Origin: an uncultured Arcobacteraceae bacterium
GTDB lineage: Bacteria; Campylobacterota; Campylobacteria; Campylobacterales; Arcobacteraceae
Direction of reading: 5' to 3'
DNA length: 64,000 nucleotides
NCBI GenBank assembly: GCA_964633845.1
Contig: CAZWLA010000001.1
Location: 31,300 to 95,299, forward strand
A program made the translations under genes and the position numbers. Below, one piece after another: positions 1 to 64,000 of this stretch. Within the stretch, counting starts at the first letter, position 1; every line of letters starts with the position of its first letter. Under the pieces are notes generated by a model. The model had not been told where the DNA came from. It saw only the letters and a program-made list of their open reading frames with translations, and searched no databases.

Positions 1-837
1 CTCTTGAAGATCGTGAAGTCTAGCTTTTAGAACTTTCATAGCTTTTTCTCTGTTTTTGTGCTGAGATTTTTGATCTTGATTTGTCACTACTAGACCGGTA
101 GGAAGGTGTGTAATACGAATTGCTGAATCTGTAGTATTTACAGATTGCCCACCACATCCAGATGCTCTCATAGAATCAATTTTAAGATCTTCTGCTTTAA
201 TCTCAATCTCTACATCATCAACTTCAGGGATAATTGCAACTGTAATAGCAGATGTATGTACTCTCCCTTGAGTTTCAGTTGCAGGTACTCTTTGAACTCT
301 ATGAACCCCAGATTCAAATTTCATCTTTGAATAAACAGATTCACCCTTTACTAGGAATACCATCTCTTTGAATCCACCAGCTTCTGATTCATTACTATTC
401 ATAATCTCAGTTTTCCAACCTTGGTTTTCTGCAAACTTGATATATGTTCTAAACAGATCTGCTACAAATAGTCCTGCTTCATCTCCTCCAGCTCCAGCTC
501 TAAGCTCAATAAAAATATTTTTATCATCATTAGGATCTTTTGGAAGCATTAGAAGCTTTATCTCTTCTTCTAGCTCTGGCTTTCTAGTTTCTAATTCTTT
601 TAATTCTTCTTTTGCTAGCTCACCCAATTCAGGATCATCAAGCATAGATTTATTATCATCAATATCAGAAATAATTTGATTATATTCATGAGCAGCATCT
701 ACAATTTTTTTAATGCTTGATTGTTCTTTTGATAATCCAGTCATTTTTTTAATATCTGACATAACCTCAGGAGATACTATAAGATCTGTAAGTTCATCGT
801 ATCTATCGATAAAAGATTGTAGTTGTTGTTGTAGCAT
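1..837 (-). CDS. prfA: Peptide chain release factor 1 (partial; 3' end runs off the window)
   Basis: Absent from the ORF track because no stop lies in the window. Manual minus-strand translation from the ATG at 837-835 gives [42 protein letters not shown]. Further on are [14 protein letters not shown] (PAT tripeptide of RF1, not SPF of RF2) and [25 protein letters not shown] (GGQ loop). Confidence 0.9.
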
Positions 838-873
838 AGATTTGCCTAGTATTGGAATATATGTGTAGTAGGT

Positions 874-907
874 TTGTGTCATCTAGTTAAAATACTAGAT
901 GACACAA
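874..907 (-). terminator. 14-bp perfect stem-loop just downstream of rpsT; no clear U-tract
   Basis: TTGTGTCATCTAGT (874-887), loop TAAAAT, ACTAGATGACACAA (894-907). It lies 8 nt after the rpsT stop and upstream of the prfA start. No T-run follows on either strand. Confidence 0.35.
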
Positions 908-914
908 GTAGTGA

Positions 915-1175
915 TTAAAGAGCGTTAACTTTTACTTGTAGTCTACTTACTTTTCTAGCAGCAGTTTCTTTCTTTAAAACTCCTCTACTTACACAATGGT
1001 GGAAGTATTTGTTTGCAGTTTTCATTGACTCTGCAGCTTTAGTAGTATCATTTGCTTCTACAGCTTCTAGTACTTCTTTTGTGATGTTTTTGATTCTTGC
1101 TTTGTAGAATCTGTTTCTCTCTGTTTTTACAAGAGTTTGTTTAGCTCTTTTTGCAGCTGATTTATGGTTTGCCAT
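915..1175 (-). CDS. rpsT: 30S ribosomal protein S20
   Basis: 86 aa, [30 protein letters not shown], the typical S20 N-terminus, basic throughout. Confidence 0.95.
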
Positions 1176-1287
1176 ATTGCTAATCCTTAGTATTATTTAT
1201 AATTTTGTTCGGAATGGTACTTAAATAGTACTTAAACTAAGCTTTGGTTAAAGTTATGATTAGTGCTATATATTTGACAGTATATTA

Positions 1288-1296
1288 TGGTATAAT
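1288..1296 (+). promoter_or_regulatory. Extended -10 element (TGgTATAAT) upstream of glmM
   Basis: TGGTATAAT at 1288-1296, about 34 nt before the glmM ATG. The TTGACA at 1274-1279 is only 11 nt away, so it is not a functional -35. Confidence 0.35.
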
Positions 1297-1329
1297 CGCA
1301 ATAATAATACAAAATTAGGGGTATTGTAG

Positions 1330-2676
1330 ATGCATAAATTATTTGGTACAGATGGAGTAAGAGGACAAGCAGGAACATTTCTCAGTGCAATGACTGCATT
1401 GAAATTAGCACAAGCTGTTGGTATTTATTTTAAAAATAACTCAACAAGGAAAAGAGGTAAAATATTACTTGGTAAAGATACAAGAAGAAGTGGATATATG
1501 ATAGAAAATGCACTTGTATCTGGACTTACCTCTGTTGGATATGATGTAATACAAATAGGCCCTATGCCAACACCAGCCATTGCGTATCTTACTGAATCTA
1601 TGCGATGTGATGCTGGTATTATGCTTAGCGCATCACACAATTCATATGAAGATAATGGTGTAAAGTTTTTTGATTGTAGTGGTGATAAGTTAAATATAAA
1701 TATTGAACAAGAGATTGAAAATATATTCTATAATGAAAAACTTTTAGAATCATCACAAGTAACACATGACAAAATTGGTAAAGCAAAAAGAATTGATGAT
1801 GTAATAGGAAGGTATATTGTATCTATTAAAAGTTCATTTCCAACAGGTGAAGGATTGTCTGGTCTTAGAATTGTACTAGATTGTGCAAATGGTGCAGCAT
1901 ATAAAGTTGGCCCTACAATATTTGATGAATTGGGTGCAGATTTAATTGTATTAAATGACAAACCAGATGGTTTTAATATCAATGATGAATGTGGAGCTCT
2001 ACATCCAGATAAGCTTGGAAAAGAAGTTAAAAGAGTTCGTGCAGATATTGGAATTGCACTTGATGGTGATGCGGATAGATTGGTAGTAGTGGATGAAAAT
2101 GGAGAAACTATTGATGGTGATAAGTTAATTGGTGCATTAGCTGTTTATTTAAATAATGAAGGGAAACTACCATCACATAAATGTGTTGCTACAGTGATGA
2201 GTAATATTGCATTAGAAAATTACTTAAAAGATCATGGAATTGAACTTCTTAGATCAAATGTTGGTGATAAATATGTTTTAGAAGTGATGAAAAATAAAGA
2301 TATTAAATTTGGTGGTGAACAAAGTGGACATATTATATTTTCAGATGCAGCTAAGACTGGTGATGGATTAGCTTCTGCATTACAAGTGCTAGATATGATT
2401 ATAAAAAGTGGTAGGAAAGCAAGTGAAGTATTAAACCCATTTGCACTATCACCACAGATTTTAAAGAATTTAATAGTGGAGGAGAAAAAGCCATTAGAAC
2501 AAATAGATGGCTTAGAAACTCTTTTGGAAAGTTTTAGACAACAAGGACTTAGAGATCTTATTAGATATTCTGGTACAGAAAATAAAATTCGTTTACTTCT
2601 TGAGGGTGATGATCAAATGGTGGTGCAGAACTCTATGGATACATTAGTAGAATTTATTAAACAAAAATTATGTTAA
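1330..2676 (+). CDS. glmM: Phosphoglucosamine mutase
   Basis: 448 aa. N-terminal FGTDGVRG, catalytic-serine loop [11 protein letters not shown], Mg site DGDADR, and GEQSGH. Confidence 0.95.
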
Positions 2677-3122
2677 AAAAATTATATATAGCAATAGCTA
2701 TATTTGTAGTTGCAGTTGCTGTAGATCAATATATAAAATCAATATTTGTTGATGGATATGTATGGCATAGTGATTGTATATCTTTAACCCTTGCATATAA
2801 TAAAGGTGTGGCATTTTCAATGTTTGCCTTTTTGGATGAGTACCTAAAGTATATACAGATTCTACTTGTTGGCGCAATAATAGTATATTTGATTAAAAAT
2901 AGTGATATATTCTTACAGTATTATATACCTGCATCTTTAATTTTAGCAGGGGCTATTAGCAATATATATGATAGATTTATCCATATTGGTGTAGTTGATT
3001 ATGTATATTGGCATTGTAAATTTGATTTTGCTATCTTTAATTTAGCAGATGTATTAATTGATTTAGCAATCGTAATGATTCTATATATTAGCTATAAAGA
3101 CTCACAAAAAGATAAAATTTAG
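2670..3122 (+). CDS. lspA: Lipoprotein signal peptidase (signal peptidase II)
   Basis: 150 aa polytopic membrane protein. It carries AYNKGVAFS and FNLADVLID motifs. The start overlaps the glmM stop (ATGTTAA). Confidence 0.9.
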
Positions 3123-3140
3123 AATTTGTCCATTTTACCC

Positions 3141-3169
3141 TTGACAAATTAAAAAAAATTAAGTACAAT
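3141..3169 (+). promoter_or_regulatory. Sigma-70-type promoter for the tRNA operon
   Basis: TTGACA (3141-3146), 17-nt spacer, TACAAT (3164-3169). It lies about 27 nt upstream of tRNA-Pro. Confidence 0.6.
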
Positions 3170-3195
3170 TCCACCCACTTTTAAGTGAAGTATGT

Positions 3196-3272
3196 CGGAG
3201 CGTAGCGCAGCCTGGTAGCGCACCTGGTTTGGGACCAGGGGGTCGGAGGTTCGAACCCTCTCGCTCCGACCA
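3196..3272 (+). tRNA. tRNA-Pro (anticodon TGG)
   Basis: Cloverleaf folded by hand. Acceptor CGGAGCG/CGCTCCG, anticodon stem CCTGG/CCAGG with loop TTTGGGA, T-loop GGTTCGAAC, encoded CCA. Confidence 0.9.
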
Positions 3273-3311
3273 CTGTTATTTAAAATTTTATATGTTATAA
3301 ACGATTTTCAT

Positions 3312-3389
3312 GGTAGGTATAGCTCAGTCGGTTAGAGCGTCTGGTTGTGGTTCAGAAGGTCGCCGGTTCGATTCCGGTTACTTACCCCA
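3312..3389 (+). tRNA. tRNA-His (anticodon GTG)
   Basis: Extra 5' G(-1) typical of tRNA-His. Anticodon loop TTGTGGT, T-arm GCCGG TTCGATT CCGGT, encoded CCA. Confidence 0.9.
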
Positions 3390-3425
3390 TTTTAAGTTTT
3401 TAACGATATAATTCCAATTATATAA

Positions 3426-3502
<77 letters not shown>

Positions 3503-3529
3503 TTTTTGTTATCAATTAACTACATTTAT

Positions 3530-3614
3530 GCGGATGTGGTGAAATTGGTAGACACGCCAGACTTAGGATCTGGTGCCTCACGGTGTGAAAGTTCGAGTCT
3601 TTTCATCCGCACCA
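3530..3614 (+). tRNA. tRNA-Leu (anticodon TAG), long variable arm
   Basis: 85 nt. Anticodon loop CTTAGGA, long variable arm (TGGTGCCTCACGGTG), T-loop GTTCGAGTC, encoded CCA. Confidence 0.9.
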
Positions 3615-3641
3615 TTGTGTAGTTAGTTGATAGCAAAATAA

Positions 3642-3668
3642 AAAGCCCCAAATATTTGGGGCTTTTTT
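3642..3668. terminator. Bidirectional intrinsic terminator (tRNA operon / thioesterase gene)
   Basis: AAAGCCCCA, loop AATATT, TGGGGCTTT, followed by T-run. An A-run upstream lets it serve the convergent minus-strand gene too. Confidence 0.75.
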
Positions 3669-3686
3669 AATGCCTAATTTTAGTGA

Positions 3687-4076
3687 TTACTTATCTAGGA
3701 GTATATGCTTATCAAGTGTTGCTGTATAAAATATACCTTTGAATACAGCAGTAGAAGATACACTTCCTATAACCTCTATTGTAGATCGATTTGTTTCTTG
3801 CTTAATAATATTTGCTTCAAAAACTATAGTTTCACCAACTTTTACAGGAGCTAAAAATTTAGTTTCACTTTTTGCTAAAACAACATAAGGATTATTTACT
3901 GCTGCCATTGCTGCAAAATCTGCAGCACAAAAAGCAAAGCCACCGTGTACTAGTCCTTGTGCGTCTGCAGCCATAAACTCTTTTGTAAAAAGTTGTATTT
4001 TTGAAAACCCTTCTTGAAGTTCAATAACTTTACCATTGATATTGTTATCTAGTTTTAGATGAGTATTTAATTGCAT
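3687..4076 (-). CDS. Hotdog-fold (PaaI-type) acyl-CoA thioesterase
   Basis: 129 aa. GLVHGGFAFCAADFAAMAAV matches the PaaI/YbgC-type hotdog core. Confidence 0.7.
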   Translation of the reverse strand: MQLNTHLKLDNNINGKVIELQEGFSKIQLFTKEFMAADAQGLVHGGFAFCAADFAAMAAVNNPYVVLAKSETKFLAPVKVGETIVFEANIIKQETNRSTIEVIGSVSSTAVFKGIFYTATLDKHILLDK

Positions 4077-4143
4077 TATGAGCCTTTTATAAGTATTGTA
4101 TCTATTATACAGTAGAATGACAAAAAATTATTAGGGAATAGTC

Positions 4144-4332
4144 TTGAAACATATAAAACATATTATATTGATTATGATAGTAACTATATTATTTAATGGT
4201 TGTATCGTTGGTGATGTTGTTGCTTTACCATTTAGAGTAACAGGAGCAGTTGTAAATGTAGTTGCTCCAGATATTGTGGGTGATACTATTACAGATATAG
4301 GAGATGTAGCTGATGCCGCAATACCTTTCTAG
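4144..4332 (+). CDS. Small putative lipoprotein
   Basis: 62 aa. Signal peptide with lipobox LFNGC, then a Gly/Val/Asp-rich mature part. It overlaps the next ORF by 20 nt. Short, so coding status is uncertain. Confidence 0.4.
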   Translation: MKHIKHIILIMIVTILFNGCIVGDVVALPFRVTGAVVNVVAPDIVGDTITDIGDVADAAIPF

Positions 4333-4783
4333 GGGAATCTTACTAATATTAGTATTATTTTCATTCATTGAGGCAAAGGATAAGATATATTTTTTACCAG
4401 AAGATGGTAAAAAAGCTTCAAAGGATATAATAAAACTTTTTGATACTAGCAATAAAAGTATTGATATTGCTATGTATAATTTTAAATATAATAAATTTAT
4501 CAAAGCATTAAAAAGGGCATCAAAAAGAGATATTCAAATAGATCTATATCTTGATAAAGTAAAATCCAAAAAGTCTAAAATAGATTTTATAAAATATAAA
4601 ACATTTGATAAAAAGCTTCATATAAAAGCTGCTATTTTTGATAACAATACAGTCGTATTTGGAAGTGCAAACTGGAAAAAAGAGTCGTTTAAAGAAAATT
4701 TTGAGGTAATATATATTACTGATGATAAGAAAATAGTTAAGAAATTTAAAAAAATATTTAAAAAATTAAAAGAAAATAATTAA
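4313..4783 (+). CDS. Secreted phospholipase D-family (Nuc-like) nuclease
   Basis: 156 aa with an N-terminal signal peptide. Single HKD motif: HIKAAIFD followed by GSANW. Confidence 0.75.
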   Translation: MPQYLSRGILLILVLFSFIEAKDKIYFLPEDGKKASKDIIKLFDTSNKSIDIAMYNFKYNKFIKALKRASKRDIQIDLYLDKVKSKKSKIDFIKYKTFDKKLHIKAAIFDNNTVVFGSANWKKESFKENFEVIYITDDKKIVKKFKKIFKKLKENN

Positions 4784-4792
4784 GGAGTAATT

Positions 4793-5992
4793 ATGTTAAG
4801 TATAGCAGTTATGGGGTATTGTATATATTTTTTAGTTTCAGTATATACATCTTTTATGCAAATATCATATGTAAAGGATGCAAAAAAACAAAAAGCAGTT
4901 ATTTTGGATGAATCAAAATTTGAAGAAGCAGGAAGTTATGCAGTTGAAAGTCAAAGAGTTGCTATGGCAACAACAATATATGACTTTGCATTATTTTTTA
5001 TCTGGATTGGTTTTGGTTTACAGTTTTTAGATAGTGTTACAGTTACATTAGTAGGATGGCAAAAGGCAGTTGTGTTTATTGATCTATTTATAATTATAAA
5101 TTGGATTTTAGGCTTACCATTTGAGCTTTATAGTACATTTAAGTTAGATAAAAAATATGGCTTTTCTAATATGACACCATCTTTATATATTAAAGACACT
5201 ATCAAAACAGGAATGCTATTTTTAATATTTGGAAGTGCAGTGATAGCAGCTATTAGTTTAATCATTGAAAATTTTGAATCATGGTGGATATATGGATTTA
5301 TATTTATTTTTGCCGTTATATTAGTGATAAATATGGTTTATCCTATTGTTAGAGATAAGATGTTTGATAAGTTTGAAAAATTAAAAGATGTAGAACTTGA
5401 AGCTAAAATAGAAAAATTACTTGATGAGGTTGGATTTAAGTCTAGTGGCGTATTTAGTGTAGATGCATCAAAAAGAGATAATAGATTAAATGCATACTTT
5501 GGTGGTCTTGGCTCTACAAAAAGGGTAGTATTATTTGATACACTAGTACAAAAATTATCTCATGATGAGCTTTTAGCAGTACTAGGACATGAATTAGGTC
5601 ATTTTAAAAATGGTGATATTTTAAAAAATATTGGTATTATGGGTGTAGTTATGTTTATATTCTTTGCAATATTTGGAAATCTTCCAGATGAGTTGTTTTT
5701 ACAAATGCATCTATCAAATGAACCATATGCAATTATATTAGTGTTTATGATGTTTAGTCCAATATTATCATTCTTTTTAATGCCATTAATATCATTAATT
5801 AGTAGACATAATGAATATGCAGCCGATGAGTTTGGGTCTAATCTAAGTAGTAAGGATGATCTTGTAAATGCACTTTTAAAGTTAGCAAATGAAAATAAAT
5901 CATTTCCATTATCACATCCAATATACATATTTTTTTATTATTCTCATCCACCATTAGTGGAAAGATTAAAGGAGTTAGATTACAAAATGTAA
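4793..5992 (+). CDS. M48 family (Ste24/HtpX-like) integral-membrane zinc metalloprotease
   Basis: 399 aa with multiple TM segments. HELGHF zinc motif plus downstream EYAADEF. Confidence 0.85.
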   Translation: MLSIAVMGYCIYFLVSVYTSFMQISYVKDAKKQKAVILDESKFEEAGSYAVESQRVAMATTIYDFALFFIWIGFGLQFLDSVTVTLVGWQKAVVFIDLFIIINWILGLPFELYSTFKLDKKYGFSNMTPSLYIKDTIKTGMLFLIFGSAVIAAISLIIENFESWWIYGFIFIFAVILVINMVYPIVRDKMFDKFEKLKDVELEAKIEKLLDEVGFKSSGVFSVDASKRDNRLNAYFGGLGSTKRVVLFDTLVQKLSHDELLAVLGHELGHFKNGDILKNIGIMGVVMFIFFAIFGNLPDELFLQMHLSNEPYAIILVFMMFSPILSFFLMPLISLISRHNEYAADEFGSNLSSKDDLVNALLKLANENKSFPLSHPIYIFFYYSHPPLVERLKELDYKM

Positions 5993-5996
5993 TCTA
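5976..5996. terminator. Stem-loop spanning both stop codons of the convergent M48 / rimM pair
   Basis: TAGATTACA, AAA, TGTAATCTA (9-bp stem). It contains the M48 TAA (5990-5992) and the rimM stop complement (5994-5996). No U-tract. Confidence 0.4.
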
Positions 5997-6521
5997 GCTA
6001 TTTTCTAATATTTCAATAGCTTTTGAAGTTAATATAGTTTTTGCAGTAGTATCAACGCTTATGATATATTTATCAAGATATGGAATCATAAATGTTTTTG
6101 GTAAATCTTTTTGAATTAAGTCTTTAGTAGTAGCCACTTCAAGATAATCAGTATCACCATATCTATGTATATCTTTTACATCTCCTAGTATAGTTCCATT
6201 ATCAATAATTGTACTATTTATAATATCAAACCAGAAGTATTGTGTTTTTGATAAACTACATAGTTCTTTTGAATCTTCAGGCGTTGTAAAAACTTCTTTA
6301 TTGATTAGCTTTTTTGCTATATCACAATTATTAAAATTTTTAAACTTTACGATAGATCTTTTTTGATTAAAGTGCTCTATGGTAACTGTAGTATTGTTGG
6401 ATAGTGTAAAAGTTGTACCAGTTTTAAATTGCTCTGGGAAGTCTGTATCTAGGTGAAGTTTTAATTCGCCATGAAGTCCAACCGTTTTACCGATCTTTGC
6501 AATATAAATTTTATTTTGCAT
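5994..6521 (-). CDS. rimM: 16S rRNA processing protein RimM
   Basis: 175 aa. IAKIGKTVGLHGELKL N-terminus and PRC-barrel C-terminus. It sits in the conserved rpsP-KH-rimM position. Confidence 0.85.
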   Translation of the reverse strand: MQNKIYIAKIGKTVGLHGELKLHLDTDFPEQFKTGTTFTLSNNTTVTIEHFNQKRSIVKFKNFNNCDIAKKLINKEVFTTPEDSKELCSLSKTQYFWFDIINSTIIDNGTILGDVKDIHRYGDTDYLEVATTKDLIQKDLPKTFMIPYLDKYIISVDTTAKTILTSKAIEILENS

Positions 6522-6750
6522 TTATTTGGATTTTATAAGATATACCATCTTTTGCTTTACAACCATTTATTACAGTTTTAATAGCATTAATCATATTTCC
6601 ATTTTTACCAATAAGCTTACCAATATCATCTTGGTGAGCAGTTACTGTAATAAGTGCAAATGTTTCATTGTCATGCGCTATATCTACAGTAATATCGTCA
6701 GGATTAGCAACAATTAATTGTGCATAATCCTTGACAAATTGAGTAATCAT
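6511..6750 (-). CDS. KH-domain RNA-binding protein (YlqC/UPF0109 family)
   Basis: 79 aa. GKLIGKNGNMINAIKT contains the GXXG KH loop. It sits between rpsP and rimM. Confidence 0.85.
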   Translation of the reverse strand: MITQFVKDYAQLIVANPDDITVDIAHDNETFALITVTAHQDDIGKLIGKNGNMINAIKTVINGCKAKDGISYKIQINAK

Positions 6751-6756
6751 CTGAGA

Positions 6757-6984
6757 TTATTTTCCAGTGATTTTTTTAACTTTGCTACTCATTTGAGCAC
6801 CAACACTTAACCAGTGGTCAAGTCTATCTTCATCAATTTTAAGTACCTTTGGCTCAACTACTGGGTTGTAGTATCCAATTGATTCGATCCAACCTGAATC
6901 TCTTCTTTTTCTACTATCTGTAACTACGATTCTGTAAAATGGCTTTTTCTTTCTACCCATTCTTGTAAGTCTAATTGTTGTCAT
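6757..6984 (-). CDS. rpsP: 30S ribosomal protein S16
   Basis: 75 aa, [41 protein letters not shown]. Confidence 0.95.
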
Positions 6985-7070
6985 TGTCTATCCTTTTTTA
7001 TTTTTTACTTTTGGTGTAAAGTGATAAAATGAACCAATCTCATCTTACCACTTAACACTAAGTTTTTGAT

Positions 7071-8441
7071 CTATCTACCAAGTCCTGGTGGCATACCAGC
7101 TGGCATTCCTGCACCTGCATCACCCATTTGTGATAACATCTGTTGCATACCTTTGCCACCTTTTCCTGATAGCTTTTTTGCCATCTTTGCAGCATTTTTA
7201 AATTGTTTAAGTATCTTATTTACTTGTACTTCTGATAGTCCTGCACCATTAGCTAATCTTCTTTTTCTACTTAAATTGATAATAGATGGAGTTTCTCTCT
7301 CTTTTGGTGTCATTGAAGATATTAAAGCTTTAATTCTTACTATTTCACCTGAGTTTTCAAGATCCATATCTCCAAGTTGTCCAGCCATTTTTCCCATACC
7401 TGGAATCATTGACATAATTGACTTCATAGAGCCTAATTTTTTCATCATCTCAAGCTGATCTAAAAAGTCATTAAAGTTAAATTCACCTTTTTTGATCTTT
7501 TTAGTAACCTCTTTTGCCTTTTTTTCATCAATTACAGCAGATGTTTTCTCAGCAAGACCTTCAATATCTCCCGCACCCATTAATCTAGATACGATTCTAT
7601 CTGGAATAAATACTTCAAGGTCTGGCATCTTTTCACCAGTACCTACAAATCTTAATGGTACTTCAACTTGATTTGCAATAGATAGTGCAACACCACCTTT
7701 TGTATCACCATCAAATTTAGTTAAGATAACACCATCAATACCAATTTTTTCTTTAAATGATGTTGCTGTTTTTGTAGCATCATGACCTGTAAGTGCATCT
7801 GCTACATAAAAGATCTCATCTGGATTAACTGCAGACTTTATATCTTTAAGTTGTGACATAAGTTCATCATCAATTGCTAGACGACCAGCTGTATCTACAA
7901 GTAGTACATCATAAAGTCCATCTTGAGCTTTCTTTTTAGCAGCAAGTGCAATTTTTACTGGATCACTTTCATTATCATCAAAGTAAATATCAACTTCAAT
8001 TTGTTCACCAATTTGTTTTAATTGTTCAACTGCAGCTAATCTTTGTAAATCTGCAGCAGCAACTAAAACTTTTTTCTTCTTTTGTTTAAGATTTAAAGCT
8101 AGTTTACCTGTTGTTGTTGTTTTACCACTACCTTGTAATCCAGTCATTAAAATAGTTGTTAGTGGTGTTGATGCGTATACAAAACCTTGGTTTCCAGAAG
8201 TTGTTAAAATAGTAGTTAAGTTTTTTTGTAATGCTTTTAGAAAACTATCTTGACCAATACCATTTTCTTTTGTATCTGATTCTATAGCTGTAACTAATTG
8301 TTTTGTAGTTTTATGGTGTACATCTGATTTTAAAAGTGATTTTCTAAGCTCAGTTGTTGCTTTTTTTAGTGCGCTAGCATCATCTTGATGTCTAATTTTA
8401 TTTACAACACTTTTAAAGCCGCCCGTTAATACTTCAAACAA
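7071..8441 (-). CDS. ffh: Signal recognition particle protein Ffh
   Basis: 456 aa. GLQGSGKTTT P-loop, DTAGR, and TKFDGD (a close variant of the SRP GTPase TKLDG box). Met-rich M domain (MSMIPGMGKM), GMPPGLGR tail. Confidence 0.95.
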   Translation of the reverse strand: MFEVLTGGFKSVVNKIRHQDDASALKKATTELRKSLLKSDVHHKTTKQLVTAIESDTKENGIGQDSFLKALQKNLTTILTTSGNQGFVYASTPLTTILMTGLQGSGKTTTTGKLALNLKQKKKKVLVAAADLQRLAAVEQLKQIGEQIEVDIYFDDNESDPVKIALAAKKKAQDGLYDVLLVDTAGRLAIDDELMSQLKDIKSAVNPDEIFYVADALTGHDATKTATSFKEKIGIDGVILTKFDGDTKGGVALSIANQVEVPLRFVGTGEKMPDLEVFIPDRIVSRLMGAGDIEGLAEKTSAVIDEKKAKEVTKKIKKGEFNFNDFLDQLEMMKKLGSMKSIMSMIPGMGKMAGQLGDMDLENSGEIVRIKALISSMTPKERETPSIINLSRKRRLANGAGLSEVQVNKILKQFKNAAKMAKKLSGKGGKGMQQMLSQMGDAGAGMPAGMPPGLGR

Positions 8442-8597
8442 TTAATCTTCTCCTATAATTTTAAGTTTGGGATTATATATTAAAGTTGCTTGATTTAAAC
8501 TTAATGTAAGTTTTGAATATTCATAAACCCCTTGTCTAAGGGATTGTTAAATAATTTTATCTTAAAATATACTTAAAATACACCATAAGGATTAAAG

Positions 8598-9023
8598 ATG
8601 ATACTCAATAGGTTTATATTAAGTATAGTATTCTTAACTAGTATTATATCACATCTAGGAGCTAATAGTTTAAATCTAAAACCAGCGGATGATTATGATA
8701 AAATTATTAAAGTAGCACAAGAGAGTCAAAAAAATGTTTTATTGTTTATCTATCGTGATGGATGCCCTTGGTGTAGAAAACTAAAAGAAAATACCTTTCA
8801 TGATAAAAAAGTTATAAAATATATTAATGATAACTTTATATTTGCAACAATGCCAAAAGATAATTGGACATTGCCTAGCCAATATACACCAAATATAATA
8901 CCATCAGTATTTATGATTGATTCAAAGAGTGAAAATATGATCTATTGGCACAAGGGATATATAGAAGCAGATGATATGATTAAATTATTGCAAAAAATTA
9001 ATAATATTTTAGCTGGTCAATAG
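8598..9023 (+). CDS. Exported thioredoxin-fold protein (CPWC)
   Basis: 141 aa with a signal peptide. It carries DGCPWCRKLKENTF. It is a paralog by eye of the ORFs at 56697 and 61454. Confidence 0.7.
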   Translation: MILNRFILSIVFLTSIISHLGANSLNLKPADDYDKIIKVAQESQKNVLLFIYRDGCPWCRKLKENTFHDKKVIKYINDNFIFATMPKDNWTLPSQYTPNIIPSVFMIDSKSENMIYWHKGYIEADDMIKLLQKINNILAGQ

Positions 9024-9030
9024 TTACTTA

Positions 9031-9774
9031 CTAAAATCCAAATCTGTTAAACTCTTTTGGTTCTTTAGCGATAAATGTATATCCTAGTAGCTCAGTCTTT
9101 TTAGAATGTAAAAGCATTCTATTTGTATGAGATGAAGTTTTACCATATTGTGCATCACCTAAAATAGGGTATTTTATACTAGCAAGGTGAACTCTAATTT
9201 GGTGTGTTCTACCATGCTCTATTATAATTTTAATTTTAGATTTATTACCCTCTATAAACATAGGAATTATAGTAGTTTTTGCAGGTTTACCTATCTCTAA
9301 ATCAATTTTACTTCTAGCAACTTTACCTTTGTGTGTGATAATTGGTTGGTCTATTACCTCTTCTTCTGCAACTTTACCTTCTACAATAGCTACATATTCT
9401 TTATAAACTTTATTTTGTTTAAATTCTTTTATAGCCTTTCTTCTAAAATCTTCATTTTTAGCAAATAGCATAACACCACTTGTTTCTTTATCAAGTCTAT
9501 TTAGAAGCATTGCATGTGGAAATGATTTACTTACATGTTCGGCAGTTTCAAAAGCTGGTTTGTCTACTGCAATAATATCATCATCTTCAAATATTACTTT
9601 AGTTATTTGTGCTTGTTGAACTTTAAATATAGTTGTGTCACTAATCTCTCCACGTGCGATAGTTATTTTTCTACCACCTACACTTACTAGACCTTTGTCT
9701 ATTAATTCTTTTGCCTTTGAGTTTGAAATATTTTCTTGAATTGCTACAAGTTTATATGCTTTTTCTCGTGCCAT
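9031..9774 (-). CDS. RluA-family pseudouridine synthase with S4 domain
   Basis: 247 aa. S4-like N-terminus, catalytic LNRLDKETSGVMLFAK, and HQIRVHL. Confidence 0.85.
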   Translation of the reverse strand: MAREKAYKLVAIQENISNSKAKELIDKGLVSVGGRKITIARGEISDTTIFKVQQAQITKVIFEDDDIIAVDKPAFETAEHVSKSFPHAMLLNRLDKETSGVMLFAKNEDFRRKAIKEFKQNKVYKEYVAIVEGKVAEEEVIDQPIITHKGKVARSKIDLEIGKPAKTTIIPMFIEGNKSKIKIIIEHGRTHQIRVHLASIKYPILGDAQYGKTSSHTNRMLLHSKKTELLGYTFIAKEPKEFNRFGF

Positions 9775-10931
9775 TAGTATCCTTTTTGAATATCTTTAAT
9801 TATTGGATCAATATCTCCAATTTTGCTAAGTGTCGCTTTTGGAATATTTTTTATATTTCGCATAATATCTAAAATTTCCTCATTTTTAATAATTTTATAA
9901 TTATTCACACATTCAAATAGTGCTTTTTGATTAAATATATATTCCCCACTAATTACTCTACAGTTAAAATATGCAGGCTCTATTGGATTATGTCCACCAA
10001 TTTTTTCAAATGCACCACCTAGAATTACTGCATCACTTATTTGAAAAATGTTAATTAATTCACCCATTGTATCTATTAAAACAATATCACTACTTAATGA
10101 TTGAGTATTAGTGTATCTTGAATAAGTAATATCTTTATTTTTTATATATGTTTTAATTTGTTTATCTACTACTTCAAATCTTTCTGGATGTCTTGGTACT
10201 ATTATAAGTCTTCCCATCTCTTTAGAGTAATTATTTAAAATCAATTCTTCTTCATTTGTATGTGAACTAGCTAGAGTTATATTAAATCTGTTATCATATT
10301 TTTCTAGTTTTCTTGATATTTTAGGTAGATTTGATAATTTTATGTTCCCAATAGATGATACATTGGTAGCTCCAAGTTCTTCTAATCTTATTTTATCAAC
10401 ATCAGACTGTGCAAATATAGAATCAATATTTTTAAATATTCTTTTGTAAAACCAAGAGAATTTCTTATATGAACTATATGATTTATCACTTATTCTGGCA
10501 TTTATTAGTATTATTTTTATTTGTTTTGATTTAGCTACTAAAAATAGCATATACCAAAGCTCTGCTTCCATCACTACAAGTACTTTTTGTTTTGTAATCC
10601 AAAATGGTAGAAATATCTCAAATGGAAGGTATCTACTATTTGAAGATAAAGGTTTGCTAGCTTCAAATCCAGTATTTGTGATCGTAGAGATATTTATAGG
10701 ATCACTTGTAAGTACTTTTAGTTTATCTATTATGGGTTTAAGTGATTTTGTCTCGCCCATTGAACAACTATGAAACCATATTCCATTTTCTTTAAATTTT
10801 GGATTATTTTTTAGAAAAAATCTAGCTGGTATAGCATCTTTATATTTATCACTTCTACTTTTAAATATTAGATATGGAAGGGCAATAATATATAATACAA
10901 CGGTAATTATATAATAGAAAAAGCTGAACAT
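9774..10931 (-). CDS. waaA: 3-deoxy-D-manno-octulosonic acid (Kdo) transferase
   Basis: 385 aa. N-terminal membrane anchor, WFHSCSMGETKS motif, GT-B C-terminal half with GGHNPIEP. Confidence 0.85.
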   Translation of the reverse strand: MFSFFYYIITVVLYIIALPYLIFKSRSDKYKDAIPARFFLKNNPKFKENGIWFHSCSMGETKSLKPIIDKLKVLTSDPINISTITNTGFEASKPLSSNSRYLPFEIFLPFWITKQKVLVVMEAELWYMLFLVAKSKQIKIILINARISDKSYSSYKKFSWFYKRIFKNIDSIFAQSDVDKIRLEELGATNVSSIGNIKLSNLPKISRKLEKYDNRFNITLASSHTNEEELILNNYSKEMGRLIIVPRHPERFEVVDKQIKTYIKNKDITYSRYTNTQSLSSDIVLIDTMGELINIFQISDAVILGGAFEKIGGHNPIEPAYFNCRVISGEYIFNQKALFECVNNYKIIKNEEILDIMRNIKNIPKATLSKIGDIDPIIKDIQKGY

Positions 10932-12470
10932 TTACTTATTCTCTTCTAAAAGTTGTGTAGCAAATTCTTTTGCTTGTGGTGTAATATGCTCATCACTTAT
11001 CATTCTAGCGATCTCATTAATTTTTCCAGCATGACCTAATTCTTTTATATTAGAAGTTTCGTTTTCCTTAGATACTAAGAAGTGTTGATTTGCAGTTGCA
11101 GTTAGTTGTGGCTGGTGAGATATTGCAAATATTTGATAGTATTTTGATAGTTGCGTTAATACTTTTGCTATTGAGGCACTCTCTTTACCGCTTAGATTTG
11201 CATCTATTTCATCTAAAAATAGTATCCCATTTGTATTTAATTCATATTTACTTCTTGCTGTTAAAAGAGCAAGTCTAAGTCTGTTAAATTCTCCACTACT
11301 TATATCTTTTAGATGTATCTCATTTAGTTTAAATTCAATAGTATCACAACCTGTAATATCTAATGGTTTAGTACCTATATTAATTGATAGATTGTCAAGA
11401 TATAAAAGTTTTAAGTAGTAGTTCATAGTATCTTGAAGAGTGGTGACATGTGAAGTTCTTATTTTAGAGATTAAGAGGGAATCTTGCTCAACTTTTATGA
11501 TTAGCTTTTTAATATTTTTTTCTATAATAGCTTTTTCAAATACGATATTATCATAAGACTCTAACTCTAGCTCTTTTTGTCGTTTGAATTCTAATGCATC
11601 TTCAATAGATCCATATTTTTTTTCTAAATAATTTAGATCTTCAATTCTAGTGAGTAGTTGTTCTATCTCATTGTTATCTAAATTTTCAAATGAATCATTA
11701 TATTTTTCAATTTGATTTTCAACTTCACTGATGGTATCATCAAAAAATAAACTATCAATATCTAGTTTATGTAAAAGTTCACTAATATAATGTGAATTTT
11801 CTAAAATAGGTTTAGCATTATTAATAGCATCATCAATTTTATCTTTTTTAGATAGTTTAGATTTAAATTCTTGTAAGTTATCTAATTCATCTATTTTAGG
11901 ATTAATTATAGATATCTTATCAATTTGTGATTTTGTAAATTCAATAAGATCATCAAGATTAGACTCATCATCATTTATCTTTGCTAGTTTAAATTTTAGA
12001 TTTTCTAACTCTTTAAAATTTCTAGTAAAATTATCTTTTAGAATTTTGAAGTTTGGATCCTCTTTTGTAGCAAGTAAATCAAGGAAGTCAATAATCTTAT
12101 TAGAATCAAAATCACTAGTGTCTTTTAGGTGTAGATGTTTACTGAATTTCTTAGTGAATTCTTGTAGCTGTTTTTTTGCAATTGTTTGGGAATTTAAAAA
12201 ATATCTAGTTTTAGAGCCTGTTGTTTGCTTGATAGTAAATTCATCATCTTTTTCTATCATAAAATCATTATAGAAAATTTTTGGATTATTAATAGTAGTC
12301 TCACTAATTTTAGCTTTACTTATAGAATTACCAAAAAGTGATAATATAGAGTTCATCAGTATAGACTTACCTGCTCCACTAGCTCCACTAAACACAATGA
12401 GACCATGTTCGAATTCACAATCTATCTCATCAAATGATATATAGTCTTTTAGATAAAATCTTGAAATCAT
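10932..12470 (-). CDS. recN: DNA repair protein RecN
   Basis: 512 aa. Walker A GASGAGKS, long coiled-coil, signature SGGE, Walker B ILFLDEID. Confidence 0.9.
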   Translation of the reverse strand: MISRFYLKDYISFDEIDCEFEHGLIVFSGASGAGKSILMNSILSLFGNSISKAKISETTINNPKIFYNDFMIEKDDEFTIKQTTGSKTRYFLNSQTIAKKQLQEFTKKFSKHLHLKDTSDFDSNKIIDFLDLLATKEDPNFKILKDNFTRNFKELENLKFKLAKINDDESNLDDLIEFTKSQIDKISIINPKIDELDNLQEFKSKLSKKDKIDDAINNAKPILENSHYISELLHKLDIDSLFFDDTISEVENQIEKYNDSFENLDNNEIEQLLTRIEDLNYLEKKYGSIEDALEFKRQKELELESYDNIVFEKAIIEKNIKKLIIKVEQDSLLISKIRTSHVTTLQDTMNYYLKLLYLDNLSINIGTKPLDITGCDTIEFKLNEIHLKDISSGEFNRLRLALLTARSKYELNTNGILFLDEIDANLSGKESASIAKVLTQLSKYYQIFAISHQPQLTATANQHFLVSKENETSNIKELGHAGKINEIARMISDEHITPQAKEFATQLLEENK

Positions 12471-13345
12471 GATTGTGTAGTATGACCCCAGTTTAGTTTT
12501 TGTTTTAATACATCAAAATAATTTCTCTCATCTCTATGTATTAGTTTTGCTTTTTTATTGGCAGTTTTTACTTTAAGTATATCACCACTTTGTAAATTAA
12601 GTCTATCTTGGCCATCAATAATAATAGTTAAATCTTGATTGTTTGCGCTTGATAATTCTATTTCAAAGTCTTTTGGAAGGACTAATGGTCGTTGAGTGAG
12701 AGAGTGAGCGGAAATTGGTGTTACGATTAATGCTTCTGTAAGGGGATATATTACTGGTCCACCACAAGATAAATTATATGCAGTTGAACCAGTTGGTGTA
12801 GCAATAATTAAACCATCACCATAATAGCTATTAAAAAGTCTTCCATTTACTCTAGCATCAATGCTAGCCATACTTTCAATTGCTTTTCGTGTAAGAACCA
12901 TATCATTAAATGCTACATAAGTATTTCCATTTATATTAATCTCAAGCATCATTCTTTGATCTATTCTATAGTTTCCTGCTAGCATTTGATCTAAAAACAT
13001 ATCAATTTCATCTGGCATAATATCTGTTAAAAATCCAAGTGTTCCTAGATTAATACCTAGAATAGGTATATTTACTGTTAAACTTCTTCTGCATACCGAG
13101 ATTAATGTTCCATCTCCACCTATTGATACTAGAAAATCACTTTTATTACAAAGCTCTTCAAAGTCTATACCATCTTTATCAATGATTTTTGCACTATTTT
13201 TTTCAACAATAGTATCAATTCCTTTGGAATTAAATGTATCGATTAGTCTTAGGTAGGTATCTCTAAGATTTATAGCCTCAGGTTTAAATATTAATCCTGC
13301 AACTTTTGTAGAGGCTAGTTGTTCTTGATTATTTGTTATTTTCAT
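12467..13345 (-). CDS. nadK: NAD kinase
   Basis: 292 aa. GGDGT motif, NxGxLGFL (INLGTLGFL), TPTGSTAY. Confidence 0.9.
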   Translation of the reverse strand: MKITNNQEQLASTKVAGLIFKPEAINLRDTYLRLIDTFNSKGIDTIVEKNSAKIIDKDGIDFEELCNKSDFLVSIGGDGTLISVCRRSLTVNIPILGINLGTLGFLTDIMPDEIDMFLDQMLAGNYRIDQRMMLEININGNTYVAFNDMVLTRKAIESMASIDARVNGRLFNSYYGDGLIIATPTGSTAYNLSCGGPVIYPLTEALIVTPISAHSLTQRPLVLPKDFEIELSSANNQDLTIIIDGQDRLNLQSGDILKVKTANKKAKLIHRDERNYFDVLKQKLNWGHTTQS

Positions 13346-13362
13346 AATAATATTATATCTAG

Positions 13363-14859
13363 TTATCTCTTTCTATAACTTAATGCTTCTAGTAGGTGTT
13401 TTTGAGCGATATTATCACTATTGTCTAGATCAGCAATTGTTCTTGATATTTTTAGGATTTTATTTATTGCTCTAAATGATAATGAAAAATTTTGTATAGC
13501 TTGATTGAGAATTTGTGTAGATTTTTCATTCAAAATACAATATTTTTTAATGTCACTATCATTTAATTTTCCATTTAAATCTTTTTGACCACGTATCATT
13601 TGTCTTTGAAATCCATTTAGTACCTTCTGGTGCATCTCATATGATGTGCAGTCTGAGATATCATCTGATGTTACTTCACTCATAGTTACATATAGATCAA
13701 TACGATCTAAAAATGGATCGGAAAGTCTATTTTTATATCTTTGAATCTCAGGCTCATTACATCTGCAATCTTTGGATTGTGATAATAAATTGCCGCATGG
13801 ACAAGGATTCATCGCTGATAAAAAAAGAAACTTTGTATCATGTTTAATTTTTGTATTTACTCTAGATACAAGTACAGTATAATCTTCAAGTGGTTCTCTC
13901 ATAGCTTCTATGATAGTTTTAGAAAAATGTGGAAGTTCATCAAAAAATAATAATCCACCATTACTTAAACTCACCTCACCTATCTTTGTACCACCAATAA
14001 TAGATGCTTTTGTTGATGAATGATGTGGTGAAATTAAATTTCTTGTAGGTTTAAAACTAGGTTCTTTTAGCTGTAGTGAGTCTAGTTTAGCTTTTTCTAA
14101 TATTTCCTCTAGGCTCATTGGATGCATAATATATTGTAGCCTTTTACTTATCATACTCTTACCACATCCAGGGCTTCCTTCAAATATGATATTATGGTTA
14201 CCAGTAGCACTTATTAGTGCTGCTCTTTTAGCTATTGTTTGCCCTTTTACTTCACTGAAATCTACTGGATAGTCATAACTATAATAGTACTTTGTATCGT
14301 TGCATATTATATAATTATATTCAAAATTATTGTTTAGTATTTTATATTTGTCTTTTTGATTAAAGCTAAAAAAGTCTATAGCTTCTAAGAGTGTATTAAC
14401 AGCATATATATTAATATTTGGTATTTTTGATACTTTACTAATAGACTCTATAGGTATGAGTACATTTTTAATAAGTCCTTGCTTTGCAAGTGATAGTATG
14501 AGTACAAATATTGATTTTGTATCTTTTAGTGAACCATCAAGACCCAATTCACCAAAAATATAAAAATCTTGAAATTCTATAGCTTCCTCTTGAAGAGCAA
14601 TTAGTAAGGCAATACTAGCATCAAAGTGGCTACCTGATTTTGCTATTTCTGATGGAGACAGGTTAATGGTAATCTTTTTTGGAGGAAATTTAAACTTATT
14701 AAAAAGTAAAGCAGATTTAATTCTATCTTTGCTCTCTTGGATAGCATTATTTCCGAGGCCAACTATGCTAAAAGATGGTAAGCCTTTTGTAAATGTTGAT
14801 TCAACATCTACACTTATAGCTTCAAATCCATCTATAGATGCACATTTTAATTGTTTCAT
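13363..14859 (-). CDS. comM: YifB/ComM family Mg-chelatase-like AAA+ ATPase
   Basis: 498 aa. Lon-like N-domain, Walker A GSPGCGKS, Walker B LFFDELPHF, zinc-ribbon-like CPCG...CRC. Confidence 0.85.
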   Translation of the reverse strand: MKQLKCASIDGFEAISVDVESTFTKGLPSFSIVGLGNNAIQESKDRIKSALLFNKFKFPPKKITINLSPSEIAKSGSHFDASIALLIALQEEAIEFQDFYIFGELGLDGSLKDTKSIFVLILSLAKQGLIKNVLIPIESISKVSKIPNINIYAVNTLLEAIDFFSFNQKDKYKILNNNFEYNYIICNDTKYYYSYDYPVDFSEVKGQTIAKRAALISATGNHNIIFEGSPGCGKSMISKRLQYIMHPMSLEEILEKAKLDSLQLKEPSFKPTRNLISPHHSSTKASIIGGTKIGEVSLSNGGLLFFDELPHFSKTIIEAMREPLEDYTVLVSRVNTKIKHDTKFLFLSAMNPCPCGNLLSQSKDCRCNEPEIQRYKNRLSDPFLDRIDLYVTMSEVTSDDISDCTSYEMHQKVLNGFQRQMIRGQKDLNGKLNDSDIKKYCILNEKSTQILNQAIQNFSLSFRAINKILKISRTIADLDNSDNIAQKHLLEALSYRKR

Positions 14860-14915
14860 GAGATACTCCTATTGTATATAGGAATGATTGTAGCAAGATT
14901 TTATCCTAGCTATAA

Positions 14916-14940
14916 AAAATATTGCAATTTGCAATATTTT
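14916..14940 (-). terminator. Perfect 12-1-12 palindrome at the def stop (likely def terminator or an operator upstream of comM)
   Basis: AAAATATTGCAA T TTGCAATATTTT. On the minus-strand RNA the hairpin is followed by additional U residues. It overlaps the last base of the def stop codon. Confidence 0.5.
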
Positions 14941-15488
14941 TATAAGTCTTTATGTCTTTTGGCTTCTTTGAGCTTCTTTTTCCACTCTTTTTCAAACTTC
15001 TTTCGTTTCATAAAAGATAGATTATCGATAAATACATGTCCTGTGAGATGTTCCATCTCGTGTTGCCAAGCAACAGCCAAAAAGTCATCCGCATCCATAG
15101 TTTGAAGTTGTCCATCTCTATTGTAATATTCTACAGTAATATTCATAGCTCTTGTTACTTCCTCATGAAATTCAGGAATACTAAGACAACCTTCTGTAAA
15201 TATTTGCTCACCGTCTTTATGTGTAATTTTAGGGTTTATAGCTTCAATAAGGTTTTCTTTTGGTTGAATCTCTTGCTCTGGATTATCTGGGTCTTCTACG
15301 GGAATATTAATTATAAGTACATTAAGTGGTGTTCCTATTTGTACAGCAGCAAGCCCAACACCACCAGCATAATTCATAGTATCATTCATGTCATCAAGTA
15401 GAGTGTGTAGCTCTTCATCAAAGTTAATCACATCTTGAGATTTTTTTCTTAAGATAGGATTTGGGTAGGTGATTATTTTTTTAATCAT
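14940..15488 (-). CDS. def: Peptide deformylase
   Basis: 182 aa. GVGLAAVQIG, EGCLSIP and HEMEHL motifs. Confidence 0.95.
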   Translation of the reverse strand: MIKKIITYPNPILRKKSQDVINFDEELHTLLDDMNDTMNYAGGVGLAAVQIGTPLNVLIINIPVEDPDNPEQEIQPKENLIEAINPKITHKDGEQIFTEGCLSIPEFHEEVTRAMNITVEYYNRDGQLQTMDADDFLAVAWQHEMEHLTGHVFIDNLSFMKRKKFEKEWKKKLKEAKRHKDL

Positions 15489-15493
15489 AGAAA

Positions 15494-16078
15494 TTATTTA
15501 TGGTTTGTGATAACTTTATCTACTAGACCATATTCTAGCGCTTCTTGTGCACTCATAAAGTTATCTCTATCTGTATCTTTTTCTAAAGTTGTGATATCTT
15601 GCCCAGTTTGAGAAGCTAGTATAGAATTTAAACTATCCTTCATCCTTTGGATCTCAGCAGCTTGAATTTGAATATCAGTAGCTTGACCTTGTGCACCACC
15701 TAGTGGTTGGTGAATCATAATTCTAGAGTTTGGTAAAGAAAATCTTTTCCCTTTTGTTCCAGAGCTTAATAAAAATGATCCCATAGATGCAGCTTGACCT
15801 ATACAAATTGTACAAATATCTGGTCTAATATAGTTCATTGTATCATAGATACTCATCCCACTTGTAATCACACCACCTGGAGAATTAATATAAATAAATA
15901 TATCCTTATCAGGATCTTCTGCTTCTAAAAAAAGAAGTTGTGCAACAACTGTCGAAGCTACTTGATCATTGATTTCACCACTAAGCATAATGATTCTATC
16001 TTTAAGAAGTCTAGAGTATATATCATAGCTTCTCTCACCTCGACCAGTTTGTTCTACAACATATGGGATATAGCTCAT
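15494..16078 (-). CDS. clpP: ATP-dependent Clp protease proteolytic subunit
   Basis: 194 aa. [16 protein letters not shown], catalytic [16 protein letters not shown]. Confidence 0.97.
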
Positions 16079-16082
16079 AAAA

Positions 16083-17384
16083 TTAGTTTCCTACTTTTTC
16101 GTCTAAAAGTTTAGTAATAACTTTTTGTTCAATCATTGACATTTTAATAGCTGGTAAATAACCTTGCTCTTCATATTGCTTAATCATAGCTTGACCATCT
16201 TGACCAGTCATCATCGCTTCATAATAAATAGTTTGAGTTACTTCTTGATCTGTTACATCTACACCTTCAGCTTTTGCAAGTGCATCAACAATAAATGTAG
16301 CTCTTACACTTTTTACTGCATCTGGATTTACTTCAGCTCTCATTGTATCAATTTTAGATTGATCTTCTTGAAGTGCTTTAACTTCATCTTCACTCATAGT
16401 TCTAATTTGATTGTTTAGTGCTTGGTTTTCCTCTTGCTCTAAGATTGAAGCAGGAATAGCAAACTCATTTGCCTCTACTAATGCTTCAATATATGCAGGC
16501 TTTAATTCTTCCTGGTAGTAAGTATTCATTTTTTCATTTTTGATTTGCTCTGATACTTTATCTTTTAGCATTGCTAAATCTGCATCTTCTTCACCTTGTA
16601 GAACTTGCTTAGCAAATGCATCATCAATTACAGGCTCACCTTTTTCTTGTAGCTCATGTAATGTAACTTTAAATACAACTTCAGCTCCAGCTAAATCTTC
16701 TGATTGATACTCTTCTGGGAATGTTACAGTGATATCTTTTTGCTCTTCATATTTCATACCAATTACTTGATCTTCAAATCCAGGAATAAATGAACCTGAA
16801 CCAAGCTCTAGTGTATGACCATCAGCTTTTCCACCTTCAAATGCTACACCATCTTTAAATCCTTCAAAATCGATTACAGCATGATCACCTTTTCTTGCCA
16901 TTCTTTTTCTTTTGATTTTCTGTAATGGAGCATTTTGTCCTGCCATATCTTTAAGTCTAGTATCAACTTCTTCTTCTGAACAATCTTTAACTTCTACTTC
17001 TGGTAATAGTGATTTGTAATCACCTAAATTAACTTCTGGTCTAGCAGAGATTTTAATCTCAACACTGATTGAACCATCTTCATTTTTATCAAATTTAGTT
17101 ACTGCTGGCTCACCAACTAATCTATCATTTGAAATTTCAAGTTCATTTAATGCTACAGTAAATACTTCTCTTAGTGCTTCACCTTCAGCATCTTGAGCCA
17201 TTTTAGCTCCATATCTTTGCTTGATAACTGCTACAGGTACTTTACCTTTTCTAAAACCCTGAACATCCATAGTCTTAGCAGCATTTTTTGCAATACCATC
17301 TAATTTAGCATCAATTAACTCTTTTGGTAGAACTGCGTCTACAACTGCATTTGCTTCATCTATTTTGTTTACATTATATTCCAT
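16083..17384 (-). CDS. tig: Trigger factor
   Basis: 433 aa. GFRKGKVP ribosome-binding loop and an FKBP-type middle domain. It sits in the conserved tig-clpP-def order. Confidence 0.93.
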
Positions 17385-17445
17385 GTAAATTTACTCCATG
17401 TATTAAAAATTTATAGGATTTTATCCAAAAAGCCCTTAAATAAGA

Positions 17446-18825
17446 TTATTTACTAAGCCACCGCTTAAATATCTCAATTTGCTCTTTTGTTTTTTGAGTA
17501 CTAGTACCACCAAAGCTTGTTCTAGCATTCATTGAGTTTCGTAAGTTTAAGTATTCAACAATCTCTTTGTTAACCATTGATATTTCACTATTTGATTCTC
17601 TTATCTCATCAATTGTTAGTTCGCTCATATCTTTATTTAAGCTATTTGCTTTTGCTACCACATCTTTTGTGATATAGTATGCAGTTCTAAAGGGCATATT
17701 TGCGTTTGTAACTAAATAGTCAGCAAGATCAGTTGCACTTAGGTGGCCTACTTTACAAGCATCTTCCATAGTATCCACATTTATAATCAAGGTATCCATA
17801 ACTGCACTTAGAATATCAAGTGAAATATCAAGTGTTTTTACACTATCAAATACACCCTCTTTATCTTCTTGTGTATCTTTATTATAAGCTAATGGAAGCC
17901 CTTTCATAACTGTTAATAAACTCATAAGGTTACCATATGCTCGACCTGTTTTACCTCTAAGAAGTTCAGGTACATCTGGATTTTTCTTTTGAGGCATAAT
18001 TGATGATGTAGTAGCATACTCATCAGACATTTTTACAAATCCAAATTCATAAGATGACCATAAGATAAGCTCTTCACTTAGTCTACTAATATGCATCATA
18101 GATACAGAGATATTGTAAAGTATATCAAGTGCAAAGTCTCTGTTTGAACTTGTATCTAAAGCACAAAGTGTTGGTGAATCAAAGCCAAGAAGTTCGGCAG
18201 TTTTATCTCTATCAATATTATGTGGAGTTCCTGCTAGTGCAGCTGATCCTAAAGGACAATTATTATTTCTTTCAAATGAACTTTCAAATCTTTCAAAATC
18301 TCTTTTAAACATATTTGCATACGCCATTAAATGGTATCCAAAATTTATAGGTTGAGCATGTTGTAGGTGAGTCATACCTGGAATTAAAGTTTCAGTGTGT
18401 TTATCTGAGATTTGTACTAATATCTTAATAAGAGTTTTTAACTTATCTTTTAATACTAGCGTCTTATCTTGTACATAAAGTGAAAAATCAGTAGCAACCT
18501 GATCATTTCGACTTCTTGCAGTATGAAGTCGTTTCCCTGCATCTCCAATAAGGGTAATTAGACGACTTTCAATAGCCATATGAACATCTTCATGTTCAAT
18601 TTTCCATTCAAAATTTCCAGATTCAATCTCATCTTTTATTTGTAATAGCCCAGCTTCAATTTTTTCTTGATCTTCAACAGTTATAATATCTTGTAATGCA
18701 AGCATTTTACTATGGGCAATACTCCCTTTTATATCTTGTGCATAAAGTTCTTTATCAAACATCACTGATGCATTAAATTCATCTAGTAGTGCAGCATTCG
18801 TATTTTTTAATATTTGTTCAGACAT
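17446..18825 (-). CDS. argH: Argininosuccinate lyase
   Basis: 459 aa. [12 protein letters not shown], the fumarate-lyase signature [11 protein letters not shown], and GYHLMAY. Confidence 0.93.
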
Positions 18826-18898
18826 ATCTTACCTAATTTGATTTTTTGAGATTATATCATAAATATTTATAAGTTATGAAAGGGATCTAAGGTATGAG

Positions 18899-18997
18899 AT
18901 TTTGATAATGGTAAGGCGAAGATAAAATTTATTGATTGAGCTTACTGTAGTAAGTGATTGAAATAAATTTTATCTTTAACGAAAGCATTATCAAAAT
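18899..18997. repeat. ~100-nt compound inverted repeat between nifU (3' end) and argH (5' end)
   Basis: Outer 12-bp perfect arms ATTTTGATAATG (18899-18910) / CATTATCAAAAT (18986-18997). Inner 15-bp perfect arms AAGATAAAATTTATT (18919-18933) / AATAAATTTTATCTT (18962-18976). Apical CTTACT-GT-AGTAAG is flanked by direct GATTGA copies. No U-tract on either strand. Confidence 0.6.
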
Positions 18998-19005
18998 ATA
19001 ATGCC

Positions 19006-19986
19006 TTAGATTGGTAGTACTCTTATATTTTCATCTACTTTAGACTTAAGTGTAGATTCAATAGCATAAAGTGTACCAGTTGAACCAGAAGCACATGATC
19101 CACAAGCACCTAAGTATCTAATATAAATATCATAGTATGGAAGATTTTCTTTAATATCTACAATCTCCATATCTCCACCATCCATAACAAGCATAGGTCT
19201 AATATATTCAGCAATTACAGCATCAACTGCATGTATTCTTTGTACTATTGTCATCTTATCAAAACTCATCTCACCAGATTCCGTTGTATTTGCAGCAGCT
19301 TCAAGTGCCTCTTGATCCATTTGAGCTCTTACATCAGCTAAGATATCAACTAAATAGATATCTTTTGGTTCATGACCACCAGGTCTAATACATGATTTAC
19401 AGAATGCTCCAGCTTTTGTAATATCAATAATTTGTTCAACTTCTTTGATATTGTTTTCTCTAATAGCATTGATAATCTCTTGATGAGTAACTCTTGCACA
19501 CTCACATACAATATCTTGATTTACTAGAGTGTCTCTGTCTACACCTTTATATTGAGATGCAGCTTCTAAAATAACATCATATGCCATAACTGAACAGTGC
19601 ATTTTTTGTGGTGGAACTGCTGGAGTACCATCATCATCTCTTAAAAATGCTTCAACTTCTGTATTTGTAATATTAATCGCTTCATCAACTTTTTTACCTA
19701 TACAAAGCTCAGCCATAGCATCAGAAGATGCAATCGCTGTACCACATCCAAAAGATTTAAATTTACTATCTAAAATAGTATCTGTTTTTTCATCTACAAG
19801 CCAAAATAGTCTTACTGCATCACCACATGATTCTGCTCCAAAATCTGCTACAATTAATCTTGCACCAGCTTTATCTGCATCTTCTTGTGTAAATTCACCC
19901 ATTGCAACTGGGTTATTCATTCTATCTTGAACTTTTTTACTGTATTGTTCCCATACATTTCCACTAATCATATCACTTCTTGCCAT
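19006..19986 (-). CDS. nifU: NifU-type Fe-S cluster scaffold protein (three-domain, Helicobacter/Campylobacter type)
   Basis: 326 aa. IscU-like N-domain (GAESCGDAV, FGCGTAIASS), central [2Fe-2S] cysteines, C-terminal Nfu domain with GACGSCASG. Confidence 0.9.
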   Translation of the reverse strand: MARSDMISGNVWEQYSKKVQDRMNNPVAMGEFTQEDADKAGARLIVADFGAESCGDAVRLFWLVDEKTDTILDSKFKSFGCGTAIASSDAMAELCIGKKVDEAINITNTEVEAFLRDDDGTPAVPPQKMHCSVMAYDVILEAASQYKGVDRDTLVNQDIVCECARVTHQEIINAIRENNIKEVEQIIDITKAGAFCKSCIRPGGHEPKDIYLVDILADVRAQMDQEALEAAANTTESGEMSFDKMTIVQRIHAVDAVIAEYIRPMLVMDGGDMEIVDIKENLPYYDIYIRYLGACGSCASGSTGTLYAIESTLKSKVDENIRVLPI

Positions 19987-20017
19987 GATTTACTCCTTTT
20001 ATATTTTCTTTTTTATA

Positions 20018-21229
20018 CTAATGATGGTCTTCAATGAATGCTGAAAATGCTTCTTGCTTAGCATATGTCATTGAAATTTCTCTAATTCTAGGTACAATTC
20101 TTTGTAACTCTTTGATTACATAATCAATCTCATCTTCAGTAGTAAACTTACTTAGTGCAAACATAACAGTTGCATTTGCAATTTCTACTTTTTCTCCAAG
20201 AGCTTCAACTACAGCTGATGCTTCAAGATCTTCAGATGAACAAGAACTACCAGTTGATATATAGATACCAGCTTCATTCATATCCCATAGCATTGCTTCA
20301 CCTTCAATACCTCTAAAAGATGCAACTACAATATTATTTAGTCTATGCTCTTTTGGTACATAAGATTTAGTATCAGGAATTTCTAAAATAGCTTTTTCTA
20401 GCTTATCTCTTAGTTTACCAGTATGATTTGCAATATAACCAATACCCATATCTGAGTTTGCCATCTCAATTGCTTCACCCATGGCTACAGCACCATTATT
20501 ATAAACAGATCCTGCTCTTTTACCACCCATTACATTTTTTGATCCATGTATATGAGGTACATATGGTGATTTAGCTTTTACATAAAGTCCACCAACACCT
20601 TTTGGTCCATGAAATTTATGTGCTGACCATGTAAAATAGTTTACACCAAGATCTTGTAGATCAACTTTAATCTTACCAATTGCTTGTGCTGCATCTGTAT
20701 GCATAGGGATTCCTGCTGCTTGACACATTCTAGCGATCTCTTTTATAGGCTGAATAGCACCTGTTTCATTAGATGCATATAATACAGATACAAGTGCTGT
20801 TTTATCTGTCATAGCTGCCTTTAGTTCTTCTAATGATACTAAACCATTTTCATCAGTACCTAAGTAAGTAACTTCCATACCAAAAGACTTACAGTATGCT
20901 AAAGGTGATTTAATAGAAGCATGCTCTGCTACAGTTGATATGATATGGTTTTTAGCATTGTCTTTATCTCTCAGGTATGCATCTAAAAATGTTTTAATTA
21001 CAGCATTATTTCCTTCTGTTGTTGAAGATGTAAATATAATATCATCATCATCACTTGCATTTAAACTATCGTATATTTTGTCATATGCACCATTTAGTGC
21101 AACTCTACATTCTATACCTTGTTTGTATATTACATTTGCATTTCCAAATGTTTTTGTTGATTCACAATAGATCTCTTGAATTTTTGGATCCATTGGTGTT
21201 GTTGAGTTATTATCTAAATAAACTTCCAT
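20018..21229 (-). CDS. nifS: NifS-type cysteine desulfurase
   Basis: 403 aa. PLP lysine motif SAHKFHGPKGVG and active-site loop STGSSCSS. It lies immediately upstream of nifU. Confidence 0.92.
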   Translation of the reverse strand: MEVYLDNNSTTPMDPKIQEIYCESTKTFGNANVIYKQGIECRVALNGAYDKIYDSLNASDDDDIIFTSSTTEGNNAVIKTFLDAYLRDKDNAKNHIISTVAEHASIKSPLAYCKSFGMEVTYLGTDENGLVSLEELKAAMTDKTALVSVLYASNETGAIQPIKEIARMCQAAGIPMHTDAAQAIGKIKVDLQDLGVNYFTWSAHKFHGPKGVGGLYVKAKSPYVPHIHGSKNVMGGKRAGSVYNNGAVAMGEAIEMANSDMGIGYIANHTGKLRDKLEKAILEIPDTKSYVPKEHRLNNIVVASFRGIEGEAMLWDMNEAGIYISTGSSCSSEDLEASAVVEALGEKVEIANATVMFALSKFTTEDEIDYVIKELQRIVPRIREISMTYAKQEAFSAFIEDHH

Positions 21230-21372
21230 ATATTTTCCCTTTTACTATCCTATTTCTTAAATAAGACAATTTTTATCTTCTTTTAAAATAGTATTGAAAG
21301 GTTACTAAATTTATACTTAACTTTAGATATTAGTATATTATTGTATGATTAGGAAACTTAATAGGAGTCGCA

Positions 21373-22035
21373 TTGGCAAGTACAACTGAATACTTAAAAT
21401 CTATTTCATTCTTTGAATACTTAAGTCAAAGTGACCTAGAAAAGATTGAAAAATATAGTATTGTTAAAAAGTATCCAAAAGGATCAATAATGATGTATGA
21501 GGGAGATAATAGTACAAATATATCTTTCTTGCAAGCAGGTTTAGCTAGAGTTTATAAAATGGATAAGTTTGATAATGAAATCTTTTTATATCATATATAT
21601 GAACATCAATTGATAACAGAGCTTTCTACACTAAATGAAAACATTATTACATGTGCCTCAAATATATCTATAGATGAAGAATCTGTTATTATAAATATAG
21701 ATTACAATAAATTTAGAGATGACTTTATCTCTACAAATATATTAACAATTCAGTTTTTGCAAGAGATATTTGCAAAGACACAAAAACTTCAATGTGTAGT
21801 TAATCGTGAATTAGTATTTGATTCTACTGCTAAAGTAGCACATTTTTTAAGTGAAAATTTAGAGATGTTTAATAAGTTAAAACGTACAGAAGTAGCATTA
21901 CTTTTACATCTTCAGCCTGAAACATTATCACGTGTTCTTAGAAAACTACAACGACAAGATTTAATTGGAGTTGAAGTAAAAAAAGTTTTTATAATAGATC
22001 AAGATGGTTTATATGATCTATTTCAAGGGGTGTAA
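21373..22035 (+). CDS. Crp/Fnr-family transcriptional regulator lacking an FNR Cys cluster (Dnr/NnrR/NssR-like)
   Basis: 220 aa. TTG start 5 nt after AGGAG. cNMP-binding-like beta-roll N-domain. C-terminal HTH RTEVALLLHLQPETLSRVLRKL keeps the E--SR recognition residues of FNR-type proteins. No N-terminal cysteines. Confidence 0.8.
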   Translation: MASTTEYLKSISFFEYLSQSDLEKIEKYSIVKKYPKGSIMMYEGDNSTNISFLQAGLARVYKMDKFDNEIFLYHIYEHQLITELSTLNENIITCASNISIDEESVIINIDYNKFRDDFISTNILTIQFLQEIFAKTQKLQCVVNRELVFDSTAKVAHFLSENLEMFNKLKRTEVALLLHLQPETLSRVLRKLQRQDLIGVEVKKVFIIDQDGLYDLFQGV

Positions 22036-23016
22036 ATGAAGATAAATATTAGTATATTAAGCAAAATTAAAATAGTTGGAGCACTCCTTACAACTGTAAT
22101 TTTTACAGTAATTGGTGTAACTATACATATTAATAATAAAACATCAAAAGATGCTACGATTATTAATATGGCAGGTAAGCAACGTATGCTTACACAAAAG
22201 ATGGCAAAAAATATATTTTATATACATACTAATAATAAATATGATTTTAGAGAATTAGATGCAGCATATGAGCTATTTTCAAAACATCTATATATGTTGT
22301 CAAATGGTGATTACAAAAAAGGGCTATATGTTGTAGATGATGAATTAATTAATAATCAGCTTATAAAAGTAAAAAAGATGTGGCAAGAGTTTAGTCAACA
22401 CATTATTAGTTTTAAACACAATAAACTTACAAAGCAAGACAATAATAAGTTAGTGCAAGTTATATATGATACAAATGGTGAATTACTTTATGAGATTGAC
22501 AGACTTGTAGGCATGTACACTAAATATAGTGAAGCTCAAATTTCTTATATTATATCATTTCAATATTATGCAGGTTTATTTTTATTAATAATATTAGTAT
22601 ATATACTAGTTGCACTTAAAAAAATTGAATCACAAGTGAATAACTTTTTAGAATATACAAAAAGCTTAGCAAGTACGACTGATATATCAGATGTAGTGAT
22701 AAAAGAAATTGATGATGATTTAGAATTTAAAGAAGCATCTTCATCACTAAGTTGTTTTATTACAAAAGTAAATAGTGCAGTACAAGAGTCAAATATTGCA
22801 TTAGAACATTCACAAAAAGCTTCATATAAGTTAGAGCAGATCAATGATGAATTTGATGAGGTATTAAAAGGCATTGAAAATTCAGCTATGCTAGCAGATG
22901 ATATAGATAAAAGTGAAGATATGATGATAGAATCTAGTGAAGAGCTATTGCAATCTACGCAAAAACTACAAAAATTAAAAGATCAATTAGATAAATTATT
23001 AAAAAGTTGTCAATAA
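22036..23016 (+). CDS. Membrane protein with PilJ/NarX-type periplasmic four-helix-bundle sensor domain, no recognisable output domain
   Basis: 326 aa. TM1 at about residues 10-32, periplasmic INMAGKQRMLTQKMAKNIFYI (P-box-like motif of PF13675/NarX-type sensors), TM2 around residue 190. The acidic coiled-coil tail of about 120 aa has no kinase, MCP-signalling or GGDEF motifs. Its ATG directly follows the regulator's TAA. Confidence 0.65.
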   Translation: MKINISILSKIKIVGALLTTVIFTVIGVTIHINNKTSKDATIINMAGKQRMLTQKMAKNIFYIHTNNKYDFRELDAAYELFSKHLYMLSNGDYKKGLYVVDDELINNQLIKVKKMWQEFSQHIISFKHNKLTKQDNNKLVQVIYDTNGELLYEIDRLVGMYTKYSEAQISYIISFQYYAGLFLLIILVYILVALKKIESQVNNFLEYTKSLASTTDISDVVIKEIDDDLEFKEASSSLSCFITKVNSAVQESNIALEHSQKASYKLEQINDEFDEVLKGIENSAMLADDIDKSEDMMIESSEELLQSTQKLQKLKDQLDKLLKSCQ

Positions 23017-23035
23017 TTTATAACTAATATATTAC

Positions 23036-23056
23036 AGTGCTACTATTAGTAGCACT
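23036..23056 (+). terminator. 9-bp stem-loop after the sensor-like gene (weak terminator candidate)
   Basis: AGTGCTACT, ATT, AGTAGCACT, about 20 nt after the stop. The downstream T-tract is poor. Confidence 0.3.
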
Positions 23057-23201
23057 TGTAAATAAGTATAATTGATACGCTACTTTATTCATAAACCCTT
23101 TAAATATGCCCATCTATTCTAGTATATAGGCTGGCTAATAAATATTATTTGTAAAAATTATAATGAAGATAATAATTGTCCTAAATCTAAACTTAAAAAA
23201 A

Positions 23202-23215
23202 TTGATTAGTGTCAA
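23202..23215 (+). promoter_or_regulatory. FNR/DNR-type binding box TTGAT-N4-GTCAA upstream of napA
   Basis: TTGATTAGTGTCAA. The centre (23208/23209) lies about 41.5 bp upstream of the start predicted from the TATAAT at 23238-23243. That is class II activator geometry. Confidence 0.55.
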
Positions 23216-23237
23216 TTATTTTATATCTAAAAAGGTA

Positions 23238-23243
23238 TATAAT
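23238..23243 (+). promoter_or_regulatory. Predicted -10 hexamer of the napA promoter
   Basis: TATAAT within GGTATATAATTTT, about 67 nt upstream of the napA ATG. There is no good -35, consistent with an activator-dependent promoter. Confidence 0.45.
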
Positions 23244-23309
23244 TTTCATGTTAGAAGTTTTATCGATAAGCGATAAGATGTTCTAGAGAAATAATTAAGG
23301 AGAGAAATT

Positions 23310-26171
23310 ATGGCACTTTCAAGAAGAGATTTTCTGAAAAGTTCAGCAGCAGCTTCTGCAGCGGCAGCTATTGGTATGAGTGTACCAGCAGAGATGCAAG
23401 CAGCAGCAACTAAGGCTGATAGTGATTGGAGATGGGACAAGGCGGCTTGTCGATTCTGTGGTACTGGTTGTGGTATTATGATGGCTACAAAAGGTGAAGG
23501 TAAAGATAGAAAGATTGTTGCGGTTAAAGGTGACCCAGCAGCACCAGTAAATAGAGGACTTAACTGTATTAAAGGTTACTTTAATGCAAAAATTATGTAT
23601 GGTGCGGATAGACTTACTAAGCCATTATTAAGAGTTAATGCTCAAGGTGAATTTGATAAGCAAGGTAAATTTGCTGAAGTTTCATGGCAAAGAGCATTTG
23701 ATATTATGGAAGAGAAAGCAAAAGCAGCATTTGCTGAAAAAGGACCTGAAGGGGTTGCAGTATTTGCTTCTGGACAGTATACAGTTATGGAAGGTGCGGC
23801 AGCACAAAAAATGATGAAAGCTGGATTTAGATCAAATGCTATTGATCCAAATGCTAGACACTGTATGGCATCAGCAGTTGTTGGTTTCTACCAAACATTT
23901 GGTGTAGATGAGCCTTCTGGTTGTTATGATGATATTGAGCTTACAGATACTGTTGTATCTTGGGGATCAAATATGGCAGAGATGCACCCAATTCTATGGT
24001 CAAGAGTTACAGATAGAAAGCTTTCTGATCCAGATAGAGTTAAAGTTGTAAATATTTCTACATATAGACATAGAACTTCAGATTTAGCTGATATGGAGAT
24101 TATTTTCTCTCCAAATACAGATACTGCTATGTGGAACTACATTGCAAGAGAGATTGTATATAATGCACCTGAATCTATTGATTGGGATTTCGTAAATAAA
24201 AATATGGTATTCGCTGCTGCTAACCCAAATATTGGTTATGGTATGAGAAAATCAAATGAGAAATCTATTAAAGAGGGTAAATATACTGCTAAAGAGATGG
24301 AAACTATTTCAAAAGAGATGAGTACAATTGTTTCTGAAAAAGAAGCTCCAGCGTTAGCACCATATGGATACAAAGCTGGTGATAAGATGGTACATAATAA
24401 GCCAGGTTTACCACACTGGTTAATTGAATTTGAAGAGTACAAAAAATCTTTAGAGCCATATACATTAGATTATACTGCAAAAATTTCAAAAGGTGACCCA
24501 GATGAAGATATTGAAGAGTTCAAAAAGAAACTACAATATTTAGCTGATCTATATATTGAAAAAGGTAGAAAAGTAGTATCATTCTGGACAATGGGTATGA
24601 ATCAACATACTAGAGGTACTTGGACAAATACATTATCGTACAATGTTCACTTCTTACTAAATAAACAAGCTAAACCAGGTGATGGTGCATTCTCACTTAC
24701 TGGTCAACCATCAGCATGTGGTACAGCAAGAGAAGTTGGTACATTTACACATAGATTACCAGCAGATATGATGATTAAAAATCCTAAGCATAGAGCTATG
24801 GCTGAAGAAAAATGGCATCTTCCTAAGGGAACTTTAAATGGTCAAATGGGTCAACATATTATGAGAATCCATAGAGATATTGAAGATGGACATGTTAAGT
24901 TTGCATGGGTAAATGTATGTAATCCTTACCAAGATTCTGCATCTGCATCACACTGGATTAAAGCTGCAAGAGAGATGGATAACTTTATCGTAACTTCAGA
25001 TGGTTACCCAGGTATTTCTGCAAAAGTTTCTGACCTTATTTTACCATCAGCAATGATGTATGAAAAATGGGGAGCATATGGAAATGCAGAGAGAAGAACT
25101 CAGCACTGGAGACAGCAGGTATTACCTGTAGGTGATGCAATGTCTGATACATGGCAATGGGTAGAATTCTCTAAAAGATTTACAGTAAGAGATCTATGGA
25201 TGAAAGACGTAAAAGTTAAATGGGGTAAAAAGACTATGAAAGCTATCCCTGAGTCTGAGATTAGAAAAGCTGGATATACTCCTGATACTACTATGTTTGA
25301 GATTTTATTTGCAAATGATAGAGCAAAATCTTATAAAAAAGATATGAATGATCCTGTTCAAGCTGGATATGATGATACTGATTCTTCAGGTGATGAAAGA
25401 GGTGTTATTGGTTCAGATGGTAAAGAGTGGCAAGGTTACGGATTCTTTATCCATAAGTACCTATTTGAAGAGTATGCATCATTTACAAGAGGACATGGAC
25501 ATGATCTTGCACCATTTGATGTTTACCATAAAGTAAGAGGACTTAAGTGGCCAGTTGTTGATGGTAAAGAAACTCAGTGGAGATTTAATGCTAAATATGA
25601 TCCATATGCAGCAAAAGCAGTTGCTAAATCTGGAAATGGTTCTACGCATGCATTCTACGGTGGATTCCTTAAGAAGAGACCTCAAGGTGATTTAACTGGT
25701 ATTAGAAAAGGTAAGAAATTAAGCTATGCTGATAAGCCTGGTAAACACCACTTAAAAGATAAGGCTAAAATCTTTGCTAGACCATATATGGATCCACCAG
25801 AAATGCCAGATACAGAGTACCCAGTATGGTTATGTACAGGTAGAGTTCTAGAGCACTGGCATTCAGGTACAATGACTATGAGAGTTCCTGAATTATATAG
25901 AGCAGTTCCAGAAGCATTATGTTATATGCACCCAGAAGATGCTAAGAAGTATGGTGTTAAGCAAGGTCAACTTGCGTGGGTTGAATCAAGAAGAGGTAAA
26001 GTTAAAGCAAGAGTTGAAACTAGAGGTAGAAACCGACCTTCAAGAGGACTTGTATTTGTTCCATGGTTCGATGAAAAAGTATTTATTAATAAAGTTTGTT
26101 TAGATGCGACTTGTCCATTATCAAAACAAACAGATTATAAAAAATGTGCTATTAAAATTTACGCGGTATAA
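23310..26171 (+). CDS. napA: Periplasmic nitrate reductase catalytic subunit NapA
   Basis: 953 aa. Tat signal [17 protein letters not shown], [4Fe-4S] motif CRFCGTGCG, molybdopterin oxidoreductase body. RBS AAGGAGAG. Confidence 0.97.
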
Positions 26172-26183
26172 AGGGAGGCAATT

Positions 26184-26888
26184 ATGAAAACTTTAGGAAA
26201 ATTAACATTAAGTTTAGCGGTTGCGGCAACGGTATTGTTTACAGGGTGTAATGATGCACCTTCTAAGCAAGAGGTTGCAAAGCCAACAATTACTGAGGCC
26301 TCTTTAGGTCTTAGAAAAACAGATCTATATTGTGAAGATAGTACAGTTGCTGAGCAAACAAACTATAGAAAGTCGTCTGCGGGAGGTGCTGCTAAAATTA
26401 ATAGAGCATTCCAAGATGCTCCACCTATGATTCCACATGATACAGAAGGTATGCTACCAATTACAATTAGTAATAACCAGTGTACTGGATGTCATATGCC
26501 AGCAGTTGCAAGTATGATGGGAGCTACACCAATTCCTGTTTCTCATCTTACAGACTTTAGACCTAAGCATACGCTTGTAGGTCAAGACTTTAAGCCTGCT
26601 ATTGACAATATGAAAAATCAAGTTGCTATCTCTAAAAATAAAGATGGTAAACTTACTGGTGCAAGATTTAACTGTACTCAGTGTCATGCTCCTCAGTCAC
26701 AGGGTAACTTAGCTGTTGAAAATACTTTTGAAGCAGCATATACTACTAAAACTGGAGCATCTAAGTCTACTTGGGATAGTTCAGAATTTATGCATGGAAT
26801 TGATACTATTAAAGGTAAAGCTGGACAAGTTACTGCAGCAGATGTTGCAAATAAAGATTCAGTATCTGGTCAACCATTAGGTCACTAG
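26184..26888 (+). CDS. napB: Dihaem cytochrome c NapB, predicted lipoprotein with C-terminal extension
   Basis: 234 aa. Two CXXCH motifs (CTGCHM, CTQCHA) in NapB-like spacing. The signal peptide ends in lipobox LFTGC. About 70 aa follow the second haem motif. Confidence 0.8.
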   Translation: MKTLGKLTLSLAVAATVLFTGCNDAPSKQEVAKPTITEASLGLRKTDLYCEDSTVAEQTNYRKSSAGGAAKINRAFQDAPPMIPHDTEGMLPITISNNQCTGCHMPAVASMMGATPIPVSHLTDFRPKHTLVGQDFKPAIDNMKNQVAISKNKDGKLTGARFNCTQCHAPQSQGNLAVENTFEAAYTTKTGASKSTWDSSEFMHGIDTIKGKAGQVTAADVANKDSVSGQPLGH

Positions 26889-26928
26889 ATAATATAAATT
26901 GTAGTAAAATTATTTTATTACAATATAG

Positions 26929-26955
26929 AGGGTGAGATAATTCTCACCCTTTTTT
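26929..26955 (+). terminator. Strong intrinsic terminator between napB and napG
   Basis: AGGGTGAGA, TAAT, TCTCACCCT, followed by TTTTTT. It is preceded by a second AT-rich palindrome at 26898-26924. Confidence 0.8.
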
Positions 26956-26971
26956 AGTCAAAAAAATATTA

Positions 26972-27012
26972 ATATTAGAATAAGTTATTTTGAGTATAAT
27001 GTATTCTAATAT
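26972..27012 (+). promoter_or_regulatory. 10-bp perfect inverted repeat bracketing a TATAAT upstream of napG (candidate promoter/operator)
   Basis: ATATTAGAAT (26972-26981) and ATTCTAATAT (27003-27012) flank TATAAT at 26995-27000. Each arm is followed by or overlaps a GAATAAGTTA direct repeat (26978-26987 and 27013-27022). Confidence 0.35.
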
Positions 27013-27045
27013 GAATAAGTTAGTTGATAACGGAGGAAATCTATT

Positions 27046-27825
27046 ATGACAGATAGAAGAAAATTTTTACTAAATATGGCTAGAGGTGTTGGTCTTGCAG
27101 GACTTGCAGGGCTTACATGGAGTGCATATGTAGATGAAGTAACAGCTTCTACATTAATACTACGACCACCAGGGGCTTTAAAAGAAGAAGATTTTTTAGC
27201 TACATGTATTAAGTGTGGGATGTGTGTGGAAGCATGTCCATATGATACATTATTATTAGCAAAACCTGGTGACCATAAACCTATGGGTACACCATATTTT
27301 GTACCTAGAGAAGTACCTTGTTATATGTGTCCTGATATACCTTGTGTACCTGTATGTCCTACTGGTGCACTAGATCAAAAATCTGTATCTAATGATCAAG
27401 GTGAACTCGATATAAATAAAGCTGATATGGGACTTGCTGTAATAGATGATGAGTCATGTATCGCATTTTGGGGTATTCAGTGCGATGCTTGTTATCGTGC
27501 ATGTCCAATTTTTGGAGATGCTATTACTATTGAATATACAAAAAATGAACGTACAGGTAAGCATGCATTTATGAAACCAATAGTTCATAGTGATCATTGT
27601 ACTGGATGTGGATTATGTGAGAGAGCTTGTGTAACAGAAAAACCTGCAATATTTGTACTTCCAAGAGAAAATGCACTTGGAAAAGCTGGAGATTATTATA
27701 TCAAAGGTTGGGATAAAAATGACGAGAAAAGACTTGAAAAGGCAACAAGTGAAACAACAACTACAGAAATTAGTAAAGATTCAGCAATGGACTCATTAAA
27801 TAGCAGTATGGAGGATCTATACTAA
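27046..27825 (+). CDS. napG: Periplasmic ferredoxin-type protein NapG
   Basis: 259 aa. Tat signal DRRKFLLNMARG and four Cys clusters (CIKCGMCVEACP, CPDIPCVPVCP, CDACYRACP, CTGCGLCERAC). Confidence 0.9.
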   Translation: MTDRRKFLLNMARGVGLAGLAGLTWSAYVDEVTASTLILRPPGALKEEDFLATCIKCGMCVEACPYDTLLLAKPGDHKPMGTPYFVPREVPCYMCPDIPCVPVCPTGALDQKSVSNDQGELDINKADMGLAVIDDESCIAFWGIQCDACYRACPIFGDAITIEYTKNERTGKHAFMKPIVHSDHCTGCGLCERACVTEKPAIFVLPRENALGKAGDYYIKGWDKNDEKRLEKATSETTTTEISKDSAMDSLNSSMEDLY

Positions 27826-28641
27826 ATGAAAACTTTATGGAATAATTATAGATATTTAATATTAAGACGATTAGTACAAGTTGGAATAATGGTATTGTAT
27901 TTTGGTGCAAATGCTTGGGGTTGGACTATACTTATGGGAAATCTAAGTTCATCAAATTTTTTAGGACTTATTCCACTTAGTGATCCTTATGCAGCACTAC
28001 AAATGCTTGCAGCTGGCGCATTGATGGCTACAGACTTGATTATTGGTGTAGCAATAATCACTATAGTTTATGGTTTAATTGGTGGTAGAATGTTTTGTTC
28101 TTGGGTTTGCCCTGTAAATCCAATCACTGATGCAGCAAATTATTTAAGAAGAGTACTTGGTTTTAATCAAATACAAAAAAGACAACCAGCTACAAGAAAT
28201 ATGAGGTACTGGACTATTGGGCTATCTTTAATCATATCATTTGCACTAGGTGTAACTGCATTTGAATTTATATCTCCTGTATCTATGGTACATAGAGGTA
28301 TTATATTTGGACTTGGATTTGGATGGGCAGCAATACTTGTAATATTCTTATTTGATCTGTTTGTACTTAAAAATGGATGGTGTGGACATATTTGTCCTCT
28401 TGGCGGATTTTATTCTATAGTAGGTAAATTCTCACTTCTTAGAGTTAATCATAATGTAGATAATTGTACAGAGTGTATGAAATGTAAAGAGGTGTGTCCA
28501 GAAGATCAAGTACTTTATATGATTGCTAAAAATTCAGAACAAGTCTTAGATGGTGAGTGTACAAATTGTGCAAGGTGTATAGAGGTTTGTGATGATGATG
28601 CGCTAGAGTTTTCAATTAGGAAATTAAAGAGTGGATCGTAG
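27826..28641 (+). CDS. napH: Membrane quinol dehydrogenase subunit NapH
   Basis: 271 aa with four TM segments. CSWVCP and CGHICP motifs. C-terminal 2x[4Fe-4S] (CTECMKCKEVCP, CTNCARCIEVC). Confidence 0.9.
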   Translation: MKTLWNNYRYLILRRLVQVGIMVLYFGANAWGWTILMGNLSSSNFLGLIPLSDPYAALQMLAAGALMATDLIIGVAIITIVYGLIGGRMFCSWVCPVNPITDAANYLRRVLGFNQIQKRQPATRNMRYWTIGLSLIISFALGVTAFEFISPVSMVHRGIIFGLGFGWAAILVIFLFDLFVLKNGWCGHICPLGGFYSIVGKFSLLRVNHNVDNCTECMKCKEVCPEDQVLYMIAKNSEQVLDGECTNCARCIEVCDDDALEFSIRKLKSGS

Positions 28642-29146
28642 GGATCTTTTTAGTTCAATTGGTAAATCATTTCAGGGTGAAAAGCGAGTAGATATAGGGA
28701 CTATACGACCACCATACTTTAAAAATTTATTTGATTTTGATAAATGTATTGAATGTGAAGATAAGTGGTGTATTGGTGCTTGTGAAGAAAATATTATTGA
28801 TGTTGATAAAGATGGAATACCAACATTAAACTTCACTAATAGTGGATGTACATATTGTGATGAGTGTGCAGTTGATTGTGACCAAGGTGTACTAGAAGTT
28901 GAGTATAGACAAAATATAAAAGCAAATATAAAAATAGATATGATTAAGTGTATGAGTTGGCATGATACTATGTGCTTTTCTTGTAAAGATCCATGCTTAG
29001 ATAATGCTATAGAATTTATAGGAATGTTTAGACCAGAAATTAATCTAAGTCAATGTACTTTATGTGGTTTTTGTATAAAATACTGTCCTGTAGATGCTAT
29101 AAGTATTAGTCAATTAAAAGAGGAGACAAATAATGAAACTATTTAA
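28631..29146 (+). CDS. napF: Cytoplasmic ferredoxin-type protein NapF
   Basis: 171 aa. GTG start overlapping the napH end, N-terminal RRDLF, several Cys clusters (CTYCDECAVDC, CTLCGFCIKYCP). Confidence 0.8.
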   Translation: MDRRDLFSSIGKSFQGEKRVDIGTIRPPYFKNLFDFDKCIECEDKWCIGACEENIIDVDKDGIPTLNFTNSGCTYCDECAVDCDQGVLEVEYRQNIKANIKIDMIKCMSWHDTMCFSCKDPCLDNAIEFIGMFRPEINLSQCTLCGFCIKYCPVDAISISQLKEETNNETI

Positions 29147-30092
29147 GATATATATATTAATAATATTGTTATTTAACTTGTCTTGGGCTATAGATATGAA
29201 GCCAACATTATCTTTTATAGCTAGTGCTGGTGTGACAAATCTATCAAGTGATAAAGATAATATTTATATATCTACAAAAGAAGGGAAAATTGATATCTTT
29301 AATATTAAAGATAAAGTTATTGCTAGTAGTATTGAACTTCCTATGATAAAAGATTTTATGGGTGATGATGTACCACCTAAAATCTATTGTACAGATATTT
29401 ATGAAAACCAGATTTTAATAGCATCAAAAGGTAAATCTGGATTTTCTAAGATATTTAAATATGAGAATAATCAGCTTATCAACATTATTGATGTTCAAGA
29501 TCAAAAAGCTATCCTTAAAGCTGTATGGATTGATACAAATAGGATTTTATTTGCAACATTAAGTAATCAGTTTTATTTATATGATATTAAAATTAAAAAA
29601 TATATTTGGCAGATACAAGTGTCTGGATCAAAATTTTCAGATTTTGTATTAAATGAAAAACGAACTCAATTACTTGCAGCAGATGAGAGTGGTGATTTAA
29701 AGCTTCATAATATCAAAGATGGTTCTTTTATCAAATCATATTCTGGTCAGAATCTTGACAATGTATTTCAAGTCGATCTAAAAAATGGAAAAATTATAAC
29801 TGCTGGACAAGATATGAGAACAGTAGTATATGATAAGGACAAGGGAACTTCTTATTCTCAAAAAGCTAGATTTTTAATCTATAGTGCTGCTCTTAGTCCT
29901 AGTGCAAAAATAGGGGCATACGCTAAGTATGAAAATAATGATGTGCAAGTATTTCATACTGAATATAAAAATGATATTATTAAGTTAACTAATAATAAAA
30001 TGACAATAACAAAAATACTATTTATTAATGAAGATGAAGTTTTTGTAGCAAGTGATGCACGAAAAGTAAACTATTATAAATTAAATAAATAA
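29133..30092 (+). CDS. napL: Periplasmic beta-propeller-like protein NapL
   Basis: 319 aa with a signal peptide and repetitive beta-strand-rich sequence. It occupies the position between napF and napD typical of epsilonproteobacterial nap loci. Confidence 0.7.
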   Translation: MKLFKIYILIILLFNLSWAIDMKPTLSFIASAGVTNLSSDKDNIYISTKEGKIDIFNIKDKVIASSIELPMIKDFMGDDVPPKIYCTDIYENQILIASKGKSGFSKIFKYENNQLINIIDVQDQKAILKAVWIDTNRILFATLSNQFYLYDIKIKKYIWQIQVSGSKFSDFVLNEKRTQLLAADESGDLKLHNIKDGSFIKSYSGQNLDNVFQVDLKNGKIITAGQDMRTVVYDKDKGTSYSQKARFLIYSAALSPSAKIGAYAKYENNDVQVFHTEYKNDIIKLTNNKMTITKILFINEDEVFVASDARKVNYYKLNK

Positions 30093-30112
30093 AGTTAAAA
30101 AAGGAAAGTTAA

Positions 30113-30499
30113 ATGAATGTTTCAAGTGTAGTAGTACAAACAGTACCAAAGTTCTTAGATGGTCTTGTAGAAGATCTTAAAAACTGTGATGCATGTGATT
30201 ATCATATGCATGATGAAAAAGGACGAATTATCGTTACTATTGAGGGTGAAAATGTAGGTGAAGAGCTTAAGAAGATGAAAGTTATTCAAGCTTTACCTCA
30301 TGTTGTTGCTGCTGATATGCAAATGGCATATAGTGAAGATGAGTTAGATATCCATATGGAAAGACTTGAAAATGCAGATGCAGTTCCAACAATGCTTCAT
30401 GACAATGATATTAGACCTGAAGAGATTATTTATAATGGTGATCTTAAAAAGAAAGATCTAGAAGGTTTTGCTAAGCAATTTGATAAAACAACAAGATAA
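30113..30499 (+). CDS. napD: NapA maturation chaperone NapD
   Basis: 128 aa. N-terminal VSSVVVQT...IIVTIEGE ferredoxin-like fold pattern. It is the last gene of the nap locus. Confidence 0.75.
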   Translation: MNVSSVVVQTVPKFLDGLVEDLKNCDACDYHMHDEKGRIIVTIEGENVGEELKKMKVIQALPHVVAADMQMAYSEDELDIHMERLENADAVPTMLHDNDIRPEEIIYNGDLKKKDLEGFAKQFDKTTR

Positions 30500-30513
30500 G
30501 CATTAGCTTATCT
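30494..30513. terminator. Stem-loop spanning both stop codons of convergent napD / dCMP deaminase
   Basis: AGATAAGC, ATTA, GCTTATCT. It contains the napD TAA (30497-30499) and the complement of the deaminase stop (30503-30505). Confidence 0.4.
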
Positions 30514-30937
30514 GTTCTATTAATACTCCATTTTCTTTGATAAACTTTGATATTTTATCTGAGTTTGTATGTTCATAAGACTTATTGTAAACAATACGCT
30601 TAATACCACTAGCAATTAAGTTTTTACTACACTCACTACATGGTTCTAGAGTTACATAAATTGTGGCACCATCAATACTAATGCCTTCTCTAGCAGCCCA
30701 AATTATAGCATTCATCTCTGCATGAATTTCATATGTTTTTGACCAATCATGGTGCTCTTTTGTATATTCACCATTCCAATGATCACAGCAGTTTGTGTGA
30801 CCAGGTGGTGTACCATTATATCCAGTAGATAATATTCTGCCATTTTTCACTATTACAGCACCTACTTGCTTTGATACACATTTTGAAGCAGATGCTAACT
30901 CTTTAGCTATATTTATAAAAACCTGATCATTAATCAC
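30503..30937 (-). CDS. dCMP / cytidine-deoxycytidylate deaminase family protein
   Basis: 144 aa. Zinc motifs HAEMNAI and PCSECSK. Confidence 0.88.
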   Translation of the reverse strand: MINDQVFINIAKELASASKCVSKQVGAVIVKNGRILSTGYNGTPPGHTNCCDHWNGEYTKEHHDWSKTYEIHAEMNAIIWAAREGISIDGATIYVTLEPCSECSKNLIASGIKRIVYNKSYEHTNSDKISKFIKENGVLIEQIS

Positions 30938-31003
30938 ATTTTACTCCTAATGTAAACTATGATATGATTATATCAGATAAAAATAAAATAGGAGAATGCA
31001 AAT

Positions 31004-31540
31004 ATGATAAAAATATTATTAGCATCTATAGTGCTAGCAAGTTCACTTTTGGCTACACAGTTTACAATTAATCTTGATGGCCAATATGCAAAAGAAAAAA
31101 AGACTATTAAACTTGATCTACTTACAGATGATGAGGGTAAGATTGTAGCTGGACAAAAGATAGATTTTTTAGATCCATTATCAAAGATAAAGTCACTTAA
31201 AATAGTAACAGCTTCAGGGTTGAAAGGCACGATGGTAGATGAGAGAGAGTTAGTTGTATTTTATAAAACATCATTGACTATACAGGGTTTAAAGATACGA
31301 AATCTATACAAAGTGGCACATGTAAGAGTGTATGATGACAATACTAATATAGATATTAAATTTGATAAAGATCATTATCAAAATATTGTTTCATACTTAA
31401 GATATCATAATGTAGGGTCTGATACTATAAAAGATTTAGATAATTTATATGGATCTTGGCAGGATGTAGAAGTGAAAGATGATAATGAATCTACAGAAGC
31501 CAAAAAAGTTGAGACTTCTGAGATTAGTGAGTTAAATTAA
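31004..31540 (+). CDS. Hypothetical secreted protein
   Basis: 178 aa with a signal peptide (MIKILLASIVLASSLLA) and an acidic C-terminal tail. No motif recognised. Confidence 0.55.
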   Translation: MIKILLASIVLASSLLATQFTINLDGQYAKEKKTIKLDLLTDDEGKIVAGQKIDFLDPLSKIKSLKIVTASGLKGTMVDERELVVFYKTSLTIQGLKIRNLYKVAHVRVYDDNTNIDIKFDKDHYQNIVSYLRYHNVGSDTIKDLDNLYGSWQDVEVKDDNESTEAKKVETSEISELN

Positions 31541-31554
31541 TTTAACTCTTTTTT
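31529..31554 (+). terminator. Intrinsic terminator overlapping the ends of two convergent genes
   Basis: GAGTTAAA, TTAA, TTTAACTC, then TTTTTT (31549-31554). It includes the TAA at 31538-31540 and the apbC stop complement at 31553-31555. Confidence 0.6.
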
Positions 31555-32653
31555 ACATACTACAAGCACTTTGACCTGGTGCTGTAGTAGGTTGTATAGC
31601 AGAGTTATCTGCATCACTATTTTCAACTTCTTCCCAAAGTTTAGCAGCAGCTGCTAAATATCTTTTACCAGTAGCTGATTCAGGATAATGGAATACTACT
31701 GGTTTACCAGAATCTCCACCAACTCTAATTGTAGGTTCGATTGGTATATTTCCAAGAACTTGAGTGTCATATTCTTTTGCTAACTCTTCACAAGTACCAG
31801 TTCCAAAGATATCTGATTCCTCATCACAATTTGGACAAATAAATCCAGACATATTTTCAACTACACCAGCTACAGGAATATGAAGCTTTTTAAACATCTC
31901 TAAAGATCTTCTAGAGTCATCAAGTGCAACTTGCTGAGGAGTAGTTACATTAACTCCACATGTTACAGGTACACTTTGTGCAAGTGTAAGTTGTGCATCA
32001 CCAGTTCCTGGAGGCATATCAATTACAAGTACATCTAACTCTTCCCAAAGAATATCTCTTAGAAGTTGTTCAATAGCTTTCATAACCATAGAACCTCTCC
32101 ACATAAGAGCTTGACCTTCTTGCATAAGTGATCCCATTGACATTACAGAAACGCCATATGCTTCATAAGGCATAACTTTTTGACCAACAATTTGTGGTTC
32201 TTCATTTTCAATACCCATCATACGAGGGATATTTGGACCATAAATATCTGCATCTAAAAGACCAACTTTTTTACCTTGCATTGCAAGAGCTATTGCAAGA
32301 TTTACAGAAGTTGTTGATTTACCAACTCCACCTTTTCCAGAACTTACCATAACAAAGTTTTTTACTTGTGGAGCAATATTTTTACCACTTTGTGAATTAC
32401 TTTGCTGTTGTGGAGCAGCTGGCTTTTGAATATGAATTTCAGCATTAAGTCCTAAGCTTGCTATCTCTTTAGTGATCTCTTCTCTTAGTGTTGAATCAAC
32501 TTCACTAGCAGTTGATGTGATATCTAAAAAGATAACAGCATTGCTACCATTTAATTCAACATCTTTTAAAAATCCAAATTCTACAATTGATTTGGAAAAC
32601 CCTGGATATTTTACGTTTGATAATTTTTCTTTAATTTCAGCAATATTTGCCAT
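31553..32653 (-). CDS. apbC: Mrp/ApbC-type Fe-S cluster carrier ATPase
   Basis: 366 aa. N-terminal DUF59-like domain, deviant Walker A SGKGGVGKST, CPNC motif (FICPNCDEESDIFG). Confidence 0.9.
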   Translation of the reverse strand: MANIAEIKEKLSNVKYPGFSKSIVEFGFLKDVELNGSNAVIFLDITSTASEVDSTLREEITKEIASLGLNAEIHIQKPAAPQQQSNSQSGKNIAPQVKNFVMVSSGKGGVGKSTTSVNLAIALAMQGKKVGLLDADIYGPNIPRMMGIENEEPQIVGQKVMPYEAYGVSVMSMGSLMQEGQALMWRGSMVMKAIEQLLRDILWEELDVLVIDMPPGTGDAQLTLAQSVPVTCGVNVTTPQQVALDDSRRSLEMFKKLHIPVAGVVENMSGFICPNCDEESDIFGTGTCEELAKEYDTQVLGNIPIEPTIRVGGDSGKPVVFHYPESATGKRYLAAAAKLWEEVENSDADNSAIQPTTAPGQSACSM

Positions 32654-32946
32654 ATATTAATTCCTTATTTTTTGATAAAAACATAATAATCTAAAGAAGA
32701 TAAAATTTGTCTTAATTAGCTTAGTTATATTTTGATTATATATTTTTATTGCTTAAATAGTAGTTTTATAGATACTACTAAGAAACTTTAAAAGATTTTT
32801 GGATATAATCCGTAACTTTTTTCAAAGATGTAAGGGAACTTATCCCAAATACCTTAATGGAATTAGGAGTATTGAAGTAGTATGTACTATTTTGAGAAGC
32901 TTGTGTGGAGCTAAATTCACAACAAACCAAATTTAAAAGGAAAGAA

Positions 32947-33321
32947 ATGCCTACGATTAATCAATTAATCAGACAAGAGCGAAAGAAGAAGGTTAAAAAA
33001 TCTCCATCTGCTGCTTTAGAAAAATGTCCACAAAGAAGAGGAGTATGTACAAGAGTATATACAACTACACCAAAGAAACCTAACTCGGCTTTAAGAAAAG
33101 TTGCAAAAGTTAGATTAACTACTGGATTTGAGGTTATCTCATATATTGGTGGTGAGGGTCACAACCTTCAAGAGCATTCGATTGTTCTAGTAAGAGGAGG
33201 TAGAATCAAAGATTTACCTGGTGTTAAGTATCACATCGTAAGAGGTGCATTAGATACAGCTGGTGTTGCAAATAGAACTGTTGCAAGATCTAAATACGGT
33301 ACTAAAAAGCCGAAGAAATAG
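32947..33321 (+). CDS. rpsL: 30S ribosomal protein S12
   Basis: The track ORF starts at a GTG at 32905. The conserved N-terminus [14 protein letters not shown] begins at the ATG at 32947, preceded by AAGGAAAG. That gives 124 aa. Confidence 0.95.
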
Positions 33322-33334
33322 TAGAGAGGATTAG

Positions 33335-33805
<471 letters not shown>

Positions 33806-33814
33806 GCAATTAAG

Positions 33815-35929
33815 ATGGCAAGAAAAACTCCCCTTAATAGACTTAGAAATATCGGTATTGCTGCACACATTGATGCAGGTAAAACTACAACAACAGAGAG
33901 AATTTTATTCTATACTGGTGTTGAGCATAAAATTGGTGAAGTTCATGATGGTGCTGCTACTATGGACTGGATGGAGCAAGAGCAAGAAAGAGGTATTACA
34001 ATTACTTCTGCTGCAACTACTTGTAACTGGACTCACCCAAAGACAAATGAAGAGCTAATGATTAACATTATTGATACTCCAGGTCACGTTGACTTCACTA
34101 TTGAAGTTGAGAGATCTATGAGAGTTCTTGATGGTGCTGTAGCTGTATTCTGTTCAGTTGGTGGGGTTCAACCACAATCTGAAACAGTTTGGAGACAAGC
34201 TAATAAATATAGAGTTCCAAGAATGATCTTTGTTAATAAGATGGATAGAACTGGTGCAGATTTCTTTATGGTTGAGTCTCAAGTAAATGAAAGACTTAAA
34301 TCAAATGCTGTTCCAATTCAAATCCCTATTGGTGCTGAAGAGAACTTCCAAGGTGTTATTGATCTAGTAAAAATGAAAGCTATCGTTTGGGATCAAGATG
34401 CAGCAATGGGTTCTGCTTATCATGAAGAAGAGATTCCTGCTGATTTAGTTGACCAAGCTGAAGAGTATAGAGAAAAAATGATGGAAGCAGCTGCTGAAGC
34501 TGATGAAGCATTAATGGAAAAATACTTTGAAGAGGGTGAGCTTTCTGAAGATGAAATCGTTGAAGGTCTTAAAAAAGGTTGTCTAAATATGACAATTACT
34601 CCAATGACTTGTGGTACTGCATTTAAAAATAAAGGTGTTCAAACTTTACTTGATGCTGTTGCTATGTACTTACCATCTCCACTAGAAGTTGAAGATATTA
34701 AGGGTGAGACTCAAGATGGTGAAGCAGTTGTTGTAGAATCTACTGATGACGGTGAAGTAGCTGCTCTTGCATTTAAAATTATGACAGATCCATTTGTTGG
34801 TCAGTTAACATTTACAAGAGTTTATAGAGGACAATTAAAGTCTGGTAGTTATGTACAAAACTCTACTAAGATGAAAAAAGAAAGAATCGGAAGACTTCTT
34901 AAGATGCATGCTATCAAAAGAGAAGAAGTTTCTGAGCTTTATGCTGGAGAAATTGGTGCAGTTGTTGGTCTTAAGACTACAATCACTGGTGATACACTTG
35001 CGTCTTCTGAAGATCCAGTAATCTTAGAAAGAATGGACTTCCCAGAGCCAGTAATCTCTGTTGCAGTTGAGCCAAAAACAAAAGCTGACCAAGAAAAAAT
35101 GGGTATTGCACTAGGTAAACTAGCACAAGAAGATCCATCATTTAGAGTTGCTACAGATGAAGAATCTGGTCAAACTATTATTTCAGGAATGGGTGAGCTT
35201 CACCTTGAAATTCTTGTAGATAGAATGAAAAGAGAATTCTCTGTTGAAGCTGAAGTTGGTGCTCCACAAGTTGCTTATAGAGAAACTATTAAAAACCCTG
35301 TTGATCAAGAGTACAAGTACTCTAAGCAATCTGGTGGTAAGGGTCAATATGGACATGTTTACCTTAAGATTGAGCCTATGACTGCTGAAGAGACAAATGA
35401 CGAAGGTTTCGAATTTGTATCTGAGATCAAAGGTGGATCTATTCCAAAAGAGTATATTCCAGCTGTTGAAAAAGGTTGTAAAGAAACAATGCTTGGTGGT
35501 ATCTTAGCTGGTTATCCTCTAGTTGATATTAGAGTTACAGTTTATGATGGTTCTTACCATGATGTTGATTCATCTGAGATGGCATTTAAACTTGCTGCAT
35601 CTATGGGATTCAAAGCTGGTTGTAGACAAGGTGCTGCAGAAGCTTGTATTCTTGAGCCTATGATGAGAGTTGAGATTGAAACACCAGAAGATTACATGGG
35701 TGATGTTATTGGTGATTGTAACAAAAGAAGAGGACAAGTTCAGTCTATGGATGACAGAGCTGGTGTTAAATTAGTTGTTGCATTAGTTCCTCTAGCAGAA
35801 ATGTTCGGTTACTCTACAGACTTAAGATCTATGTCTCAAGGTAGAGCAACTTACTCAATGATCTTTGATCAGTACATGGAAGTTCCAAGAAATGTAGCTG
35901 AAGAGATTATGAAGAAAAGGAATGGGTAG
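33815..35929 (+). CDS. fusA: Elongation factor G
   Basis: 704 aa. [30 protein letters not shown]. Confidence 0.97.
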
Positions 35930-35953
35930 TTTATAGCTAAACTATTTATTTTA

Positions 35954-35982
35954 AAAGCCTCATCGAAAGATGGGGCTTTTTT
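35954..35982. terminator. Bidirectional intrinsic terminator (fusA / cytochrome c gene)
   Basis: AGCCTCATC, GAAA, GATGGGGCT (one G-U pair), followed by TTTTTT with an A-run upstream. It abuts the stop of the minus-strand ORF at 35981. Confidence 0.75.
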
Positions 35983-36421
35983 AATTTAAACTATTTAAAT
36001 AAAAATGGATAGATTTTAATTCTTCATCAGTAAGAAAATATTGTGGCATTATTGATATATGTTTCTTTGCTCTATTAAGTATTTGTTTTTCTTTTTTAGA
36101 AAGGGAAAGATTATTTACAGCTTTTTTAAATAATTCAAAATCAATATTTCTAATATTAGATGCCGTAATTGTATACGACTTTTTTTCTTTTTCTTTTTTC
36201 GATCTATGTTTATATGAAGCTATAAATGAGCCTGTTCCATCATCTCCATGGCACTTATTGCATCCAATACCTCTTGGATTTTCATATAGCATTTTCCCAT
36301 ATTCTTTTTGTGTAATAAATGATGAATTTATCTCTCCTATAGGGTTAGAGTTAAGAGATGATAGTAATAAGATAGTAAGTACAGATATTTTTAACATATA
36401 GTGATTATATATGATATTCAC
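35981..36421 (-). CDS. Periplasmic monohaem class I c-type cytochrome
   Basis: 146 aa. Signal peptide, single CNKCHG haem motif, distal Met candidate in SIMPQYF. Confidence 0.75.
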   Translation of the reverse strand: MNIIYNHYMLKISVLTILLLSSLNSNPIGEINSSFITQKEYGKMLYENPRGIGCNKCHGDDGTGSFIASYKHRSKKEKEKKSYTITASNIRNIDFELFKKAVNNLSLSKKEKQILNRAKKHISIMPQYFLTDEELKSIHFYLNSLN

Positions 36422-36471
36422 TTTTATTTAGTTATAATGATATATAAGTAAACAACAAAGGAAGAATCTTA

Positions 36472-37095
36472 ATGGACTTTTTTTTAAATCCGAATATCAT
36501 ATTTTATATAGTAGCCTATTTAGTAGGATCTATTCCGTTTGGTATGATACTAGCACAAAGATTTGCAGGTGTAAATGTACAAGAATCAGGTAGTAAATCA
36601 ATTGGTGCGACAAACGTACTTAGAGTTGTAAAGCAAACAAATCCTGATTTAGCTAAAAAGTTAGGTATTGCTACTGTATTACTAGATGCTATTAAAGGGA
36701 TAGTAGTACTTTTAGGGGCTATGGCAATGGGTATGTCCCAAGAGACACTATGGGGTATAGCTGTGCTTGCTGTACTTGGGCATTGTTATAGTATATATTT
36801 AGGGCTAGAGGGAGGTAAAGGTGTTGCTACTGGTTTAGGTGTATTTCTAGTAATGATTCCAGTACCTGCTTTAATAGGTGCTGCTGTTTGGGGATTTTGT
36901 GCAAAGGTTCTAAAAGTATCATCTGTATCATCTCTAATAGGTTTAGTTGCTGTAGTGATATCTGCAGTAATTATGGATGATGGAGTAGGTGTAGGATCAA
37001 ATGTTCCTATGTATATTATCACTTTTATTATATTCTATAAGCATATTCCAAATATAGTAAGATTAGTAAAAGGTGAAGAGGGTCAAGTAGTTTAA
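36472..37095 (+). CDS. plsY: Glycerol-3-phosphate acyltransferase PlsY
   Basis: 207 aa polytopic protein. GSKSIGATNV and GGKGVATGLG motifs. Confidence 0.92.
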   Translation: MDFFLNPNIIFYIVAYLVGSIPFGMILAQRFAGVNVQESGSKSIGATNVLRVVKQTNPDLAKKLGIATVLLDAIKGIVVLLGAMAMGMSQETLWGIAVLAVLGHCYSIYLGLEGGKGVATGLGVFLVMIPVPALIGAAVWGFCAKVLKVSSVSSLIGLVAVVISAVIMDDGVGVGSNVPMYIITFIIFYKHIPNIVRLVKGEEGQVV

Positions 37096-37406
37096 TGAAA
37101 GTAAATATTAATAATTTAGAATTTAAATGTATTATTGGTATTTTAGATTTTGAGAGAAAGAAAAAGCAAAGAGTAATAGTAGATATATCTTTTAAATATG
37201 ATTATAAAAAAGATGACTTTATAGATTATTCAGAAATTGCATTAGTGGTAAAACAAAATATTAAAAAAGGTAGATTTGGTTTAATTGAAGACGCTATTTT
37301 GGATACGAATAATTTACTAAAATATCAATTTAATATTAAAAAACTAAAGATTAAAATTACTAAGCCAGATATACTAAAAGATTCTTTAGTATCAGTAGAG
37401 AATTAG
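37095..37406 (+). CDS. folB: Dihydroneopterin aldolase
   Basis: 103 aa. LEFKCIIGILDFERKKKQRVIVDISF pattern of the FolB tunnelling fold. The start overlaps the plsY stop. Confidence 0.7.
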   Translation: MKVNINNLEFKCIIGILDFERKKKQRVIVDISFKYDYKKDDFIDYSEIALVVKQNIKKGRFGLIEDAILDTNNLLKYQFNIKKLKIKITKPDILKDSLVSVEN

Positions 37407-37422
37407 ACATTTAGTCTAATTC
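37400..37422. terminator. Stem-loop spanning both stop codons of convergent folB / mqn gene
   Basis: GAATTAGAC, ATTTA, GTCTAATTC. It contains the folB TAG (37404-37406) and the complement of the minus-strand stop (37411-37413). Confidence 0.4.
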
Positions 37423-38466
37423 ATTATATAAGCTATCTCTTTCCACTGGTGTAAAGCCACTATTTTTAATTAGTGATTTAAATTCTTCTAGTTTCATACC
37501 GTTTGCACTTGCCGCACCTGCCGCACTATTAATTGATTCCTTTTCAATTGTACCATCTAGATCATTTGCTCCAAACTCTTGAGAAAGTAGTGCTAATTTA
37601 ACTGTAGAAGTTACCCAGTATGCTTTGATGCTAGGAAAGTTATCAAGCATAAGTCTTGAGATTGCCATAGTTTTTAAAATCTCTTGAGCCGTTAAATCTT
37701 CTTTTACATTTAGATAGTTGTTTTCAGTTTGATATACAAGAGGAATAAATGAATTAAATCCATTTGTAGTATCTTGAAGATCTCTTAGTCTCATCATATG
37801 GTCAATTCTATTTGCCCTTGATTCAATATGACCAAATAGCATTGTAGCATTACTTTGTTGTCCTGCATCATGCCAAAGTTTATGTATATCAAGCCATTGT
37901 TGTGACGTAACTTTTCCGCCACAAATTCTTTTTCGTACAGTTTCATCAAAGATCTCTGCCCCACCGCCAGGCATTGAATCTACACCATATTGCACCATCA
38001 TATCGATAATTTCTTGATGAGAAAGATTATACTCTTCACTTAAAAAATGAATCTCCGCAGCTGTTAGTGCTTTTACATGAAGGTCTGGATATTTAGATTT
38101 AATCTTTTTAAATACTTCCATATACCACTCTAAACCTGTATTTGGATTATGTGCTGATACTATATGCACCTCTTTAATACCATTTTTTATACTGCCATCT
38201 ACAACATCTAAGATCTCTTCGTGAGTCATAGCATATTGATTTGGATTTTTTCTACTAGCACTATATGCACAAAATTGACATACATCTTTACAGATATTTG
38301 TAGGGTTTATATGTCTATTTATATTGTAGTATGTTTTTTTAGCAAATTTATCAATTCTAAGTTGATTTGCATAGTGGCCTAAAGTTAGAAGGTCTAGATT
38401 ATATAAGGCGATACCGTCTTCATAGCTTAGCCTTTGTCTTGATTCAAGTTTTTTAATTAGAGTCAT
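37411..38466 (-). CDS. mqnE: Radical SAM menaquinone (futalosine pathway) enzyme, MqnE/MqnC family; most like aminofutalosine synthase
   Basis: 351 aa. CKDVCQFCAY radical-SAM cluster preceded by NRHINPTNIC, and GGGAEIF. MqnE versus MqnC cannot be settled by eye. Confidence 0.7.
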   Translation of the reverse strand: MTLIKKLESRQRLSYEDGIALYNLDLLTLGHYANQLRIDKFAKKTYYNINRHINPTNICKDVCQFCAYSASRKNPNQYAMTHEEILDVVDGSIKNGIKEVHIVSAHNPNTGLEWYMEVFKKIKSKYPDLHVKALTAAEIHFLSEEYNLSHQEIIDMMVQYGVDSMPGGGAEIFDETVRKRICGGKVTSQQWLDIHKLWHDAGQQSNATMLFGHIESRANRIDHMMRLRDLQDTTNGFNSFIPLVYQTENNYLNVKEDLTAQEILKTMAISRLMLDNFPSIKAYWVTSTVKLALLSQEFGANDLDGTIEKESINSAAGAASANGMKLEEFKSLIKNSGFTPVERDSLYNELD

Positions 38467-38783
38467 TATTTACACTCTAAATCTTGAAGAATATTGTCTT
38501 TGAAGTCTGCCCAAATAAATCCTCTACATTCTTGTTTTGTATCTAAATTTTTAAACCTTACAGTATATTTGTATCCTTCGATATTCGTATCTTCATTTCT
38601 AAACTTAATAATCTTTGCAACTGTAACATTTTTGATATTTTGATAACCAATTTTGTGAAGAACAAATGCTGCTTTACTAGCTTTACCCATCTCATTCATC
38701 ATATAAGCAATGATTCCTAATACAATAAGTGTAGCAATAATTGCGATTGTCTTTTTTGGTATTTTTCTTGTTTCTTGATTCAT
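38466..38783 (-). CDS. Small single-pass membrane protein, hypothetical
   Basis: 105 aa with one TM (IAIIATLIVLGIIAYMM). Its stop overlaps the mqn start (TAATG), which suggests translational coupling. Confidence 0.55.
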   Translation of the reverse strand: MNQETRKIPKKTIAIIATLIVLGIIAYMMNEMGKASKAAFVLHKIGYQNIKNVTVAKIIKFRNEDTNIEGYKYTVRFKNLDTKQECRGFIWADFKDNILQDLECK

Positions 38784-38844
38784 ATATGGATTGTATTGAA
38801 AAAATGATTATAGATATATAAAATTAAAATTCTAGTTTTGATTA

Positions 38845-38920
38845 TGGAGGAGCTACCCAGACTCGAACTGGGGCATGGAGGATTTGCAATCCACTGCATT
38901 ACCAACTTTGCTATAGCTCC
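38845..38920 (-). tRNA. tRNA-Cys (anticodon GCA)
   Basis: Reverse complement: GGAGCTATAGCAAAGTTGGTAATGCAGTGGATTGCAAATCCTCCATGCCCCAGTTCGAGTCTGGGTAGCTCCTCCA. Anticodon loop TTGCAAA, T-loop GTTCGAGTC, encoded CCA. Confidence 0.88.
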
Positions 38921-39020
38921 GTATTTTAAGTTCGAAATTTTAGTAAATTTTAGCTTTATATTTAATTAAACGAGTTTAAATTGATAATTGGATAGTATTC
39001 ATTTTATTTGGGAGTTACAT

Positions 39021-40226
39021 ATGATAAATATAGAAAATATAAAACAAGCACAAAAAAATTTAGATAATGTAATACATAATACTCCATTGTCATATGCTCC
39101 ATTATTAAGTAGTATGCTAGATGGTAGTATTTATCTAAAAAAAGAAAATTTGCAATTAACTGGGAGTTTTAAACTTCGTGGTGCATTTAATAAATTAGCA
39201 TCTATTGACGATAGTAATAGGCTTTTAGGAGTAGTAGCAGCAAGTGCAGGAAATCATGCACAAGGTGTTGCTTTTTCTGCAAAATATTTTAAATGTGAAG
39301 CAACTATTGTGATGCCAGATGCTACACCACTCACAAAAGTAAATGGTGTGAAATCACATGGAGCAAATGTAATACTTCATGGAGCAAATTATGATGAAGC
39401 ATATACATACGCTATATCTTATGCACAAAAGCATAATAAAACATTTGTACATCCATTTGAAGATGATGATGTGATTTGTGGTCAAGGTACTATAGCTTTA
39501 GAAATTTTAGATCAATTAGAGGATATAGATCAGATTGTTATACCAATTGGTGGTGGTGGACTTATATCAGGTATTGGTGCAGCTATAAAAACCTTAAAAC
39601 CATCTATTAAGATTGTAGGAGTAGTTGCTTCAGGAGCACCTTCTATGCTAGAGTCATATGAATCAGGACAGGCTATTGATTCACTTAGTGTGAGAACTAT
39701 CGCTGATGGTATTGCAGTAAGAGATACATCAGCGAAGATGTTAAGTCTTGTATTAAAGTATGTAGATGAGATTGTAGAGGTTGAAGATCAAGAGATAGCA
39801 AGTGCTATTTTATTTTTACTTGAACAGCAAAAGCTTGTGGTAGAAGGTGCGGGGGCAGTTGGGGTTGCTGCTATGATGCACAATAAGATAAATATTAAAA
39901 ATGAAAATACTGTAGCTATTTTAAGTGGTGGAAATATTGATGTAACTATGTTATCACAGATTATTGAAAAAGGTTTAGTAAAATCAAGTAGAAAGATGAA
40001 TCTAATAGTTACATTGATTGATAAACCTGGGTCTTTAATGACACTAACAGAGATTTTTAATAATATCAGTGCAAATATTGTACAAATAGATTATGATAGA
40101 GATTCAGTACAATTAGACTTTGGAGATGCGAATGTAACGATCTCTTTAGAAACTAAAGGTGAAGAACATCAAGAGTTAATTAGAGACAAATTAATTAAGC
40201 ATGGATATAGGTTTAAACAATTGTAA
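39021..40226 (+). CDS. ilvA: Threonine ammonia-lyase (threonine dehydratase)
   Basis: The track ORF begins at a TTG at 38988. The ATG at 39021 follows GGGAG and is preferred. PLP lysine motif SFKLRGA, GGGGLISG loop, C-terminal ACT-like regulatory domain. Confidence 0.88.
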   Translation: MINIENIKQAQKNLDNVIHNTPLSYAPLLSSMLDGSIYLKKENLQLTGSFKLRGAFNKLASIDDSNRLLGVVAASAGNHAQGVAFSAKYFKCEATIVMPDATPLTKVNGVKSHGANVILHGANYDEAYTYAISYAQKHNKTFVHPFEDDDVICGQGTIALEILDQLEDIDQIVIPIGGGGLISGIGAAIKTLKPSIKIVGVVASGAPSMLESYESGQAIDSLSVRTIADGIAVRDTSAKMLSLVLKYVDEIVEVEDQEIASAILFLLEQQKLVVEGAGAVGVAAMMHNKINIKNENTVAILSGGNIDVTMLSQIIEKGLVKSSRKMNLIVTLIDKPGSLMTLTEIFNNISANIVQIDYDRDSVQLDFGDANVTISLETKGEEHQELIRDKLIKHGYRFKQL

Positions 40227-40295
40227 AGTAATTTGCTACTATAATACCAGCAGATAATTAAAAATTACTTAGTAATTAAGATAAAAAGGAACAAG

Positions 40296-40982
40296 ATGGA
40301 AGGTAGATTATATACATTTCTAGGGGCTATTGGTGGTCATGGACAAGAGTGGATTATATTATCACATTTAGCATTAACAGTATTTATTATATTTTTTGTT
40401 GCAAGAGCAGCTACTAAACAACTTCAAGTTGTACCAACAGGTACTCAAAATGTAATGGAGACATACCTGCAAGGTGTAATTTCTATTGGTACAGATTCAA
40501 TGGGTGAAAAAAATGCAAGAATATTTATGCCACTTATTGCAACTCTAGGTTTAGTAGTTTTTACTGCAAATATGATGGGTATTGTTCCAGGATTTGAATC
40601 AGTAACTGGAAATATTAACTTTACTCTTGCATTAGCTTTAATTGTATTTTTCTACTATAACTATTTAGGATTTAAAGAAAATGGAGCTAAAAAATATTTA
40701 GGTCATATGATGGGTCCAGTACCAGCACTAGCTCCATTAATGTTCCCAATTGAGATCATTTCTCATGTTTCGAGAATTGTATCTTTATCATTCAGACTTT
40801 TTGGATCTGTAAAAGGTGATGATATGTTCTTAATGGTATTATTAATGTTAGTACCTTGGATTGCTCCACTTCCAGGATTCTTCTTACTTACAGCATTTGG
40901 ATTCTTACAAGCATTTATTTTCATGATTCTTACATATGTATATATTGCTGGATCTGTAATGATGGCTGAGGAAGATCACTAG
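40296..40982 (+). CDS. atpB: F0F1 ATP synthase subunit a
   Basis: 228 aa polytopic protein. It has the essential Arg region SLSFRLFGSVKGDD. Confidence 0.88.
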   Translation: MEGRLYTFLGAIGGHGQEWIILSHLALTVFIIFFVARAATKQLQVVPTGTQNVMETYLQGVISIGTDSMGEKNARIFMPLIATLGLVVFTANMMGIVPGFESVTGNINFTLALALIVFFYYNYLGFKENGAKKYLGHMMGPVPALAPLMFPIEIISHVSRIVSLSFRLFGSVKGDDMFLMVLLMLVPWIAPLPGFFLLTAFGFLQAFIFMILTYVYIAGSVMMAEEDH

Positions 40983-41010
40983 TCTATAGTTTAGATACTA
41001 TAGGTTATAA

Positions 41011-41043
41011 AAAGGGAGGCTATTTAATAGCTTCCCTTTTTTT
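41011..41043 (+). terminator. Intrinsic terminator after atpB
   Basis: AAGGGAGGCTA, TTTAA, TAGCTTCCCTT (one G-U pair), followed by a T-run through 41043. Confidence 0.8.
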
Positions 41044-41052
41044 ATTTAAATT

Positions 41053-41607
41053 ATGAAATCCTATTTAATCACTGATCCAAAATATTATACAGATAATCCT
41101 AAAACATTTAAAAATATATTAAATAGAGTACTGTCTAAATATAAACCATCAATTGCTTGTTTTCGAGATAAAACATCATCAAATGTTGAACAACTAGCTA
41201 AAGTTTTTTTAGATGTCTGTAAAGATAATAATATAGAAATAATTTTAATTAACTCAAATATTAATTTAGCCAATAAGCTTGGATTTAATGGTGTACATCT
41301 TACATCATCTCAATTTGATAATATTCAAAAAGCAAAAGATTTAGAACTGTTTACAGTTATAAGCTGTCATGATGAAGATGAATTAAATTTAGCACAAATG
41401 AATGGTGCTAGTATGGCAACATATTCACCAATATTTGATACACCTAATAAAGGGAAGCCATGTGGAATAACAGATCTAAATAATATTACTTGCAAGTATA
41501 ATATACCTATTATTGCTCTAGGTGGTATTATAGATCAATCACATATTCAACAAATTGCTAAGACAAAAGCAATTGGATTTGCATCTATTAGATACTTCAT
41601 AAACTAA
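41053..41607 (+). CDS. thiE: Thiamine-phosphate synthase (ThiE/TenI family)
   Basis: 184 aa TIM-barrel pattern. NGVHLTSSQ, SCHD, ATYSPIFDTP, IIALGGI. ThiE versus TenI is not resolvable by eye. Confidence 0.65.
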   Translation: MKSYLITDPKYYTDNPKTFKNILNRVLSKYKPSIACFRDKTSSNVEQLAKVFLDVCKDNNIEIILINSNINLANKLGFNGVHLTSSQFDNIQKAKDLELFTVISCHDEDELNLAQMNGASMATYSPIFDTPNKGKPCGITDLNNITCKYNIPIIALGGIIDQSHIQQIAKTKAIGFASIRYFIN

Positions 41608-41651
41608 TGAACAATTAGATAAAATATTCTAATATTTATATTAGGAAACGG

Positions 41652-44600
41652 ATGTCTGATACACCACAATTTACCCACCTTCATCTTCATACAGAGTATT
41701 CACTGCTTGATGGTGCAAATAAGATTAAAGTACTTGCTAAAAAAGTAAAAGAGCTAGGGATGACATCTGTAGCCATGACTGATCATGGTAATATGTTTGG
41801 TACTATTGATTTTTATAATACTATGAAAAAAGAGGGGATAAAGCCTATCATTGGTATGGAAGCTTATCTTCATAATAGTGATGATATTGGCGATAAGACT
41901 ACAAAACGAAGATTTCATATTTGTCTATATGCCAAGAATGATATAGGATATAAAAATTTAATGTTCTTAAGTAGCCAAGCATATATGCATGGTTTTTATT
42001 ACTATCCAAGAATTAACAAAAAATTATTAAAAGAAAACTCTGAAGGCTTAATTTGTAGTGCTGCATGTTTGCAAGGTGAGATAAATTGGCATTTAAATTT
42101 ACAAAATCAAAGAAATGTAAAAAATGGTGCCAAAGGTTATGATGAAGCTAAAAAAATTGCATTAGAATATAAGGATATATTTGGAGATGATTTTTATCTT
42201 GAAATTATGAGACATGGAATTGGTGATCAACATTATATCGATGACCAAATTATTAAAATTTCACAAGAGACAGGAATTAGAATAGTTGCAACTAATGATA
42301 CTCACTATACTGAGCAAAAAGATGCAGATGCACATGAAGCATTTATGTGTATAGCTATGAATAAACTTTACGATGACCCAAATAGATTAAGGCATAGTGT
42401 TCATGAGTTTTATCTAAAATCGCCAGAACAAATAGCTAAACTTTATGCAGATATTCCAGAAGCTATAGAAGCTACGCAAGAGATTGCTAATAAGTGTAAT
42501 TTAGAAATTAAATTAGGTGACCCAACACCACCAAATTTTAAATTTGCGCGAGAAAAAGCAGCATTAGATAATTTAACTTTACCAGAACCAAATGTGGAAT
42601 ACTCTTTAGAAAATGATAAAGTATTATTTATTCATGAGTGTAAAAAAGGTTTAGAAAAAAGATTAGCTATTGTAGATCCTTCACGACATCAAGAGTATAA
42701 AGATAGACTACAAGTAGAGATAGATATTATTAATAATATGAGTTTTCCAGGATATATGCTTATTGTTTGGGATTTTGTTATTTTTGGAAAAGAGCAAAAG
42801 ATACCTGTTGGACCTGGTAGAGGATCAGCAGCAGGATCATTAGTTGCATTTGCTTTAGAGATTACAGATATTGATCCAATTCCTTATGGTTTACTTTTTG
42901 AGAGGTTTTTAAATCCAGAAAGAATATCTATGCCAGATATAGATATGGATTTTTGTCAAGCAAGAAGACAAGAGGTTATAGATTATGTTGTAGAAAAATA
43001 TGGTCGAGCCAATGTTGCTCAAATTATTACATTTGGTAAGCTTCTTGCTAAAGGTGTAATCAGAGATGTAGCAAGGGTGCTTGATATGCCATATGCACAA
43101 GCAGATGCTATGGCAAAACTAATTCCAGATGAACTTGGTATTAATCTTACTGATTCTTATGAGAAAGAACCTAAAATTGCAGAGCTTTGTGAAAGTGATG
43201 CTGGGGCAAAAAGAGTATGGGAATATGCTTTAGCACTTGAAGGACTAAATAGAAATGCAGGAACACATGCAGCTGGAGTTGTAATATCAAATGATCCACT
43301 TTGGAGAAAAACACCACTATTTAAGCCATCAGGACTTGATACATTAGCGACACAATATAGTGGAAAGTATGTAGAAGATGTTGATTTAATTAAGTTTGAT
43401 TTCCTTGGTCTTAAAACATTAACGGTAATTGAGGGCGCTTTACAACTAATTGAAAAAAGGCATGGGAAAAGAATCGATTTTGTTAAAGAGGATGTAAATG
43501 ATAAAGGTGTATATGAACTAATTCAGACAGGTAATACAATAGGATTATTTCAAATTGAATCTTCAGGAATGCAAGATCTTTGTAAAAGATTAAAACCATC
43601 AAATTTTGAGGAGATTATTGCCGTACTTGCACTTTATAGACCTGGACCTATGGAGTCTGGTATGCTTGATGACTTTATTGATAGAAAGCATGGTCGTGCT
43701 AAAGTTGATTATTTTTATGATGAATTTGAAGAACCTTTAAAGCCAATACTTGAACCAACATTTGGTGTAATTGTATATCAAGAGCAGGTTATGCAGATTG
43801 TACAAACAATAGGTGGGTTTTCACTTGGAGGTGCTGATCTTGTAAGACGAGCTATGGGTAAAAAAATTGTTGAAGAGATGGATAGACTTAAAGGTGAATT
43901 TGCAGATGGTGGTGTAAAAAAGGGCTACAAAAGAGGCCACTGTGAAGAGCTATTTGATTTAATTGTAAAGTTTGCTGGATATGGATTTAATAAATCACAC
44001 TCAGCAGCATATGCGATGGTTACATTTTATACTTCATATTTAAAAGCATATTATCCTACAGAATTTATGGCATCACTTCTAACAAGCGAAAAAGATAATA
44101 CAGATAAAGTTGTACGATATGTTGATGAGGTTAAAAGAATGGGCTATGAGCTTGTACCTCCACATATCAATAAATCAGATCTAGTATTTTCTGCTAATAC
44201 TTTAGAAGACAAAGAAGTAGTAATGTTTGGTATGGGAGCACTTAAAGGTGCTGGTGATGTTGCAATTAAATCTATTTTGTCTTCAAGAGAGAATAGTGAA
44301 TTTGAAGACTTTGGAGATTTTATAAGTAGAATCGATGGATCTAAAGTAAATAAAAGAGTTATAGAAACATTGATTAAGTCTGGTGCATTTGATAATTTTG
44401 GATTTAGTAGAAAAGCTATGATAGATCAAATAGAATATATAGTAGAGACAGTAGGAAAAGCTGCTCAAGCTAAAAAGATGGCAGTTGGATCATTATTTGG
44501 CGATGATGAAGAGTTAACTACGGTTGATATTAACTTGGAAAACTCTATAGAATATGAAGATAAAGAGATTTTGGAATTTGAAAAGGAATCATTAGGATTT

Positions 44601-45194
44601 TATGTATCTGGACATCCACTTGATAAATATAGAGAATCATTAGATGAGATAAATTATACGCTAAGTAGTGAGTTTGAGTCATTAAATGATGGGGACACTA
44701 CACTTTTAATAGGACAAATTGAAGATATTGTTCAAAAAGTTAGTAAAAAAGGCAATAAGTTTGGTATAGCTACTATCATGGATCTTCATGGCAGCTTTGA
44801 GCTTATGTTATTTGAAAATAGAATTAAAGAGTTAGATGAAAATTTTGACCTTACTAAACCAATAGCATTTAAAGTAAAAGTAAAAATAGATGATTTTGGT
44901 GTAAAATTCAATATACAAAAAATTGAATCTTTAAAAGATGCTAAAAAAGAAAAAATTGCCAAGAAAAAAGCTGTACCAAAAATTGAGATACCTCTTACCC
45001 TTGCAGTAGAATTTCAAAAACAAGATACAACTATGATGAAACTTTTTGATGTAGTTGCAAATAATCAAGGTAAACGACCTTTAAAAATAATTATTAAATC
45101 TAAACTAAAAAATATAGAGATAGATTCTGCATTTCATGTGACAAGTAAAGTGGAAGAGTTAGCAAGTAATATAGATGGAGTATATGTTGAGTAA
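41652..45194 (+). CDS. dnaE: DNA polymerase III alpha subunit
   Basis: 1180 aa. PHP domain FTHLHLHTEYSLLDG, polymerase core PDIDMDF, and GYGFNKSHSAAYA. Confidence 0.97.
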   Translation: MSDTPQFTHLHLHTEYSLLDGANKIKVLAKKVKELGMTSVAMTDHGNMFGTIDFYNTMKKEGIKPIIGMEAYLHNSDDIGDKTTKRRFHICLYAKNDIGYKNLMFLSSQAYMHGFYYYPRINKKLLKENSEGLICSAACLQGEINWHLNLQNQRNVKNGAKGYDEAKKIALEYKDIFGDDFYLEIMRHGIGDQHYIDDQIIKISQETGIRIVATNDTHYTEQKDADAHEAFMCIAMNKLYDDPNRLRHSVHEFYLKSPEQIAKLYADIPEAIEATQEIANKCNLEIKLGDPTPPNFKFAREKAALDNLTLPEPNVEYSLENDKVLFIHECKKGLEKRLAIVDPSRHQEYKDRLQVEIDIINNMSFPGYMLIVWDFVIFGKEQKIPVGPGRGSAAGSLVAFALEITDIDPIPYGLLFERFLNPERISMPDIDMDFCQARRQEVIDYVVEKYGRANVAQIITFGKLLAKGVIRDVARVLDMPYAQADAMAKLIPDELGINLTDSYEKEPKIAELCESDAGAKRVWEYALALEGLNRNAGTHAAGVVISNDPLWRKTPLFKPSGLDTLATQYSGKYVEDVDLIKFDFLGLKTLTVIEGALQLIEKRHGKRIDFVKEDVNDKGVYELIQTGNTIGLFQIESSGMQDLCKRLKPSNFEEIIAVLALYRPGPMESGMLDDFIDRKHGRAKVDYFYDEFEEPLKPILEPTFGVIVYQEQVMQIVQTIGGFSLGGADLVRRAMGKKIVEEMDRLKGEFADGGVKKGYKRGHCEELFDLIVKFAGYGFNKSHSAAYAMVTFYTSYLKAYYPTEFMASLLTSEKDNTDKVVRYVDEVKRMGYELVPPHINKSDLVFSANTLEDKEVVMFGMGALKGAGDVAIKSILSSRENSEFEDFGDFISRIDGSKVNKRVIETLIKSGAFDNFGFSRKAMIDQIEYIVETVGKAAQAKKMAVGSLFGDDEELTTVDINLENSIEYEDKEILEFEKESLGFYVSGHPLDKYRESLDEINYTLSSEFESLNDGDTTLLIGQIEDIVQKVSKKGNKFGIATIMDLHGSFELMLFENRIKELDENFDLTKPIAFKVKVKIDDFGVKFNIQKIESLKDAKKEKIAKKKAVPKIEIPLTLAVEFQKQDTTMMKLFDVVANNQGKRPLKIIIKSKLKNIEIDSAFHVTSKVEELASNIDGVYVE

Positions 45195-45972
45195 AAAAAC
45201 AATATTAATTACAAATGATGATGGATTTGAGGCAGTTGGTTTAAAGCATTTAGTTGAAGCTTTAAAACCTATAGCAAATATAGTAGTTGTAGCACCAGAT
45301 CGTAATCAAAGTGCTTGTGGGCATAGTATGACATTAAATAGACCATTAAAAATGGAAAGCTTTGATGATGATAGTTTTACAATAGATGGTACACCTACAG
45401 ATTGTGTATTTGTATCACTTCATACAATATTTGATGATGTTAAACCAGATCTTTTAATAAGTGGTATTAATATAGGATCAAATATGGGTGAGGATATTAC
45501 TTATAGTGGTACGGTTGCTGGAGCTATGGAAGCTGTACTTCATAATGTACCTGCAATTGCTATATCTCAAGTGTATAATAATTTAAATTCAAATGAAAAT
45601 AAAAATGACTGGGATTTTAAGTTAGCAAAGCAAACAATATACGATATTGCTAAAAAGATTTTGAATAATGGTTTCCCTTTAGATGAACGAAAGCTATTAA
45701 ATATTAATATTCCACAAATATCTCCAAATGAATGTCAAGGTATTAAGATTAGTAAAGCTGGATATAGAGAGTATGGAAATGATATACACTCGCACCATAG
45801 TCCTAGAGGAGAGCAGTTTCACTGGATAGGCTTACATCCACTTATTTGGCAAAGTGATGAGCAAAAAAACTGTGATTTTGAGGCAATTAAATCAAATTGT
45901 ATTTCAATTACACCAATTAAGCTTGACCTTACAAGCTATGAAGATATAAAAAAATTAGAAGAATGGATATAA
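45184..45972 (+). CDS. surE: 5'/3'-nucleotidase SurE
   Basis: ILITNDDG motif at the N-terminus, GINIGSNMG, YSGTVAGA. The ATG at 45184 (MLSKKTILITNDDG) is preferred over the track start at 45175. Either start overlaps the dnaE end. Confidence 0.9.
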   Translation: MLSKKTILITNDDGFEAVGLKHLVEALKPIANIVVVAPDRNQSACGHSMTLNRPLKMESFDDDSFTIDGTPTDCVFVSLHTIFDDVKPDLLISGINIGSNMGEDITYSGTVAGAMEAVLHNVPAIAISQVYNNLNSNENKNDWDFKLAKQTIYDIAKKILNNGFPLDERKLLNINIPQISPNECQGIKISKAGYREYGNDIHSHHSPRGEQFHWIGLHPLIWQSDEQKNCDFEAIKSNCISITPIKLDLTSYEDIKKLEEWI

Positions 45973-45975
45973 AGC

Positions 45976-46236
45976 ATGGAAAACCTAACAGAACAATTAA
46001 AAAAAGATATGAAAAAAATAGTTGGAGATTTTAATAGTGAATCTTCAATGGTTGAAATATTAAAAAAAAGACTTACTAAAAAAGAGTTTAAATTTTATAG
46101 ATTAAGATGTGAAGCAGCTTCAAAAGAAGATATGCTAGATACTTTAAGATGTGATGAAAAAAGACTTGAAGATATTCAAAAACAAACAATATTAAAACTA
46201 AATCAAGAAAAATTAAAAAATGAACTTATGGGTTAG
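45976..46236 (+). CDS. Small helical hypothetical protein
   Basis: 86 aa, Lys/Glu-rich and predicted all-helical. It is tightly packed between surE and mltA, overlapping mltA by 17 nt. Confidence 0.5.
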   Translation: MENLTEQLKKDMKKIVGDFNSESSMVEILKKRLTKKEFKFYRLRCEAASKEDMLDTLRCDEKRLEDIQKQTILKLNQEKLKNELMG

Positions 46237-47374
46237 TGTTTTTGTTGGACTTCTTTTTATAGGATGTGGTGAACAGCAAATAATTGAAAGCAAACCAAAT
46301 ATAAGTAAAGCAAAGCTAGAAAAAATCCCTCTTGAGTCTATAGAAGGATTTTCGAATGATAATCTTAATTTAGCTTTAGATGTATTCAAAAAAGATTGTC
46401 AAGCAAGAAGAGTAAATAAAATTTTAAAAGATGTATGTCAAAAAACTAAATCTTACAATAATGGATATCAGTTTTTTACAGATAACTTTGATGGATATAA
46501 ACTGCTAAATAAAGATAAAATCGATACTGGACTTATCACAGGATACTATGAGCCTATATTAAATGCTAGTTTAAAACAAACACTAAAATATAAATATCCA
46601 ATATATGAAATACCAAAGGATCTAGTAAGTGTATATCTAGGTTCAATATATCCAGAATTAAAAAAATATAGACTTCGTGGTAAACTTGTAGGAAATAAAG
46701 TGGTGCCTTATGATACAAGAGAGAAGTTTGATTCAAAAGAGCATAAAGACATAAAAGTTATTTGTTATGTTGACAGTAAAGTAGATAGATTCATGCTTGA
46801 GATACAAGGTAGTGGAAGAGCAAAATTAAGAGATGGAAATATGATAAATATAGGTTATGCAGGGCAAAATGGAAGACCATATTATCCAATAGGTAGAAAA
46901 CTTATCCAAGATGGTGAAATTAAAAAAGAAGATATGTCACTACAGGCTATTAAAAAATGGTGTGATGAAAATCAATCTAAAGTTGATGATCTTTTAAATT
47001 TAAATCAAAGTAAAGTATTTTTTTATAAGTCATCTAAAAGAGCTACAGGTAGTCTTGGTGTAGAGTTAGTAGCTAAACGTAATTTAGCAGTAGACAGAAA
47101 ATATATACCGTTAGGATTTCCTGTATTTATAAATACTACAAATCCAATAACAAAAGATAAAATCAATCAACTAATGGTAGCAGCTGATACGGGTGGAGCT
47201 ATCAAGGGTGATATAAGAGCTGACTTTTTTTGGGGCAGTGGAGAGGAAGCTAAGATAAATGCTGGTAAAATGGCACAAAATGGAAGATTAATTATACTTA
47301 TTCCAAAAGAAAAGAAAAAAGACAGATGGTCAGGTGACACATCAAAATATTTAAAAGTAAAGGAAAATATCTAA
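46220..47374 (+). CDS. mltA: Membrane-bound lytic murein transglycosylase A (lipoprotein)
   Basis: 384 aa. Lipobox LLFIGCG, ITGYYEP, and the 3D-domain region VAADTGGAIKG. Confidence 0.85.
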   Translation: MNLWVSVFVGLLFIGCGEQQIIESKPNISKAKLEKIPLESIEGFSNDNLNLALDVFKKDCQARRVNKILKDVCQKTKSYNNGYQFFTDNFDGYKLLNKDKIDTGLITGYYEPILNASLKQTLKYKYPIYEIPKDLVSVYLGSIYPELKKYRLRGKLVGNKVVPYDTREKFDSKEHKDIKVICYVDSKVDRFMLEIQGSGRAKLRDGNMINIGYAGQNGRPYYPIGRKLIQDGEIKKEDMSLQAIKKWCDENQSKVDDLLNLNQSKVFFYKSSKRATGSLGVELVAKRNLAVDRKYIPLGFPVFINTTNPITKDKINQLMVAADTGGAIKGDIRADFFWGSGEEAKINAGKMAQNGRLIILIPKEKKKDRWSGDTSKYLKVKENI

Positions 47375-47375
47375 T

Positions 47376-48197
47376 ATGACTAAAAGACACATAACAAATA
47401 AAATCTCAGACTATTTTCATAAGTTTGCTACTACACAATTTCCAGCAGTAATTCAAAATATAATCAATACAGGATATGTTAAAATATTAGGTTTAGATAT
47501 GAGTGAGTTTAAAGCACCAAGTAGCTATAAAACATTAAATGAATTGTTTACAAGAGCACTTGTAACACCAAGAGAGTTTGATACAAGTTTAGACAACTTT
47601 ATATCTCCAGCAGATAGTTTTGTATCAGCACAAGGGTCTATAAAAGGTGAAACTGCATTGCAGATAAAAGGTATGGAATACTCAGTAAAAGAATTATTGA
47701 CATCTGAAATTTCTGATGAAAGTTTCTCAAAGATGATTGATGGAGATTTCATGAATCTTTATTTATCTCCAAAAGACTACCATAGGTACCATATGGCATA
47801 TAATTGTAAAGTTACAAAGCTTATACATGTACCAGGAAAGCTTTATCCAGTAAACTTTAAATACCTAAATAAGCAGCCATCACTATTTGTTGAAAATGAA
47901 AGAGTAATACTTGAGTGTATTGCAGATGATGGAAAATTATTTTATATGGTATTTGTTGGTGCTTTAAATGTTGGTAAGATGGTATTTGATTTTGAACCAG
48001 CAGTTGAAACAAATAGTGATGTATCACAAATTAAAGTTTATGAATATGATAATATGAGAATTAAAAAAGGTGACTGCTTGGGTCACTTTAAAATGGGATC
48101 TACTGTATTAATGTTCTGGGAAAAAAATATGGTAAGCTTAGAAAATCTAGAAAATCAAAAAGTTAGATTTACAGATATAATATCAACTATAAAATAG
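47376..48197 (+). CDS. psd: Phosphatidylserine decarboxylase proenzyme
   Basis: 273 aa. YHRYHM and the self-cleavage site FKMGSTV (GST). Confidence 0.9.
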   Translation: MTKRHITNKISDYFHKFATTQFPAVIQNIINTGYVKILGLDMSEFKAPSSYKTLNELFTRALVTPREFDTSLDNFISPADSFVSAQGSIKGETALQIKGMEYSVKELLTSEISDESFSKMIDGDFMNLYLSPKDYHRYHMAYNCKVTKLIHVPGKLYPVNFKYLNKQPSLFVENERVILECIADDGKLFYMVFVGALNVGKMVFDFEPAVETNSDVSQIKVYEYDNMRIKKGDCLGHFKMGSTVLMFWEKNMVSLENLENQKVRFTDIISTIK

Positions 48198-48298
48198 ATC
48201 TCCACTTTTTATAAGTATTATATTTTTTTATAATACTTATAAAAAAAATTACTATACTTTTTAGAATAAAAATATAATCTATTAGATAAGATTATGCA

Positions 48299-49393
48299 AT
48301 GTTAAAATATATACTTTCATTTATTTTTATTCTTATTATTGTTACTATAATCTCTCTTAAAAAAATAGATAGTAATATAAATGAGCAAACTATAGAGTTT
48401 GCTATTGATAAATCTAAACTAGCACTTCAATCTCAATTTGAACAAGAAAAATCAGATGCATTAAAATTAGGATTAATGCTAGCACATAATAAACAACTTA
48501 TTGATGCCCTTGAAAATGAAGATGAAGAGTTAGGATACAATATTCTTCACTCAATTATTACAAATATTAAACAGCATACTAATGAAACTATTAGGATACA
48601 GATTATTACAGCTGAAAAAAATATTTTCGCAAGATCTTGGGATGATGTATATGCTGGTATGCCTATTGGTGATTATAGAAAAGACTTGGAGTATTTTAAA
48701 AAGAGTAAAATACCAAGAGCATCAATAGAGGTTGGTGCTATGCTAACTTTAAAAACTACTATTCCAGTATATCAAGATGACTTCCTATTAGGATTTATTG
48801 AGATTATCAGTCTTTTTGATAATGTAACAACTCATCTAAAAAATATGGGTATTGACTTATATGTTTTAATGGATGATAAATATTCAAATATCTCTGTATT
48901 TATGAGAAATAATGCCATTGTAGGTAATTTTATAATTGCAAATAAAAACTACAATAATAACAATATATCAATACTTAATGAGCTTGATTTTAAGAGCTTG
49001 TTATCTGGAGAGATAGAATATAAAAACAAACATTATATCTTTTCAGAAGATATGCTAAATGGGAATGGTAAAAAAATTGGTATCTATTTATTTTCATTAC
49101 CCGAGGTAAATCTTGAATATTTTAAAGCGTACAATGGTGAGTCTGCATCATTAATTAATTTAAGCAGAGATGAACTATATGAAACCACAAGTAATACGCA
49201 TTATGAAGATATTAATAGTGAAAAGCTTTATATTCAAACCCTATTGAATATTAAAGATAATATACCTAGTAAAGATAAAGTAAATCATATTAAATTAATT
49301 CGAACAGAATTAAATAAATATAAAAAAGAAGATTTAATAAATTTTATATTAAATAAACAAAAAACAAAAAGTATACATGGAGAGATAAGATGA
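48299..49393 (+). CDS. Membrane-anchored periplasmic sensor-like (Cache/PDC-like) protein without output domain
   Basis: 364 aa. It has a single N-terminal TM and an alpha/beta region of about 250 aa reminiscent of double-PDC sensor ectodomains. There is no second TM and no kinase, GGDEF or MCP motif. Its stop overlaps the response-regulator start (ATGA). The family call is tentative. Confidence 0.5.
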   Translation: MLKYILSFIFILIIVTIISLKKIDSNINEQTIEFAIDKSKLALQSQFEQEKSDALKLGLMLAHNKQLIDALENEDEELGYNILHSIITNIKQHTNETIRIQIITAEKNIFARSWDDVYAGMPIGDYRKDLEYFKKSKIPRASIEVGAMLTLKTTIPVYQDDFLLGFIEIISLFDNVTTHLKNMGIDLYVLMDDKYSNISVFMRNNAIVGNFIIANKNYNNNNISILNELDFKSLLSGEIEYKNKHYIFSEDMLNGNGKKIGIYLFSLPEVNLEYFKAYNGESASLINLSRDELYETTSNTHYEDINSEKLYIQTLLNIKDNIPSKDKVNHIKLIRTELNKYKKEDLINFILNKQKTKSIHGEIR

Positions 49394-50046
49394 AGATATT
49401 ATTGTTAGAAGATGAATATTCACTAAGAATTAGTATTAAAGAATTTCTTGAAGATTTAAAGTATAGTGTAGATGATTATAGTGATGGGGATGATGCATAT
49501 AATGCAATCTATTCCAATACATATGATCTATTATTGTTTGATGTAAATGTACCAAATATGAGTGGCTTTGAGATATTGAAAGCTATTAGAGATGATAAGC
49601 TTACTATTCCTACTATATTTTTAACATCAATGACAGATATGCAAAGTCTAAAAGAGGGATACAGTGTAGGTTGTTGTGATTATATAAGAAAACCATTTGA
49701 TTTGGATGAGTTAGATTTGCGAATTACACAAGTATATAATAGTTTTTATATGGATAATAACAAAAATATTACATTAGATAGAGATTTAGTATTTGAGATG
49801 AAAGAGGGACAATTATTTTATCAAGATACAGAAATAGTATTAAGAAAAGCAGAAAAAGATATATTAGATTTACTTGTAAAAAATCTTAATTCTACAGTAT
49901 CAATGGGTATGTTTCAAGATGAGATATGGAATGACTATGTAGATCCAGGGACAATCAGAACGCATATAAAAAATTTAAAACAAAAGTTACCAAATAGTGA
50001 TCTTATTAAAAATCGTAGGGGATTAGGATATATAATTGAACGATAG
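49390..50046 (+). CDS. OmpR/PhoB-family response regulator
   Basis: 218 aa. Receiver domain (LLLEDE, phospho-acceptor in LLLFDVNVPNMSG, KP at RKPF). Winged-helix C-terminus (TIRTHIKNLKQKL, RGLGYII). Confidence 0.9.
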   Translation: MKILLLEDEYSLRISIKEFLEDLKYSVDDYSDGDDAYNAIYSNTYDLLLFDVNVPNMSGFEILKAIRDDKLTIPTIFLTSMTDMQSLKEGYSVGCCDYIRKPFDLDELDLRITQVYNSFYMDNNKNITLDRDLVFEMKEGQLFYQDTEIVLRKAEKDILDLLVKNLNSTVSMGMFQDEIWNDYVDPGTIRTHIKNLKQKLPNSDLIKNRRGLGYIIER

Positions 50047-51187
50047 TAGTTATGGCGTAAAAAATGCCTATATTTTTACAGTATTAATTGGTATTATATT
50101 ATTTGCACCACTTTTTTTCTATACGATGCATATGAAGTCAATTCATGATATTAAAAATGAATTGAAATTAAAGTCAAAAGCTTATTTGATTATACAAAAT
50201 ATGGATGCATTTGATACTCATAGTGAATATTTTAAATATCCTAGGTTTCAAACATTTAGATCTGGTCTTTATAATATAAACGGAACAAAGATATTTTCAA
50301 CTATAGATCATAAGATTCCATCATTGCAAAAGGGTTACTATAAATATAATGACAATGCTTATTTTGTATTGCAGCTACCAGCATATAAGTATTTTAATGC
50401 CTCTTATTTAATAGTCGAAAATAAACTATCTTATAACGATGTTTATAAAAAATCAATTTTTATTGCGTTATCAATTATAGTCTTAATATTTTTATTAAGT
50501 ATTATATTTTTAAATAGGTTTGCCAAACCATTTAAAATAGTAAATAAGCAACTTGATAATTTTATAAAAGATTCTATACACGAGATAAATACACCATTAT
50601 CTATTATAAATATAAATATTGATTTGTTTAATAAAAAGTTTGAATCCAATAAGTATACAAATAGGGTAAAAGCAGCTACAAAGGTATTATCAAATATTTA
50701 TAATGATATGGATTATCTAATTAAGCATGATAGAGTACACTATGACAAGAAAAAAATTAATATGTGCCATATGCTAAAAGAGAGAATTGATTATTTTACT
50801 GAGATAGCTTTGATGAAGAATATTAACATAGTAAGTGATATTCAAAGTGATATTCAAATTAATATAAATCCAAAGCAACTACAAACATTGATTGATAATA
50901 ATATATCTAATGCTATAAAATATTCTTATGAAGAAAATATAATTAATATTAATTTATACACTAAAGACAAGCAATACTATTTAGAATTTACTGATTATGG
51001 TATAGGTATTAAAGATATTGATAAGATATTTACAAGATACTATAGAGAAGAGCGACAAACTGGTGGCTTTGGTATAGGTCTTAATATTGTAAAAACTATA
51101 ATTGATGAGAACAATATCACTTTAGATATTAAATCTGAACCTAAAAAAGGTAGTACATTTATTTATATATTTCCTATGAGTATATAG
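50036..51187 (+). CDS. Sensor histidine kinase
   Basis: 383 aa. TM1, a periplasmic loop of about 110 aa, and TM2. H-box SIHEINTPLSII, N-box NNISNAIKYS, G-boxes DYGIGI and GGFGIGLNIVK. The TTG start overlaps the regulator's end, so the start is uncertain. Confidence 0.85.
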   Translation: MNDSSYGVKNAYIFTVLIGIILFAPLFFYTMHMKSIHDIKNELKLKSKAYLIIQNMDAFDTHSEYFKYPRFQTFRSGLYNINGTKIFSTIDHKIPSLQKGYYKYNDNAYFVLQLPAYKYFNASYLIVENKLSYNDVYKKSIFIALSIIVLIFLLSIIFLNRFAKPFKIVNKQLDNFIKDSIHEINTPLSIININIDLFNKKFESNKYTNRVKAATKVLSNIYNDMDYLIKHDRVHYDKKKINMCHMLKERIDYFTEIALMKNINIVSDIQSDIQININPKQLQTLIDNNISNAIKYSYEENIININLYTKDKQYYLEFTDYGIGIKDIDKIFTRYYREERQTGGFGIGLNIVKTIIDENNITLDIKSEPKKGSTFIYIFPMSI

Positions 51188-51218
51188 AGAATTAAAAAGA
51201 TATTATAAATAAATATAA

Positions 51219-51238
51219 TATTTCACACTTATTTCACA
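51219..51238 (+). promoter_or_regulatory. Direct repeat TATTTCACA x2 with 11-bp phasing upstream of soxX (candidate OmpR-type regulator site)
   Basis: TATTTCACA at 51219-51227 and 51230-51238. The second copy ends 9 nt before a TATACT -10 candidate (51248-51253). The soxX ATG is at 51286. Confidence 0.45.
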
Positions 51239-51285
51239 TAATAATTTTATACTTCCACTTGAAATCTATCAGGAGGATTAATTTA

Positions 51286-51849
51286 ATGAAAAAAACAATG
51301 ATTTTATCATCTCTTTTAAGTGTATCTCTTTTAGCTGCAGACTATAGTAGTGTAATTGAATCACCAGATGCAACAGCGATGATTAAAAAAGATTTATTGA
51401 AACCAGCTACAGCGTATGATATGCCAAAAAGTTGTATTTCAACAGATCCGGATGTAATTGCTAGAGGTGCATTTATGTTTCATAATTTAAATGGTAAAAA
51501 AGCAAAAGGTAAATTACCAAAAGGTTTAGCTAAGAAGCAAATGAAGCCAGGTAAAACTTACTTGCCAGGAGACAAAATACCACATAAACAATACGGAAAT
51601 TGCGTAGCATGTCACAATATTGAAGGTGCTAAAGGTGGTGGAAATGTTGGTCCAGATTTAACAGGATATAAAGCTATGTTTATTGACTCTGGTATAAGAG
51701 ACAATAAGTTTGTATTCCAAAAGATTGCAGATCCAAGAGTTGATAATCCAGAAACTACAATGACAATTAACTTAACAACAAAATTATTTACAACAAGAGA
51801 GATATGTGATATCACTTCATATATTGTATCTGAGAAAAAGGGAAAATAG
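51286..51849 (+). CDS. soxX: Monohaem cytochrome c SoxX
   Basis: The track ORF starts at a TTG at 51259. The ATG at 51286 follows AGGAGG and begins the signal peptide MKKTMILSSLLSVSLLA. Motif CVACHNIEGAKGGGNVGPDL. Confidence 0.85.
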   Translation: MKKTMILSSLLSVSLLAADYSSVIESPDATAMIKKDLLKPATAYDMPKSCISTDPDVIARGAFMFHNLNGKKAKGKLPKGLAKKQMKPGKTYLPGDKIPHKQYGNCVACHNIEGAKGGGNVGPDLTGYKAMFIDSGIRDNKFVFQKIADPRVDNPETTMTINLTTKLFTTREICDITSYIVSEKKGK

Positions 51850-52317
51850 ATGGAAAGAAGAAAATTTTTACAAACATTAGGTGCTACAGCAGTAGTTACT
51901 ACTATGGTACCAACAGTTAGTTTTGCAGGTGCTGAAAAACCAACTAGTCCAAATGCGATTTCATATAAAGCTGCAGTAGATGCTATTACTGGTGGAAAAG
52001 AAGCGACAACATCGTCAAAAGTAAAATTAAAAGCTCCAGAGATTGCAGAAAATGGTGCAGTTGTACCAGTTACAGCTACAGTAGAAAGTGCTATGACTGA
52101 TTCTGATTATGTAAAAGCTATCCATATTTTAACTAGTAAAAATGGAAACTCTAGATCAATTAGTGCATACTTAACACCTGCAAATGGAAAAGCAATGCTA
52201 TCAACTAGAATTAAATTAGGAGCAACTCAAGAAGTATCTGCTGTTGCTGAATTAAGTGATGGTTCATTTGTAATTGCATCTCAAAGTGTAAAAGTAACAA
52301 TTGGTGGATGTGGTTGA
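51850..52317 (+). CDS. soxY: Sulfur carrier protein SoxY
   Basis: 155 aa. Tat signal ERRKFLQTLGA. C-terminal carrier arm ends VKVTIGGCG-stop. Confidence 0.92.
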   Translation: MERRKFLQTLGATAVVTTMVPTVSFAGAEKPTSPNAISYKAAVDAITGGKEATTSSKVKLKAPEIAENGAVVPVTATVESAMTDSDYVKAIHILTSKNGNSRSISAYLTPANGKAMLSTRIKLGATQEVSAVAELSDGSFVIASQSVKVTIGGCG

Positions 52318-52367
52318 TCCACTCCCTTTATTAAGCAAAATATAAAAAGAAAATAAAAGGATACAAA

Positions 52368-52700
52368 ATGGGAAGAAAATCATTAATTAAAATTAAGCCA
52401 AAAAAATATAAAGCTGGTGATGTAGTAAAAGTAAGTTTCATGATTATGCATGATATGGAAACAGGTCTAAGAAAAGATAAAAAAACTAAAAAAATAGTAC
52501 CAATGGATTATATTTCAGATTTAAAATTTGAATATAATGGAAATACATTTACAACAATGAAAACTTGGGAAACACTATCTGTAAACCCTGTTGTAAGTAC
52601 ATATATGAAAGTGGATGGTAAAGGTAAAATTAATGTTACTTATACTGAAAGCAATGGTGCAACTGGATCTAAATCTAAAAAGATTAAACCAAAAAAATAA
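52368..52700 (+). CDS. soxZ: SoxZ
   Basis: 110 aa. It has no signal peptide, consistent with export as a SoxYZ complex. Ig-like beta pattern, positioned after soxY. Confidence 0.88.
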   Translation: MGRKSLIKIKPKKYKAGDVVKVSFMIMHDMETGLRKDKKTKKIVPMDYISDLKFEYNGNTFTTMKTWETLSVNPVVSTYMKVDGKGKINVTYTESNGATGSKSKKIKPKK

Positions 52701-52709
52701 GGATAATTC

Positions 52710-53480
52710 ATGAAAACAGGAATTAAATTGGCGTTGTCTGTAGCTCTTGTATCAACACTATCTTTTGGTGGTGATCAGTTTGCAATGAGTGATGCAGATA
52801 GAGCGATGTATGCTGAGATGTTAGAAAATAATCCAGCAGATATTATGGTTGGAAATGGTGAAGAACTTCTAGCTCAATTAGGCGGAGATGAAGCACTTGC
52901 AAAGTATTTAGGTGTATCTGAAGATGATTTAGCTGGATTTATTGCAGGTTTTCCAAGATATATCAAAAAGTTTGATAGAGTTGTAGATGTAAGTCAAATG
53001 CTGCAAGCTATGATGCATGATGCTGGTAAAAAGCCATACAAGTTAAAAAGTTCAAATATGTTTGATATGAGTTCATATGTGAAATCAATAGCAAATGGTG
53101 AGCCAAGTAATATTGATGTAAATGCAAATCCTCAGATGAAAGAGATGTATGCACTTGGAAAGAAAACATTTGAGCAAAAAAGAGGTGGAAGAGGGCTTGC
53201 ATGTCTATCGTGTCATGCTCCTTCTGTAATTGGTACGGTTCTAAGAACTCAACCTTTACCAGATTTAAGCAATAAGGGTGTGGCAGTAGCTGCAACATGG
53301 CCAGCATATAGAATGACAAAGTCATCACTTAGAACTCTTCAAAGAAGATTCCAAGGTTGTATGAAAAATGCACTTCTAAAAGTAATACCTCTTGGTTCAA
53401 AAGAGATGGTAGCACTTGAAGTATACTTAACTGAACAAGCTAAAGGGACTGAAATAGCTATCCCTGGACTTAAGAGATAG
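52710..53480 (+). CDS. soxA: Cytochrome c SoxA (monohaem type)
   Basis: 256 aa. Signal peptide, single CLSCHA motif, and the conserved Cys in RRFQGCMKN. Confidence 0.88.
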   Translation: MKTGIKLALSVALVSTLSFGGDQFAMSDADRAMYAEMLENNPADIMVGNGEELLAQLGGDEALAKYLGVSEDDLAGFIAGFPRYIKKFDRVVDVSQMLQAMMHDAGKKPYKLKSSNMFDMSSYVKSIANGEPSNIDVNANPQMKEMYALGKKTFEQKRGGRGLACLSCHAPSVIGTVLRTQPLPDLSNKGVAVAATWPAYRMTKSSLRTLQRRFQGCMKNALLKVIPLGSKEMVALEVYLTEQAKGTEIAIPGLKR

Positions 53481-53489
53481 GGGCATAAA

Positions 53490-55253
53490 GTGGATATTTC
53501 AAGAAGAGACTTTATGCATATTGCAGCAATTCTAGGAATTGGTGCAGCTACAAATGGATATGCTGGAGGTATTAAAACGCCTAATCAGGTTTCATTAAAA
53601 GATATATATGATTTTAAAGCAAAAGGTAACTTCTCATTATTACATATGTGTGATCTGCATGCTCATATTAAGCCACTATATTGGAGAGAGCCATCAACAC
53701 TGATCTCTGCTCCAAATCTTGTAGGAACTCCAGGATTCTTATGTGGTGAAGCATTTGCAAAGCATTATGGTCTAGAGCCATCAAGCTTAGATGCATATTT
53801 TGATACTCATGTTGATTTTGAATCTTTAGCTAAAAAGTTTGGAAAAATGGGTGGAATCGCTCATATCAAAACTGTTTTAAATAAGATTAGAGATGAAAGA
53901 GGTGAAGACAATGTACTTTTCCTTGATTCTGGTGATACTTGGCAGGGTACTGGTGTCGCATTAAAGACTAAAGGTGAAGCGATTGTAAAAGCTCAAAATT
54001 ACCTTGGTGTAGATGTGATGGTTGGTCACTGGGAATTTACTTATGGTAAAGAGAGAGTTAAAGAATTAATAGAGATGCTTGATGCTAAATTTATTTCTCA
54101 AAATGTAGTTGGGAATGATCCATTTGCTGATGAGTTTGAAGAGCTTATTTTTGAACCATATACGATTCAAGAAAAAGGTGGAGCAAAGATTGGTATTATT
54201 GGTCAATCATTCCCATTTACATCTACTGCAAACCCAAAAGAGTTTACTGAGGGTTGGAGTTTTGGACTAAGACTTGATACTTTACAAGAGTATATTGATG
54301 AGCTTAGAAATGAGCATAAAGTTGATTGTGTTGTTGTATTGTCGCATGATGGATTTAGTGTAGACCAAGAAGTTGCTAAAAAAGTAAATGGTATTGACTT
54401 TATTTTAAGTGGACATACTCATGATCCTTCGCCTGAACCAATTATAGTAAATGATACTGTAATTGTAATTGCGGGTAGTCACGGTAAATATGTTGGTAGA
54501 TTAGATGTAGATGCATCAAATGGTAAAGTAAATGGATATGAGTATAAACTTATTCCAATTGCATCAAATATGATTCCTGCTGATCCAGCTGGTGTAAAAC
54601 TTGTAGATGAGCTATACGCTCCATTTGAAAAAGAGTTTAATGAAGTTTTAGGTCAAACTAAAAATATTCTTTATAAAAGAGATACATTCTTCTCTACATT
54701 TGATCAGCTTATCAATGATGCAATCATGGATGAGATGAAGTGTGATATATCATTTACTCCAGGATATAGATGGGGAACTACTGTATTAGCAGGTGATGAT
54801 GTACTAATGGACAATGTATATGAGATGTGTGGTATCACATATCCAGATGTTTATACATTTGATCTAAAAGGTGCAAAGATTGCAAACCTTTTAGAAGATA
54901 TTGCTGATAATGTATTTAATGCAAATCCACTTTTACAACAAGGTGGAGATATGAGTAGACTAGGTGGAGTTACATATAGTATAGCTGTAGCAGCTGAATC
55001 TGGAAAAAGAATTTCAAATCTAATGATTGGTGGTAAGCCAATTGATTTAGATAAGACATATTCTGTGTCATCTTGGGGTGGAAACTTGCAAAAAGCAGGT
55101 GAAAATCTCCAAGAAGACAAGATAAGGCCTGTTTATGATATTACTAGAGATTATATCAGAAGACAAAAAGTTATTGATGTAAGTAACGAAGGTAATGTTA
55201 CTTTGGTTGATTATGATTGTGGATGCCCTGTAAAAGATTCAAGATCTTGCTAG
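53490..55253 (+). CDS. soxB: Thiosulfohydrolase SoxB
   Basis: 587 aa. GTG start, Tat signal SRRDFMHIAA. Dinuclear metallophosphoesterase motifs (DLHAH, GDTWQG, GHWEF, SGHTHD) and a 5'-nucleotidase-like C-domain. Confidence 0.93.
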   Translation: MDISRRDFMHIAAILGIGAATNGYAGGIKTPNQVSLKDIYDFKAKGNFSLLHMCDLHAHIKPLYWREPSTLISAPNLVGTPGFLCGEAFAKHYGLEPSSLDAYFDTHVDFESLAKKFGKMGGIAHIKTVLNKIRDERGEDNVLFLDSGDTWQGTGVALKTKGEAIVKAQNYLGVDVMVGHWEFTYGKERVKELIEMLDAKFISQNVVGNDPFADEFEELIFEPYTIQEKGGAKIGIIGQSFPFTSTANPKEFTEGWSFGLRLDTLQEYIDELRNEHKVDCVVVLSHDGFSVDQEVAKKVNGIDFILSGHTHDPSPEPIIVNDTVIVIAGSHGKYVGRLDVDASNGKVNGYEYKLIPIASNMIPADPAGVKLVDELYAPFEKEFNEVLGQTKNILYKRDTFFSTFDQLINDAIMDEMKCDISFTPGYRWGTTVLAGDDVLMDNVYEMCGITYPDVYTFDLKGAKIANLLEDIADNVFNANPLLQQGGDMSRLGGVTYSIAVAAESGKRISNLMIGGKPIDLDKTYSVSSWGGNLQKAGENLQEDKIRPVYDITRDYIRRQKVIDVSNEGNVTLVDYDCGCPVKDSRSC

Positions 55254-55262
55254 GATATTAGG

Positions 55263-55286
55263 TGTTGGCAGCGGCAACTGCCAACA
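55263..55286 (+). terminator. GC-rich 9-bp stem-loop after soxB (weak terminator/attenuator candidate)
   Basis: TGTTGGCAG, CGGCAA, CTGCCAACA. The T-tract is poor. Confidence 0.4.
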
Positions 55287-55355
55287 ACAATTTGATATAT
55301 AAAATATACACATTGCGAATATATTTTATTATATCTATACAAAAAGGATAATAAA

Positions 55356-56522
55356 ATGAAAAAAACAACAATGATTAAATTAGCGACAAGTGCAGCCGCA
55401 GTATTATTAGCAACAACTTCAGCAAATGCTGGATATACAATGAAAAAACAAGTTGGTGATGCTGCAACTAAGCTTACATTCTTTGGATTCTCTCAAATTG
55501 TAGCAGGATCTGGTGATGGCTTTATCGCAGATGCAAATGACTCACAAGTAAAATTTGGAGCAGATAGATTAAGACTTGGATGGAAATATGTATCTGGACC
55601 AGTAAGAGGTAAAGTATTTTTAGACTTTAACCAAGATGCTGGTGCAAAAGGCAAAGAAGATGTTGGTGCATATAGAGTTGTAAAAGATGCATTTATAGCT
55701 TATAAATTCTCAGATGCCGCAGTTGTGAAAGCTGGTATTATTAAAACTCCTGTAGGTATGGGATTTACAATTCCTGGATGGAATTTAGATATTGTAAAAA
55801 GAGCATTTGATAAGCAACTTGCATTTGAACGAGGAAATGGTTTTATGATCTCTGGAAGAGATATGGGTATGGGTAATGATGCAAAAGTAAATGGACTTGA
55901 GATGGGTCATGAAAGACCAATGCAAGGTTGGGGTTATGATGTTATGATTGGTAACCAAACTACAAGATCAGGAGCAGTTGCTGAAAGTGATGGGGACTCA
56001 TCAAGAGGAAATGCATATATGGCAAGGGTACACTATGATAGAGGTGAAGCACTTCACTTAGAAGTATCTGGTGGTGTATCTCCAGAAGCTGCTGGAACTG
56101 CTGGAAGTGCTGATTATAAAGTATTAAATATCGGTCTTGATTCACACTTTGGTGAAGGTAAAAATATAAAAGCTGAGTACTATGATGTATCTGGTATTAA
56201 AGGTGCTGATCATGATATGGATACTTTAGCATTAACATATACGCAGTATTTAACTCCTAGTTTTGAATTTGCAATCAAAGATATCTCTGGAAATGAAAAT
56301 CAAGCAGGTACAAAAAGAGATATTAGAAATACATATGTAGGATTTAACTACTATCCAAATAAGGTATCTACAAAGATGGATAGAGGTGGAAAAAGAAAAA
56401 ATAACCAACATGTAATCAAAGTAAATTATGTTGCAGTAGCAGGTGATGCAGCAACATTTGTTGGTGCAGGTGGAACATATAAAGATGATGCAGTACTTGC
56501 AATGTACCAATTTAAATTCTAG
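55356..56522 (+). CDS. Outer-membrane beta-barrel porin
   Basis: 388 aa. Signal peptide ending ANA, alternating amphipathic strands, aromatic C-terminus YQFKF. Confidence 0.75.
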   Translation: MKKTTMIKLATSAAAVLLATTSANAGYTMKKQVGDAATKLTFFGFSQIVAGSGDGFIADANDSQVKFGADRLRLGWKYVSGPVRGKVFLDFNQDAGAKGKEDVGAYRVVKDAFIAYKFSDAAVVKAGIIKTPVGMGFTIPGWNLDIVKRAFDKQLAFERGNGFMISGRDMGMGNDAKVNGLEMGHERPMQGWGYDVMIGNQTTRSGAVAESDGDSSRGNAYMARVHYDRGEALHLEVSGGVSPEAAGTAGSADYKVLNIGLDSHFGEGKNIKAEYYDVSGIKGADHDMDTLALTYTQYLTPSFEFAIKDISGNENQAGTKRDIRNTYVGFNYYPNKVSTKMDRGGKRKNNQHVIKVNYVAVAGDAATFVGAGGTYKDDAVLAMYQFKF

Positions 56523-56539
56523 GAATTATTCCTAAAATA

Positions 56540-56568
56540 AATCAAACTACCTTTTGGGTAGTTTGATT
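56540..56568 (+). terminator. 12-bp stem-loop after the porin gene
   Basis: AATCAAACTACC, TTTTG, GGTAGTTTGATT. The downstream sequence is AT-rich but has no clean T-run. Confidence 0.45.
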
Positions 56569-56570
56569 AT

Positions 56571-56666
56571 ATAATTTATAATAAAGTCACTTATTCTTTT
56601 TTCTTTATTATTTCTTAGAGATTTCTATTTCTACAAATATATTTAAGTGGCTTTATTATAAATTAT
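56571..56666. repeat. 23-bp inverted repeat (1 mismatch) with ~50-bp spacer, upstream of the exported thiol/sulfur cluster
   Basis: ATAATTTATAATAAAGTCACTTA (56571-56593) pairs with TAAGTGGCTTTATTATAAATTAT (56644-56666). A TATAAT at 56667-56672 follows immediately, and the ATG is at 56697. Confidence 0.6.
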
Positions 56667-56696
56667 TATAATGTATCATAATCAACACAAGGGATA

Positions 56697-57071
56697 ATGA
56701 TGAGATTACTTTTTATTTTAATTTTTATTACTCTGAATGTATATGCCGTACAATGGCATACTCTTAATGAAGCACAATCTATACAAAAACAAAATTCAAA
56801 AATAATCATGCTTTATATTACAGCATCTCATTGTCCATATTGCAAAAGAATGGATAAAAATGTATTTGAAGATAGAAAAATGTCATCATGGCTTGAAAAT
56901 AGATTTATATCTGTAAAGATTGATATGGATTTTGATGATATACCTATGAATCTAAATCCAAAGATGACACCTACATTTTATTTTATATCTAAAGATGAAA
57001 AAATAATAAAAACAATACCAGGATCTTGGAAAATAGAAGATTTTAAAGATTTAACAGGAAAAATAAAATGA
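56697..57071 (+). CDS. Exported thioredoxin-fold protein (CPYC)
   Basis: 124 aa. Signal peptide and ASHCPYCKRMDKNVF. Same architecture as the ORFs at 8598 and 61454. Confidence 0.75.
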   Translation: MMRLLFILIFITLNVYAVQWHTLNEAQSIQKQNSKIIMLYITASHCPYCKRMDKNVFEDRKMSSWLENRFISVKIDMDFDDIPMNLNPKMTPTFYFISKDEKIIKTIPGSWKIEDFKDLTGKIK

Positions 57072-57511
57072 AAATATTAATTAAATTTTTTAGTATTATT
57101 ACTATACTATCAATAAGTCTATTTGCAGAAACAGAGCTTGTAGAGCCATTACCATCTATAATAGAACCAAGAAAAATAGTATTATCAATAGGAAGTGGTA
57201 AATCAGAAGATATACACCATATTTTAGGAAGTGCAAATAATATTCTTAAATTTTATGGGCCAGAAAAAGTTGAGATGGTAATAGTGGCATATTATCATGG
57301 GATTAAATCAGTAATGCTAGAAAATATGAACATTATAAAAAGAGTGAAAGCACTACAGCTTTATGATGTAGAATTTATAGCATGTGGTAATACTATGAGA
57401 ACAAAAAATATTCAAGAGCATCAATTAATAGATGATATCTCTATTGCTACAGCTGGTCTTGTAGAGATTATTGAGAGACAAAAAGCTGGATATATCAATA
57501 TAAATCCATAA
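57068..57511 (+). CDS. Exported DsrE-superfamily protein (COG1416 / MTH1491-like)
   Basis: 147 aa. Signal peptide, conserved-Cys motif FIACGNTMR, C-terminal AGLVEIIERQKAGYININP typical of this family. ATGA overlap with the previous gene. Confidence 0.65.
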   Translation: MKILIKFFSIITILSISLFAETELVEPLPSIIEPRKIVLSIGSGKSEDIHHILGSANNILKFYGPEKVEMVIVAYYHGIKSVMLENMNIIKRVKALQLYDVEFIACGNTMRTKNIQEHQLIDDISIATAGLVEIIERQKAGYININP

Positions 57512-57574
57512 TATTTCACATTTAGTTCATAAAGGCATGATAATATTCCCATATAAAAATAAGAAGGATATAAT

Positions 57575-58501
57575 ATGAAAAATATTATTTTAGCAGTGGT
57601 ATTTCTTTTAACTGCAACAGTATTAAGTGCAAAAGGTGATCTGCATCTATTTGATGTAGATAATAAAGACAAAAAAATAACTACAAAAACAATTGAACAA
57701 GCTTTTATAGATGGTGGCTTTACAATTGGTATTAATCAAAATATGAATACTCCATTTAAAAAGCAATTTGAACAAACAGATTTTCAAGTATTTACACTTA
57801 TGACTATGTATCATACAAAATTAAGTATAGACCTTGTTAATAAATATGCAGACGCAGGAGTATTTACACCAATGGGTGTTGGTATCTATCAAAAACTTAA
57901 TGATAATACATTACATGTATCTGTATTAACTGCTAAAGCACATGAAAAAATATTAGGTATTTCAAATAGTCCAATACTGCAAGAGATTGAGGCTAAGGTA
58001 TTAGCAATACTAAAAAAGGCTCTGCCAAACGCAAACTATAAACTAAGTGATAAACCGTTAGGTGAATCAAGAAAATTATTAACTAAATATGAGCTTGCAC
58101 TAGAAGAAGATGATGATGCTGATGAAATCATAGAAGAGCTTCAAATGACACTTGAGTCATCATTTAAGCCAAAAGGGTTTGTAGTTCCAAAGAAATTAAC
58201 ATTTGATATGGATTTAAATCCAGATGATAAAGATGATTCTATATATGAGTATTATATAAATTATTCTATCTGTAAGTTAGAGGTTATATATACAGTTGCA
58301 AAGACACGACCAGATGCTGCTGCATTTGCTCCATGTACAACAATGGTATATAAAAAAAGAGATGAAAATAAGATTGTTTTAGGGTTCCCATCTGTATACA
58401 ATTGGATGAGTAGTGCACTTGTAGATGATAAAGCATCTTTAGATGCTTTAATGAAAGCACAAAATGATTTTGAAGGAATACTTCAAGAGGTAACAGAATA
58501 G
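57575..58501 (+). CDS. Exported protein with two DUF302-like halves
   Basis: 308 aa with a signal peptide. Half 1: GGFTIGINQN...AGVFTPMGVGIYQKLNDNTLHVSVL. Half 2: PKGFVVPKKL...AAFAPCTTMVYKKRDENKIVLGFP. An acidic linker EEDDDADE separates them. Assignment is by eye only. Confidence 0.55.
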   Translation: MKNIILAVVFLLTATVLSAKGDLHLFDVDNKDKKITTKTIEQAFIDGGFTIGINQNMNTPFKKQFEQTDFQVFTLMTMYHTKLSIDLVNKYADAGVFTPMGVGIYQKLNDNTLHVSVLTAKAHEKILGISNSPILQEIEAKVLAILKKALPNANYKLSDKPLGESRKLLTKYELALEEDDDADEIIEELQMTLESSFKPKGFVVPKKLTFDMDLNPDDKDDSIYEYYINYSICKLEVIYTVAKTRPDAAAFAPCTTMVYKKRDENKIVLGFPSVYNWMSSALVDDKASLDALMKAQNDFEGILQEVTE

Positions 58502-58503
58502 TT

Positions 58504-58968
58504 ATGAAAAAGATTCTATTATTAATATCAATGGCATTATTTTTAAATGCCCAAGATGGTGTAAAAAAACTGGCTTTGGATTTAACAACTGGTGATATTA
58601 AAAAAATTGAGAGAAAAGTATTATCAGGGACTGTAAAGCATAAAAATTATTATGAAGGTAAGCTTGAAGAGTTGGAAGTTGCGATTGTTATTCATGGTGC
58701 TGCATATAGATTTTTTATAAAGGATCTATCATCTACACCATATAAAGATGAGAAATCACTTATAGAAGCACAAGTTGATTTGCAAAAAAGACTAAGAGCA
58801 TTAAGTGAAATATATGAGGTTGAATTTTATGCATGTGCATCTGGATTGAAAAAGCTAAAGATTGATCCTAGTAATATAGTTGATTTTGTGACACTATCCC
58901 CTACATCAACAATAGTATTGATTGATAAACAAGATGAAGGGTATGCATATATACCTATATCTGATTAA
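58504..58968 (+). CDS. Exported DsrE-superfamily protein (COG1416 / MTH1491-like), paralog of 57068
   Basis: 154 aa. Signal peptide, FYACASGLKKL conserved-Cys motif, C-terminal DEGYAYIP. Confidence 0.65.
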   Translation: MKKILLLISMALFLNAQDGVKKLALDLTTGDIKKIERKVLSGTVKHKNYYEGKLEELEVAIVIHGAAYRFFIKDLSSTPYKDEKSLIEAQVDLQKRLRALSEIYEVEFYACASGLKKLKIDPSNIVDFVTLSPTSTIVLIDKQDEGYAYIPISD

Positions 58969-58977
58969 GGAACCAAT

Positions 58978-59427
58978 ATGAAGAAATTTTTTTTAAGTAT
59001 TTTATTTATTAGTACACTGCTAGTAGCTTCAAATACACATAAAGATAAGCTATTAGAAGAAGCAAAAAAAGAAGCAGGTGAAATAAGTCCAGCTATTTTA
59101 AAAAAAATGATTGACAAAGAAGAAGCTGTAGTAATGCTTGATGTTAGAGAGAGTGAGCAGCGAGCTGAAGGACAAATATATGCTGATGACACATATTCAA
59201 TTACAAGAGGAAATCTTGAGTTTTATGTAGGAAATAAAATCAAAGATAAAAATATAGTAATTGTTACATATTGTAGGGGTGGAAGTAGAGGTGCATTAGC
59301 TGCACAAACACTTAGACGCTTAGGATATAAAAATGCTACAAATCTTAAAGGGGGATTGAAGGCTTGGGCAAAGGCTGGTTATCCAATTGAAACAGGCCTT
59401 GGTATTATTAATCTAGCAAAAGAATAA
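58978..59427 (+). CDS. Exported single-domain rhodanese (sulfurtransferase)
   Basis: 149 aa. Signal peptide and active-site loop VTYCRGGSRGALAA (CxxGxR). Confidence 0.8.
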   Translation: MKKFFLSILFISTLLVASNTHKDKLLEEAKKEAGEISPAILKKMIDKEEAVVMLDVRESEQRAEGQIYADDTYSITRGNLEFYVGNKIKDKNIVIVTYCRGGSRGALAAQTLRRLGYKNATNLKGGLKAWAKAGYPIETGLGIINLAKE

Positions 59428-59438
59428 GGAATTAAATT

Positions 59439-59702
59439 ATGAATAGATTTATACAAAATTCTATAATAGTTGTATCTGCTTTAGTTTTTACTTCGTGTGC
59501 AAATATTGAGATGGGATTTGAAGAAGATAGCCCATTTTATTCTGCTCCAAATAAAGAAATAATAGAGGCTAGAGAGGATAGCCAATTTACTAAAAATGTT
59601 ATTAATAGAAAACATGATAAACTATCAACAATAAATATTAGAAAAACAAATAATAACGAGGAAAATGAAACTACATTTTATTATGAATTTGTAGAGGAGT
59701 AA
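59439..59702 (+). CDS. Small lipoprotein, hypothetical
   Basis: 87 aa. Lipobox VFTSC. No recognisable domain. Confidence 0.5.
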   Translation: MNRFIQNSIIVVSALVFTSCANIEMGFEEDSPFYSAPNKEIIEAREDSQFTKNVINRKHDKLSTINIRKTNNNEENETTFYYEFVEE

Positions 59703-59733
59703 TCTTTAGTTTATATTGTAAAAAGGGATAAAA

Positions 59734-61452
59734 TTGATTTATAAAAGATTGTTAGTCTTATTGGTATTTTTAAGTTCATTAGTAAATGCCTCAAATAGTT
59801 TTTTAATGCCAGATCAGGCTTTTAAAACTTCACTAAATACAACAAAAGATACAATTGTATTTAATCTAGAATTAGCAGATTCTATATATATTTATGATGA
59901 GCAATTAGTAATTAATATTATACAAAATGATAAAACAACTGATATTACAAAACAATTAAATATACCTAAATCTCAAGAATATCATGATACTCAAGTGCAC
60001 TTTGGAATATTAAATATAAAAGTTCCTAGTATTTTAATTCAACAAATCACAAACAATAATGATGCTACAGTTGAGTTTAATTTTCAAGGATGTTCAAAAG
60101 CTGGTCTTTGTTATCAGCCCATGACAAAAAGCATTGAATTTAAAGGTGAAAAAGTTGCTGTACTTAAACCAGTCAAGGAAATAAAAAGTGAATCAGGATT
60201 AATAGTAGATACATTTAGTAATGGAAGTATATTTTTGGTACTACTTACATTCTTTGGATTTGGATTGCTACTGGCACTAACACCTTGTGTATTCCCTATG
60301 ATACCTATTTTATCTAGTATTATTGTATCTCATTCTACGAAAACTGGTAAAGAGATGGATGCTATGCAAGGATTAAAACTTTCATTTGTTTATGTATTAG
60401 CTATGTCTGTTGCTTATACAGTAGCTGGTATTATAGCTGGTTTATTTGGAGCAAACTTACAAGCTGCATTACAAAATCCATATGTACTAGTGTCATTTGC
60501 TGCTATGTTTGTAGCACTTGCTTTTTCAATGTTTGGTTATTATGAAATATCTATACCTACAACTTGGCAAACAAAGCTTGATAAATTATCACATGGTCAA
60601 GATGAAAATAAAGGCTATATGTCTGTAGCTGTCATGGGATTCTTATCAGCACTTATTGTTGGACCTTGTGTGGCACCACCACTAGCAGGTGCTTTAGTGT
60701 ATATTGGTCAAACAGGTGATGCACTACTTGGAGGAGCAGCACTATTTGTGATGAGTATGGGTATGGGAGCACCATTACTTTTAGTTGGAGCAGGAGCTGG
60801 TAAATATATGCCAAAACCTGGAGGATGGATGGATACGGTATCTAAAGTATTTGGTGTAGTGATGCTAGGTGTTGCTATTTGGATGCTTGAAAGAATTATC
60901 CCTATTGGGTTTACATTTATGCTTTGGTCATTACTGTTCTTTGGAGCTGGTATATACTTATTAAGAGCAGTGCATATGATTATATTTAAGATATTTGCCA
61001 CTTTATTAATTTTAATTGGTATTATTTTTGGTATTGGAATTGCTACAAAAGCTACAAATATTTTAAATCCTTTAGAAAATGTGATTGGTGAGAAAGTAGT
61101 GCATCTTGAATTTAAAAGAGTAAAAAGTGTAAAAGGGCTAGATGAGATTATTGCAAACTCTACACAGCCAATTATGCTTGATTTCTATGCTGATTGGTGT
61201 ATTAGCTGTAAAGAGATGGAACACGATACATTTAGCAATAAGAAAGTACAAGATAAGTTAAAAGGTTTTATTTTACTACAAGTTGATACAACAGCAAATA
61301 GTGATGAAGATAAAGCATTATTAAAAAAGTTTAATCTATTTGGACCTCCAGGGATTATTTTCTGGAAAGACAAAAAAGAGTTGAAAAATATTACAACAAT
61401 TGGATATAAAAGTCCTGAAGAGTTCTTAGAGATAATGGGACAAGAGTTTTAA
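59734..61452 (+). CDS. dsbD: Thiol:disulfide interchange protein DsbD (full length: alpha, TM and gamma domains)
   Basis: 572 aa. TTG start after AAAGGGA. Alpha-domain cysteines in GCSKAGLCYQP, TM cysteines LTPCVFPM and GPCVAPPLA, C-terminal thioredoxin domain YADWCISCKEME. Confidence 0.88.
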   Translation: MIYKRLLVLLVFLSSLVNASNSFLMPDQAFKTSLNTTKDTIVFNLELADSIYIYDEQLVINIIQNDKTTDITKQLNIPKSQEYHDTQVHFGILNIKVPSILIQQITNNNDATVEFNFQGCSKAGLCYQPMTKSIEFKGEKVAVLKPVKEIKSESGLIVDTFSNGSIFLVLLTFFGFGLLLALTPCVFPMIPILSSIIVSHSTKTGKEMDAMQGLKLSFVYVLAMSVAYTVAGIIAGLFGANLQAALQNPYVLVSFAAMFVALAFSMFGYYEISIPTTWQTKLDKLSHGQDENKGYMSVAVMGFLSALIVGPCVAPPLAGALVYIGQTGDALLGGAALFVMSMGMGAPLLLVGAGAGKYMPKPGGWMDTVSKVFGVVMLGVAIWMLERIIPIGFTFMLWSLLFFGAGIYLLRAVHMIIFKIFATLLILIGIIFGIGIATKATNILNPLENVIGEKVVHLEFKRVKSVKGLDEIIANSTQPIMLDFYADWCISCKEMEHDTFSNKKVQDKLKGFILLQVDTTANSDEDKALLKKFNLFGPPGIIFWKDKKELKNITTIGYKSPEEFLEIMGQEF

Positions 61453-61453
61453 T

Positions 61454-61849
61454 ATGTTGAAAAGTGTTTTAGTTAGTATATTATTTGTATCAACAGTTTT
61501 TGCTGGATCTATTAATTGGTCAAAAGACAATTTAGATGATACAATTAGTAGTACAAAAAATAAAAAGCAGAAAATTATAATGGCATATTTTTGGCAAGAA
61601 GGTTGTAATGCTTGTGAATATATGAGTGATAGAGTATTTGCAGAAGATGAGGTATCTGCATTTATAAATGAAAATTTTATACCATATAAAACAGATAAAT
61701 TAACATTTGATTATCCTGTATTTGCTTTTCCTGCTATATATTTTATTGGTGAAGATGAGCAAGAATTAGGGGAACCAATAATGGGTGCTAGAAATGCAGA
61801 TGAGTTTATGTTCATGATTGAAGAGATAAAAGAACAGTTTTCTAAATAG
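61454..61849 (+). CDS. Exported thioredoxin-fold protein (CNAC)
   Basis: 131 aa. Signal peptide and QEGCNACEYMSDRVF. It starts 2 nt after the dsbD stop. Confidence 0.72.
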   Translation: MLKSVLVSILFVSTVFAGSINWSKDNLDDTISSTKNKKQKIIMAYFWQEGCNACEYMSDRVFAEDEVSAFINENFIPYKTDKLTFDYPVFAFPAIYFIGEDEQELGEPIMGARNADEFMFMIEEIKEQFSK

Positions 61850-61867
61850 TAATAAAAGCTGTATATT

Positions 61868-61906
61868 AAAGCACTAGAGTCAATTTTGGCACTAGTGCTT
61901 TTTTTA
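61868..61906 (+). terminator. Intrinsic terminator closing the dsbD cluster
   Basis: AAAGCACTAG (61868-61877), 14-nt loop, CTAGTGCTTT (61892-61901), T-run to 61906. Confidence 0.7.
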
Positions 61907-61920
61907 TTTATTAAACTTAC

Positions 61921-61950
61921 TTGACAAACATACACTCAATTTGGTATAAT
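61921..61950 (+). promoter_or_regulatory. Sigma-70-type promoter of hrcA-grpE-dnaK
   Basis: TTGACA (61921-61926), 18-nt spacer, TATAAT (61945-61950) with upstream TGG (extended -10 like). Confidence 0.6.
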
Positions 61951-61952
61951 TT

Positions 61953-61979
61953 CTGGCAGTTTAATAATATGAGTGCTAA
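61953..61979 (+). promoter_or_regulatory. Degenerate CIRCE operator (HrcA site)
   Basis: CTGGCAGTT-N9-GAGTGCTAA. The right arm matches the CIRCE consensus GAGTGCTAA perfectly, the spacer is exactly 9 nt, and the left arm matches TTAGCACTC at 5 of 9. It lies between the -10 and the RBS of hrcA. Confidence 0.5.
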
Positions 61980-61994
61980 AAGGAGGATTGATTT

Positions 61995-62780
61995 ATGACA
62001 AAAAAAGATTTTTTACTACAATCAATAATTCAAGCATATATTAGAACAGATGAACCTATAGGCTCAACTGCTTTAAAAGATATGTATAATATCACTTATT
62101 CACCAGCTACAATAAGAGGTTACTTTAAAAAGTTAGGTGATGAGGGATATTTAGCACAAGAGCATATTAGTAGTGGTAGAACACCTACTACTGAAGCTTT
62201 AAAAGAGTACTGGGAAAGAAAGTTAGATTTTACTTTAGAGTGTATTGATTTTAATCAGCTTGAATATCTAGCATCTAAATTAGGACTTACAGTATTTGTT
62301 AAACAACAACTAAAAGATAAATTACAACGAGTTTTAAATATTGAAAATCTTTATATGATTTTAGAATTTGAAAGTTTTGCTATAACTATTAAGTTTAACT
62401 CTGCACTTTATAGATTTTTAGATGATATGATTGGTTTAGAGCCAAGTTCTATTATGAAAATTAGTAAGGAAGTAGGAGCAACACAACTTTATGAAGAGTT
62501 AGCAAATACTTTAGCAAATAGTGCATATGAGATTATTAATACAAAACAGTTCTTAAGACTTGCAGTTGATTACGATATTGATGAAACAATTATTAATAGT
62601 TTTTTAAATGGTCAAATACTTGAAAATATATCAGATGGTATATATTTTGAGCAACTTTTACCATCAGGTTTCATTGGTATTAATCATAGTACCAAGATAG
62701 GTGATACAGATATAAATATGTTTGTAGTTGGTCACCTATCAAAAGATTATGAATATTTTTATAAAAGGATAGCCGCGTGA
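61995..62780 (+). CDS. hrcA: Heat-inducible transcription repressor HrcA (short epsilonproteobacterial form)
   Basis: 261 aa. N-terminal winged helix (EPIGSTALKD...SPATIRGYFKKLGDEGYL). It is the first gene of hrcA-grpE-dnaK. Confidence 0.85.
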   Translation: MTKKDFLLQSIIQAYIRTDEPIGSTALKDMYNITYSPATIRGYFKKLGDEGYLAQEHISSGRTPTTEALKEYWERKLDFTLECIDFNQLEYLASKLGLTVFVKQQLKDKLQRVLNIENLYMILEFESFAITIKFNSALYRFLDDMIGLEPSSIMKISKEVGATQLYEELANTLANSAYEIINTKQFLRLAVDYDIDETIINSFLNGQILENISDGIYFEQLLPSGFIGINHSTKIGDTDINMFVVGHLSKDYEYFYKRIAA

Positions 62781-63373
62781 GCGAAGAGATAAAAAAAGAA
62801 AATGAAGATATTTTAGAAGAGGCAGAAGTTGAAGCAAGTGAAATTGTTGAAGAAACTGCCCAAATTGATGAGACAGAGAAATTTGCTAGCTTAGATGAAG
62901 AATTTAAAGCAAAAATGGAAGCAAAAGTAGCAGCTGCGGAAGCAAAAGCTACTGAAGCTGAAGATAAATTTTTAAGAACTCATGCAGATTTTGAAAATAT
63001 CAAAAAAAGACTTGAGAGAGAAAAATACTCTGCTATTGATTTTGCCAGTGAAAAGTTTGCAAAAGATCTATTAGCACCAATTGATGCACTTCAAATGGCA
63101 TTAATTTCTGCAAATGGAGATTTTGAAGCTGAACAAGTAGTTGATAAATTAAAAGAGGGTATTGAATTAACTGTAAAAGCATTTAATACAGCATTTGAGA
63201 AGCATGATATTACAGAAGTTGAATATGATGTATTTAATCCAGAACATCACAATGCTGTTATGAAAGTTGATAGTGAAGATGTTGAATCTGGACAGATTGT
63301 AATGGTTATGCAAAAGGGTTATACTTTAAAAGATAGACTGTTGCGTGAAGCTATGGTTTCAGTAGCAAACTAG
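62777..63373 (+). CDS. grpE: Nucleotide exchange factor GrpE
   Basis: 198 aa. GTG start overlapping the hrcA stop (GTGA). Acidic N-terminus, RTHADFENIKKRLERE, C-terminal beta domain. Confidence 0.92.
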   Translation: MSEEIKKENEDILEEAEVEASEIVEETAQIDETEKFASLDEEFKAKMEAKVAAAEAKATEAEDKFLRTHADFENIKKRLEREKYSAIDFASEKFAKDLLAPIDALQMALISANGDFEAEQVVDKLKEGIELTVKAFNTAFEKHDITEVEYDVFNPEHHNAVMKVDSEDVESGQIVMVMQKGYTLKDRLLREAMVSVAN

Positions 63374-63433
63374 TTTTGCTATTGACCGAGAAGTCAAAAA
63401 ACTATAATAAATTTTTAAATAATTAGAAAATAA

Positions 63434-64000
<567 letters not shown>

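Follow-up and report, generated by a model that had tools for sequence, protein, structure and literature searches.

A NarX/PilJ-type membrane sensor paired with an Nss-like Crp/Fnr regulator upstream of nap: a candidate nitrate-signalling module of Campylobacterota

Nitrate perception in Campylobacterota and in described systems

Nitrate-dependent sulfur oxidation at vents, in redoxclines and in sediments is largely the work of Campylobacterota, a phylum that also includes host-associated nitrate ammonifiers. According to published reports, its members have no FNR, ArcA or NarXL/NarQP systems (PMC6682613, PMC8139620). In Wolinella, the induction of nap and nrf by nitrate is mediated by Nss regulators, and the mode of nitrate perception by these regulators is stated in reviews to be unknown (PMC6682613, PMC8139620). 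The Nss regulators (NssR in C. jejuni, NssA/B/C in Wolinella succinogenes and NIL_RS03760 in Nitrosophilus labii) are proteins of the Crp/Fnr superfamily without the FNR cysteine cluster; they have a Dnr-type recognition helix and bind TTGA-N6-TCAA sites, and their targets are nap, nrf and nos. In N. labii, the NssA-like gene is located upstream of nap, as is the regulator gene described below. No membrane partner of an Nss regulator has been described in the searchable literature.

Periplasmic domains of the PilJ/NarX type are found in sensor kinases and in chemoreceptors. The sensor kinases NarX and NarQ of E. coli (NarQ structures 5iji and 5jgp) act together with the response regulators NarL and NarP, and both bind nitrate and nitrite (PMC6381276). 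The residues of the chemoreceptor McpN (PA2788) that contact nitrate have also been described (PMC6381276). The locus presented here combines features of the Nss regulators with those of the NarX- and McpN-type receptors, in an arrangement for which no description was found in the searchable literature (PF13675, NssA/B/C or NssR together with nitrate).

The Crp/Fnr-type regulator

The locus lies in a window of 64,000 nt (the whole stretch of DNA analysed, with 26% G+C) from an uncultured member of the Arcobacteraceae, and all the features described are on the forward (+) strand. A gene with a TTG start codon at positions 21373–22035, preceded by the Shine-Dalgarno sequence AGGAG (21363–21367) and closed by a TAA stop codon (22033–22035), encodes a 220-residue, Nss/Dnr-like regulator of the Crp/Fnr superfamily. 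The domains cNMP_binding and HTH_Crp_2, which constitute the architecture of this superfamily, both score above their Pfam cut-offs, and the protein, with its N-terminal cNMP-like beta-roll and C-terminal helix-turn-helix domain, aligns end to end with the structures of CRP and DNR. It is neither CRP proper (NCBIfam CRP score 44, cut-off 266) nor FNR proper (NCBIfam Fnr score 19.6, cut-off 228). Residues R82 and S83 of CRP, which bind the phosphate of cAMP, correspond to T93 and C94 in the alignment to CRP; the cAMP arginine is, therefore, missing.

A preliminary description of this DNA had stated that the regulator lacks FNR-type cysteines, and this is borne out: the protein has no N-terminal cysteine cluster, and its first cysteine is residue 94. 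The same description was mistaken in calling the regulator "Cys-less". C94 (codon 21652–21654), at the position of CRP Ser83, and C141 (codon 21793–21795) are its only two cysteines, and they are conserved in 99% and 96%, respectively, of 72 orthologues. Both are also retained in the regulators that accompany three double-PilJ sensors (L095–L097), and both are missing from the regulators of non-PilJ sensors and from that of one further double-PilJ sensor (L087). The cysteines are, thus, inessential to the pairing of regulator and sensor.

The recognition helix contains the motif E-T-L-S-R (residues 183–187, positions 21919–21933), which is invariant in the 72 orthologues. An "E--SR" helix of the FNR/Dnr type reads TTGA half-sites, and the link between E--SR and TTGAT is established for FNR-type regulators. 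The regulator is called Nss-like on the strength of its helix and its operator, a connection that the preliminary description had not made; the pairing of its gene with one for a membrane protein has no counterpart among the Nss proteins as described in the searchable literature.

Operator boxes at the nap promoter

The predicted target is the operon napA-napB-napG-napH-napF-napL-napD (23310–30499), which encodes the periplasmic nitrate reductase and was recognized with Pfam from a TAT signal, molybdopterin domains, NapB, Fer4 proteins, a beta-propeller and NapD. Its promoter region contains the predicted Crp/Fnr box (Nss/Dnr type) TTGATTAGTGTCAA (23202–23215), of the form TTGA-N6-TCAA, a consensus taken from published work (PMC11539149). 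All 35 loci in which napA directly follows the regulator-sensor pair have such a box ahead of napA (27 perfect, eight with one mismatch), against a background of 5.8% of 350-nt windows with a perfect box. A putative −10 hexamer, TATAAT (23238–23243), is located 22 nt after the box, and in 43 of the 45 loci with a scorable −10 element (49 loci scanned) the box and TAnnAT are 22 or 23 nt apart. The centre of the box would lie at about −41.5 relative to a predicted start near position 23250, consistent with class II geometry, and the 48 nt between the start of the box and this predicted transcription start equal the distance measured in N. labii (PMC11539149). For autoregulation, boxes were sought upstream of the regulator gene and were not enriched there (6 of 71 perfect, background 3.7%). 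Perfect boxes occur at three more positions of the window (41315, 46166 and 63081), probably by chance, given a total of four against 3.4 expected and the unrelated nature of the neighbouring genes.

The membrane sensor and its periplasmic domain

The TAA of the regulator gene is immediately followed by the ATG (22036) of a second gene (22036–23016), as had been noted previously. Its 326-residue product is a membrane protein consisting of TM1, a periplasmic PilJ four-helix bundle, TM2, a HAMP-like segment and an acidic helical hairpin. The two transmembrane segments previously proposed correspond to hydrophobic stretches at residues ~13–32 and ~173–195, which flank the periplasmic part. The PilJ/NarX character of that part, which had been read from the sequence alone, was confirmed by a profile search with PF13675 (E 3.6e-18, 66.1 bits against a cut-off of 26.6, residues 33–132); no further Pfam domain was found in the protein, and all 104 aligned sensor homologues match PilJ. 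An AF2 model of the whole sensor has a pLDDT of 78.9, with values above 90 across the four-helix bundle.

The ligand-binding domain (residues 33–170, 22132–22545) is basic (pI 9.1). Its closest relatives in sequence and structure are McpN and the PilJ-type chemoreceptors: hmmsearch with a profile against the PDB retrieved PilJ (7zjr, E 6e-13) and McpN (6gcv, E 1.9e-9), and Foldseek superposed the AF2 model on the McpN ligand-binding domain (6gcv) with a TM-score of 0.80–0.82 and an rmsd of 2.0 Å. The P-box-like motif INMAGKQRMLTQKMAK (residues 43–58, 22162–22209) includes the predicted nitrate-contact residues G47-K48-Q49-R50-M51 (22174–22188), which match G58-A59-Q60-R61-M62 of McpN in the alignment to 6gcv, with G-x-x-R-M common to both. 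Of 72 orthologues, 71 carry G-K-Q/E-R-M and one carries A-K-E-R-M. We infer from this conserved Arg50 motif that the ligand is nitrate, possibly also nitrite. Similar motifs occur in PilJ itself, for which, to our knowledge, nitrate has not been established as a ligand. The sensor also resembles NarX and NarQ, in its N-in topology, in the P-box arginine at the dimer axis and in the passage of TM2 into a HAMP-like segment; the control of respiration genes of the nap/nrf type, as proposed here, would be a further likeness.

The cytoplasmic tail

The sensor ends 130 residues after TM2, with a tail (residues 196–326) that has a net charge of −14 and a pI of 4.3. The first part of this tail (residues 196–250, 22621–22785) is a divergent HAMP-like segment composed of AS1, a 15-residue connector and AS2 (E-x-x-E-x-x-x-x-x-N-C-F-I-x-K-V-N-S-A). 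A search for a HAMP domain with Pfam, as suggested in the preliminary description, gave nothing: PF00672 had no match at E<=1 in the sensor and was not among the top families for the 104 homologues. The segment was recovered by structure and profile-profile comparison only. In the AF2 model, a helix directly after TM2 extends to residue 213, followed by a connector (214–228) and a second helix from residue 229; the model superposes on the sensor-TM-HAMP fragment of NarQ over ~250 columns (Foldseek, TM-score 0.75–0.78), and hhalign aligned the segment with the Pfam-defined HAMP domain of a chemoreceptor (P0348) with 93% probability (E 2.5e-7).

The remainder of the tail, about 75 residues (251–326, 22786–23013), is a C-terminal acidic helical hairpin, modelled at low confidence (pLDDT 41–61), for which we propose a role as a regulator-docking output module. 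It contains the invariant residues S293-E294-D295 (22912–22920), and its C-terminal helix is the best-conserved region of the sensor (0.76, versus 0.62 for the periplasmic domain). The tail is C-terminal in all 127 representatives. No match to a kinase, GGDEF or EAL domain was found in the 104 homologues, the best match to MCPsignal (PF00015) was not significant (E 0.2), and neither DHp (HisKA_3) nor HATPase_c is present in the sensor or its homologues. The earlier picture of an acidic tail devoid of kinase, MCP and GGDEF/EAL output modules thus holds, with the divergent HAMP segment as an addition to it.

Unlike NarX and NarQ, the sensor has no signalling helix, GAF-like domain, DHp histidine box or ATPase, and its partner is a Crp/Fnr-type protein rather than a response regulator of the NarL/NarP type, making phosphotransfer impossible. 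The HAMP segment and the helix that follows it are homologous to those of McpN and PilJ-type chemoreceptors, but the MCP signalling hairpin and the methylation module are missing, and the genetic context is a transcription factor with respiratory operons, with no che genes. By these alignments, the tail is descended from an MCP-like HAMP domain and its proximal helix; it is nevertheless no pseudogene, its form being fixed and conserved.

The tail has two cysteines, C240 and C325. A metal or disulfide site shared by these residues and C94 and C141 of the regulator was considered and rejected: all four cysteines are kept in 60 of the 72 loci of the single-PilJ clade, but some variant pairs have none of the four, and in Sulfurospirillum-type pairs the regulators have both cysteines and the tails of their partners have none.

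Conservation of the gene pair

The junction between the two genes (22025–22038) has the hallmarks of translational coupling, with a Shine-Dalgarno sequence, AAGGGG, within the 3' end of the regulator gene and abutting stop and start codons. In 71 related loci, the gap between regulator and sensor is mostly −4 nt (range −32 to +8). The preliminary description had called the sensor an orphan and had proposed that related genomes be examined for the pair. In fact, the sensor never stands alone: each of the 77 related loci for which upstream sequence is available has a same-strand Crp-type gene immediately ahead of the sensor gene, and 10 further contexts show the pairing as well. Paralogous Crp genes within the same loci have no comparable sensor partner, and no fusion of regulator and sensor (Rosetta stone) was detected among the matches to a profile of the tail. 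The sensors matched by this tail-only profile may be single-PilJ, double-PilJ or non-PilJ; they share the tail as their C-terminal end, and every match examined adjoins a Crp gene, whatever the type of sensor. Even a variant with a divergent bundle that lacks the nitrate motif has kept both the tail and the Crp neighbour.

The genes beyond the pair vary. As described earlier for this DNA, the pair is directly upstream of nap, and napA is directly downstream in 35 of 80 loci. The nap-specific role that had been attributed to the pair does not stand. In eight loci (gene order of the L009 type), found in Arcobacteraceae, it is followed by norC-norB-nirS; in Sulfurospirillum barnesii, nrfA-nrfI lies upstream of it; and two pairs (P0270 and P0283) have unrelated neighbours. 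In a further type of locus (L011), a tetrapyrrole methylase gene and an amino-acid-type ABC transporter are located downstream; these had been considered as candidate genes for haem d1 synthesis, an assignment that was rejected. The association of the module extends to N-oxide respiration as a whole (nap, nrf, nor/nir).

Since the pairing holds across neighbouring operons and sensor types, the regulator and the tail make up the constant unit. Survival of the pairing through changes of sensor domain and operon is as predicted for a direct sensor-to-regulator module, the kind of module suggested in the preliminary description, whose interpretation is partly supported. In a mirror-tree comparison, the correlation between regulator and tail (0.89, partial 0.54) barely exceeded that between regulator and periplasmic domain (0.86, partial 0.51) and that between regulator and NapG/H.

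Proposed mechanism and significance

The regulator and the sensor probably form a single signalling module of N-oxide respiration in Campylobacterota, with the sensor detecting nitrate and, having no kinase, gating the Nss-like regulator through direct contact. The sensor would be a dimeric inner-membrane receptor with a periplasmic bundle that binds nitrate and possibly nitrite. The signal would pass through TM2 and the HAMP-like segment to the short acidic hairpin, which would take the place that the kinase has in NarX/NarQ and the signalling domain in chemoreceptors, and would touch the co-translated regulator directly. Such a module would most likely work as an anti-activator switch, with the regulator retained at the membrane as long as no ligand is bound. 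Ligand binding would release the regulator or switch it on, and it would then bind TTGA-N6-TCAA boxes centred near −41.5 at the nap promoter. In other genomes, an equivalent switch may operate at nor/nir or nrf promoters. The domain architecture, the ligand motif, the strict pairing of the genes, the conservation of the tail and the promoter boxes are observations, whereas the contact between tail and regulator and the direction of the switch are inferences.

Partial analogues exist for such a switch. In NasS-NasT and NreA-NreBC, a non-catalytic nitrate receptor modulates a regulator through protein contact, much as suggested here. The NasS and NreA receptors are soluble cytoplasmic proteins with NrtA-like or GAF folds that partner with an ANTAR antiterminator or with a kinase (for NreA, see PMC8199190), whereas the present receptor spans the membrane, is predicted to bind periplasmic nitrate and has a Crp/Fnr-type partner. 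A second analogy can be drawn with co-transcribed, often translationally coupled pairs of a soluble factor and a membrane sensor. Anti-sigma/ECF sigma pairs, Mlc-PtsG and PspA-PspBC signal by holding and releasing a factor; they belong to other protein families, and the present module involves no sigma factor and would receive its input through a HAMP-type transmembrane segment.

The pair is a concrete candidate for the mechanism by which Nss regulators perceive nitrate, and it may explain nitrate sensing in a phylum devoid of the classical systems. We see an even chance that the HAMP-hairpin tail is a previously unrecognized output domain serving solely to bind and gate a Crp/Fnr factor, that it defines a modular class of receptors acting without phosphotransfer or second messengers, and that, throughout Campylobacterota, it is the route, missing so far, by which nitrate acts on the Nss regulators controlling nap, nrf, nor and nir. 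If so, a NarX/PilJ-HAMP transmembrane module would drive a transcription factor without a kinase, constituting a new type of receptor output, and the two genes could provide synthetic biology with a compact nitrate-responsive switch.

Alternative explanations

The sensor could signal elsewhere, to a soluble kinase, a cyclase or a chemoreceptor with which it heterodimerizes, with the regulator merely co-expressed as part of the regulon. The homology of its HAMP segment and proximal helix to their MCP counterparts is compatible with this reading, as is the capacity of HAMP and coiled-coil segments to heterodimerize. We consider it unlikely: over more than 85 contexts, the Crp gene is the sole constant neighbour, with no recurring kinase, response regulator or che gene; the overlap of stop and start codons suggests coupled, roughly equimolar synthesis, typical of interacting pairs; and CheA/CheW arrays require an MCP signalling tip, which is absent from the tail.

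A second reading accepts the proposed module but changes its input. The ligand might be nitrite or another oxyanion, as suggested by the dual specificity of NarX and NarQ (PMC6381276) and by the position of the pair ahead of norCB-nirS in Arcobacteraceae, although the contact motif is nearest to that of the nitrate-specific McpN. Alternatively, the regulator cysteines might be the main NO or redox input, with the membrane protein as a tether; C94 and C141 are conserved over both sensor classes, and a response to NO has been reported for Nss-type relatives (PMC6682613), but the regulators of non-PilJ sensors and of L087 occur in the same pairing without either cysteine. This reading is distinctly unlikely.

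It is very unlikely that the membrane protein is instead an effector or accessory factor of nitrate respiration (for example, a nitrate-binding modulator of Nap, or a protein of transport or membrane organization) that is only co-transcribed with the regulator. Its nitrate-type binding motif would suit such a role, as would the 35 of 80 loci in which nap follows directly. Against this, the pair is kept without nap, beside nor/nir, nrf or unrelated genes, sensors without the nitrate motif retain the tail and the Crp neighbour, and the strongest constraint is on the cytoplasmic tail rather than the periplasmic domain.

The view that the 326-residue protein is a functionless remnant of a chemoreceptor or sensor kinase, which the homology of its tail to the membrane-proximal part of MCPs might suggest and for which the preliminary description had named longer homologues as the sign, is effectively refuted by the conservation data: hundreds of full-length homologues have a constant size (300–345 or 420–465 residues) with the tail at the C-terminus, their sequences are strongly conserved, the tail above all, and both synteny and translational coupling are maintained.

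Organization of the gene pair and the nap operon

The regulator, a Crp/Fnr-family protein of 220 aa (21373–22035, forward strand), has a TTG start codon preceded by AGGAG and matches the Pfam families cNMP_binding and HTH_Crp_2. Its TAA stop codon (22033–22035) directly adjoins the ATG of the gene for the sensor, a membrane protein of 326 aa (22036–23016, forward strand). The sole Pfam match of the sensor is PilJ (PF13675; E 3.6e-18, residues 33–132), and the motif INMAGKQRMLTQKMAK occupies residues 43–58. Both ORFs, their abutment and this motif are as the preliminary description placed them. On the same strand follow napA (start 23310; TAT signal, molybdopterin domains), napB, napG, napH, napF, napL (a beta-propeller) and napD (23310–30499). 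This order is common to the window and its closest relatives (L081, L082), whereas most other retrieved Campylobacterota loci have napA-G-H-B-F(-L-D). The G+C content of the pair is about 26%, versus 31% for the window. NifS-like and NifU-like genes (19006–21229, reverse strand) diverge from the regulator gene, as they do in L081, L082 and L084; in several Arcobacteraceae loci, the neighbourhood instead includes moaA and a regulator of the Rrf2 family.

Conservation of the pairing

Sensor relatives are encoded in 555 stretches of species-representative genomes, and all 80 of the stretches kept come from Campylobacterota. Three of these loci begin inside the sensor gene and were left out of the count; in the 77 with upstream sequence, a regulator homologue always lies directly upstream of the sensor gene, on the same strand. 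The stop-to-start distance is mostly −4 and never exceeds +8 (71 pairs with complete ORFs). Conservation upstream of nap, a check suggested earlier, was borne out: napA is directly downstream in 35 loci and follows an insert in seven, and nine have other nap arrangements. The nifU-nifS/regulator-sensor-napA-napB layout recurs in closer relatives (regulator about 70% identical, sensor 56%). A further 21 loci lack nap within 6 kb of the pair, and eight of these share one order (gene identities checked by Pfam in L009): moaA, the pair, a small membrane protein, a NorC-like cytochrome c, a NorB-like haem-copper oxidase and the cytochrome cd1 NirS. Other loci have genes for a tetrapyrrole methylase and an ABC transporter downstream of the pair.

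A profile of the tail (the cytoplasmic part of the sensor, residues 196–326) retrieved two further sensor classes, one with tandem PilJ domains (420–465 aa) and one non-PilJ (about 300–326 aa), in which the periplasmic bundle has neither the PilJ signature nor the Arg motif. Every variant-class member looked up has a Crp-family gene directly upstream, fragmented in the case of P0276. The variant-class regulators belong to the same subfamily (34–44% identity; common NEIFLY, NRE/D-VFD-AKVA and QPETLSR motifs), and none of the further Crp paralogues in the same loci has a tail-protein partner. The surroundings differ: P0267 is flanked by haem d1/nirS genes and napA, P0436 stands ahead of napAGHB, P0422 (Sulfurospirillum barnesii SES-3, CP003333) and P0407 (a Sulfurospirillaceae MAG) immediately follow nrfA-nrfI and a gene for some 216 aa, and P0270 and P0283 have neighbourhoods unrelated to nitrogen. 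The pairing is kept while the sensor domain and the neighbouring operon vary; the invariant unit is thus the regulator plus the tail, with an exchangeable sensor domain and regulated operon. A tail serving as output domain for this regulator alone would be expected to show this pattern.

In L095 (S. barnesii CP003333, 754410–765789) and L096, the regulator/double-PilJ pair directly follows nrfA, nrfI (a ResB/CcsA-type haem lyase) and the gene of about 216 aa (no Pfam match), so that in these nitrate-ammonifying Sulfurospirillaceae the module is tied to nrf rather than nap. Ahead of P0276, the Crp gene is broken into two pieces, an N-terminal one of 81 aa and an HTH one of 67 aa (both in L089, 1000–1668). 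An independent metagenome contig (L090) has the 67-aa HTH piece with a partial ORF ahead; the arrangement possibly represents a module copy in decay.

Regulator and nap promoter

The regulator can be aligned from end to end with CRP and DNR. It scores far under the NCBIfam CRP, FNR and FixK cut-offs. The cAMP-binding R82/S83 of CRP are replaced by T93/C94. E-T-L-S-R, the FNR/Dnr-type motif, is invariant in the recognition helix.

The 293 bp between the sensor gene and napA contain a perfect predicted regulator box, TTGA-N6-TCAA (TTGATTAGTGTCAA, 23202–23215). The box is found at a conserved distance in each of the 35 loci in which the pair is followed directly by napA (27 perfect, eight with one mismatch), against a background frequency of 5.8%. 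In nearly every nap promoter, whether or not it adjoins the pair, a TAnnAT hexamer follows 22–23 nt after the box; in the window it is TATAAT (23238–23243), which places a predicted start near 23250 and the box centre at −41.5 relative to it. From box start to predicted start is 48 nt, the same as was measured in Nitrosophilus labii for its NssA-like system, the gene for which lies upstream of nap (PMC11539149). Three other perfect boxes occur in the window, at 41315 (inside a thiamine-phosphate synthase-like ORF), 46166 (40 nt before an MltA-like ORF) and 63081 (inside an ORF); they are probably not regulator sites, as the count over the whole window is only the chance number.

Sensor input and tail

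The periplasmic domain was described as PilJ/NarX-type, and profile searches agree with the PF13675 match: a profile of 21 homologues matches PilJ of P. aeruginosa (E 6e-13) and McpN, a chemoreceptor for nitrate (6gcv; E 1.9e-9), in their ligand-binding domains, and NarQ only weakly. In an AlphaFold2 model built from 104 homologues (mean pLDDT 78.9, above 90 over the periplasmic bundle), TM1 runs into helix 1 of a four-helix bundle and helix 4 continues through TM2 to residue 213, followed by a 15-residue connector, a long helix (229–283), a low-confidence loop and a terminal helix (294–325). In Foldseek comparisons, the bundle superposes on the McpN domain (TM 0.80–0.82, rmsd 2 Å) and roughly the first 250 residues on crystal fragments of NarQ (sensor-TM-HAMP; TM 0.75–0.78). 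In McpN, a single nitrate sits on the dimer axis, bound through R61 and contacted also by G58, A59 and M62 (PMC6381276). The aligned sensor residues are G47-K48-Q49-R50-M51; 71 of 72 orthologues have G-K-Q/E-R-M, and the remaining one has Ala for Gly.

The Pfam HAMP profile detected no HAMP domain in the linker of any of the 104 homologues, but hhalign aligned tail positions 13–129 with residues 329–452 of P0348, a dCache MCP (93% probability, E 2.5e-7). The aligned stretch covers the Pfam-defined HAMP (314–366) and about 85 residues beyond; by this alignment, the tail is therefore predicted to combine a divergent HAMP with a short hairpin, both derived from the region of an MCP next to the membrane. 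It contains no kinase, MCP-signalling, GGDEF or EAL domain, as originally claimed. Averaged over alignment columns, the C-terminal helix (0.76) and HAMP AS2 (0.73) are the best-conserved regions and the periplasmic domain is less so (0.62); S293-E294-D295 is invariant. The periplasmic domain is basic (pI 9.1), whereas the tail has a net charge of −14 (family mean −11.8).

Proposed mechanism and alternatives

According to reviews, orthologues of FNR, ArcA and NarP are missing from Campylobacterota (PMC6682613). Wolinella succinogenes has three Crp/Fnr-type Nss regulators, through which nap, nrf and nos are induced by nitrate (NssA), NO (NssB) and N2O (NssC). The searchable literature makes no mention of a PilJ-domain partner of Nss regulators, although the primary Nss paper, outside that scope, might note a neighbouring gene. 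The parts (NarX/PilJ sensor, HAMP, Nss/Dnr-type regulator) are known; their coupling without a kinase appears undescribed.

A two-protein, kinase-less signalling module is rated the most likely reading, with reasonable though not high confidence, and the predicted module agrees with every available computational test. Periplasmic nitrate, and perhaps nitrite, would bind at the Arg50 site, the HAMP would pass the change on to the acidic hairpin, and the hairpin would hold or release the co-translated regulator, which would switch on N-oxide respiration operons from their class II promoters. Analogy with anti-sigma/ECF pairs favours sequestration and release, as does the possibility that the tail, acidic and helical, masks the regulator's DNA-binding domain, which is mildly basic.

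Less probably, the sensor may signal to an unlinked partner; its constant neighbour is the regulator. A purely accessory role is also unlikely, the tail being the best-conserved part of the sensor. Another less likely reading is that the ligand differs or that the input is cysteine-based. The regulator, rightly said to have no N-terminal FNR cysteines, was wrongly called Cys-less, as C94 and C141 are kept in 99% and 96% of orthologues and also in Sulfurospirillum-type regulators. A second NO or redox input via these residues is possible. That the sensor is a dead remnant, a truncated MCP or kinase pseudogene with longer homologues, is the weakest alternative, given that all 248 word-index homologues but one partial sequence are 312–339 aa long, and that the tail is C-terminal in all 127 proteins found among 1.84 billion representatives, longer proteins being only weak MCP matches via the HAMP region.

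C94 (21652–21654, at the position of CRP Ser83) and C141 (21793–21795, central helix) are conserved with single- and double-PilJ sensors and absent from regulators paired with non-PilJ sensors. In the tail, C240 (22753–22755, HAMP AS2) and the penultimate residue C325 (23008–23010) are conserved in the single-PilJ clade, tend to vanish together (L050, L055, L078) and are absent from double-PilJ tails.

Elsewhere in the window, a dCache_3 protein of 364 aa without an output domain (48299–49393) is followed by an OmpR-type response regulator (49390–50046) and a HisKA/HATPase kinase (50036–51187), with cytochrome c, SoxY, SoxA-like and SoxB-like genes just downstream; this locus (48299–51187) may encode a signalling system for sulfur oxidation with sensor and kinase split between separate proteins.

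Follow-up and report, generated by a model that had tools for sequence, protein, structure and literature searches.

What is the function of a run of eight genes that comes next after a set of sox genes? The ORF list of the window, which is the whole 64,000-nt stretch of DNA that was analysed, places this run (g1 to g8) at 56697-61849 on the + strand. The source is described as an uncultured marine sulfur bacterium. In order, the tightly packed genes encode a thioredoxin (Trx) protein with a CPYC motif, a DsrE-like protein, a tandem DUF302 protein, a second DsrE-like protein, a Sud-like rhodanese, a lipoprotein, a full-length DsbD and a Trx protein with a CNAC motif. g1 and g2 share an ATGA overlap, and the remaining spacings are 63, 2, 9, 11, 31 and 1 nt. 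A first-pass annotation of this DNA had the strand, coordinates and packing of the eight ORFs right, and each motif that it quoted was found: CPYC (C46/C49), FIACGNTMR...GYININP, FYACASGLK...GYAYIP, CRGGSRG and CNAC (C51/C54). Its family assignments also held, with Pfam and NCBIfam profile searches and structure matches agreeing for Trx, DsrE, DUF302, rhodanese and DsbD; the searches recovered these expected families rather than unrelated ones.

Judging from their N-termini, the products of g1-g8 look exported. We scored export signals with a heuristic (a K/R n-region, an h-region with a mean hydropathy of 2.5-3.4 and an AXA-type site at residues 16-20), on which cytoplasmic control proteins scored 0.2-1.4. 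Seven products were positive and g6 has a lipobox (VFTS|C) instead, giving heuristic signals in all eight. Almost all cysteines of the mature proteins are the predicted catalytic ones, and these predicted catalytic cysteines are invariant across orthologues.

Protein families and their cysteines

The two DsrE-superfamily proteins, both predicted to be exported and both matching Pfam DsrE, each have a single invariant cysteine: Cys106 in g2 (57068-57511, + strand), present in 68/68 orthologues, and Cys111 in its paralogue g4 (58504-58968, +), present in 28/28. By its predicted structure, g2 has the DsrE fold: its profile matches 1L1S (E = 2e-18), and its AF2 model (pLDDT 82) aligns with 1L1S at a Foldseek target TM of 0.92 and also matches DsrEFH chains. 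g4 aligns with the g2 profile at an hhalign probability of 98%, and both proteins belong to the MTH1491/ST0148 (COG1416-type) branch of DsrE. An attempt to match the g2/g4 cysteine to the catalytic Cys78 of TusD gave no significant alignment. Counting against a sulfur-carrier reading, a function has been demonstrated for no DsrE protein of the MTH1491 branch and for no DUF302 protein.

g3 (57575-58501, +), also predicted to be exported, is a tandem DUF302 protein, a pseudo-dimer with a cysteine pair (C233/C254) in its C-terminal module. The Pfam DUF302 match is borderline (23.8 bits, cut-off 23). Foldseek matches to 1Q9U, 7TJ1 and 1J3M (target TM 0.77) each span about half of the protein, its secondary-structure pattern repeats, and the N-half aligns weakly, in register, with the C-half. 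The tandem family is small, with 184 representatives out of 1.84 billion. Both cysteines are found in 48 of 62 members, neither in 13 and only one in 1, and the pair is retained or lost jointly across divergence down to ~16% identity; the 13 members with neither cysteine count against a role as Sox accessory. Tandem DUF302 proteins accompany SoxYZ in three cluster types (soxXYZAB, Sulfurovum FCSD-SoxYZ-Rieske and SoxCD-SoxYZ-Trx-MOSC), although, as a point against that role, some g3 orthologues are orphans away from sox (L065, L070).

g5 (58978-59427, +) is a predicted exported single-domain rhodanese (Pfam Rhodanese) with the CRGGSRG loop. It resembles Sud, the periplasmic polysulfide carrier (1QXN, E = 1e-11), and also matches 6MXV (E = 3e-31). 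C99 is present in 5/5 orthologues, and g5 is 55-73% identical to the rhodaneses of four related loci (L005, L013, L020, L060); the rhodanese is absent in the sister lineage. g6 (59439-59702, +), a predicted lipoprotein of 87 aa that matched no family in Pfam, always lies immediately 5' of dsbD within its own lineage, and its homologue in the sister lineage (53% identity) conserves the lipobox and the termini. g7 (59734-61452, +) is a full-length DsbD with alpha, beta and gamma domains (Pfam DsbD_N, DsbD_TM and Trx), and its six canonical cysteines are retained in 13/13 orthologues. It scores 515 bits on the NCBIfam DsbD model NF001419, above the cut-off of 330. In the TsoB family a rhodanese is fused to DsbD.

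The small proteins encoded at the two ends of the cluster are Trx-fold proteins predicted to be exported, and both match Pfam Thioredoxin_2/DsbH/Thioredoxin_7. g1 (56697-57071, +) is of the DsbH/Thioredoxin_7 type, and its CxxC is invariant in 61/61 orthologues. g8 (61454-61849, +) is of the DsbH/Thioredoxin_2 type and follows DsbD, the same order as in Sulfurimonas loci. The counterpart of g1 in Campylobacterota has been annotated as soxW by others.

Linkage to sox and regulatory elements

We surveyed related loci, mostly from Sulfurimonas and Sulfuricurvum. The link between cluster and sox that had been proposed is real and strong, and the arrangement is far beyond chance: of 50 informative loci from related genomes, 45 have the core (Trx)-DsrE-DUF302x2 on the strand of soxB and downstream of it. 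In typical genomes, the core genes overlap or nearly adjoin soxB, porin and MBL genes, and no copper-tolerance or cytochrome-maturation neighbourhood surrounds the core in related loci. Presence of the second DsrE, the rhodanese and DsbD-Trx is optional and varies among genomes: g4 directly follows g3 in 20/76 loci, and DsbD-Trx follows the core in ~10 other Sulfurimonas loci. That g4-g8 are dispensable in many relatives counts against a Sox role for all eight genes. With a conserved core and variable modules, we conclude that the cluster is modular, and not the one self-contained system that the first-pass annotation had envisaged.

The same annotation did not recognise the gene set as a described one, which is right in part. 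Sox-linked DsrE-like, soxW-like and DUF302 genes are already in the literature, noted in several papers, but published work contains no biochemical characterisation of these proteins. Sox clusters of Alpha- and Betaproteobacteria and Acidithiobacillia repeatedly include DsrE-family and DUF302 genes, and a "periplasmic DsrE-like sulfurtransferase" of the sox operon has been proposed independently (Gwak et al. 2022). Published expression of such genes is thiosulfate-dependent: sox-adjacent dsrE and soxW of Sulfurovum indicum rise 2.2-3.8-fold on thiosulfate, and thio-dsbD of Sulfurimonas (S. hydrogeniphila) shares a transcript with sox, has a promoter to which SulR binds and is up on thiosulfate.

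In the window, the sox genes are preceded by genes for the OmpR-type response regulator SulR and the histidine kinase SulS (49390-51187, +; 57-63% identity to Sulfurimonas orthologues), a pair characterised as a thiosulfate-responsive sox regulator (PMC12936845). Upstream of sulRS is a gene for a membrane-anchored sensor-domain protein (48299-49393, +; Pfam dCache_3, E = 3e-12), and a dCache_3 gene upstream of the regulator/kinase pair is conserved in most loci. A repeat element at 51221-51238 (+), the sole perfect match in the window, parallels the direct repeat of TTACA known from the literature. It is followed by soxX, soxY, soxZ, soxA and soxB (51259-55253, +; ORFs, with Pfam labels on the sister contig), which are 55-89% identical to Sulfurimonadaceae sox genes. 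SoxY has the C-terminus GGCG, and soxCD is not in this operon. An outer-membrane porin gene comes next (Porin_O_P-like; 55356-56522, +; Pfam Porin_O_P, E = 4e-7), at a position where most relatives have an OprD-type porin.

The region between porin and g1 folds with z = -8.1. It contains a terminator-like hairpin (56540-56568, +; 12-13 bp stem), kept in the nearest relative, L004, via compensatory changes, and the long inverted repeat (56571-56666, +) that had been noted before, with 23-nt arms (56571-56593 and 56644-56666) and a 50-nt spacer. This inverted repeat, unique in the window, had no match in Rfam, is kept in L004, where a C:G pair has become T:A in compensation, and is a candidate operator or RNA stem. 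The published SulR consensus is absent from the spacer between porin and g1. Given the porin hairpin, the structured 174-nt spacer and the lack of the consensus there, it is not established that this genome regulates the cluster together with sox. A weak SulR-box-like repeat in the g2-g3 gap (57514-57531, +; 2 mismatches) overlaps promoter-like hexamers (promoter-like sites, 57515-57574) and could be a chance match. The intrinsic terminator that ends the cluster (61868-61911, +) was also located as described; it consists of a hairpin at 61868-61901 with a ~14 bp stem and a U-run (z = -3.4), and stands upstream of the hrcA promoter, which has a perfect sigma-70 consensus at 61921-61950. The hairpin is not a CIRCE element.

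A possible Sox accessory module and its alternatives

In established Sox chemistry, SoxY ends up with a persulfide on its carrier cysteine through the action of SoxAX and SoxB. We see an even chance that the cluster is a Sox accessory module, in which periplasmic persulfide carriers would be kept reduced by DsbD and Trx proteins. The module would comprise a Sox-specific core (g1, g2 and g3, with the paralogue g4), an optional Sud-like rhodanese (g5) and a part for reductant import (g6, g7 and g8). Thiosulfate or polysulfide may enter through the porin beside sox. Once SoxAX and SoxB had persulfidated SoxY, the single-cysteine carriers g2 (C106), g4 (C111) and g5 (C99) would take up, buffer or deliver sulfane sulfur, and the two-cysteine DUF302 protein may be an acceptor or partner of SoxYZ. 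Electrons from the cytoplasm would enter via DsbD and pass to the small Trx proteins, which would reduce mixed disulfides, sulfenic acids and dead-end adducts on SoxY and the carriers, so that these would stay active in the oxidising periplasm. The reductive step is argued by analogy with SoxV acting on SoxW/SoxS, where reduction of SoxW by SoxV is an established precedent, and with DsbD acting on DsbG. Our analysis shows the protein families, the heuristic export signals, the invariant cysteines, the linkage to sox and the modular make-up; the sulfane-sulfur relay and each of its sulfur- and electron-transfer steps we infer.

It is possible, if rather unlikely, that the Sox accessories are limited to g1-g4, perhaps together with g5, and that g6-g8 import reductant for cytochrome c maturation and general periplasmic thiol protection. 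They would then abut sox because the sox block is situated in, or entered, an ancestral mltA-psd...dsbD...hrcA-grpE-dnaK region. Among named DsbDs from other lineages, those closest to g7 are indeed the Arcobacteraceae ones of Arcobacter/Malaciobacter (53-54% identity, vs only 41-46% for sox-linked Sulfurimonas DsbDs), which lie in the order hrcA-grpE-dnaK-x-mltA-psd-x-rhodanese-Trx-DsbD without sox; in the window, mltA-psd immediately precedes the sox block, and g8 is directly followed by hrcA-grpE. P0400 also carries a DsbD of the g7 type in an unrelated context. The genes around g7 argue otherwise: g8 and g6 show no homology to the Arcobacter Trx and small ORF, g8 stands after DsbD as in sox-linked loci, and g5 shares its 55-73% identity with sox-linked Sulfurimonas rhodaneses and 25% with the Malaciobacter one, which has no catalytic cysteine at the aligned position. 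Moreover, DsbD-Trx adjoins sox in at least three independent Sulfurimonadaceae arrangements, and in S. hydrogeniphila its promoter is SulR-bound. The gaps of 9, 11, 31 and 1 nt, with no terminator ahead of 61868, point to a transcript shared with g4. Housekeeping and Sox roles are compatible, and the DsbD end of the cluster may be partly a legacy of its chromosomal neighbourhood.

The remaining alternatives question the sulfur carriers themselves. We think it improbable that no sulfane sulfur is carried, with Trx and DsbD merely keeping cysteines reduced and the DsrE-like and DUF302 proteins acting as redox partners, assembly factors or thiol-protecting chaperones for SoxYZ/SoxAX. SoxV/SoxW/SoxS show that Sox requires reductive maintenance, no sulfurtransferase activity is proven for the MTH1491 branch, whose cysteine gave no significant alignment with that of TusD, and the DUF302 pair may be no more than a redox disulfide. 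However, persulfide carriers, and not dithiol-disulfide redox proteins, are marked by a single invariant cysteine in a DsrE fold and by a six-residue CRxGxR rhodanese loop, and no chaperone role readily suggests itself for a Sud-like rhodanese. We disfavour, as very improbable, non-Sox periplasmic detoxification or trafficking of a thiophilic metal or metalloid (Cu, Hg, As) or selenium. DsbD/Trx pairs do resemble ScsB/C copper-tolerance systems, and DUF302 genes occur elsewhere in arsenic/sqr and metal-related contexts. The weak NCBIfam similarities to the selenoprotein families TsoB, rhodanese_LYCAU and Trx7/PDZ score far under cut-offs, though, and neither the window nor 80 related loci contain a metal transporter, metallochaperone, mer/ars/cop genes or selenocysteine machinery, whereas sox linkage holds in 45/50 loci.

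Layout, predicted export signals and possible regulation of the cluster

On the + strand, a dCache_3 sensor-like gene, SulR/SulS, soxXYZAB and a porin gene are followed by eight genes, g1 to g8 (56697-61849). They encode a thioredoxin-fold (Trx) protein with a CPYC motif (g1), a DsrE-like protein (g2), a tandem DUF302 protein (g3), a second DsrE-like protein (g4), a Sud-like rhodanese (g5), an 87-aa lipoprotein (g6), DsbD (g7) and a Trx protein with a CNAC motif (g8). The first two genes overlap by ATGA, and the remaining intergenic gaps are 63, 2, 9, 11, 31 and 1 nt. The first-pass annotation had described the products as an exported thiol-redox and sulfur-transfer set, and every motif that it quoted was found in them. 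Family profile searches agreed with its reading, in that Pfam places g1-g5, g7 and g8 in named families: Thioredoxin_2/DsbH/Thioredoxin_7 for g1 and g8, DsrE for g2 and g4, DUF302 (borderline) for g3, Rhodanese for g5, and DsbD_N, DsbD_TM and Trx for g7. The Pfam search matched no family to g6, and only g7 passed an NCBIfam equivalog-type cut-off, as DsbD.

Export was scored by a simple heuristic based on a basic n-region, a strongly hydrophobic h-region, and an AXA-type site or lipobox. All eight products satisfied it (8/8), seven with an AXA-type site and g6 with the lipobox VFTS-C; the cytoplasmic controls Psd, SulR, HrcA and GrpE failed the same heuristic. The mature proteins contain almost no cysteine besides the predicted functional ones, which are the CxxC pairs of g1 and g8, one residue each in g2, g4 and g5, two in g3 and six in g7. 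At the position aligned to residue 15 of the window protein, 27/68 orthologues of g2 have a cysteine within the signal-peptide h-region; the single context inspected (LMIC, in the related locus L034) is not a canonical lipobox.

Two structures lie upstream of g1: the terminator hairpin of the porin gene (56540-56568) and an inverted repeat (56571-56666; arms of 23 nt) that is unique within the window. The spacer before g1 folds with z = -8.1, and both hairpins are kept in the nearest relative via compensatory changes. An Rfam scan of 51-62.2 kb returned nothing significant. Downstream of g8 is an intrinsic terminator with a hairpin of ~14 bp and a U-run (61868-61911). We considered whether this hairpin is CIRCE, the HrcA operator, and rejected the idea because it does not match CIRCE and folds as an ordinary terminator; no canonical CIRCE element turned up across the whole window. 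Upstream of hrcA (61921-61950), the sequence TTGACA-18-TATAAT, which has an extended TG, fits the sigma-70 consensus perfectly.

In S. hydrogeniphila, thio-dsbD-...-sulRS-soxXYZAB is co-transcribed at a higher level on thiosulfate than on S8, and SulR footprints the soxX and dsbD promoters, in a study that covers the genes up to soxB (PMC12936845). The response regulator and kinase pair before soxX in the window is SulRS. With up to 3 mismatches allowed, the published SulR consensus TTTAYATTTAKKAGWTACAMTTA matched nowhere in the window, the region before g1 included. The sulS-soxX spacer contains a perfect direct repeat, TTTCACA-N4-TTTCACA (51221-51238), the sole perfect match in the window, and this repeat, unlike the published TTACA-based consensus, is probably the SulR box of the window's lineage. 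The 63-nt gap between g2 and g3 (57512-57574), the only sizeable one in the cluster, contains a 2-mismatch SulR-like repeat and two promoter-like hexamer pairs. The 2-mismatch repeat falls within chance expectation for loose matches, and the gap could be an internal promoter for g3-g8 or reflect chance.

The protein encoded upstream of sulR (48299-49393) is a membrane-anchored dCache_3 double-sensor protein without a kinase domain, and it is conserved before sulRS in most loci. It could be a co-sensor for SulS, and the co-transcribed "ABC transporter substrate-binding protein" of the SulRS paper may be its orthologue. In Sulfurovum indicum, the sox-adjacent dsrE, soxW and soxH1 are up 2.2-3.8-fold on thiosulfate.

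Linkage of the cluster to sox

A g3 profile was used to collect 80 loci, one per species, and every protein of the window was mapped onto these loci. The locus recurs as exact copies in public assemblies; among species representatives, the nearest (88% for g3) is a marine MAG that carries the label Campylobacteraceae bacterium. Of the 50 loci with enough upstream sequence, 45 have soxB on the same strand as g3 and upstream of it, with a median separation of 3.3 kb. Genes typically occur in the order soxB, porin, MBL-fold SoxH-like gene, [Trx], DsrE, tandem DUF302, [DsrE], [rhodanese] and [DsbD-Trx], where brackets mark variable genes. Because the MBL and Trx genes and the Trx and DsrE genes overlap in typical genomes, we conclude that the sox operon of those genomes includes the Trx-DsrE-DUF302 core.

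The add-ons vary. A second DsrE gene directly follows g3 in 20/76 loci, DsbD is present in 10/63 and a rhodanese in 3/63 (the g5 type in about 4 of the surveyed loci). All cluster genes except the rhodanese are present in an abundant sister lineage. The window is the maximal extension of the typical architecture, but it is missing the MBL-fold SoxH-like gene between porin and Trx that nearly all relatives have, and this loss coincides with the structured spacer before g1.

Two further differences concern the genes around sox. The porin after soxB has undergone non-orthologous replacement (window 55356-56696 versus L034 6669-9170): some genomes, including the window, have a PorO/P-like protein of ~388 aa, and most have an OprD-type porin of ~510 aa. 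In the sister lineage, a divergent YeeE/YedE-type Sulf_transp gene lies upstream of the dCache-sulRS-sox block (L084, 1-621), where the window has mltA-psd instead; the two lineages therefore differ in a candidate sulfur importer beside sox.

Predicted sulfur carriers and Trx proteins

Both DsrE-like proteins exceed the gathering threshold of Pfam DsrE (PF02635; 32.2 bits for g2 and 47.4 bits for g4 versus 22.7), and they are paralogues (hhalign probability 98%). Within the DsrE superfamily, their sequences place them in the MTH1491/ST0148 branch (COG1416-type), which is uncharacterised. With the g2 profile (A2), 1L1S matched at E = 2e-18 over 33-144 and 2PD2 at E = 3e-13, and the A3 profile gave E = 4e-4 in the same branch test. 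The match spans the entire domain, C-terminal G[WY]xYI motif included. In Foldseek, the AlphaFold model of g2 (pLDDT 82) reached a target TM of 0.92 to 1L1S and 0.78 to YchN, and chains of DsrEFH (2HY5) were also matched. The single cysteine is invariant in 68/68 orthologues of g2 and 28/28 of g4, and it aligns with the cysteine of MTH1491 and ST0148. Single-sequence searches of the PDB with g4 and g3 gave nothing useful, so that profiles and predicted structures were required.

We also asked whether g2 and g4 form a DsrEFH/TusBCD hetero-oligomer. There are no F/H-like (F/C or H/B subunit) ORFs beside g2 and g4, only two paralogous E-like genes, both with predicted signal peptides. The g2 and g4 profiles were also aligned to E. 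coli TusD, to place their cysteine relative to its characterised catalytic Cys78; the alignments did not reach significance and the g2 one was out of register, so that the cysteine is a candidate equivalent of Cys78. The hetero-oligomer was rejected because the F/H partner genes are absent and the predicted location is not cytoplasmic.

The g3 protein matches Pfam DUF302 (PF03625) at a borderline score of 23.8 bits against 23. Its model (pLDDT 83.5) matched 1Q9U, 7TJ1 and 1J3M in Foldseek with E = 3e-6 to 5e-4 and a target TM of 0.66-0.78, each covering about half of g3. The secondary-structure pattern repeats, and the N-terminal and C-terminal halves align in register, though weakly (hhalign E = 0.006). 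Taken together, the repeated pattern, the half-length structure matches and the in-register alignment support g3 being a tandem DUF302 pseudo-dimer. The family is small, with 184 representatives at 50% identity among 1.84 billion. Its domain fusions gave no functional clue, as long members merely add further DUF302 repeats.

Cysteines of g3 are confined to the C-terminal module, with C233 in YSICK and C254 in FAPCT. Among 62 full-length members, which have diverged to ~16% identity, 48 have both cysteines, 13 have neither and 1 has a single one. Because the cysteines are kept or lost together, they appear to act as a pair.

Across loci, tandem DUF302 tracks SoxYZ rather than SoxAXB. A Sulfurovum locus (L054, 6409-10912) encodes an FCSD/SoxF-like flavoprotein, SoxY, SoxZ, a Rieske-like protein and a 137-aa ORF, with tandem DUF302 at the end and no SoxAXB nearby. 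The 137-aa ORF has no family; it was considered as a DsrE and rejected. On the minus strand of L076 (41-6580), SoxC (a molybdoenzyme), SoxD-like, SoxY, SoxZ, Trx and MOSC-domain genes precede two tandem-DUF302 paralogues, one with a lipoprotein signal. MOSC domains have been connected with the chemistry of sulfur and molybdenum. This second sox-type cluster, with MOSC and a DUF302 pair, appears to be an undescribed combination of genes. Both cysteine motifs are retained in all tandem DUF302 proteins of the two loci. Orphan orthologues with 45-47% identity and an intact cysteine pair occur in L065 and L070 (~10001-10909), where they adjoin rpsF-ssb-rpsR, far from any sox gene; tandem DUF302 is therefore not strictly tied to the sox operon.

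The rhodanese g5 scores 54.7 bits against 22.2 for Pfam Rhodanese (PF00581). Its active-site loop, C99-R-G-G-S-R, is of the six-residue sulfurtransferase type, with the cysteine present in 5/5 orthologues. Over the whole domain it matches the Sud structure 1QXN with E = 1e-11, and it matches the tandem rhodanese 6MXV with E = 3e-31. Like Sud, the periplasmic polysulfide-sulfur transferase of Wolinella succinogenes, g5 is a small single-domain rhodanese with one catalytic cysteine and is predicted to be exported; Sud serves polysulfide respiration rather than Sox, and no psr genes were found near g5. The rhodaneses linked to sox in Sulfurimonas share 55-73% identity with g5, the Malaciobacter one only 25%; the latter lacks the catalytic cysteine at the aligned position. 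Another sox-encoded rhodanese is SoxL of Allochromatium.

The two Trx proteins, g1 and g8, resemble DsbH- and DsbD-gamma-like reductases, and their best PDB match is 2LST, a Trx that shares HCPYC. At the thresholds used, neither had a SoxW- or SoxS-named match in NCBIfam or the PDB. Orthologues of g1 carry the soxW label in the Sulfurovum paper.

Proposed role and alternatives

Our preferred reading, to which we give about an even chance, is that the cluster is a modular Sox accessory system that combines periplasmic sulfur carriers with a reductive reset. The protein families, export signals, invariant cysteines, sox linkage and modularity come directly from the analysis, and each transfer step is our inference. 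The exported single-cysteine carriers (the two DsrE-like proteins and the Sud-like rhodanese) and the two-cysteine DUF302 protein would move sulfane sulfur on and off SoxYZ, and DsbD with the small Trx proteins would reset oxidised or dead-end cysteines.

The main rival, which we hold to be unlikely but well short of negligible, is that g6-g8 are a general periplasmic reductant unit adjacent to sox by ancestry and that only g1-g4 are sox-specific. The DsbD identity of g7 is clear: it scores 514.9 bits against a cut-off of 330 for NF001419 over residues 9-568, and it has three domains (alpha, membrane beta and Trx gamma) whose cysteine pairs 120/126, 185/312 and 489/492 are invariant (13/13). 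Outside its own lineage, g7 is closest to the DsbDs of Arcobacter and Malaciobacter (53-54% identity) and is only 41-46% identical to sox-linked Sulfurimonas DsbDs. In Arcobacter and Malaciobacter (L087, L089), dsbD lies in the order hrcA-grpE-dnaK-x-mltA-psd-x-rhodanese-Trx-DsbD without sox. In the window, mltA-psd (46220-48197) immediately precedes the sox block, and hrcA-grpE (61995-63373) comes straight after g8. Because mltA-psd...dsbD...hrcA-grpE-dnaK is common to all three, we conclude that DsbD occupies an older chromosomal neighbourhood. The block from dCache-sulRS-sox through g4 sits between psd and the rhodanese gene in the window, as if it were an inserted island. The genes that accompany DsbD are not the same, however: the small ORF and Trx beside Arcobacter DsbD are not homologous to g6 and g8, and the DsbD-then-Trx order of g7-g8 matches that of sox-linked loci. 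The sister lineage has a 53% identical homologue of g6 just upstream of dsbD, with lipobox and termini conserved; this lipoprotein in the same position indicates that g6 is a real gene. Of the self-contained eight-gene relay first proposed, the link to sox stands, but the cluster is modular, with variable add-ons, and its DsbD end may partly reflect the older neighbourhood.

A purely redox or chaperone role seems improbable to us, and a role in metal or selenium metabolism we consider very hard to credit. Only DsbD itself has relatives in a non-sox context, in Arcobacteraceae, and no ccs, ccm or cop genes were found in the loci examined. With soxB upstream in 45/50 loci, the core does not lie mainly beside ScsBCD-type copper-tolerance or cytochrome maturation genes of non-sulfur-oxidisers, an association that would have told against the first-pass reading. 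Partial NCBIfam hits also led us to compare the cluster with the Tso selenoprotein operon, whose TsoB, a rhodanese/DsbD fusion-like selenoprotein, likewise unites a rhodanese domain with the membrane and Trx domains of DsbD. A Tso identity was rejected: scores are far below cut-offs (222 bits against 805 for g7 with NF045694), no in-frame UGA is present and TsoA/TsoC had no matches. The cluster, without selenocysteine and without TsoA/TsoC partners, is a different system, and the TsoB fusion is independent evidence that a rhodanese and DsbD can work together.

The reductive reset of a modular Sox accessory system has a precedent in SoxV/SoxW/SoxS of Paracoccus, Rhodovulum and Bradyrhizobium, where a sox-encoded, thiosulfate-induced membrane thiol-disulfide transporter feeds small periplasmic thioredoxins; reduction of SoxW by the CcdA-type SoxV is the established case of reductant import into Sox. 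We propose the same role for g7 with g1 and g8. However, SoxV has the membrane domain only, whereas g7 is a full three-domain DsbD and not a SoxV member; g1 and g8 are of the DsbH/Thioredoxin_7 type, without a sequence match to any SoxS or SoxW structure; and sox is regulated by SulRS here rather than by SoxR. A second precedent is E. coli DsbD-DsbG/DsbC, which reportedly guards single periplasmic cysteines from sulfenylation or mixed disulfides. There, as proposed here, DsbD-fed Trx-fold reductases rescue single-cysteine periplasmic proteins; g1 and g8 differ in being small monomeric-type Trx proteins rather than DsbG/DsbC-like dimers, and the clients here would be sulfur carriers.

The carriers have precedents as well. 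Cysteine-based carriage of sulfane or thiosulfonate is established chemistry of the DsrE family (PMC3397948, PMC4175335). DsrEFH, TusBCD and DsrE3-TusA share the superfamily fold of g2, but they work in the cytoplasm, often as hetero-oligomers (EFH), with DsrC or TusE as the recipient of the sulfur, whereas g2 and g4 are predicted to be exported. Compared by description, a parallel to g2 is MHY1_00068 of Methylovirgula thiovorans, a sox-operon "periplasmic DsrE-like sulfurtransferase" for which sulfur transfer was proposed (Gwak et al. 2022); both are exported DsrE-family genes inside or beside sox and hypothesised movers of sulfane sulfur. The dsrE of Sulfurovum indicum adjoins Trx and MBL/SoxH genes, which is the layout of most loci here. 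These two reports are annotation or hypothesis, and they mention no tandem DUF302, second DsrE or rhodanese/DsbD extension. DsrE-family genes also occur in sox clusters of Cupriavidus and Sulfitobacter, and DUF302 genes in those of Acidithiobacillia and Sulfitobacter and in a cyanobacterial sqr operon, so the association of DUF302 with periplasmic sulfur oxidation recurs across phyla. Those DUF302 proteins are described as single-domain (e.g. 191 aa), whereas g3 is a ~300-aa tandem pseudo-dimer from a small distinct family with a conserved cysteine pair.

A more specific idea, which we put forward as doubtful, is that tandem DUF302 is a periplasmic sulfur acceptor, the functional counterpart of cytoplasmic DsrC, and that Trx-DsrE-DUF302 is the missing Sox hand-over step. 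C233 and C254 would accept sulfane sulfur from the exported DsrE-like carrier and/or SoxY-persulfide, forming a persulfide or trisulfide. In the split Sox system of Campylobacterota, sulfur would then pass between SoxY1Z1 and SoxCD/SoxY2Z2, or to and from S0 or polysulfide. If true, this would also cover the unexplained DsrE/DUF302 genes in sox clusters of Acidithiobacillia, Alphaproteobacteria and Betaproteobacteria.

The components, sox-linked reductant import and periplasmic DsrE-like carriers are already known or proposed. New here are the sox-linked Trx-DsrE-tandem-DUF302 core, the co-varying cysteine pair, the link to three SoxYZ cluster types, the maximal eight-gene variant and the cluster's composite origin. 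In oxygen-minimum zones, hydrothermal vents and sediments, the dominant oxidisers of sulfide and thiosulfate are Sulfurimonas and related bacteria. A module of ~3-4 genes supplies candidates for how sulfane sulfur exits SoxY and how S8 or polysulfide is loaded in split Sox, and the same genes bear on the periplasmic survival of carrier cysteines. Each core protein offers one or two invariant cysteines to mutate or trap. To our knowledge, DsrE-type sulfur relays have been characterised in the cytoplasm only; were the carriers confirmed, relays of this type would be known from the periplasm as well, and a first function could be assigned to DUF302.

Elsewhere in the window (23310-30500) is a periplasmic nitrate reductase operon that encodes a TAT-signal molybdopterin NapA, a NapB-like cytochrome, two ferredoxin-type NapG/H-like proteins and a beta-propeller NapL-like protein, preceded by genes for a Crp-family regulator and a PilJ-domain protein. 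The source organism is probably a nitrate-respiring sulfur oxidiser.

Follow-up and report, generated by a model that had tools for sequence, protein, structure and literature searches.

Putatively secreted DsrE-like and tandem DUF302 proteins in a candidate accessory operon of the Sox system of an Arcobacteraceae bacterium

The genes between positions 56697 and 61849 of the window (the whole 64,000-nucleotide stretch of DNA analyzed here, from an uncultured Arcobacteraceae bacterium) are best explained as a single compact operon of exported proteins that is accessory to the Sox system, with a DsrE-like protein (DsrE_A) and a double-DUF302 protein, both predicted to be secreted, as its conserved core. 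Most likely, its two secreted DsrE-like proteins and the tandem DUF302 protein handle the sulfur atom left on SoxY. The way in which this sulfane sulfur leaves SoxY where SoxCD is absent or acts on another carrier decides between direct production of sulfate and the deposition of elemental sulfur. At oxic-anoxic interfaces and vents, sulfide is removed mainly by Sulfurimonas, Sulfurovum, and related bacteria. The module genes are mentioned in published papers only in passing; the set is widely conserved in sulfur-oxidizing Campylobacterota.

The sox genes upstream of the operon encode proteins that score above the cut-offs of the respective NCBIfam equivalogs (SoxX, 78.3 bits; SoxY, 159.2 bits; SoxZ, 99.5 bits; SoxA, 216.1 bits; SoxB, 795.3 bits). 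The operon itself begins downstream of a terminator-like hairpin, its intergenic gaps range from -4 to 63 nt, and the stop codon of trx1 overlaps the start of dsrE_A (Table 1). Searches of Pfam and NCBIfam returned no family match for the small predicted lipoprotein. No RNA-seq run containing the stretch was found; the runs that contain it were seawater metagenome DNA only.

Table 1. The sox genes and the adjoining operon of the window (secretion as predicted)
Feature	Position	Strand	Evidence or remark
soxX, soxY, soxZ, soxA, soxB	51259..55253	+	Thiosulfate-oxidation core; soxCD absent here
Outer-membrane porin, Porin_O_P-like	55356..56522	+	Pfam PF07396, 29.9 bits
Terminator-like hairpin	56540-56568		3' of porin gene
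Trx1, secreted thioredoxin-like	56697..57071	+	Pfam Thioredoxin_2, 46.7 bits; CxxC = C46/C49
DsrE_A, secreted, MTH1491/COG1416-type DsrE-like	57068..57511	+	Pfam DsrE; AF2 model
Double DUF302, secreted tandem protein, 308 aa	57575..58501	+	Pfam; AF2 model; homologs
DsrE_B, second secreted DsrE-family paralog	58504..58968	+	Pfam DsrE, 47.4 bits; optional in module
Rhodanese, secreted, single-domain	58978..59427	+	Pfam Rhodanese, 54.7 bits; sole Cys C99 in CRGGSRG
Predicted lipoprotein, 87 aa	59439..59702	+	Lipobox ..FTSC, C20
DsbD, full length (N-terminal, transmembrane, and thioredoxin domains)	59734..61452	+	NCBIfam DsbD, 514.9 bits (cut-off, 330)
Trx2, second secreted thioredoxin-like	61454..61849	+	Pfam Thioredoxin_2, 28 bits; CxxC = C51/C54

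An earlier note, made from the letters of the sequence, had described two DsrE-like ORFs (57068-57511 and 58504-58968) on either side of a 308-aa ORF, and all three were found where it had placed them. The motifs it had reported as shared are present in both DsrE-like proteins (..EFIACGN.. and ..AGYININP in DsrE_A; ..EFYACAS.. and ..EGYAYIPISD in DsrE_B), and the proposed DsrE relationship was confirmed for both by Pfam DsrE (PF02635), with 32.2 bits for DsrE_A and the higher score in Table 1 for DsrE_B against a cut-off of 22.7. The two proteins are paralogous (28% identity over 71 residues; E value, 1e-10). Each contains a sole cysteine, namely, C106 in DsrE_A (codon 57383-57385), which lies within the invariant motif ACGNTMRTK, and C111 in DsrE_B (58834-58836). 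In its AF2 model (pLDDT 90), which was made for DsrE_A only, DsrE_A has the DsrE-type alpha/beta fold and superimposes on MTH1491 (1L1S) with a TM score of 0.94 and an rmsd of 1.2 Å; C106 closes strand 102-106, where helix 107-112 starts, and the ST0148 cysteine is its aligned counterpart. A sequence search of the PDB with DsrE_B returned no match.

DsrE_A has the same fold as both MTH1491 and ST0148 (2PD2), of the COG1416 branch of PF02635 (TM scores, 0.93 to 0.94; rmsd, 1.2 to 1.4 Å). The three proteins also share the strand-to-helix placement of the conserved cysteine and a G-[YW]-x-x-I motif near the C terminus. Whereas MTH1491 and ST0148 are leaderless archaeal proteins of 108 to 113 aa, DsrE_A and DsrE_B carry predicted signal peptides and are encoded inside sox clusters, and DsrE_A has an extra conserved 15-residue tail at the mature N terminus. 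DsrEFH (2HY5) and TusBCD (2D1P), which are cytoplasmic sulfur-relay heterohexamers, belong to the same superfamily, and what they would further have in common with the DsrE-like pair is a mode of action in which one active cysteine bears the persulfide and partners of the rhodanese type are involved. The structural similarity of DsrE_A to these complexes is much weaker (TM scores of 0.5 to 0.63 when query-normalized and 0.62 to 0.72 when target-normalized), and the best NCBIfam match, to TusC/DsrF, reached 17.8 bits against a cut-off of 94.15, which is outside DsrE/TusD proper. No DsrF- or DsrH-like gene was found among the ORFs and Pfam matches of the operon. Unlike DsrEFH and TusBCD, the operon proteins occur without F or H subunits, as well as without TusA, DsrC, or a tRNA partner, and they are predicted to be periplasmic.

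The DUF302 hallmark segments reported for the 308-aa ORF are present, with GVFTPMGVGIYQ beginning at residue 95 and AFAPCTTMVYKK at residue 250. The duplication of DUF302 within one chain was likewise upheld, in that both halves have the same topology, although only the C-half retains the two canonical DUF302 cysteines. In the AF2 model (pLDDT 84.5; pTM 0.83), the order E-H-E-H-E-H-H-E-E-H-H occurs twice, and the top Foldseek matches in the PDB are the DUF302 structures 1Q9U, 1J3M, and 7TJ1 (TM scores of 0.66 to 0.81 over ∼130 residues, the aligned half not being given). Pfam DUF302 (PF03625) matched the whole protein at 23.8 bits (cut-off, 23) in residues 227 to 271 only, i.e., in the C-half, and the N-half alone had no Pfam match. 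The N-half of the family profile matched single-domain ORFs that Pfam calls DUF302 (2e-13), and in other family members the Pfam match falls in the N-half. Because the direct similarity of the two halves is weak (BLASTP E value of 0.002 over 21 residues; hhalign E value of 0.0015 over 31 columns), the tandem claim rests on structure and transitive homology; as modeled, the protein is a true tandem with a DUF302 fold in each half. Sequence searches of the PDB with the 308-aa protein and the family profile returned nothing meaningful.

The N-half (about aa 21 to 160) contains no cysteine. The C-half (about aa 165 to 308) contains C233 (58271-58273; SICKL) and C254 (58334-58336; FAPC), which correspond to both cysteines of 1Q9U (VCNP...LPCK). 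The fold of each half is that of known DUF302 proteins (1Q9U; TT1751, 1J3M; 7TJ1), but the latter are single domains of ∼130 aa, whereas two domains are fused in one secreted chain in the window, the N-terminal one without either cysteine. The double-DUF302 family is small, with 185 clusters (50% identity) in a set of 1.84 billion proteins, and its longer members (540 to 1345 aa) are fused to more DUF302 repeats and, in one case, to a GldD-like segment, which offer no functional clue. Across the family, the two cysteines are mostly retained or lost as a pair (P0158 has the first without the second), and both are invariant in the window-type subfamily (25/25 sequences). Cysteine-less paralogs exist, among them C35:303-1211 from the same genome and P0147, so covalent sulfur carriage cannot be the only role of the family. 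The double-DUF302 protein might instead be a noncovalent periplasmic binder that escorts hydrophobic zero-valent sulfur or polysulfide between the porin and SoxYZ, with the DsrE-like proteins activating the bound sulfur. Such a role would agree with the retention of cysteine-less paralogs beside soxCDYZ and with the porin encoded in the same clusters. We consider it quite unlikely in light of the invariant cysteine pair of the window-type sequences and of the dsrE gene beside sox in Sulfurovum indicum, for which thiosulfate gave a 2.2-fold higher transcript level than S0 (PMC10045233).

Signal peptides were predicted for aa 1 to 20 of DsrE_A (followed by the conserved mature tail, consensus DTEFAEPKPSIDNPR), aa 1 to 16 of DsrE_B, and aa 1 to 19 of the double-DUF302 protein, whose mature N terminus, GDLH, is invariant. 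On these predictions, all three proteins would be exported. The periplasmic location that had been suggested for the DsrE fold agrees with conserved Sec-type signal features in both paralogs, as judged heuristically and by conservation among homologs: 69 A-type and 29 B-type homologs retain N-terminal K/R, a hydrophobic core, and A-E or A-Q cleavage sites. The two other DsrE-family proteins of the same genome have no N-terminal signal extension. The residue at -3 of the predicted cleavage sites is often Leu, as might be expected if the hydrophobic segments were uncleaved anchors or the proteins were cytoplasmic, in which case there would be no soluble periplasmic relay. This reading is highly improbable, given that the n-h-c architecture with A-E, A-D, or A-Q sites is conserved in the same 69 and 29 homologs while the sequence itself varies, that one paralog bears a lipobox instead, that the cytoplasmic DsrE paralogs of the genome lack the extension, and that the neighboring genes all encode exported proteins (Sox, DsbD, and porin); an anchored form would, moreover, face the periplasm anyway.

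Related loci were drawn from 80 species-level genomes, with denominators that vary by count (45, 65, 70, 73, or 80). The arrangement is recurrent and not peculiar to this window, the recurrent order being soxXYZAB-(porin)-soxH-trx-dsrE_A-doubleDUF302-[dsrE_B]-[rhodanese]-[dsbD-trx]. Trx1 is encoded upstream of dsrE_A in 58/80 loci, a porin at the equivalent position in 14/80, DsbD and a thioredoxin downstream in 14/80 (and in the window), and the rhodanese in 5/80. The double-DUF302 gene is immediately preceded by dsrE_A in 61/70 loci and immediately followed by dsrE_B in 23/73, and all three genes are found together in 18/65. Of the partners of the double-DUF302 protein, SoxYZ and DsrE_A are the better conserved. 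The earlier note had viewed the two paralogs as a bracket around the DUF302 protein; because DsrE_B is optional, an obligate A-B bracketing complex is not supported. An obligate A-B heteromer of the DsrEFH type was rejected on the same grounds, as DsrE_B is absent from most loci.

The proposed link to sulfur proved strong. Where the flank was long enough, a same-strand soxB is found upstream in 42/45 loci, and the same parts are found in a sox cluster of Sulfurihydrogenibium (Aquificota), in the order soxX-trx-soxYZAB-DUF302-porin-DsrE-soxH-DsrE-DUF302. The two DUF302 genes of that cluster are unfused; when their products were compared with the N-half and the C-half, both aligned only weakly, and both with the core of the C-half. 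The genome of the window encodes four double-DUF302 paralogs, three of which are beside a soxYZ pair, so that each of its three soxYZ pairs has one nearby. The arrangements soxCDYZ-dDUF302 and fccB-soxYZ-dDUF302 occur in relatives, and 36/63 double-DUF302 genes are within 10 kb of soxZ. By co-location, with synteny in two phyla, the module is a conserved member of sox clusters and a probable Sox accessory; for a role in thiosulfate or sulfur oxidation, the evidence is the transcript induction of the neighboring dsrE in Sulfurovum indicum (PMC10045233).

The phyletic survey covered 151 genomes of the order, with counts uncorrected for phylogeny. The double-DUF302 protein was present in 17/20 genomes that have SoxZ but not SoxC and in 12/15 that combine SoxC with at least two SoxZ proteins. 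Where SoxC is accompanied by one SoxZ only, the figure was just 4/26. Both presence and absence occur inside several families. SoxZ and the protein are associated with an odds ratio of 14 (P = 3e-10), again without correction for phylogeny. As we read the tables, roughly half of the genomes whose double-DUF302 gene is soxXYZAB linked lack SoxC. A general role of the module as a bridge from one SoxY to SoxCD and a second SoxY was rejected, as 17/33 genomes with SoxZ and the protein have no SoxC.

Double-DUF302 proteins were also found without SoxZ in 7/40 genomes that encode them, where the partner is an unrelated secreted 260-aa protein. Cases of this kind weigh against the relay proposed below and raise the alternative that the module is a thiol-handling system for metalloids (As/Se/Te) or for envelope stress in general and is only a neighbor of sox. 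A TehB-like gene follows the Aquificota cluster, a DUF302 gene is included in the Synechocystis sqr/arsenic operon (PMC5061849), and weak NCBIfam similarity to selenoprotein-type rhodanese and DsbD families was detected, but those matches are far below the cut-offs. The consistent position of soxB, the paralogs beside each soxYZ pair, and the SoxZ association all argue against a function that is not specific to Sox, which is very unlikely.

We infer, for the chemistry as well as the physical contacts, a relay of periplasmic cysteines that would strip SoxY of its sulfane sulfur and would be kept reduced by thioredoxin and DsbD, a reading to which we assign an even chance. Its basis is the folds and families of the proteins, their conserved export signals, their minimal cysteine content, the synteny in two phyla, and the phyletic pattern. 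The thiosulfate response of the Sulfurovum indicum dsrE gene (PMC10045233) and the DUF302 gene between soxA and soxB of Acidithiobacillia without soxCD (PMC5037610) also speak for it. SoxXA would load thiosulfate onto SoxY, and SoxB would remove sulfate, with the sulfane sulfur staying on the SoxY cysteine; if no SoxCD acted on the same SoxYZ, the sulfur would have to leave before the carrier could cycle. The double-DUF302 protein, as an intramolecular pseudodimer of one cysteine-pair half and one degenerate half, may dock on SoxYZ and, with DsrE_A, accept the sulfane sulfur as a persulfide or polysulfide. DsrE_B and the rhodanese would join in where present, and the sulfur would pass to a second SoxYZ/SoxCD set, if there is one, or else to zero-valent sulfur. 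The cysteine content matches what such a relay would need: a sole cysteine in DsrE_A, in DsrE_B, and in the rhodanese, two in the double-DUF302 protein, and a CxxC motif in both thioredoxins.

In Paracoccus, SoxV with SoxS/SoxW keeps the cysteines of the Sox carriers reduced. DsbD proteins bring reducing power into the periplasm. We take the DsbD of the window to be an analogue of SoxV and Trx1 to be an analogue of SoxW/SoxS, and the periplasmic rhodaneses SoxL (Allochromatium) and Sud (Wolinella) are presumably the appropriate comparison for the secreted single-domain rhodanese. As in those systems, DsbD, secreted CxxC thioredoxins, and a secreted rhodanese accompany the sox genes, although the window DsbD is a full three-domain protein whereas Paracoccus SoxV is CcdA-like. 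In the proposed relay, the task of keeping the carrier cysteines in reduced form would fall to DsbD and the two thioredoxins. It appears unlikely that thiol-redox maintenance is the whole function, with the DsrE-like and double-DUF302 proteins serving as adaptors or substrates of the DsbD/thioredoxin pathway. Inactivated SoxY (mixed disulfides and SoxY-SoxY dimers) would then be re-reduced, as by Paracoccus SoxV-SoxS, and no sulfur atom would be passed on. The frequency of Trx1 upstream of dsrE_A and the DsbD-thioredoxin pair at some loci and in the window are compatible with this, and the DUF302 cysteine pair could serve as a redox pair. The single cysteines of DsrE_A and DsrE_B are, however, typical of persulfide carriers and not of disulfide reductases, and the operon includes a rhodanese. 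One-cluster Sox systems also need SoxY reactivation, yet the protein occurs in just 4 of the 26 genomes of that class; the enrichment where SoxCD is absent or on another SoxYZ points to a sulfane problem and not to a general redox problem.

In a bolder version of the relay, the sulfane sulfur on SoxY of truncated or split Sox systems would leave through the double-DUF302 protein and its secreted DsrE-like partner, a periplasmic outlet that has long been missing, by cysteine-to-cysteine persulfide transfer; we regard this as less likely than not and propose it only tentatively. If true, it would explain SoxY recycling and S0 in organisms with only soxXYZAB, or the feeding of a second SoxYZ/SoxCD set. 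DUF302, a domain with several solved structures, would gain its first function, that of a SoxYZ-docking sulfur acceptor. The exported single-cysteine set in these clusters, enriched in genomes facing the sulfane problem, provides a short list of testable proteins.

The families concerned had been described as normally cytoplasmic, which was overstated, and neither is always free-standing: secreted DUF302 and DsrE-like ORFs recur in published sox clusters (PMC5037610, PMC11034169, PMC10045233). In Acidithiobacillia without soxCD, DUF302 is located between soxA and soxB (PMC5037610); Sulfitobacter sox clusters include ORFs of both the DsrE and the DUF302 family (PMC11034169); and in Sulfurovum indicum, soxABXYZ is adjoined by dsrE-soxW-soxH1, which is thiosulfate induced (PMC10045233). 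These reports list the same gene-family company without analysis, one of them calling DsrE a thioredoxin. New relative to them are the tandem nature of the DUF302 protein, its pairing with DsrE_A, the presence of a paralog for each soxYZ pair, and the pattern relative to SoxCD.

The earlier note described the 308-aa protein as two fused DUF302 domains. Pfam recognized DUF302 at residues 227-271 only, barely above threshold, and direct comparison of the N- and C-halves gave weak similarity. In the AF2 model (pLDDT 84.5, pTM 0.83), a single secondary-structure order occurs twice, and the PDB entries that it resembles most, 1Q9U, 1J3M, and 7TJ1, are all DUF302 structures. The N-half alone of a wider-family profile matched single-domain ORFs in related genomes, three of them DUF302 by Pfam (two at about 2e-13, the third at 4e-7), and in other family members the Pfam match is located in the N-half. 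Therefore, the tandem-DUF302 reading was confirmed. By comparison with 1Q9U (segment LEVCNPQEAARVLNENLLVGYFLPCKLVVYQ versus YSICKLEVIYTVAKTRPDAAAFAPCTTMVYKK), the only cysteines of the protein, C233 and C254, are the canonical DUF302 pair, of which neither is left in the N-half. The pair is invariant across the close family and mostly retained jointly or lost jointly in the wider family.

The motifs previously quoted for the 308-aa protein and for the flanking proteins, DsrE_A and DsrE_B, were all found in place. Each flanking protein exceeds the Pfam DsrE threshold, and the two are paralogous (28% identity over 71 residues, E = 1e-10). They belong to the COG1416-type DsrE-like proteins and not to DsrE/TusD proper: DsrE_A matches ST0148 and MTH1491 at about 5e-7 with aligned cysteines, its AF2 model (pLDDT 90) superposes on MTH1491 with a TM score of 0.94, whereas DsrEFH and TusBCD subunits are much poorer structural matches, and NCBIfam TusC/DsrF scores are far under the cut-off. 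Both proteins begin like putative signal peptides, with K/R at the N-terminus, a hydrophobic stretch, and a predicted cleavage site at Ala; among 69 A-type and 29 B-type homologs the architecture is conserved and the residues are variable. The DsrE_A model has a helix at residues 2-19, a low-confidence linker holding a conserved tail (consensus DTEFAEPKPSIDNPR), and the fold from residue 35. In the genome's two other DsrE-family proteins, the fold begins directly at the N-terminus.

The source genome (Campylobacterota, low-GC, 1.5 Mb, 94 contigs) was assembled from seawater. In the window, soxX, soxY, soxZ, soxA, and soxB, all scoring above NCBIfam equivalog cut-offs, lie downstream of a two-component system, and eight genes with gaps of -4 to 63 nt lie 3′ of a terminator-like hairpin. 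The 87-aa predicted lipoprotein among them had no family match in Pfam or NCBIfam. soxH is present in 53/80 related loci and absent between the porin and trx1 in the window (56523-56696); a SoxH-like gene is located instead in a soxCDYZ cluster on another contig, C20, and its best NCBIfam matches, TIGR04558 and TIGR04559, are both below cut-off.

Features of the window, its source genome, and related loci
Feature	Location	Strand	Remark
Porin_O_P-like porin			3′ of soxB
Terminator-like hairpin	56540-56568		after porin
Trx1, CxxC		+	first of eight genes
DsrE_A	57068-57511	+	second
308-aa protein	57575-58501	+	third
DsrE_B	58504-58968	+	fourth
Rhodanese, single-domain		+	fifth
Predicted lipoprotein, 87 aa	59439-59702	+	between rhodanese and dsbD
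DsbD, full three-domain		+	514.9 bits
Trx2		+	last of eight
Tandem soxCDYZ sets	C20:7288-23096		outside window
Fourth double-DUF302 paralog	C35:303-1211	-	contig end
Aquificota sox cluster	L112 134-9049		Sulfurihydrogenibium azorense MAG
Double-DUF302 and ~260-aa genes	L107 7479-9229; L108 6268-8009		family without SoxZ
Double-DUF302 trio	G166:C1:1763639-1772349		related genome

Across 80 species-level loci annotated against the window's proteins, the recurrent order was soxXYZAB-(porin)-soxH-trx-dsrE_A-doubleDUF302-[dsrE_B]-[rhodanese]-[dsbD-trx], with soxB upstream of the double-DUF302 gene in 42/45 loci with enough flank. The bracketing by two DsrE-like paralogs that the earlier note emphasized recurs mainly on one side: DsrE_A is directly upstream in 61/70 loci, but DsrE_B is directly downstream in 23/73, and the triplet is complete in 18/65. 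Therefore, the conserved pair is DsrE_A and the double-DUF302 protein, and DsrE_B is an optional extension. B-type homologs were also found in Sulfurovum, Sulfuricurvum, and Sulfurihydrogenibium (Aquificota), where the order is soxX-trx-soxY-soxZ-soxA-soxB-DUF302-porin-DsrE-soxH-DsrE-DUF302. This cluster shares a thioredoxin, a porin, and two DsrE-like proteins with the window and SoxH with the recurrent Campylobacterota order; VCRNTMRF is present in its A-type DsrE. Its DUF302 domains are encoded by two separate genes, for predicted secreted, single-domain proteins (one with a VCKL cysteine, the other cysteine-free), whereas those of the window are fused. Thus, the sox genes of two phyla have one parts list beside them. 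Next after the Aquificota cluster come genes for a HAD hydrolase and a TehB-like methyltransferase.

Among 151 genomes of the order, double-DUF302 proteins occur in 40, SoxZ in 61, and both in 33 (odds ratio 14, p = 3e-10, uncorrected for phylogeny), and for 36/63 double-DUF302 genes a soxZ is no more than 10 kb away. Where SoxZ is encoded but SoxC is not, 17/20 genomes have a family member; the count is 12/15 for split systems, which have SoxC and at least two SoxZ, and only 4/26 for one-cluster systems, in which SoxC goes with one SoxZ. Presence and absence are both seen within several families, so the pattern is not one inherited event. It matches a remark on Acidithiobacillia without soxCD, in which a DUF302 gene lies between soxA and soxB (PMC5037610). 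A specific bridge to SoxCD was rejected as the general role because many module carriers lack SoxC. Seven genomes have the double-DUF302 protein without Sox, its partner there being a secreted 260-aa protein; weighed with the association above, a role of the module unrelated to Sox appears very improbable. Genomes of one family that lack SoxZ always have the double-DUF302 gene next to that of a ~260-aa secreted protein of unknown family, with housekeeping genes around the pair; these double-DUF302 proteins form a sub-family without a Sox link.

DsrE_A, DsrE_B, and the rhodanese, all predicted to be secreted, contain exactly one cysteine apiece; the operon also encodes the double-DUF302 protein with its conserved pair, two CxxC thioredoxins, and DsbD. 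Judged from sequence, this would be the composition of a persulfide relay and its reductant supply. Together with the distribution across genomes, it is best read as a sulfane-sulfur relay from SoxY, a Sox accessory whose cysteine relay is relocated to the periplasm. We infer every chemical step: DsrE_A and the double-DUF302 protein would accept the sulfane sulfur left by SoxB on SoxY and hand it onward, regenerating the SoxY carrier, and the thioredoxins and DsbD would hold the relay cysteines in the reduced state. A module devoted purely to redox maintenance, consistent with the thioredoxins and DsbD, seems unlikely when the single-cysteine proteins are also considered.

Four double-DUF302 paralogs are encoded in the genome. 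On C20, two tandem soxC-soxD-soxY-soxZ sets (gene identities confirmed for one) each end in a paralog, which follows the SoxH-like metallohydrolase in the first set and is a lipoprotein directly after the second. Therefore, soxCD is missing from the window, not from the genome. Interleaved with the sets are genes for two FccB-like flavoproteins, one flanking each set, and for an SQR-like protein of 491 aa, a small cytochrome c, and a secreted thioredoxin. Sulfurovum loci have the order fccB-soxY-soxZ-double-DUF302. The fourth paralog has no cysteines, with SIIRF and YAPFS where the canonical ones would stand; its relatives in other genomes, including its closest relative in G038, are located after soxCDYZ. 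The family therefore includes members incapable of covalent sulfur carriage. Such members would fit a non-covalent sulfur escort, which, set beside the invariant pair of the close family, we regard as quite unlikely for the module. The cysteine-less paralogs and the seven Sox-free genomes lower confidence in the relay.

Public records annotate these genes as "DsrE family protein" and "DUF302 domain-containing protein." In Sulfurovum indicum, a dsrE-soxW-soxH1 group beside sox was 2.2- to 3.8-fold higher on thiosulfate; DsrE is wrongly labeled a thioredoxin there (PMC10045233). Sulfitobacter sox clusters contain DsrE and DUF302 ORFs (PMC11034169), and the Synechocystis sqr operon includes a DUF302 gene (PMC5061849). 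Our literature search found no account of the tandem DUF302 family, nor of its association with a secreted MTH1491-like protein, of a paralog beside each soxYZ, or of its relation to SoxCD. The module makes an old question testable.

Close homologs of the 308-aa protein form >1000 clusters at 90% identity; those with a named source belong to Sulfurimonas, Sulfurimonadaceae, "Helicobacteraceae," and Campylobacterota metagenome bins. The family is small: in a set of 1.84 billion proteins it makes up 185 clusters at 50% identity, and its members are mostly about 300 aa. Four members (P0141, P0143, P0151, and P0173) have 900-1345 aa and several DUF302 repeats, one also having a GldD-lipoprotein-like segment. 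In G166, three double-DUF302 genes with identical scores, spaced exactly 3883 bp and about 7 kb from a soxZ, suggest that a multi-gene unit was recently triplicated in tandem.
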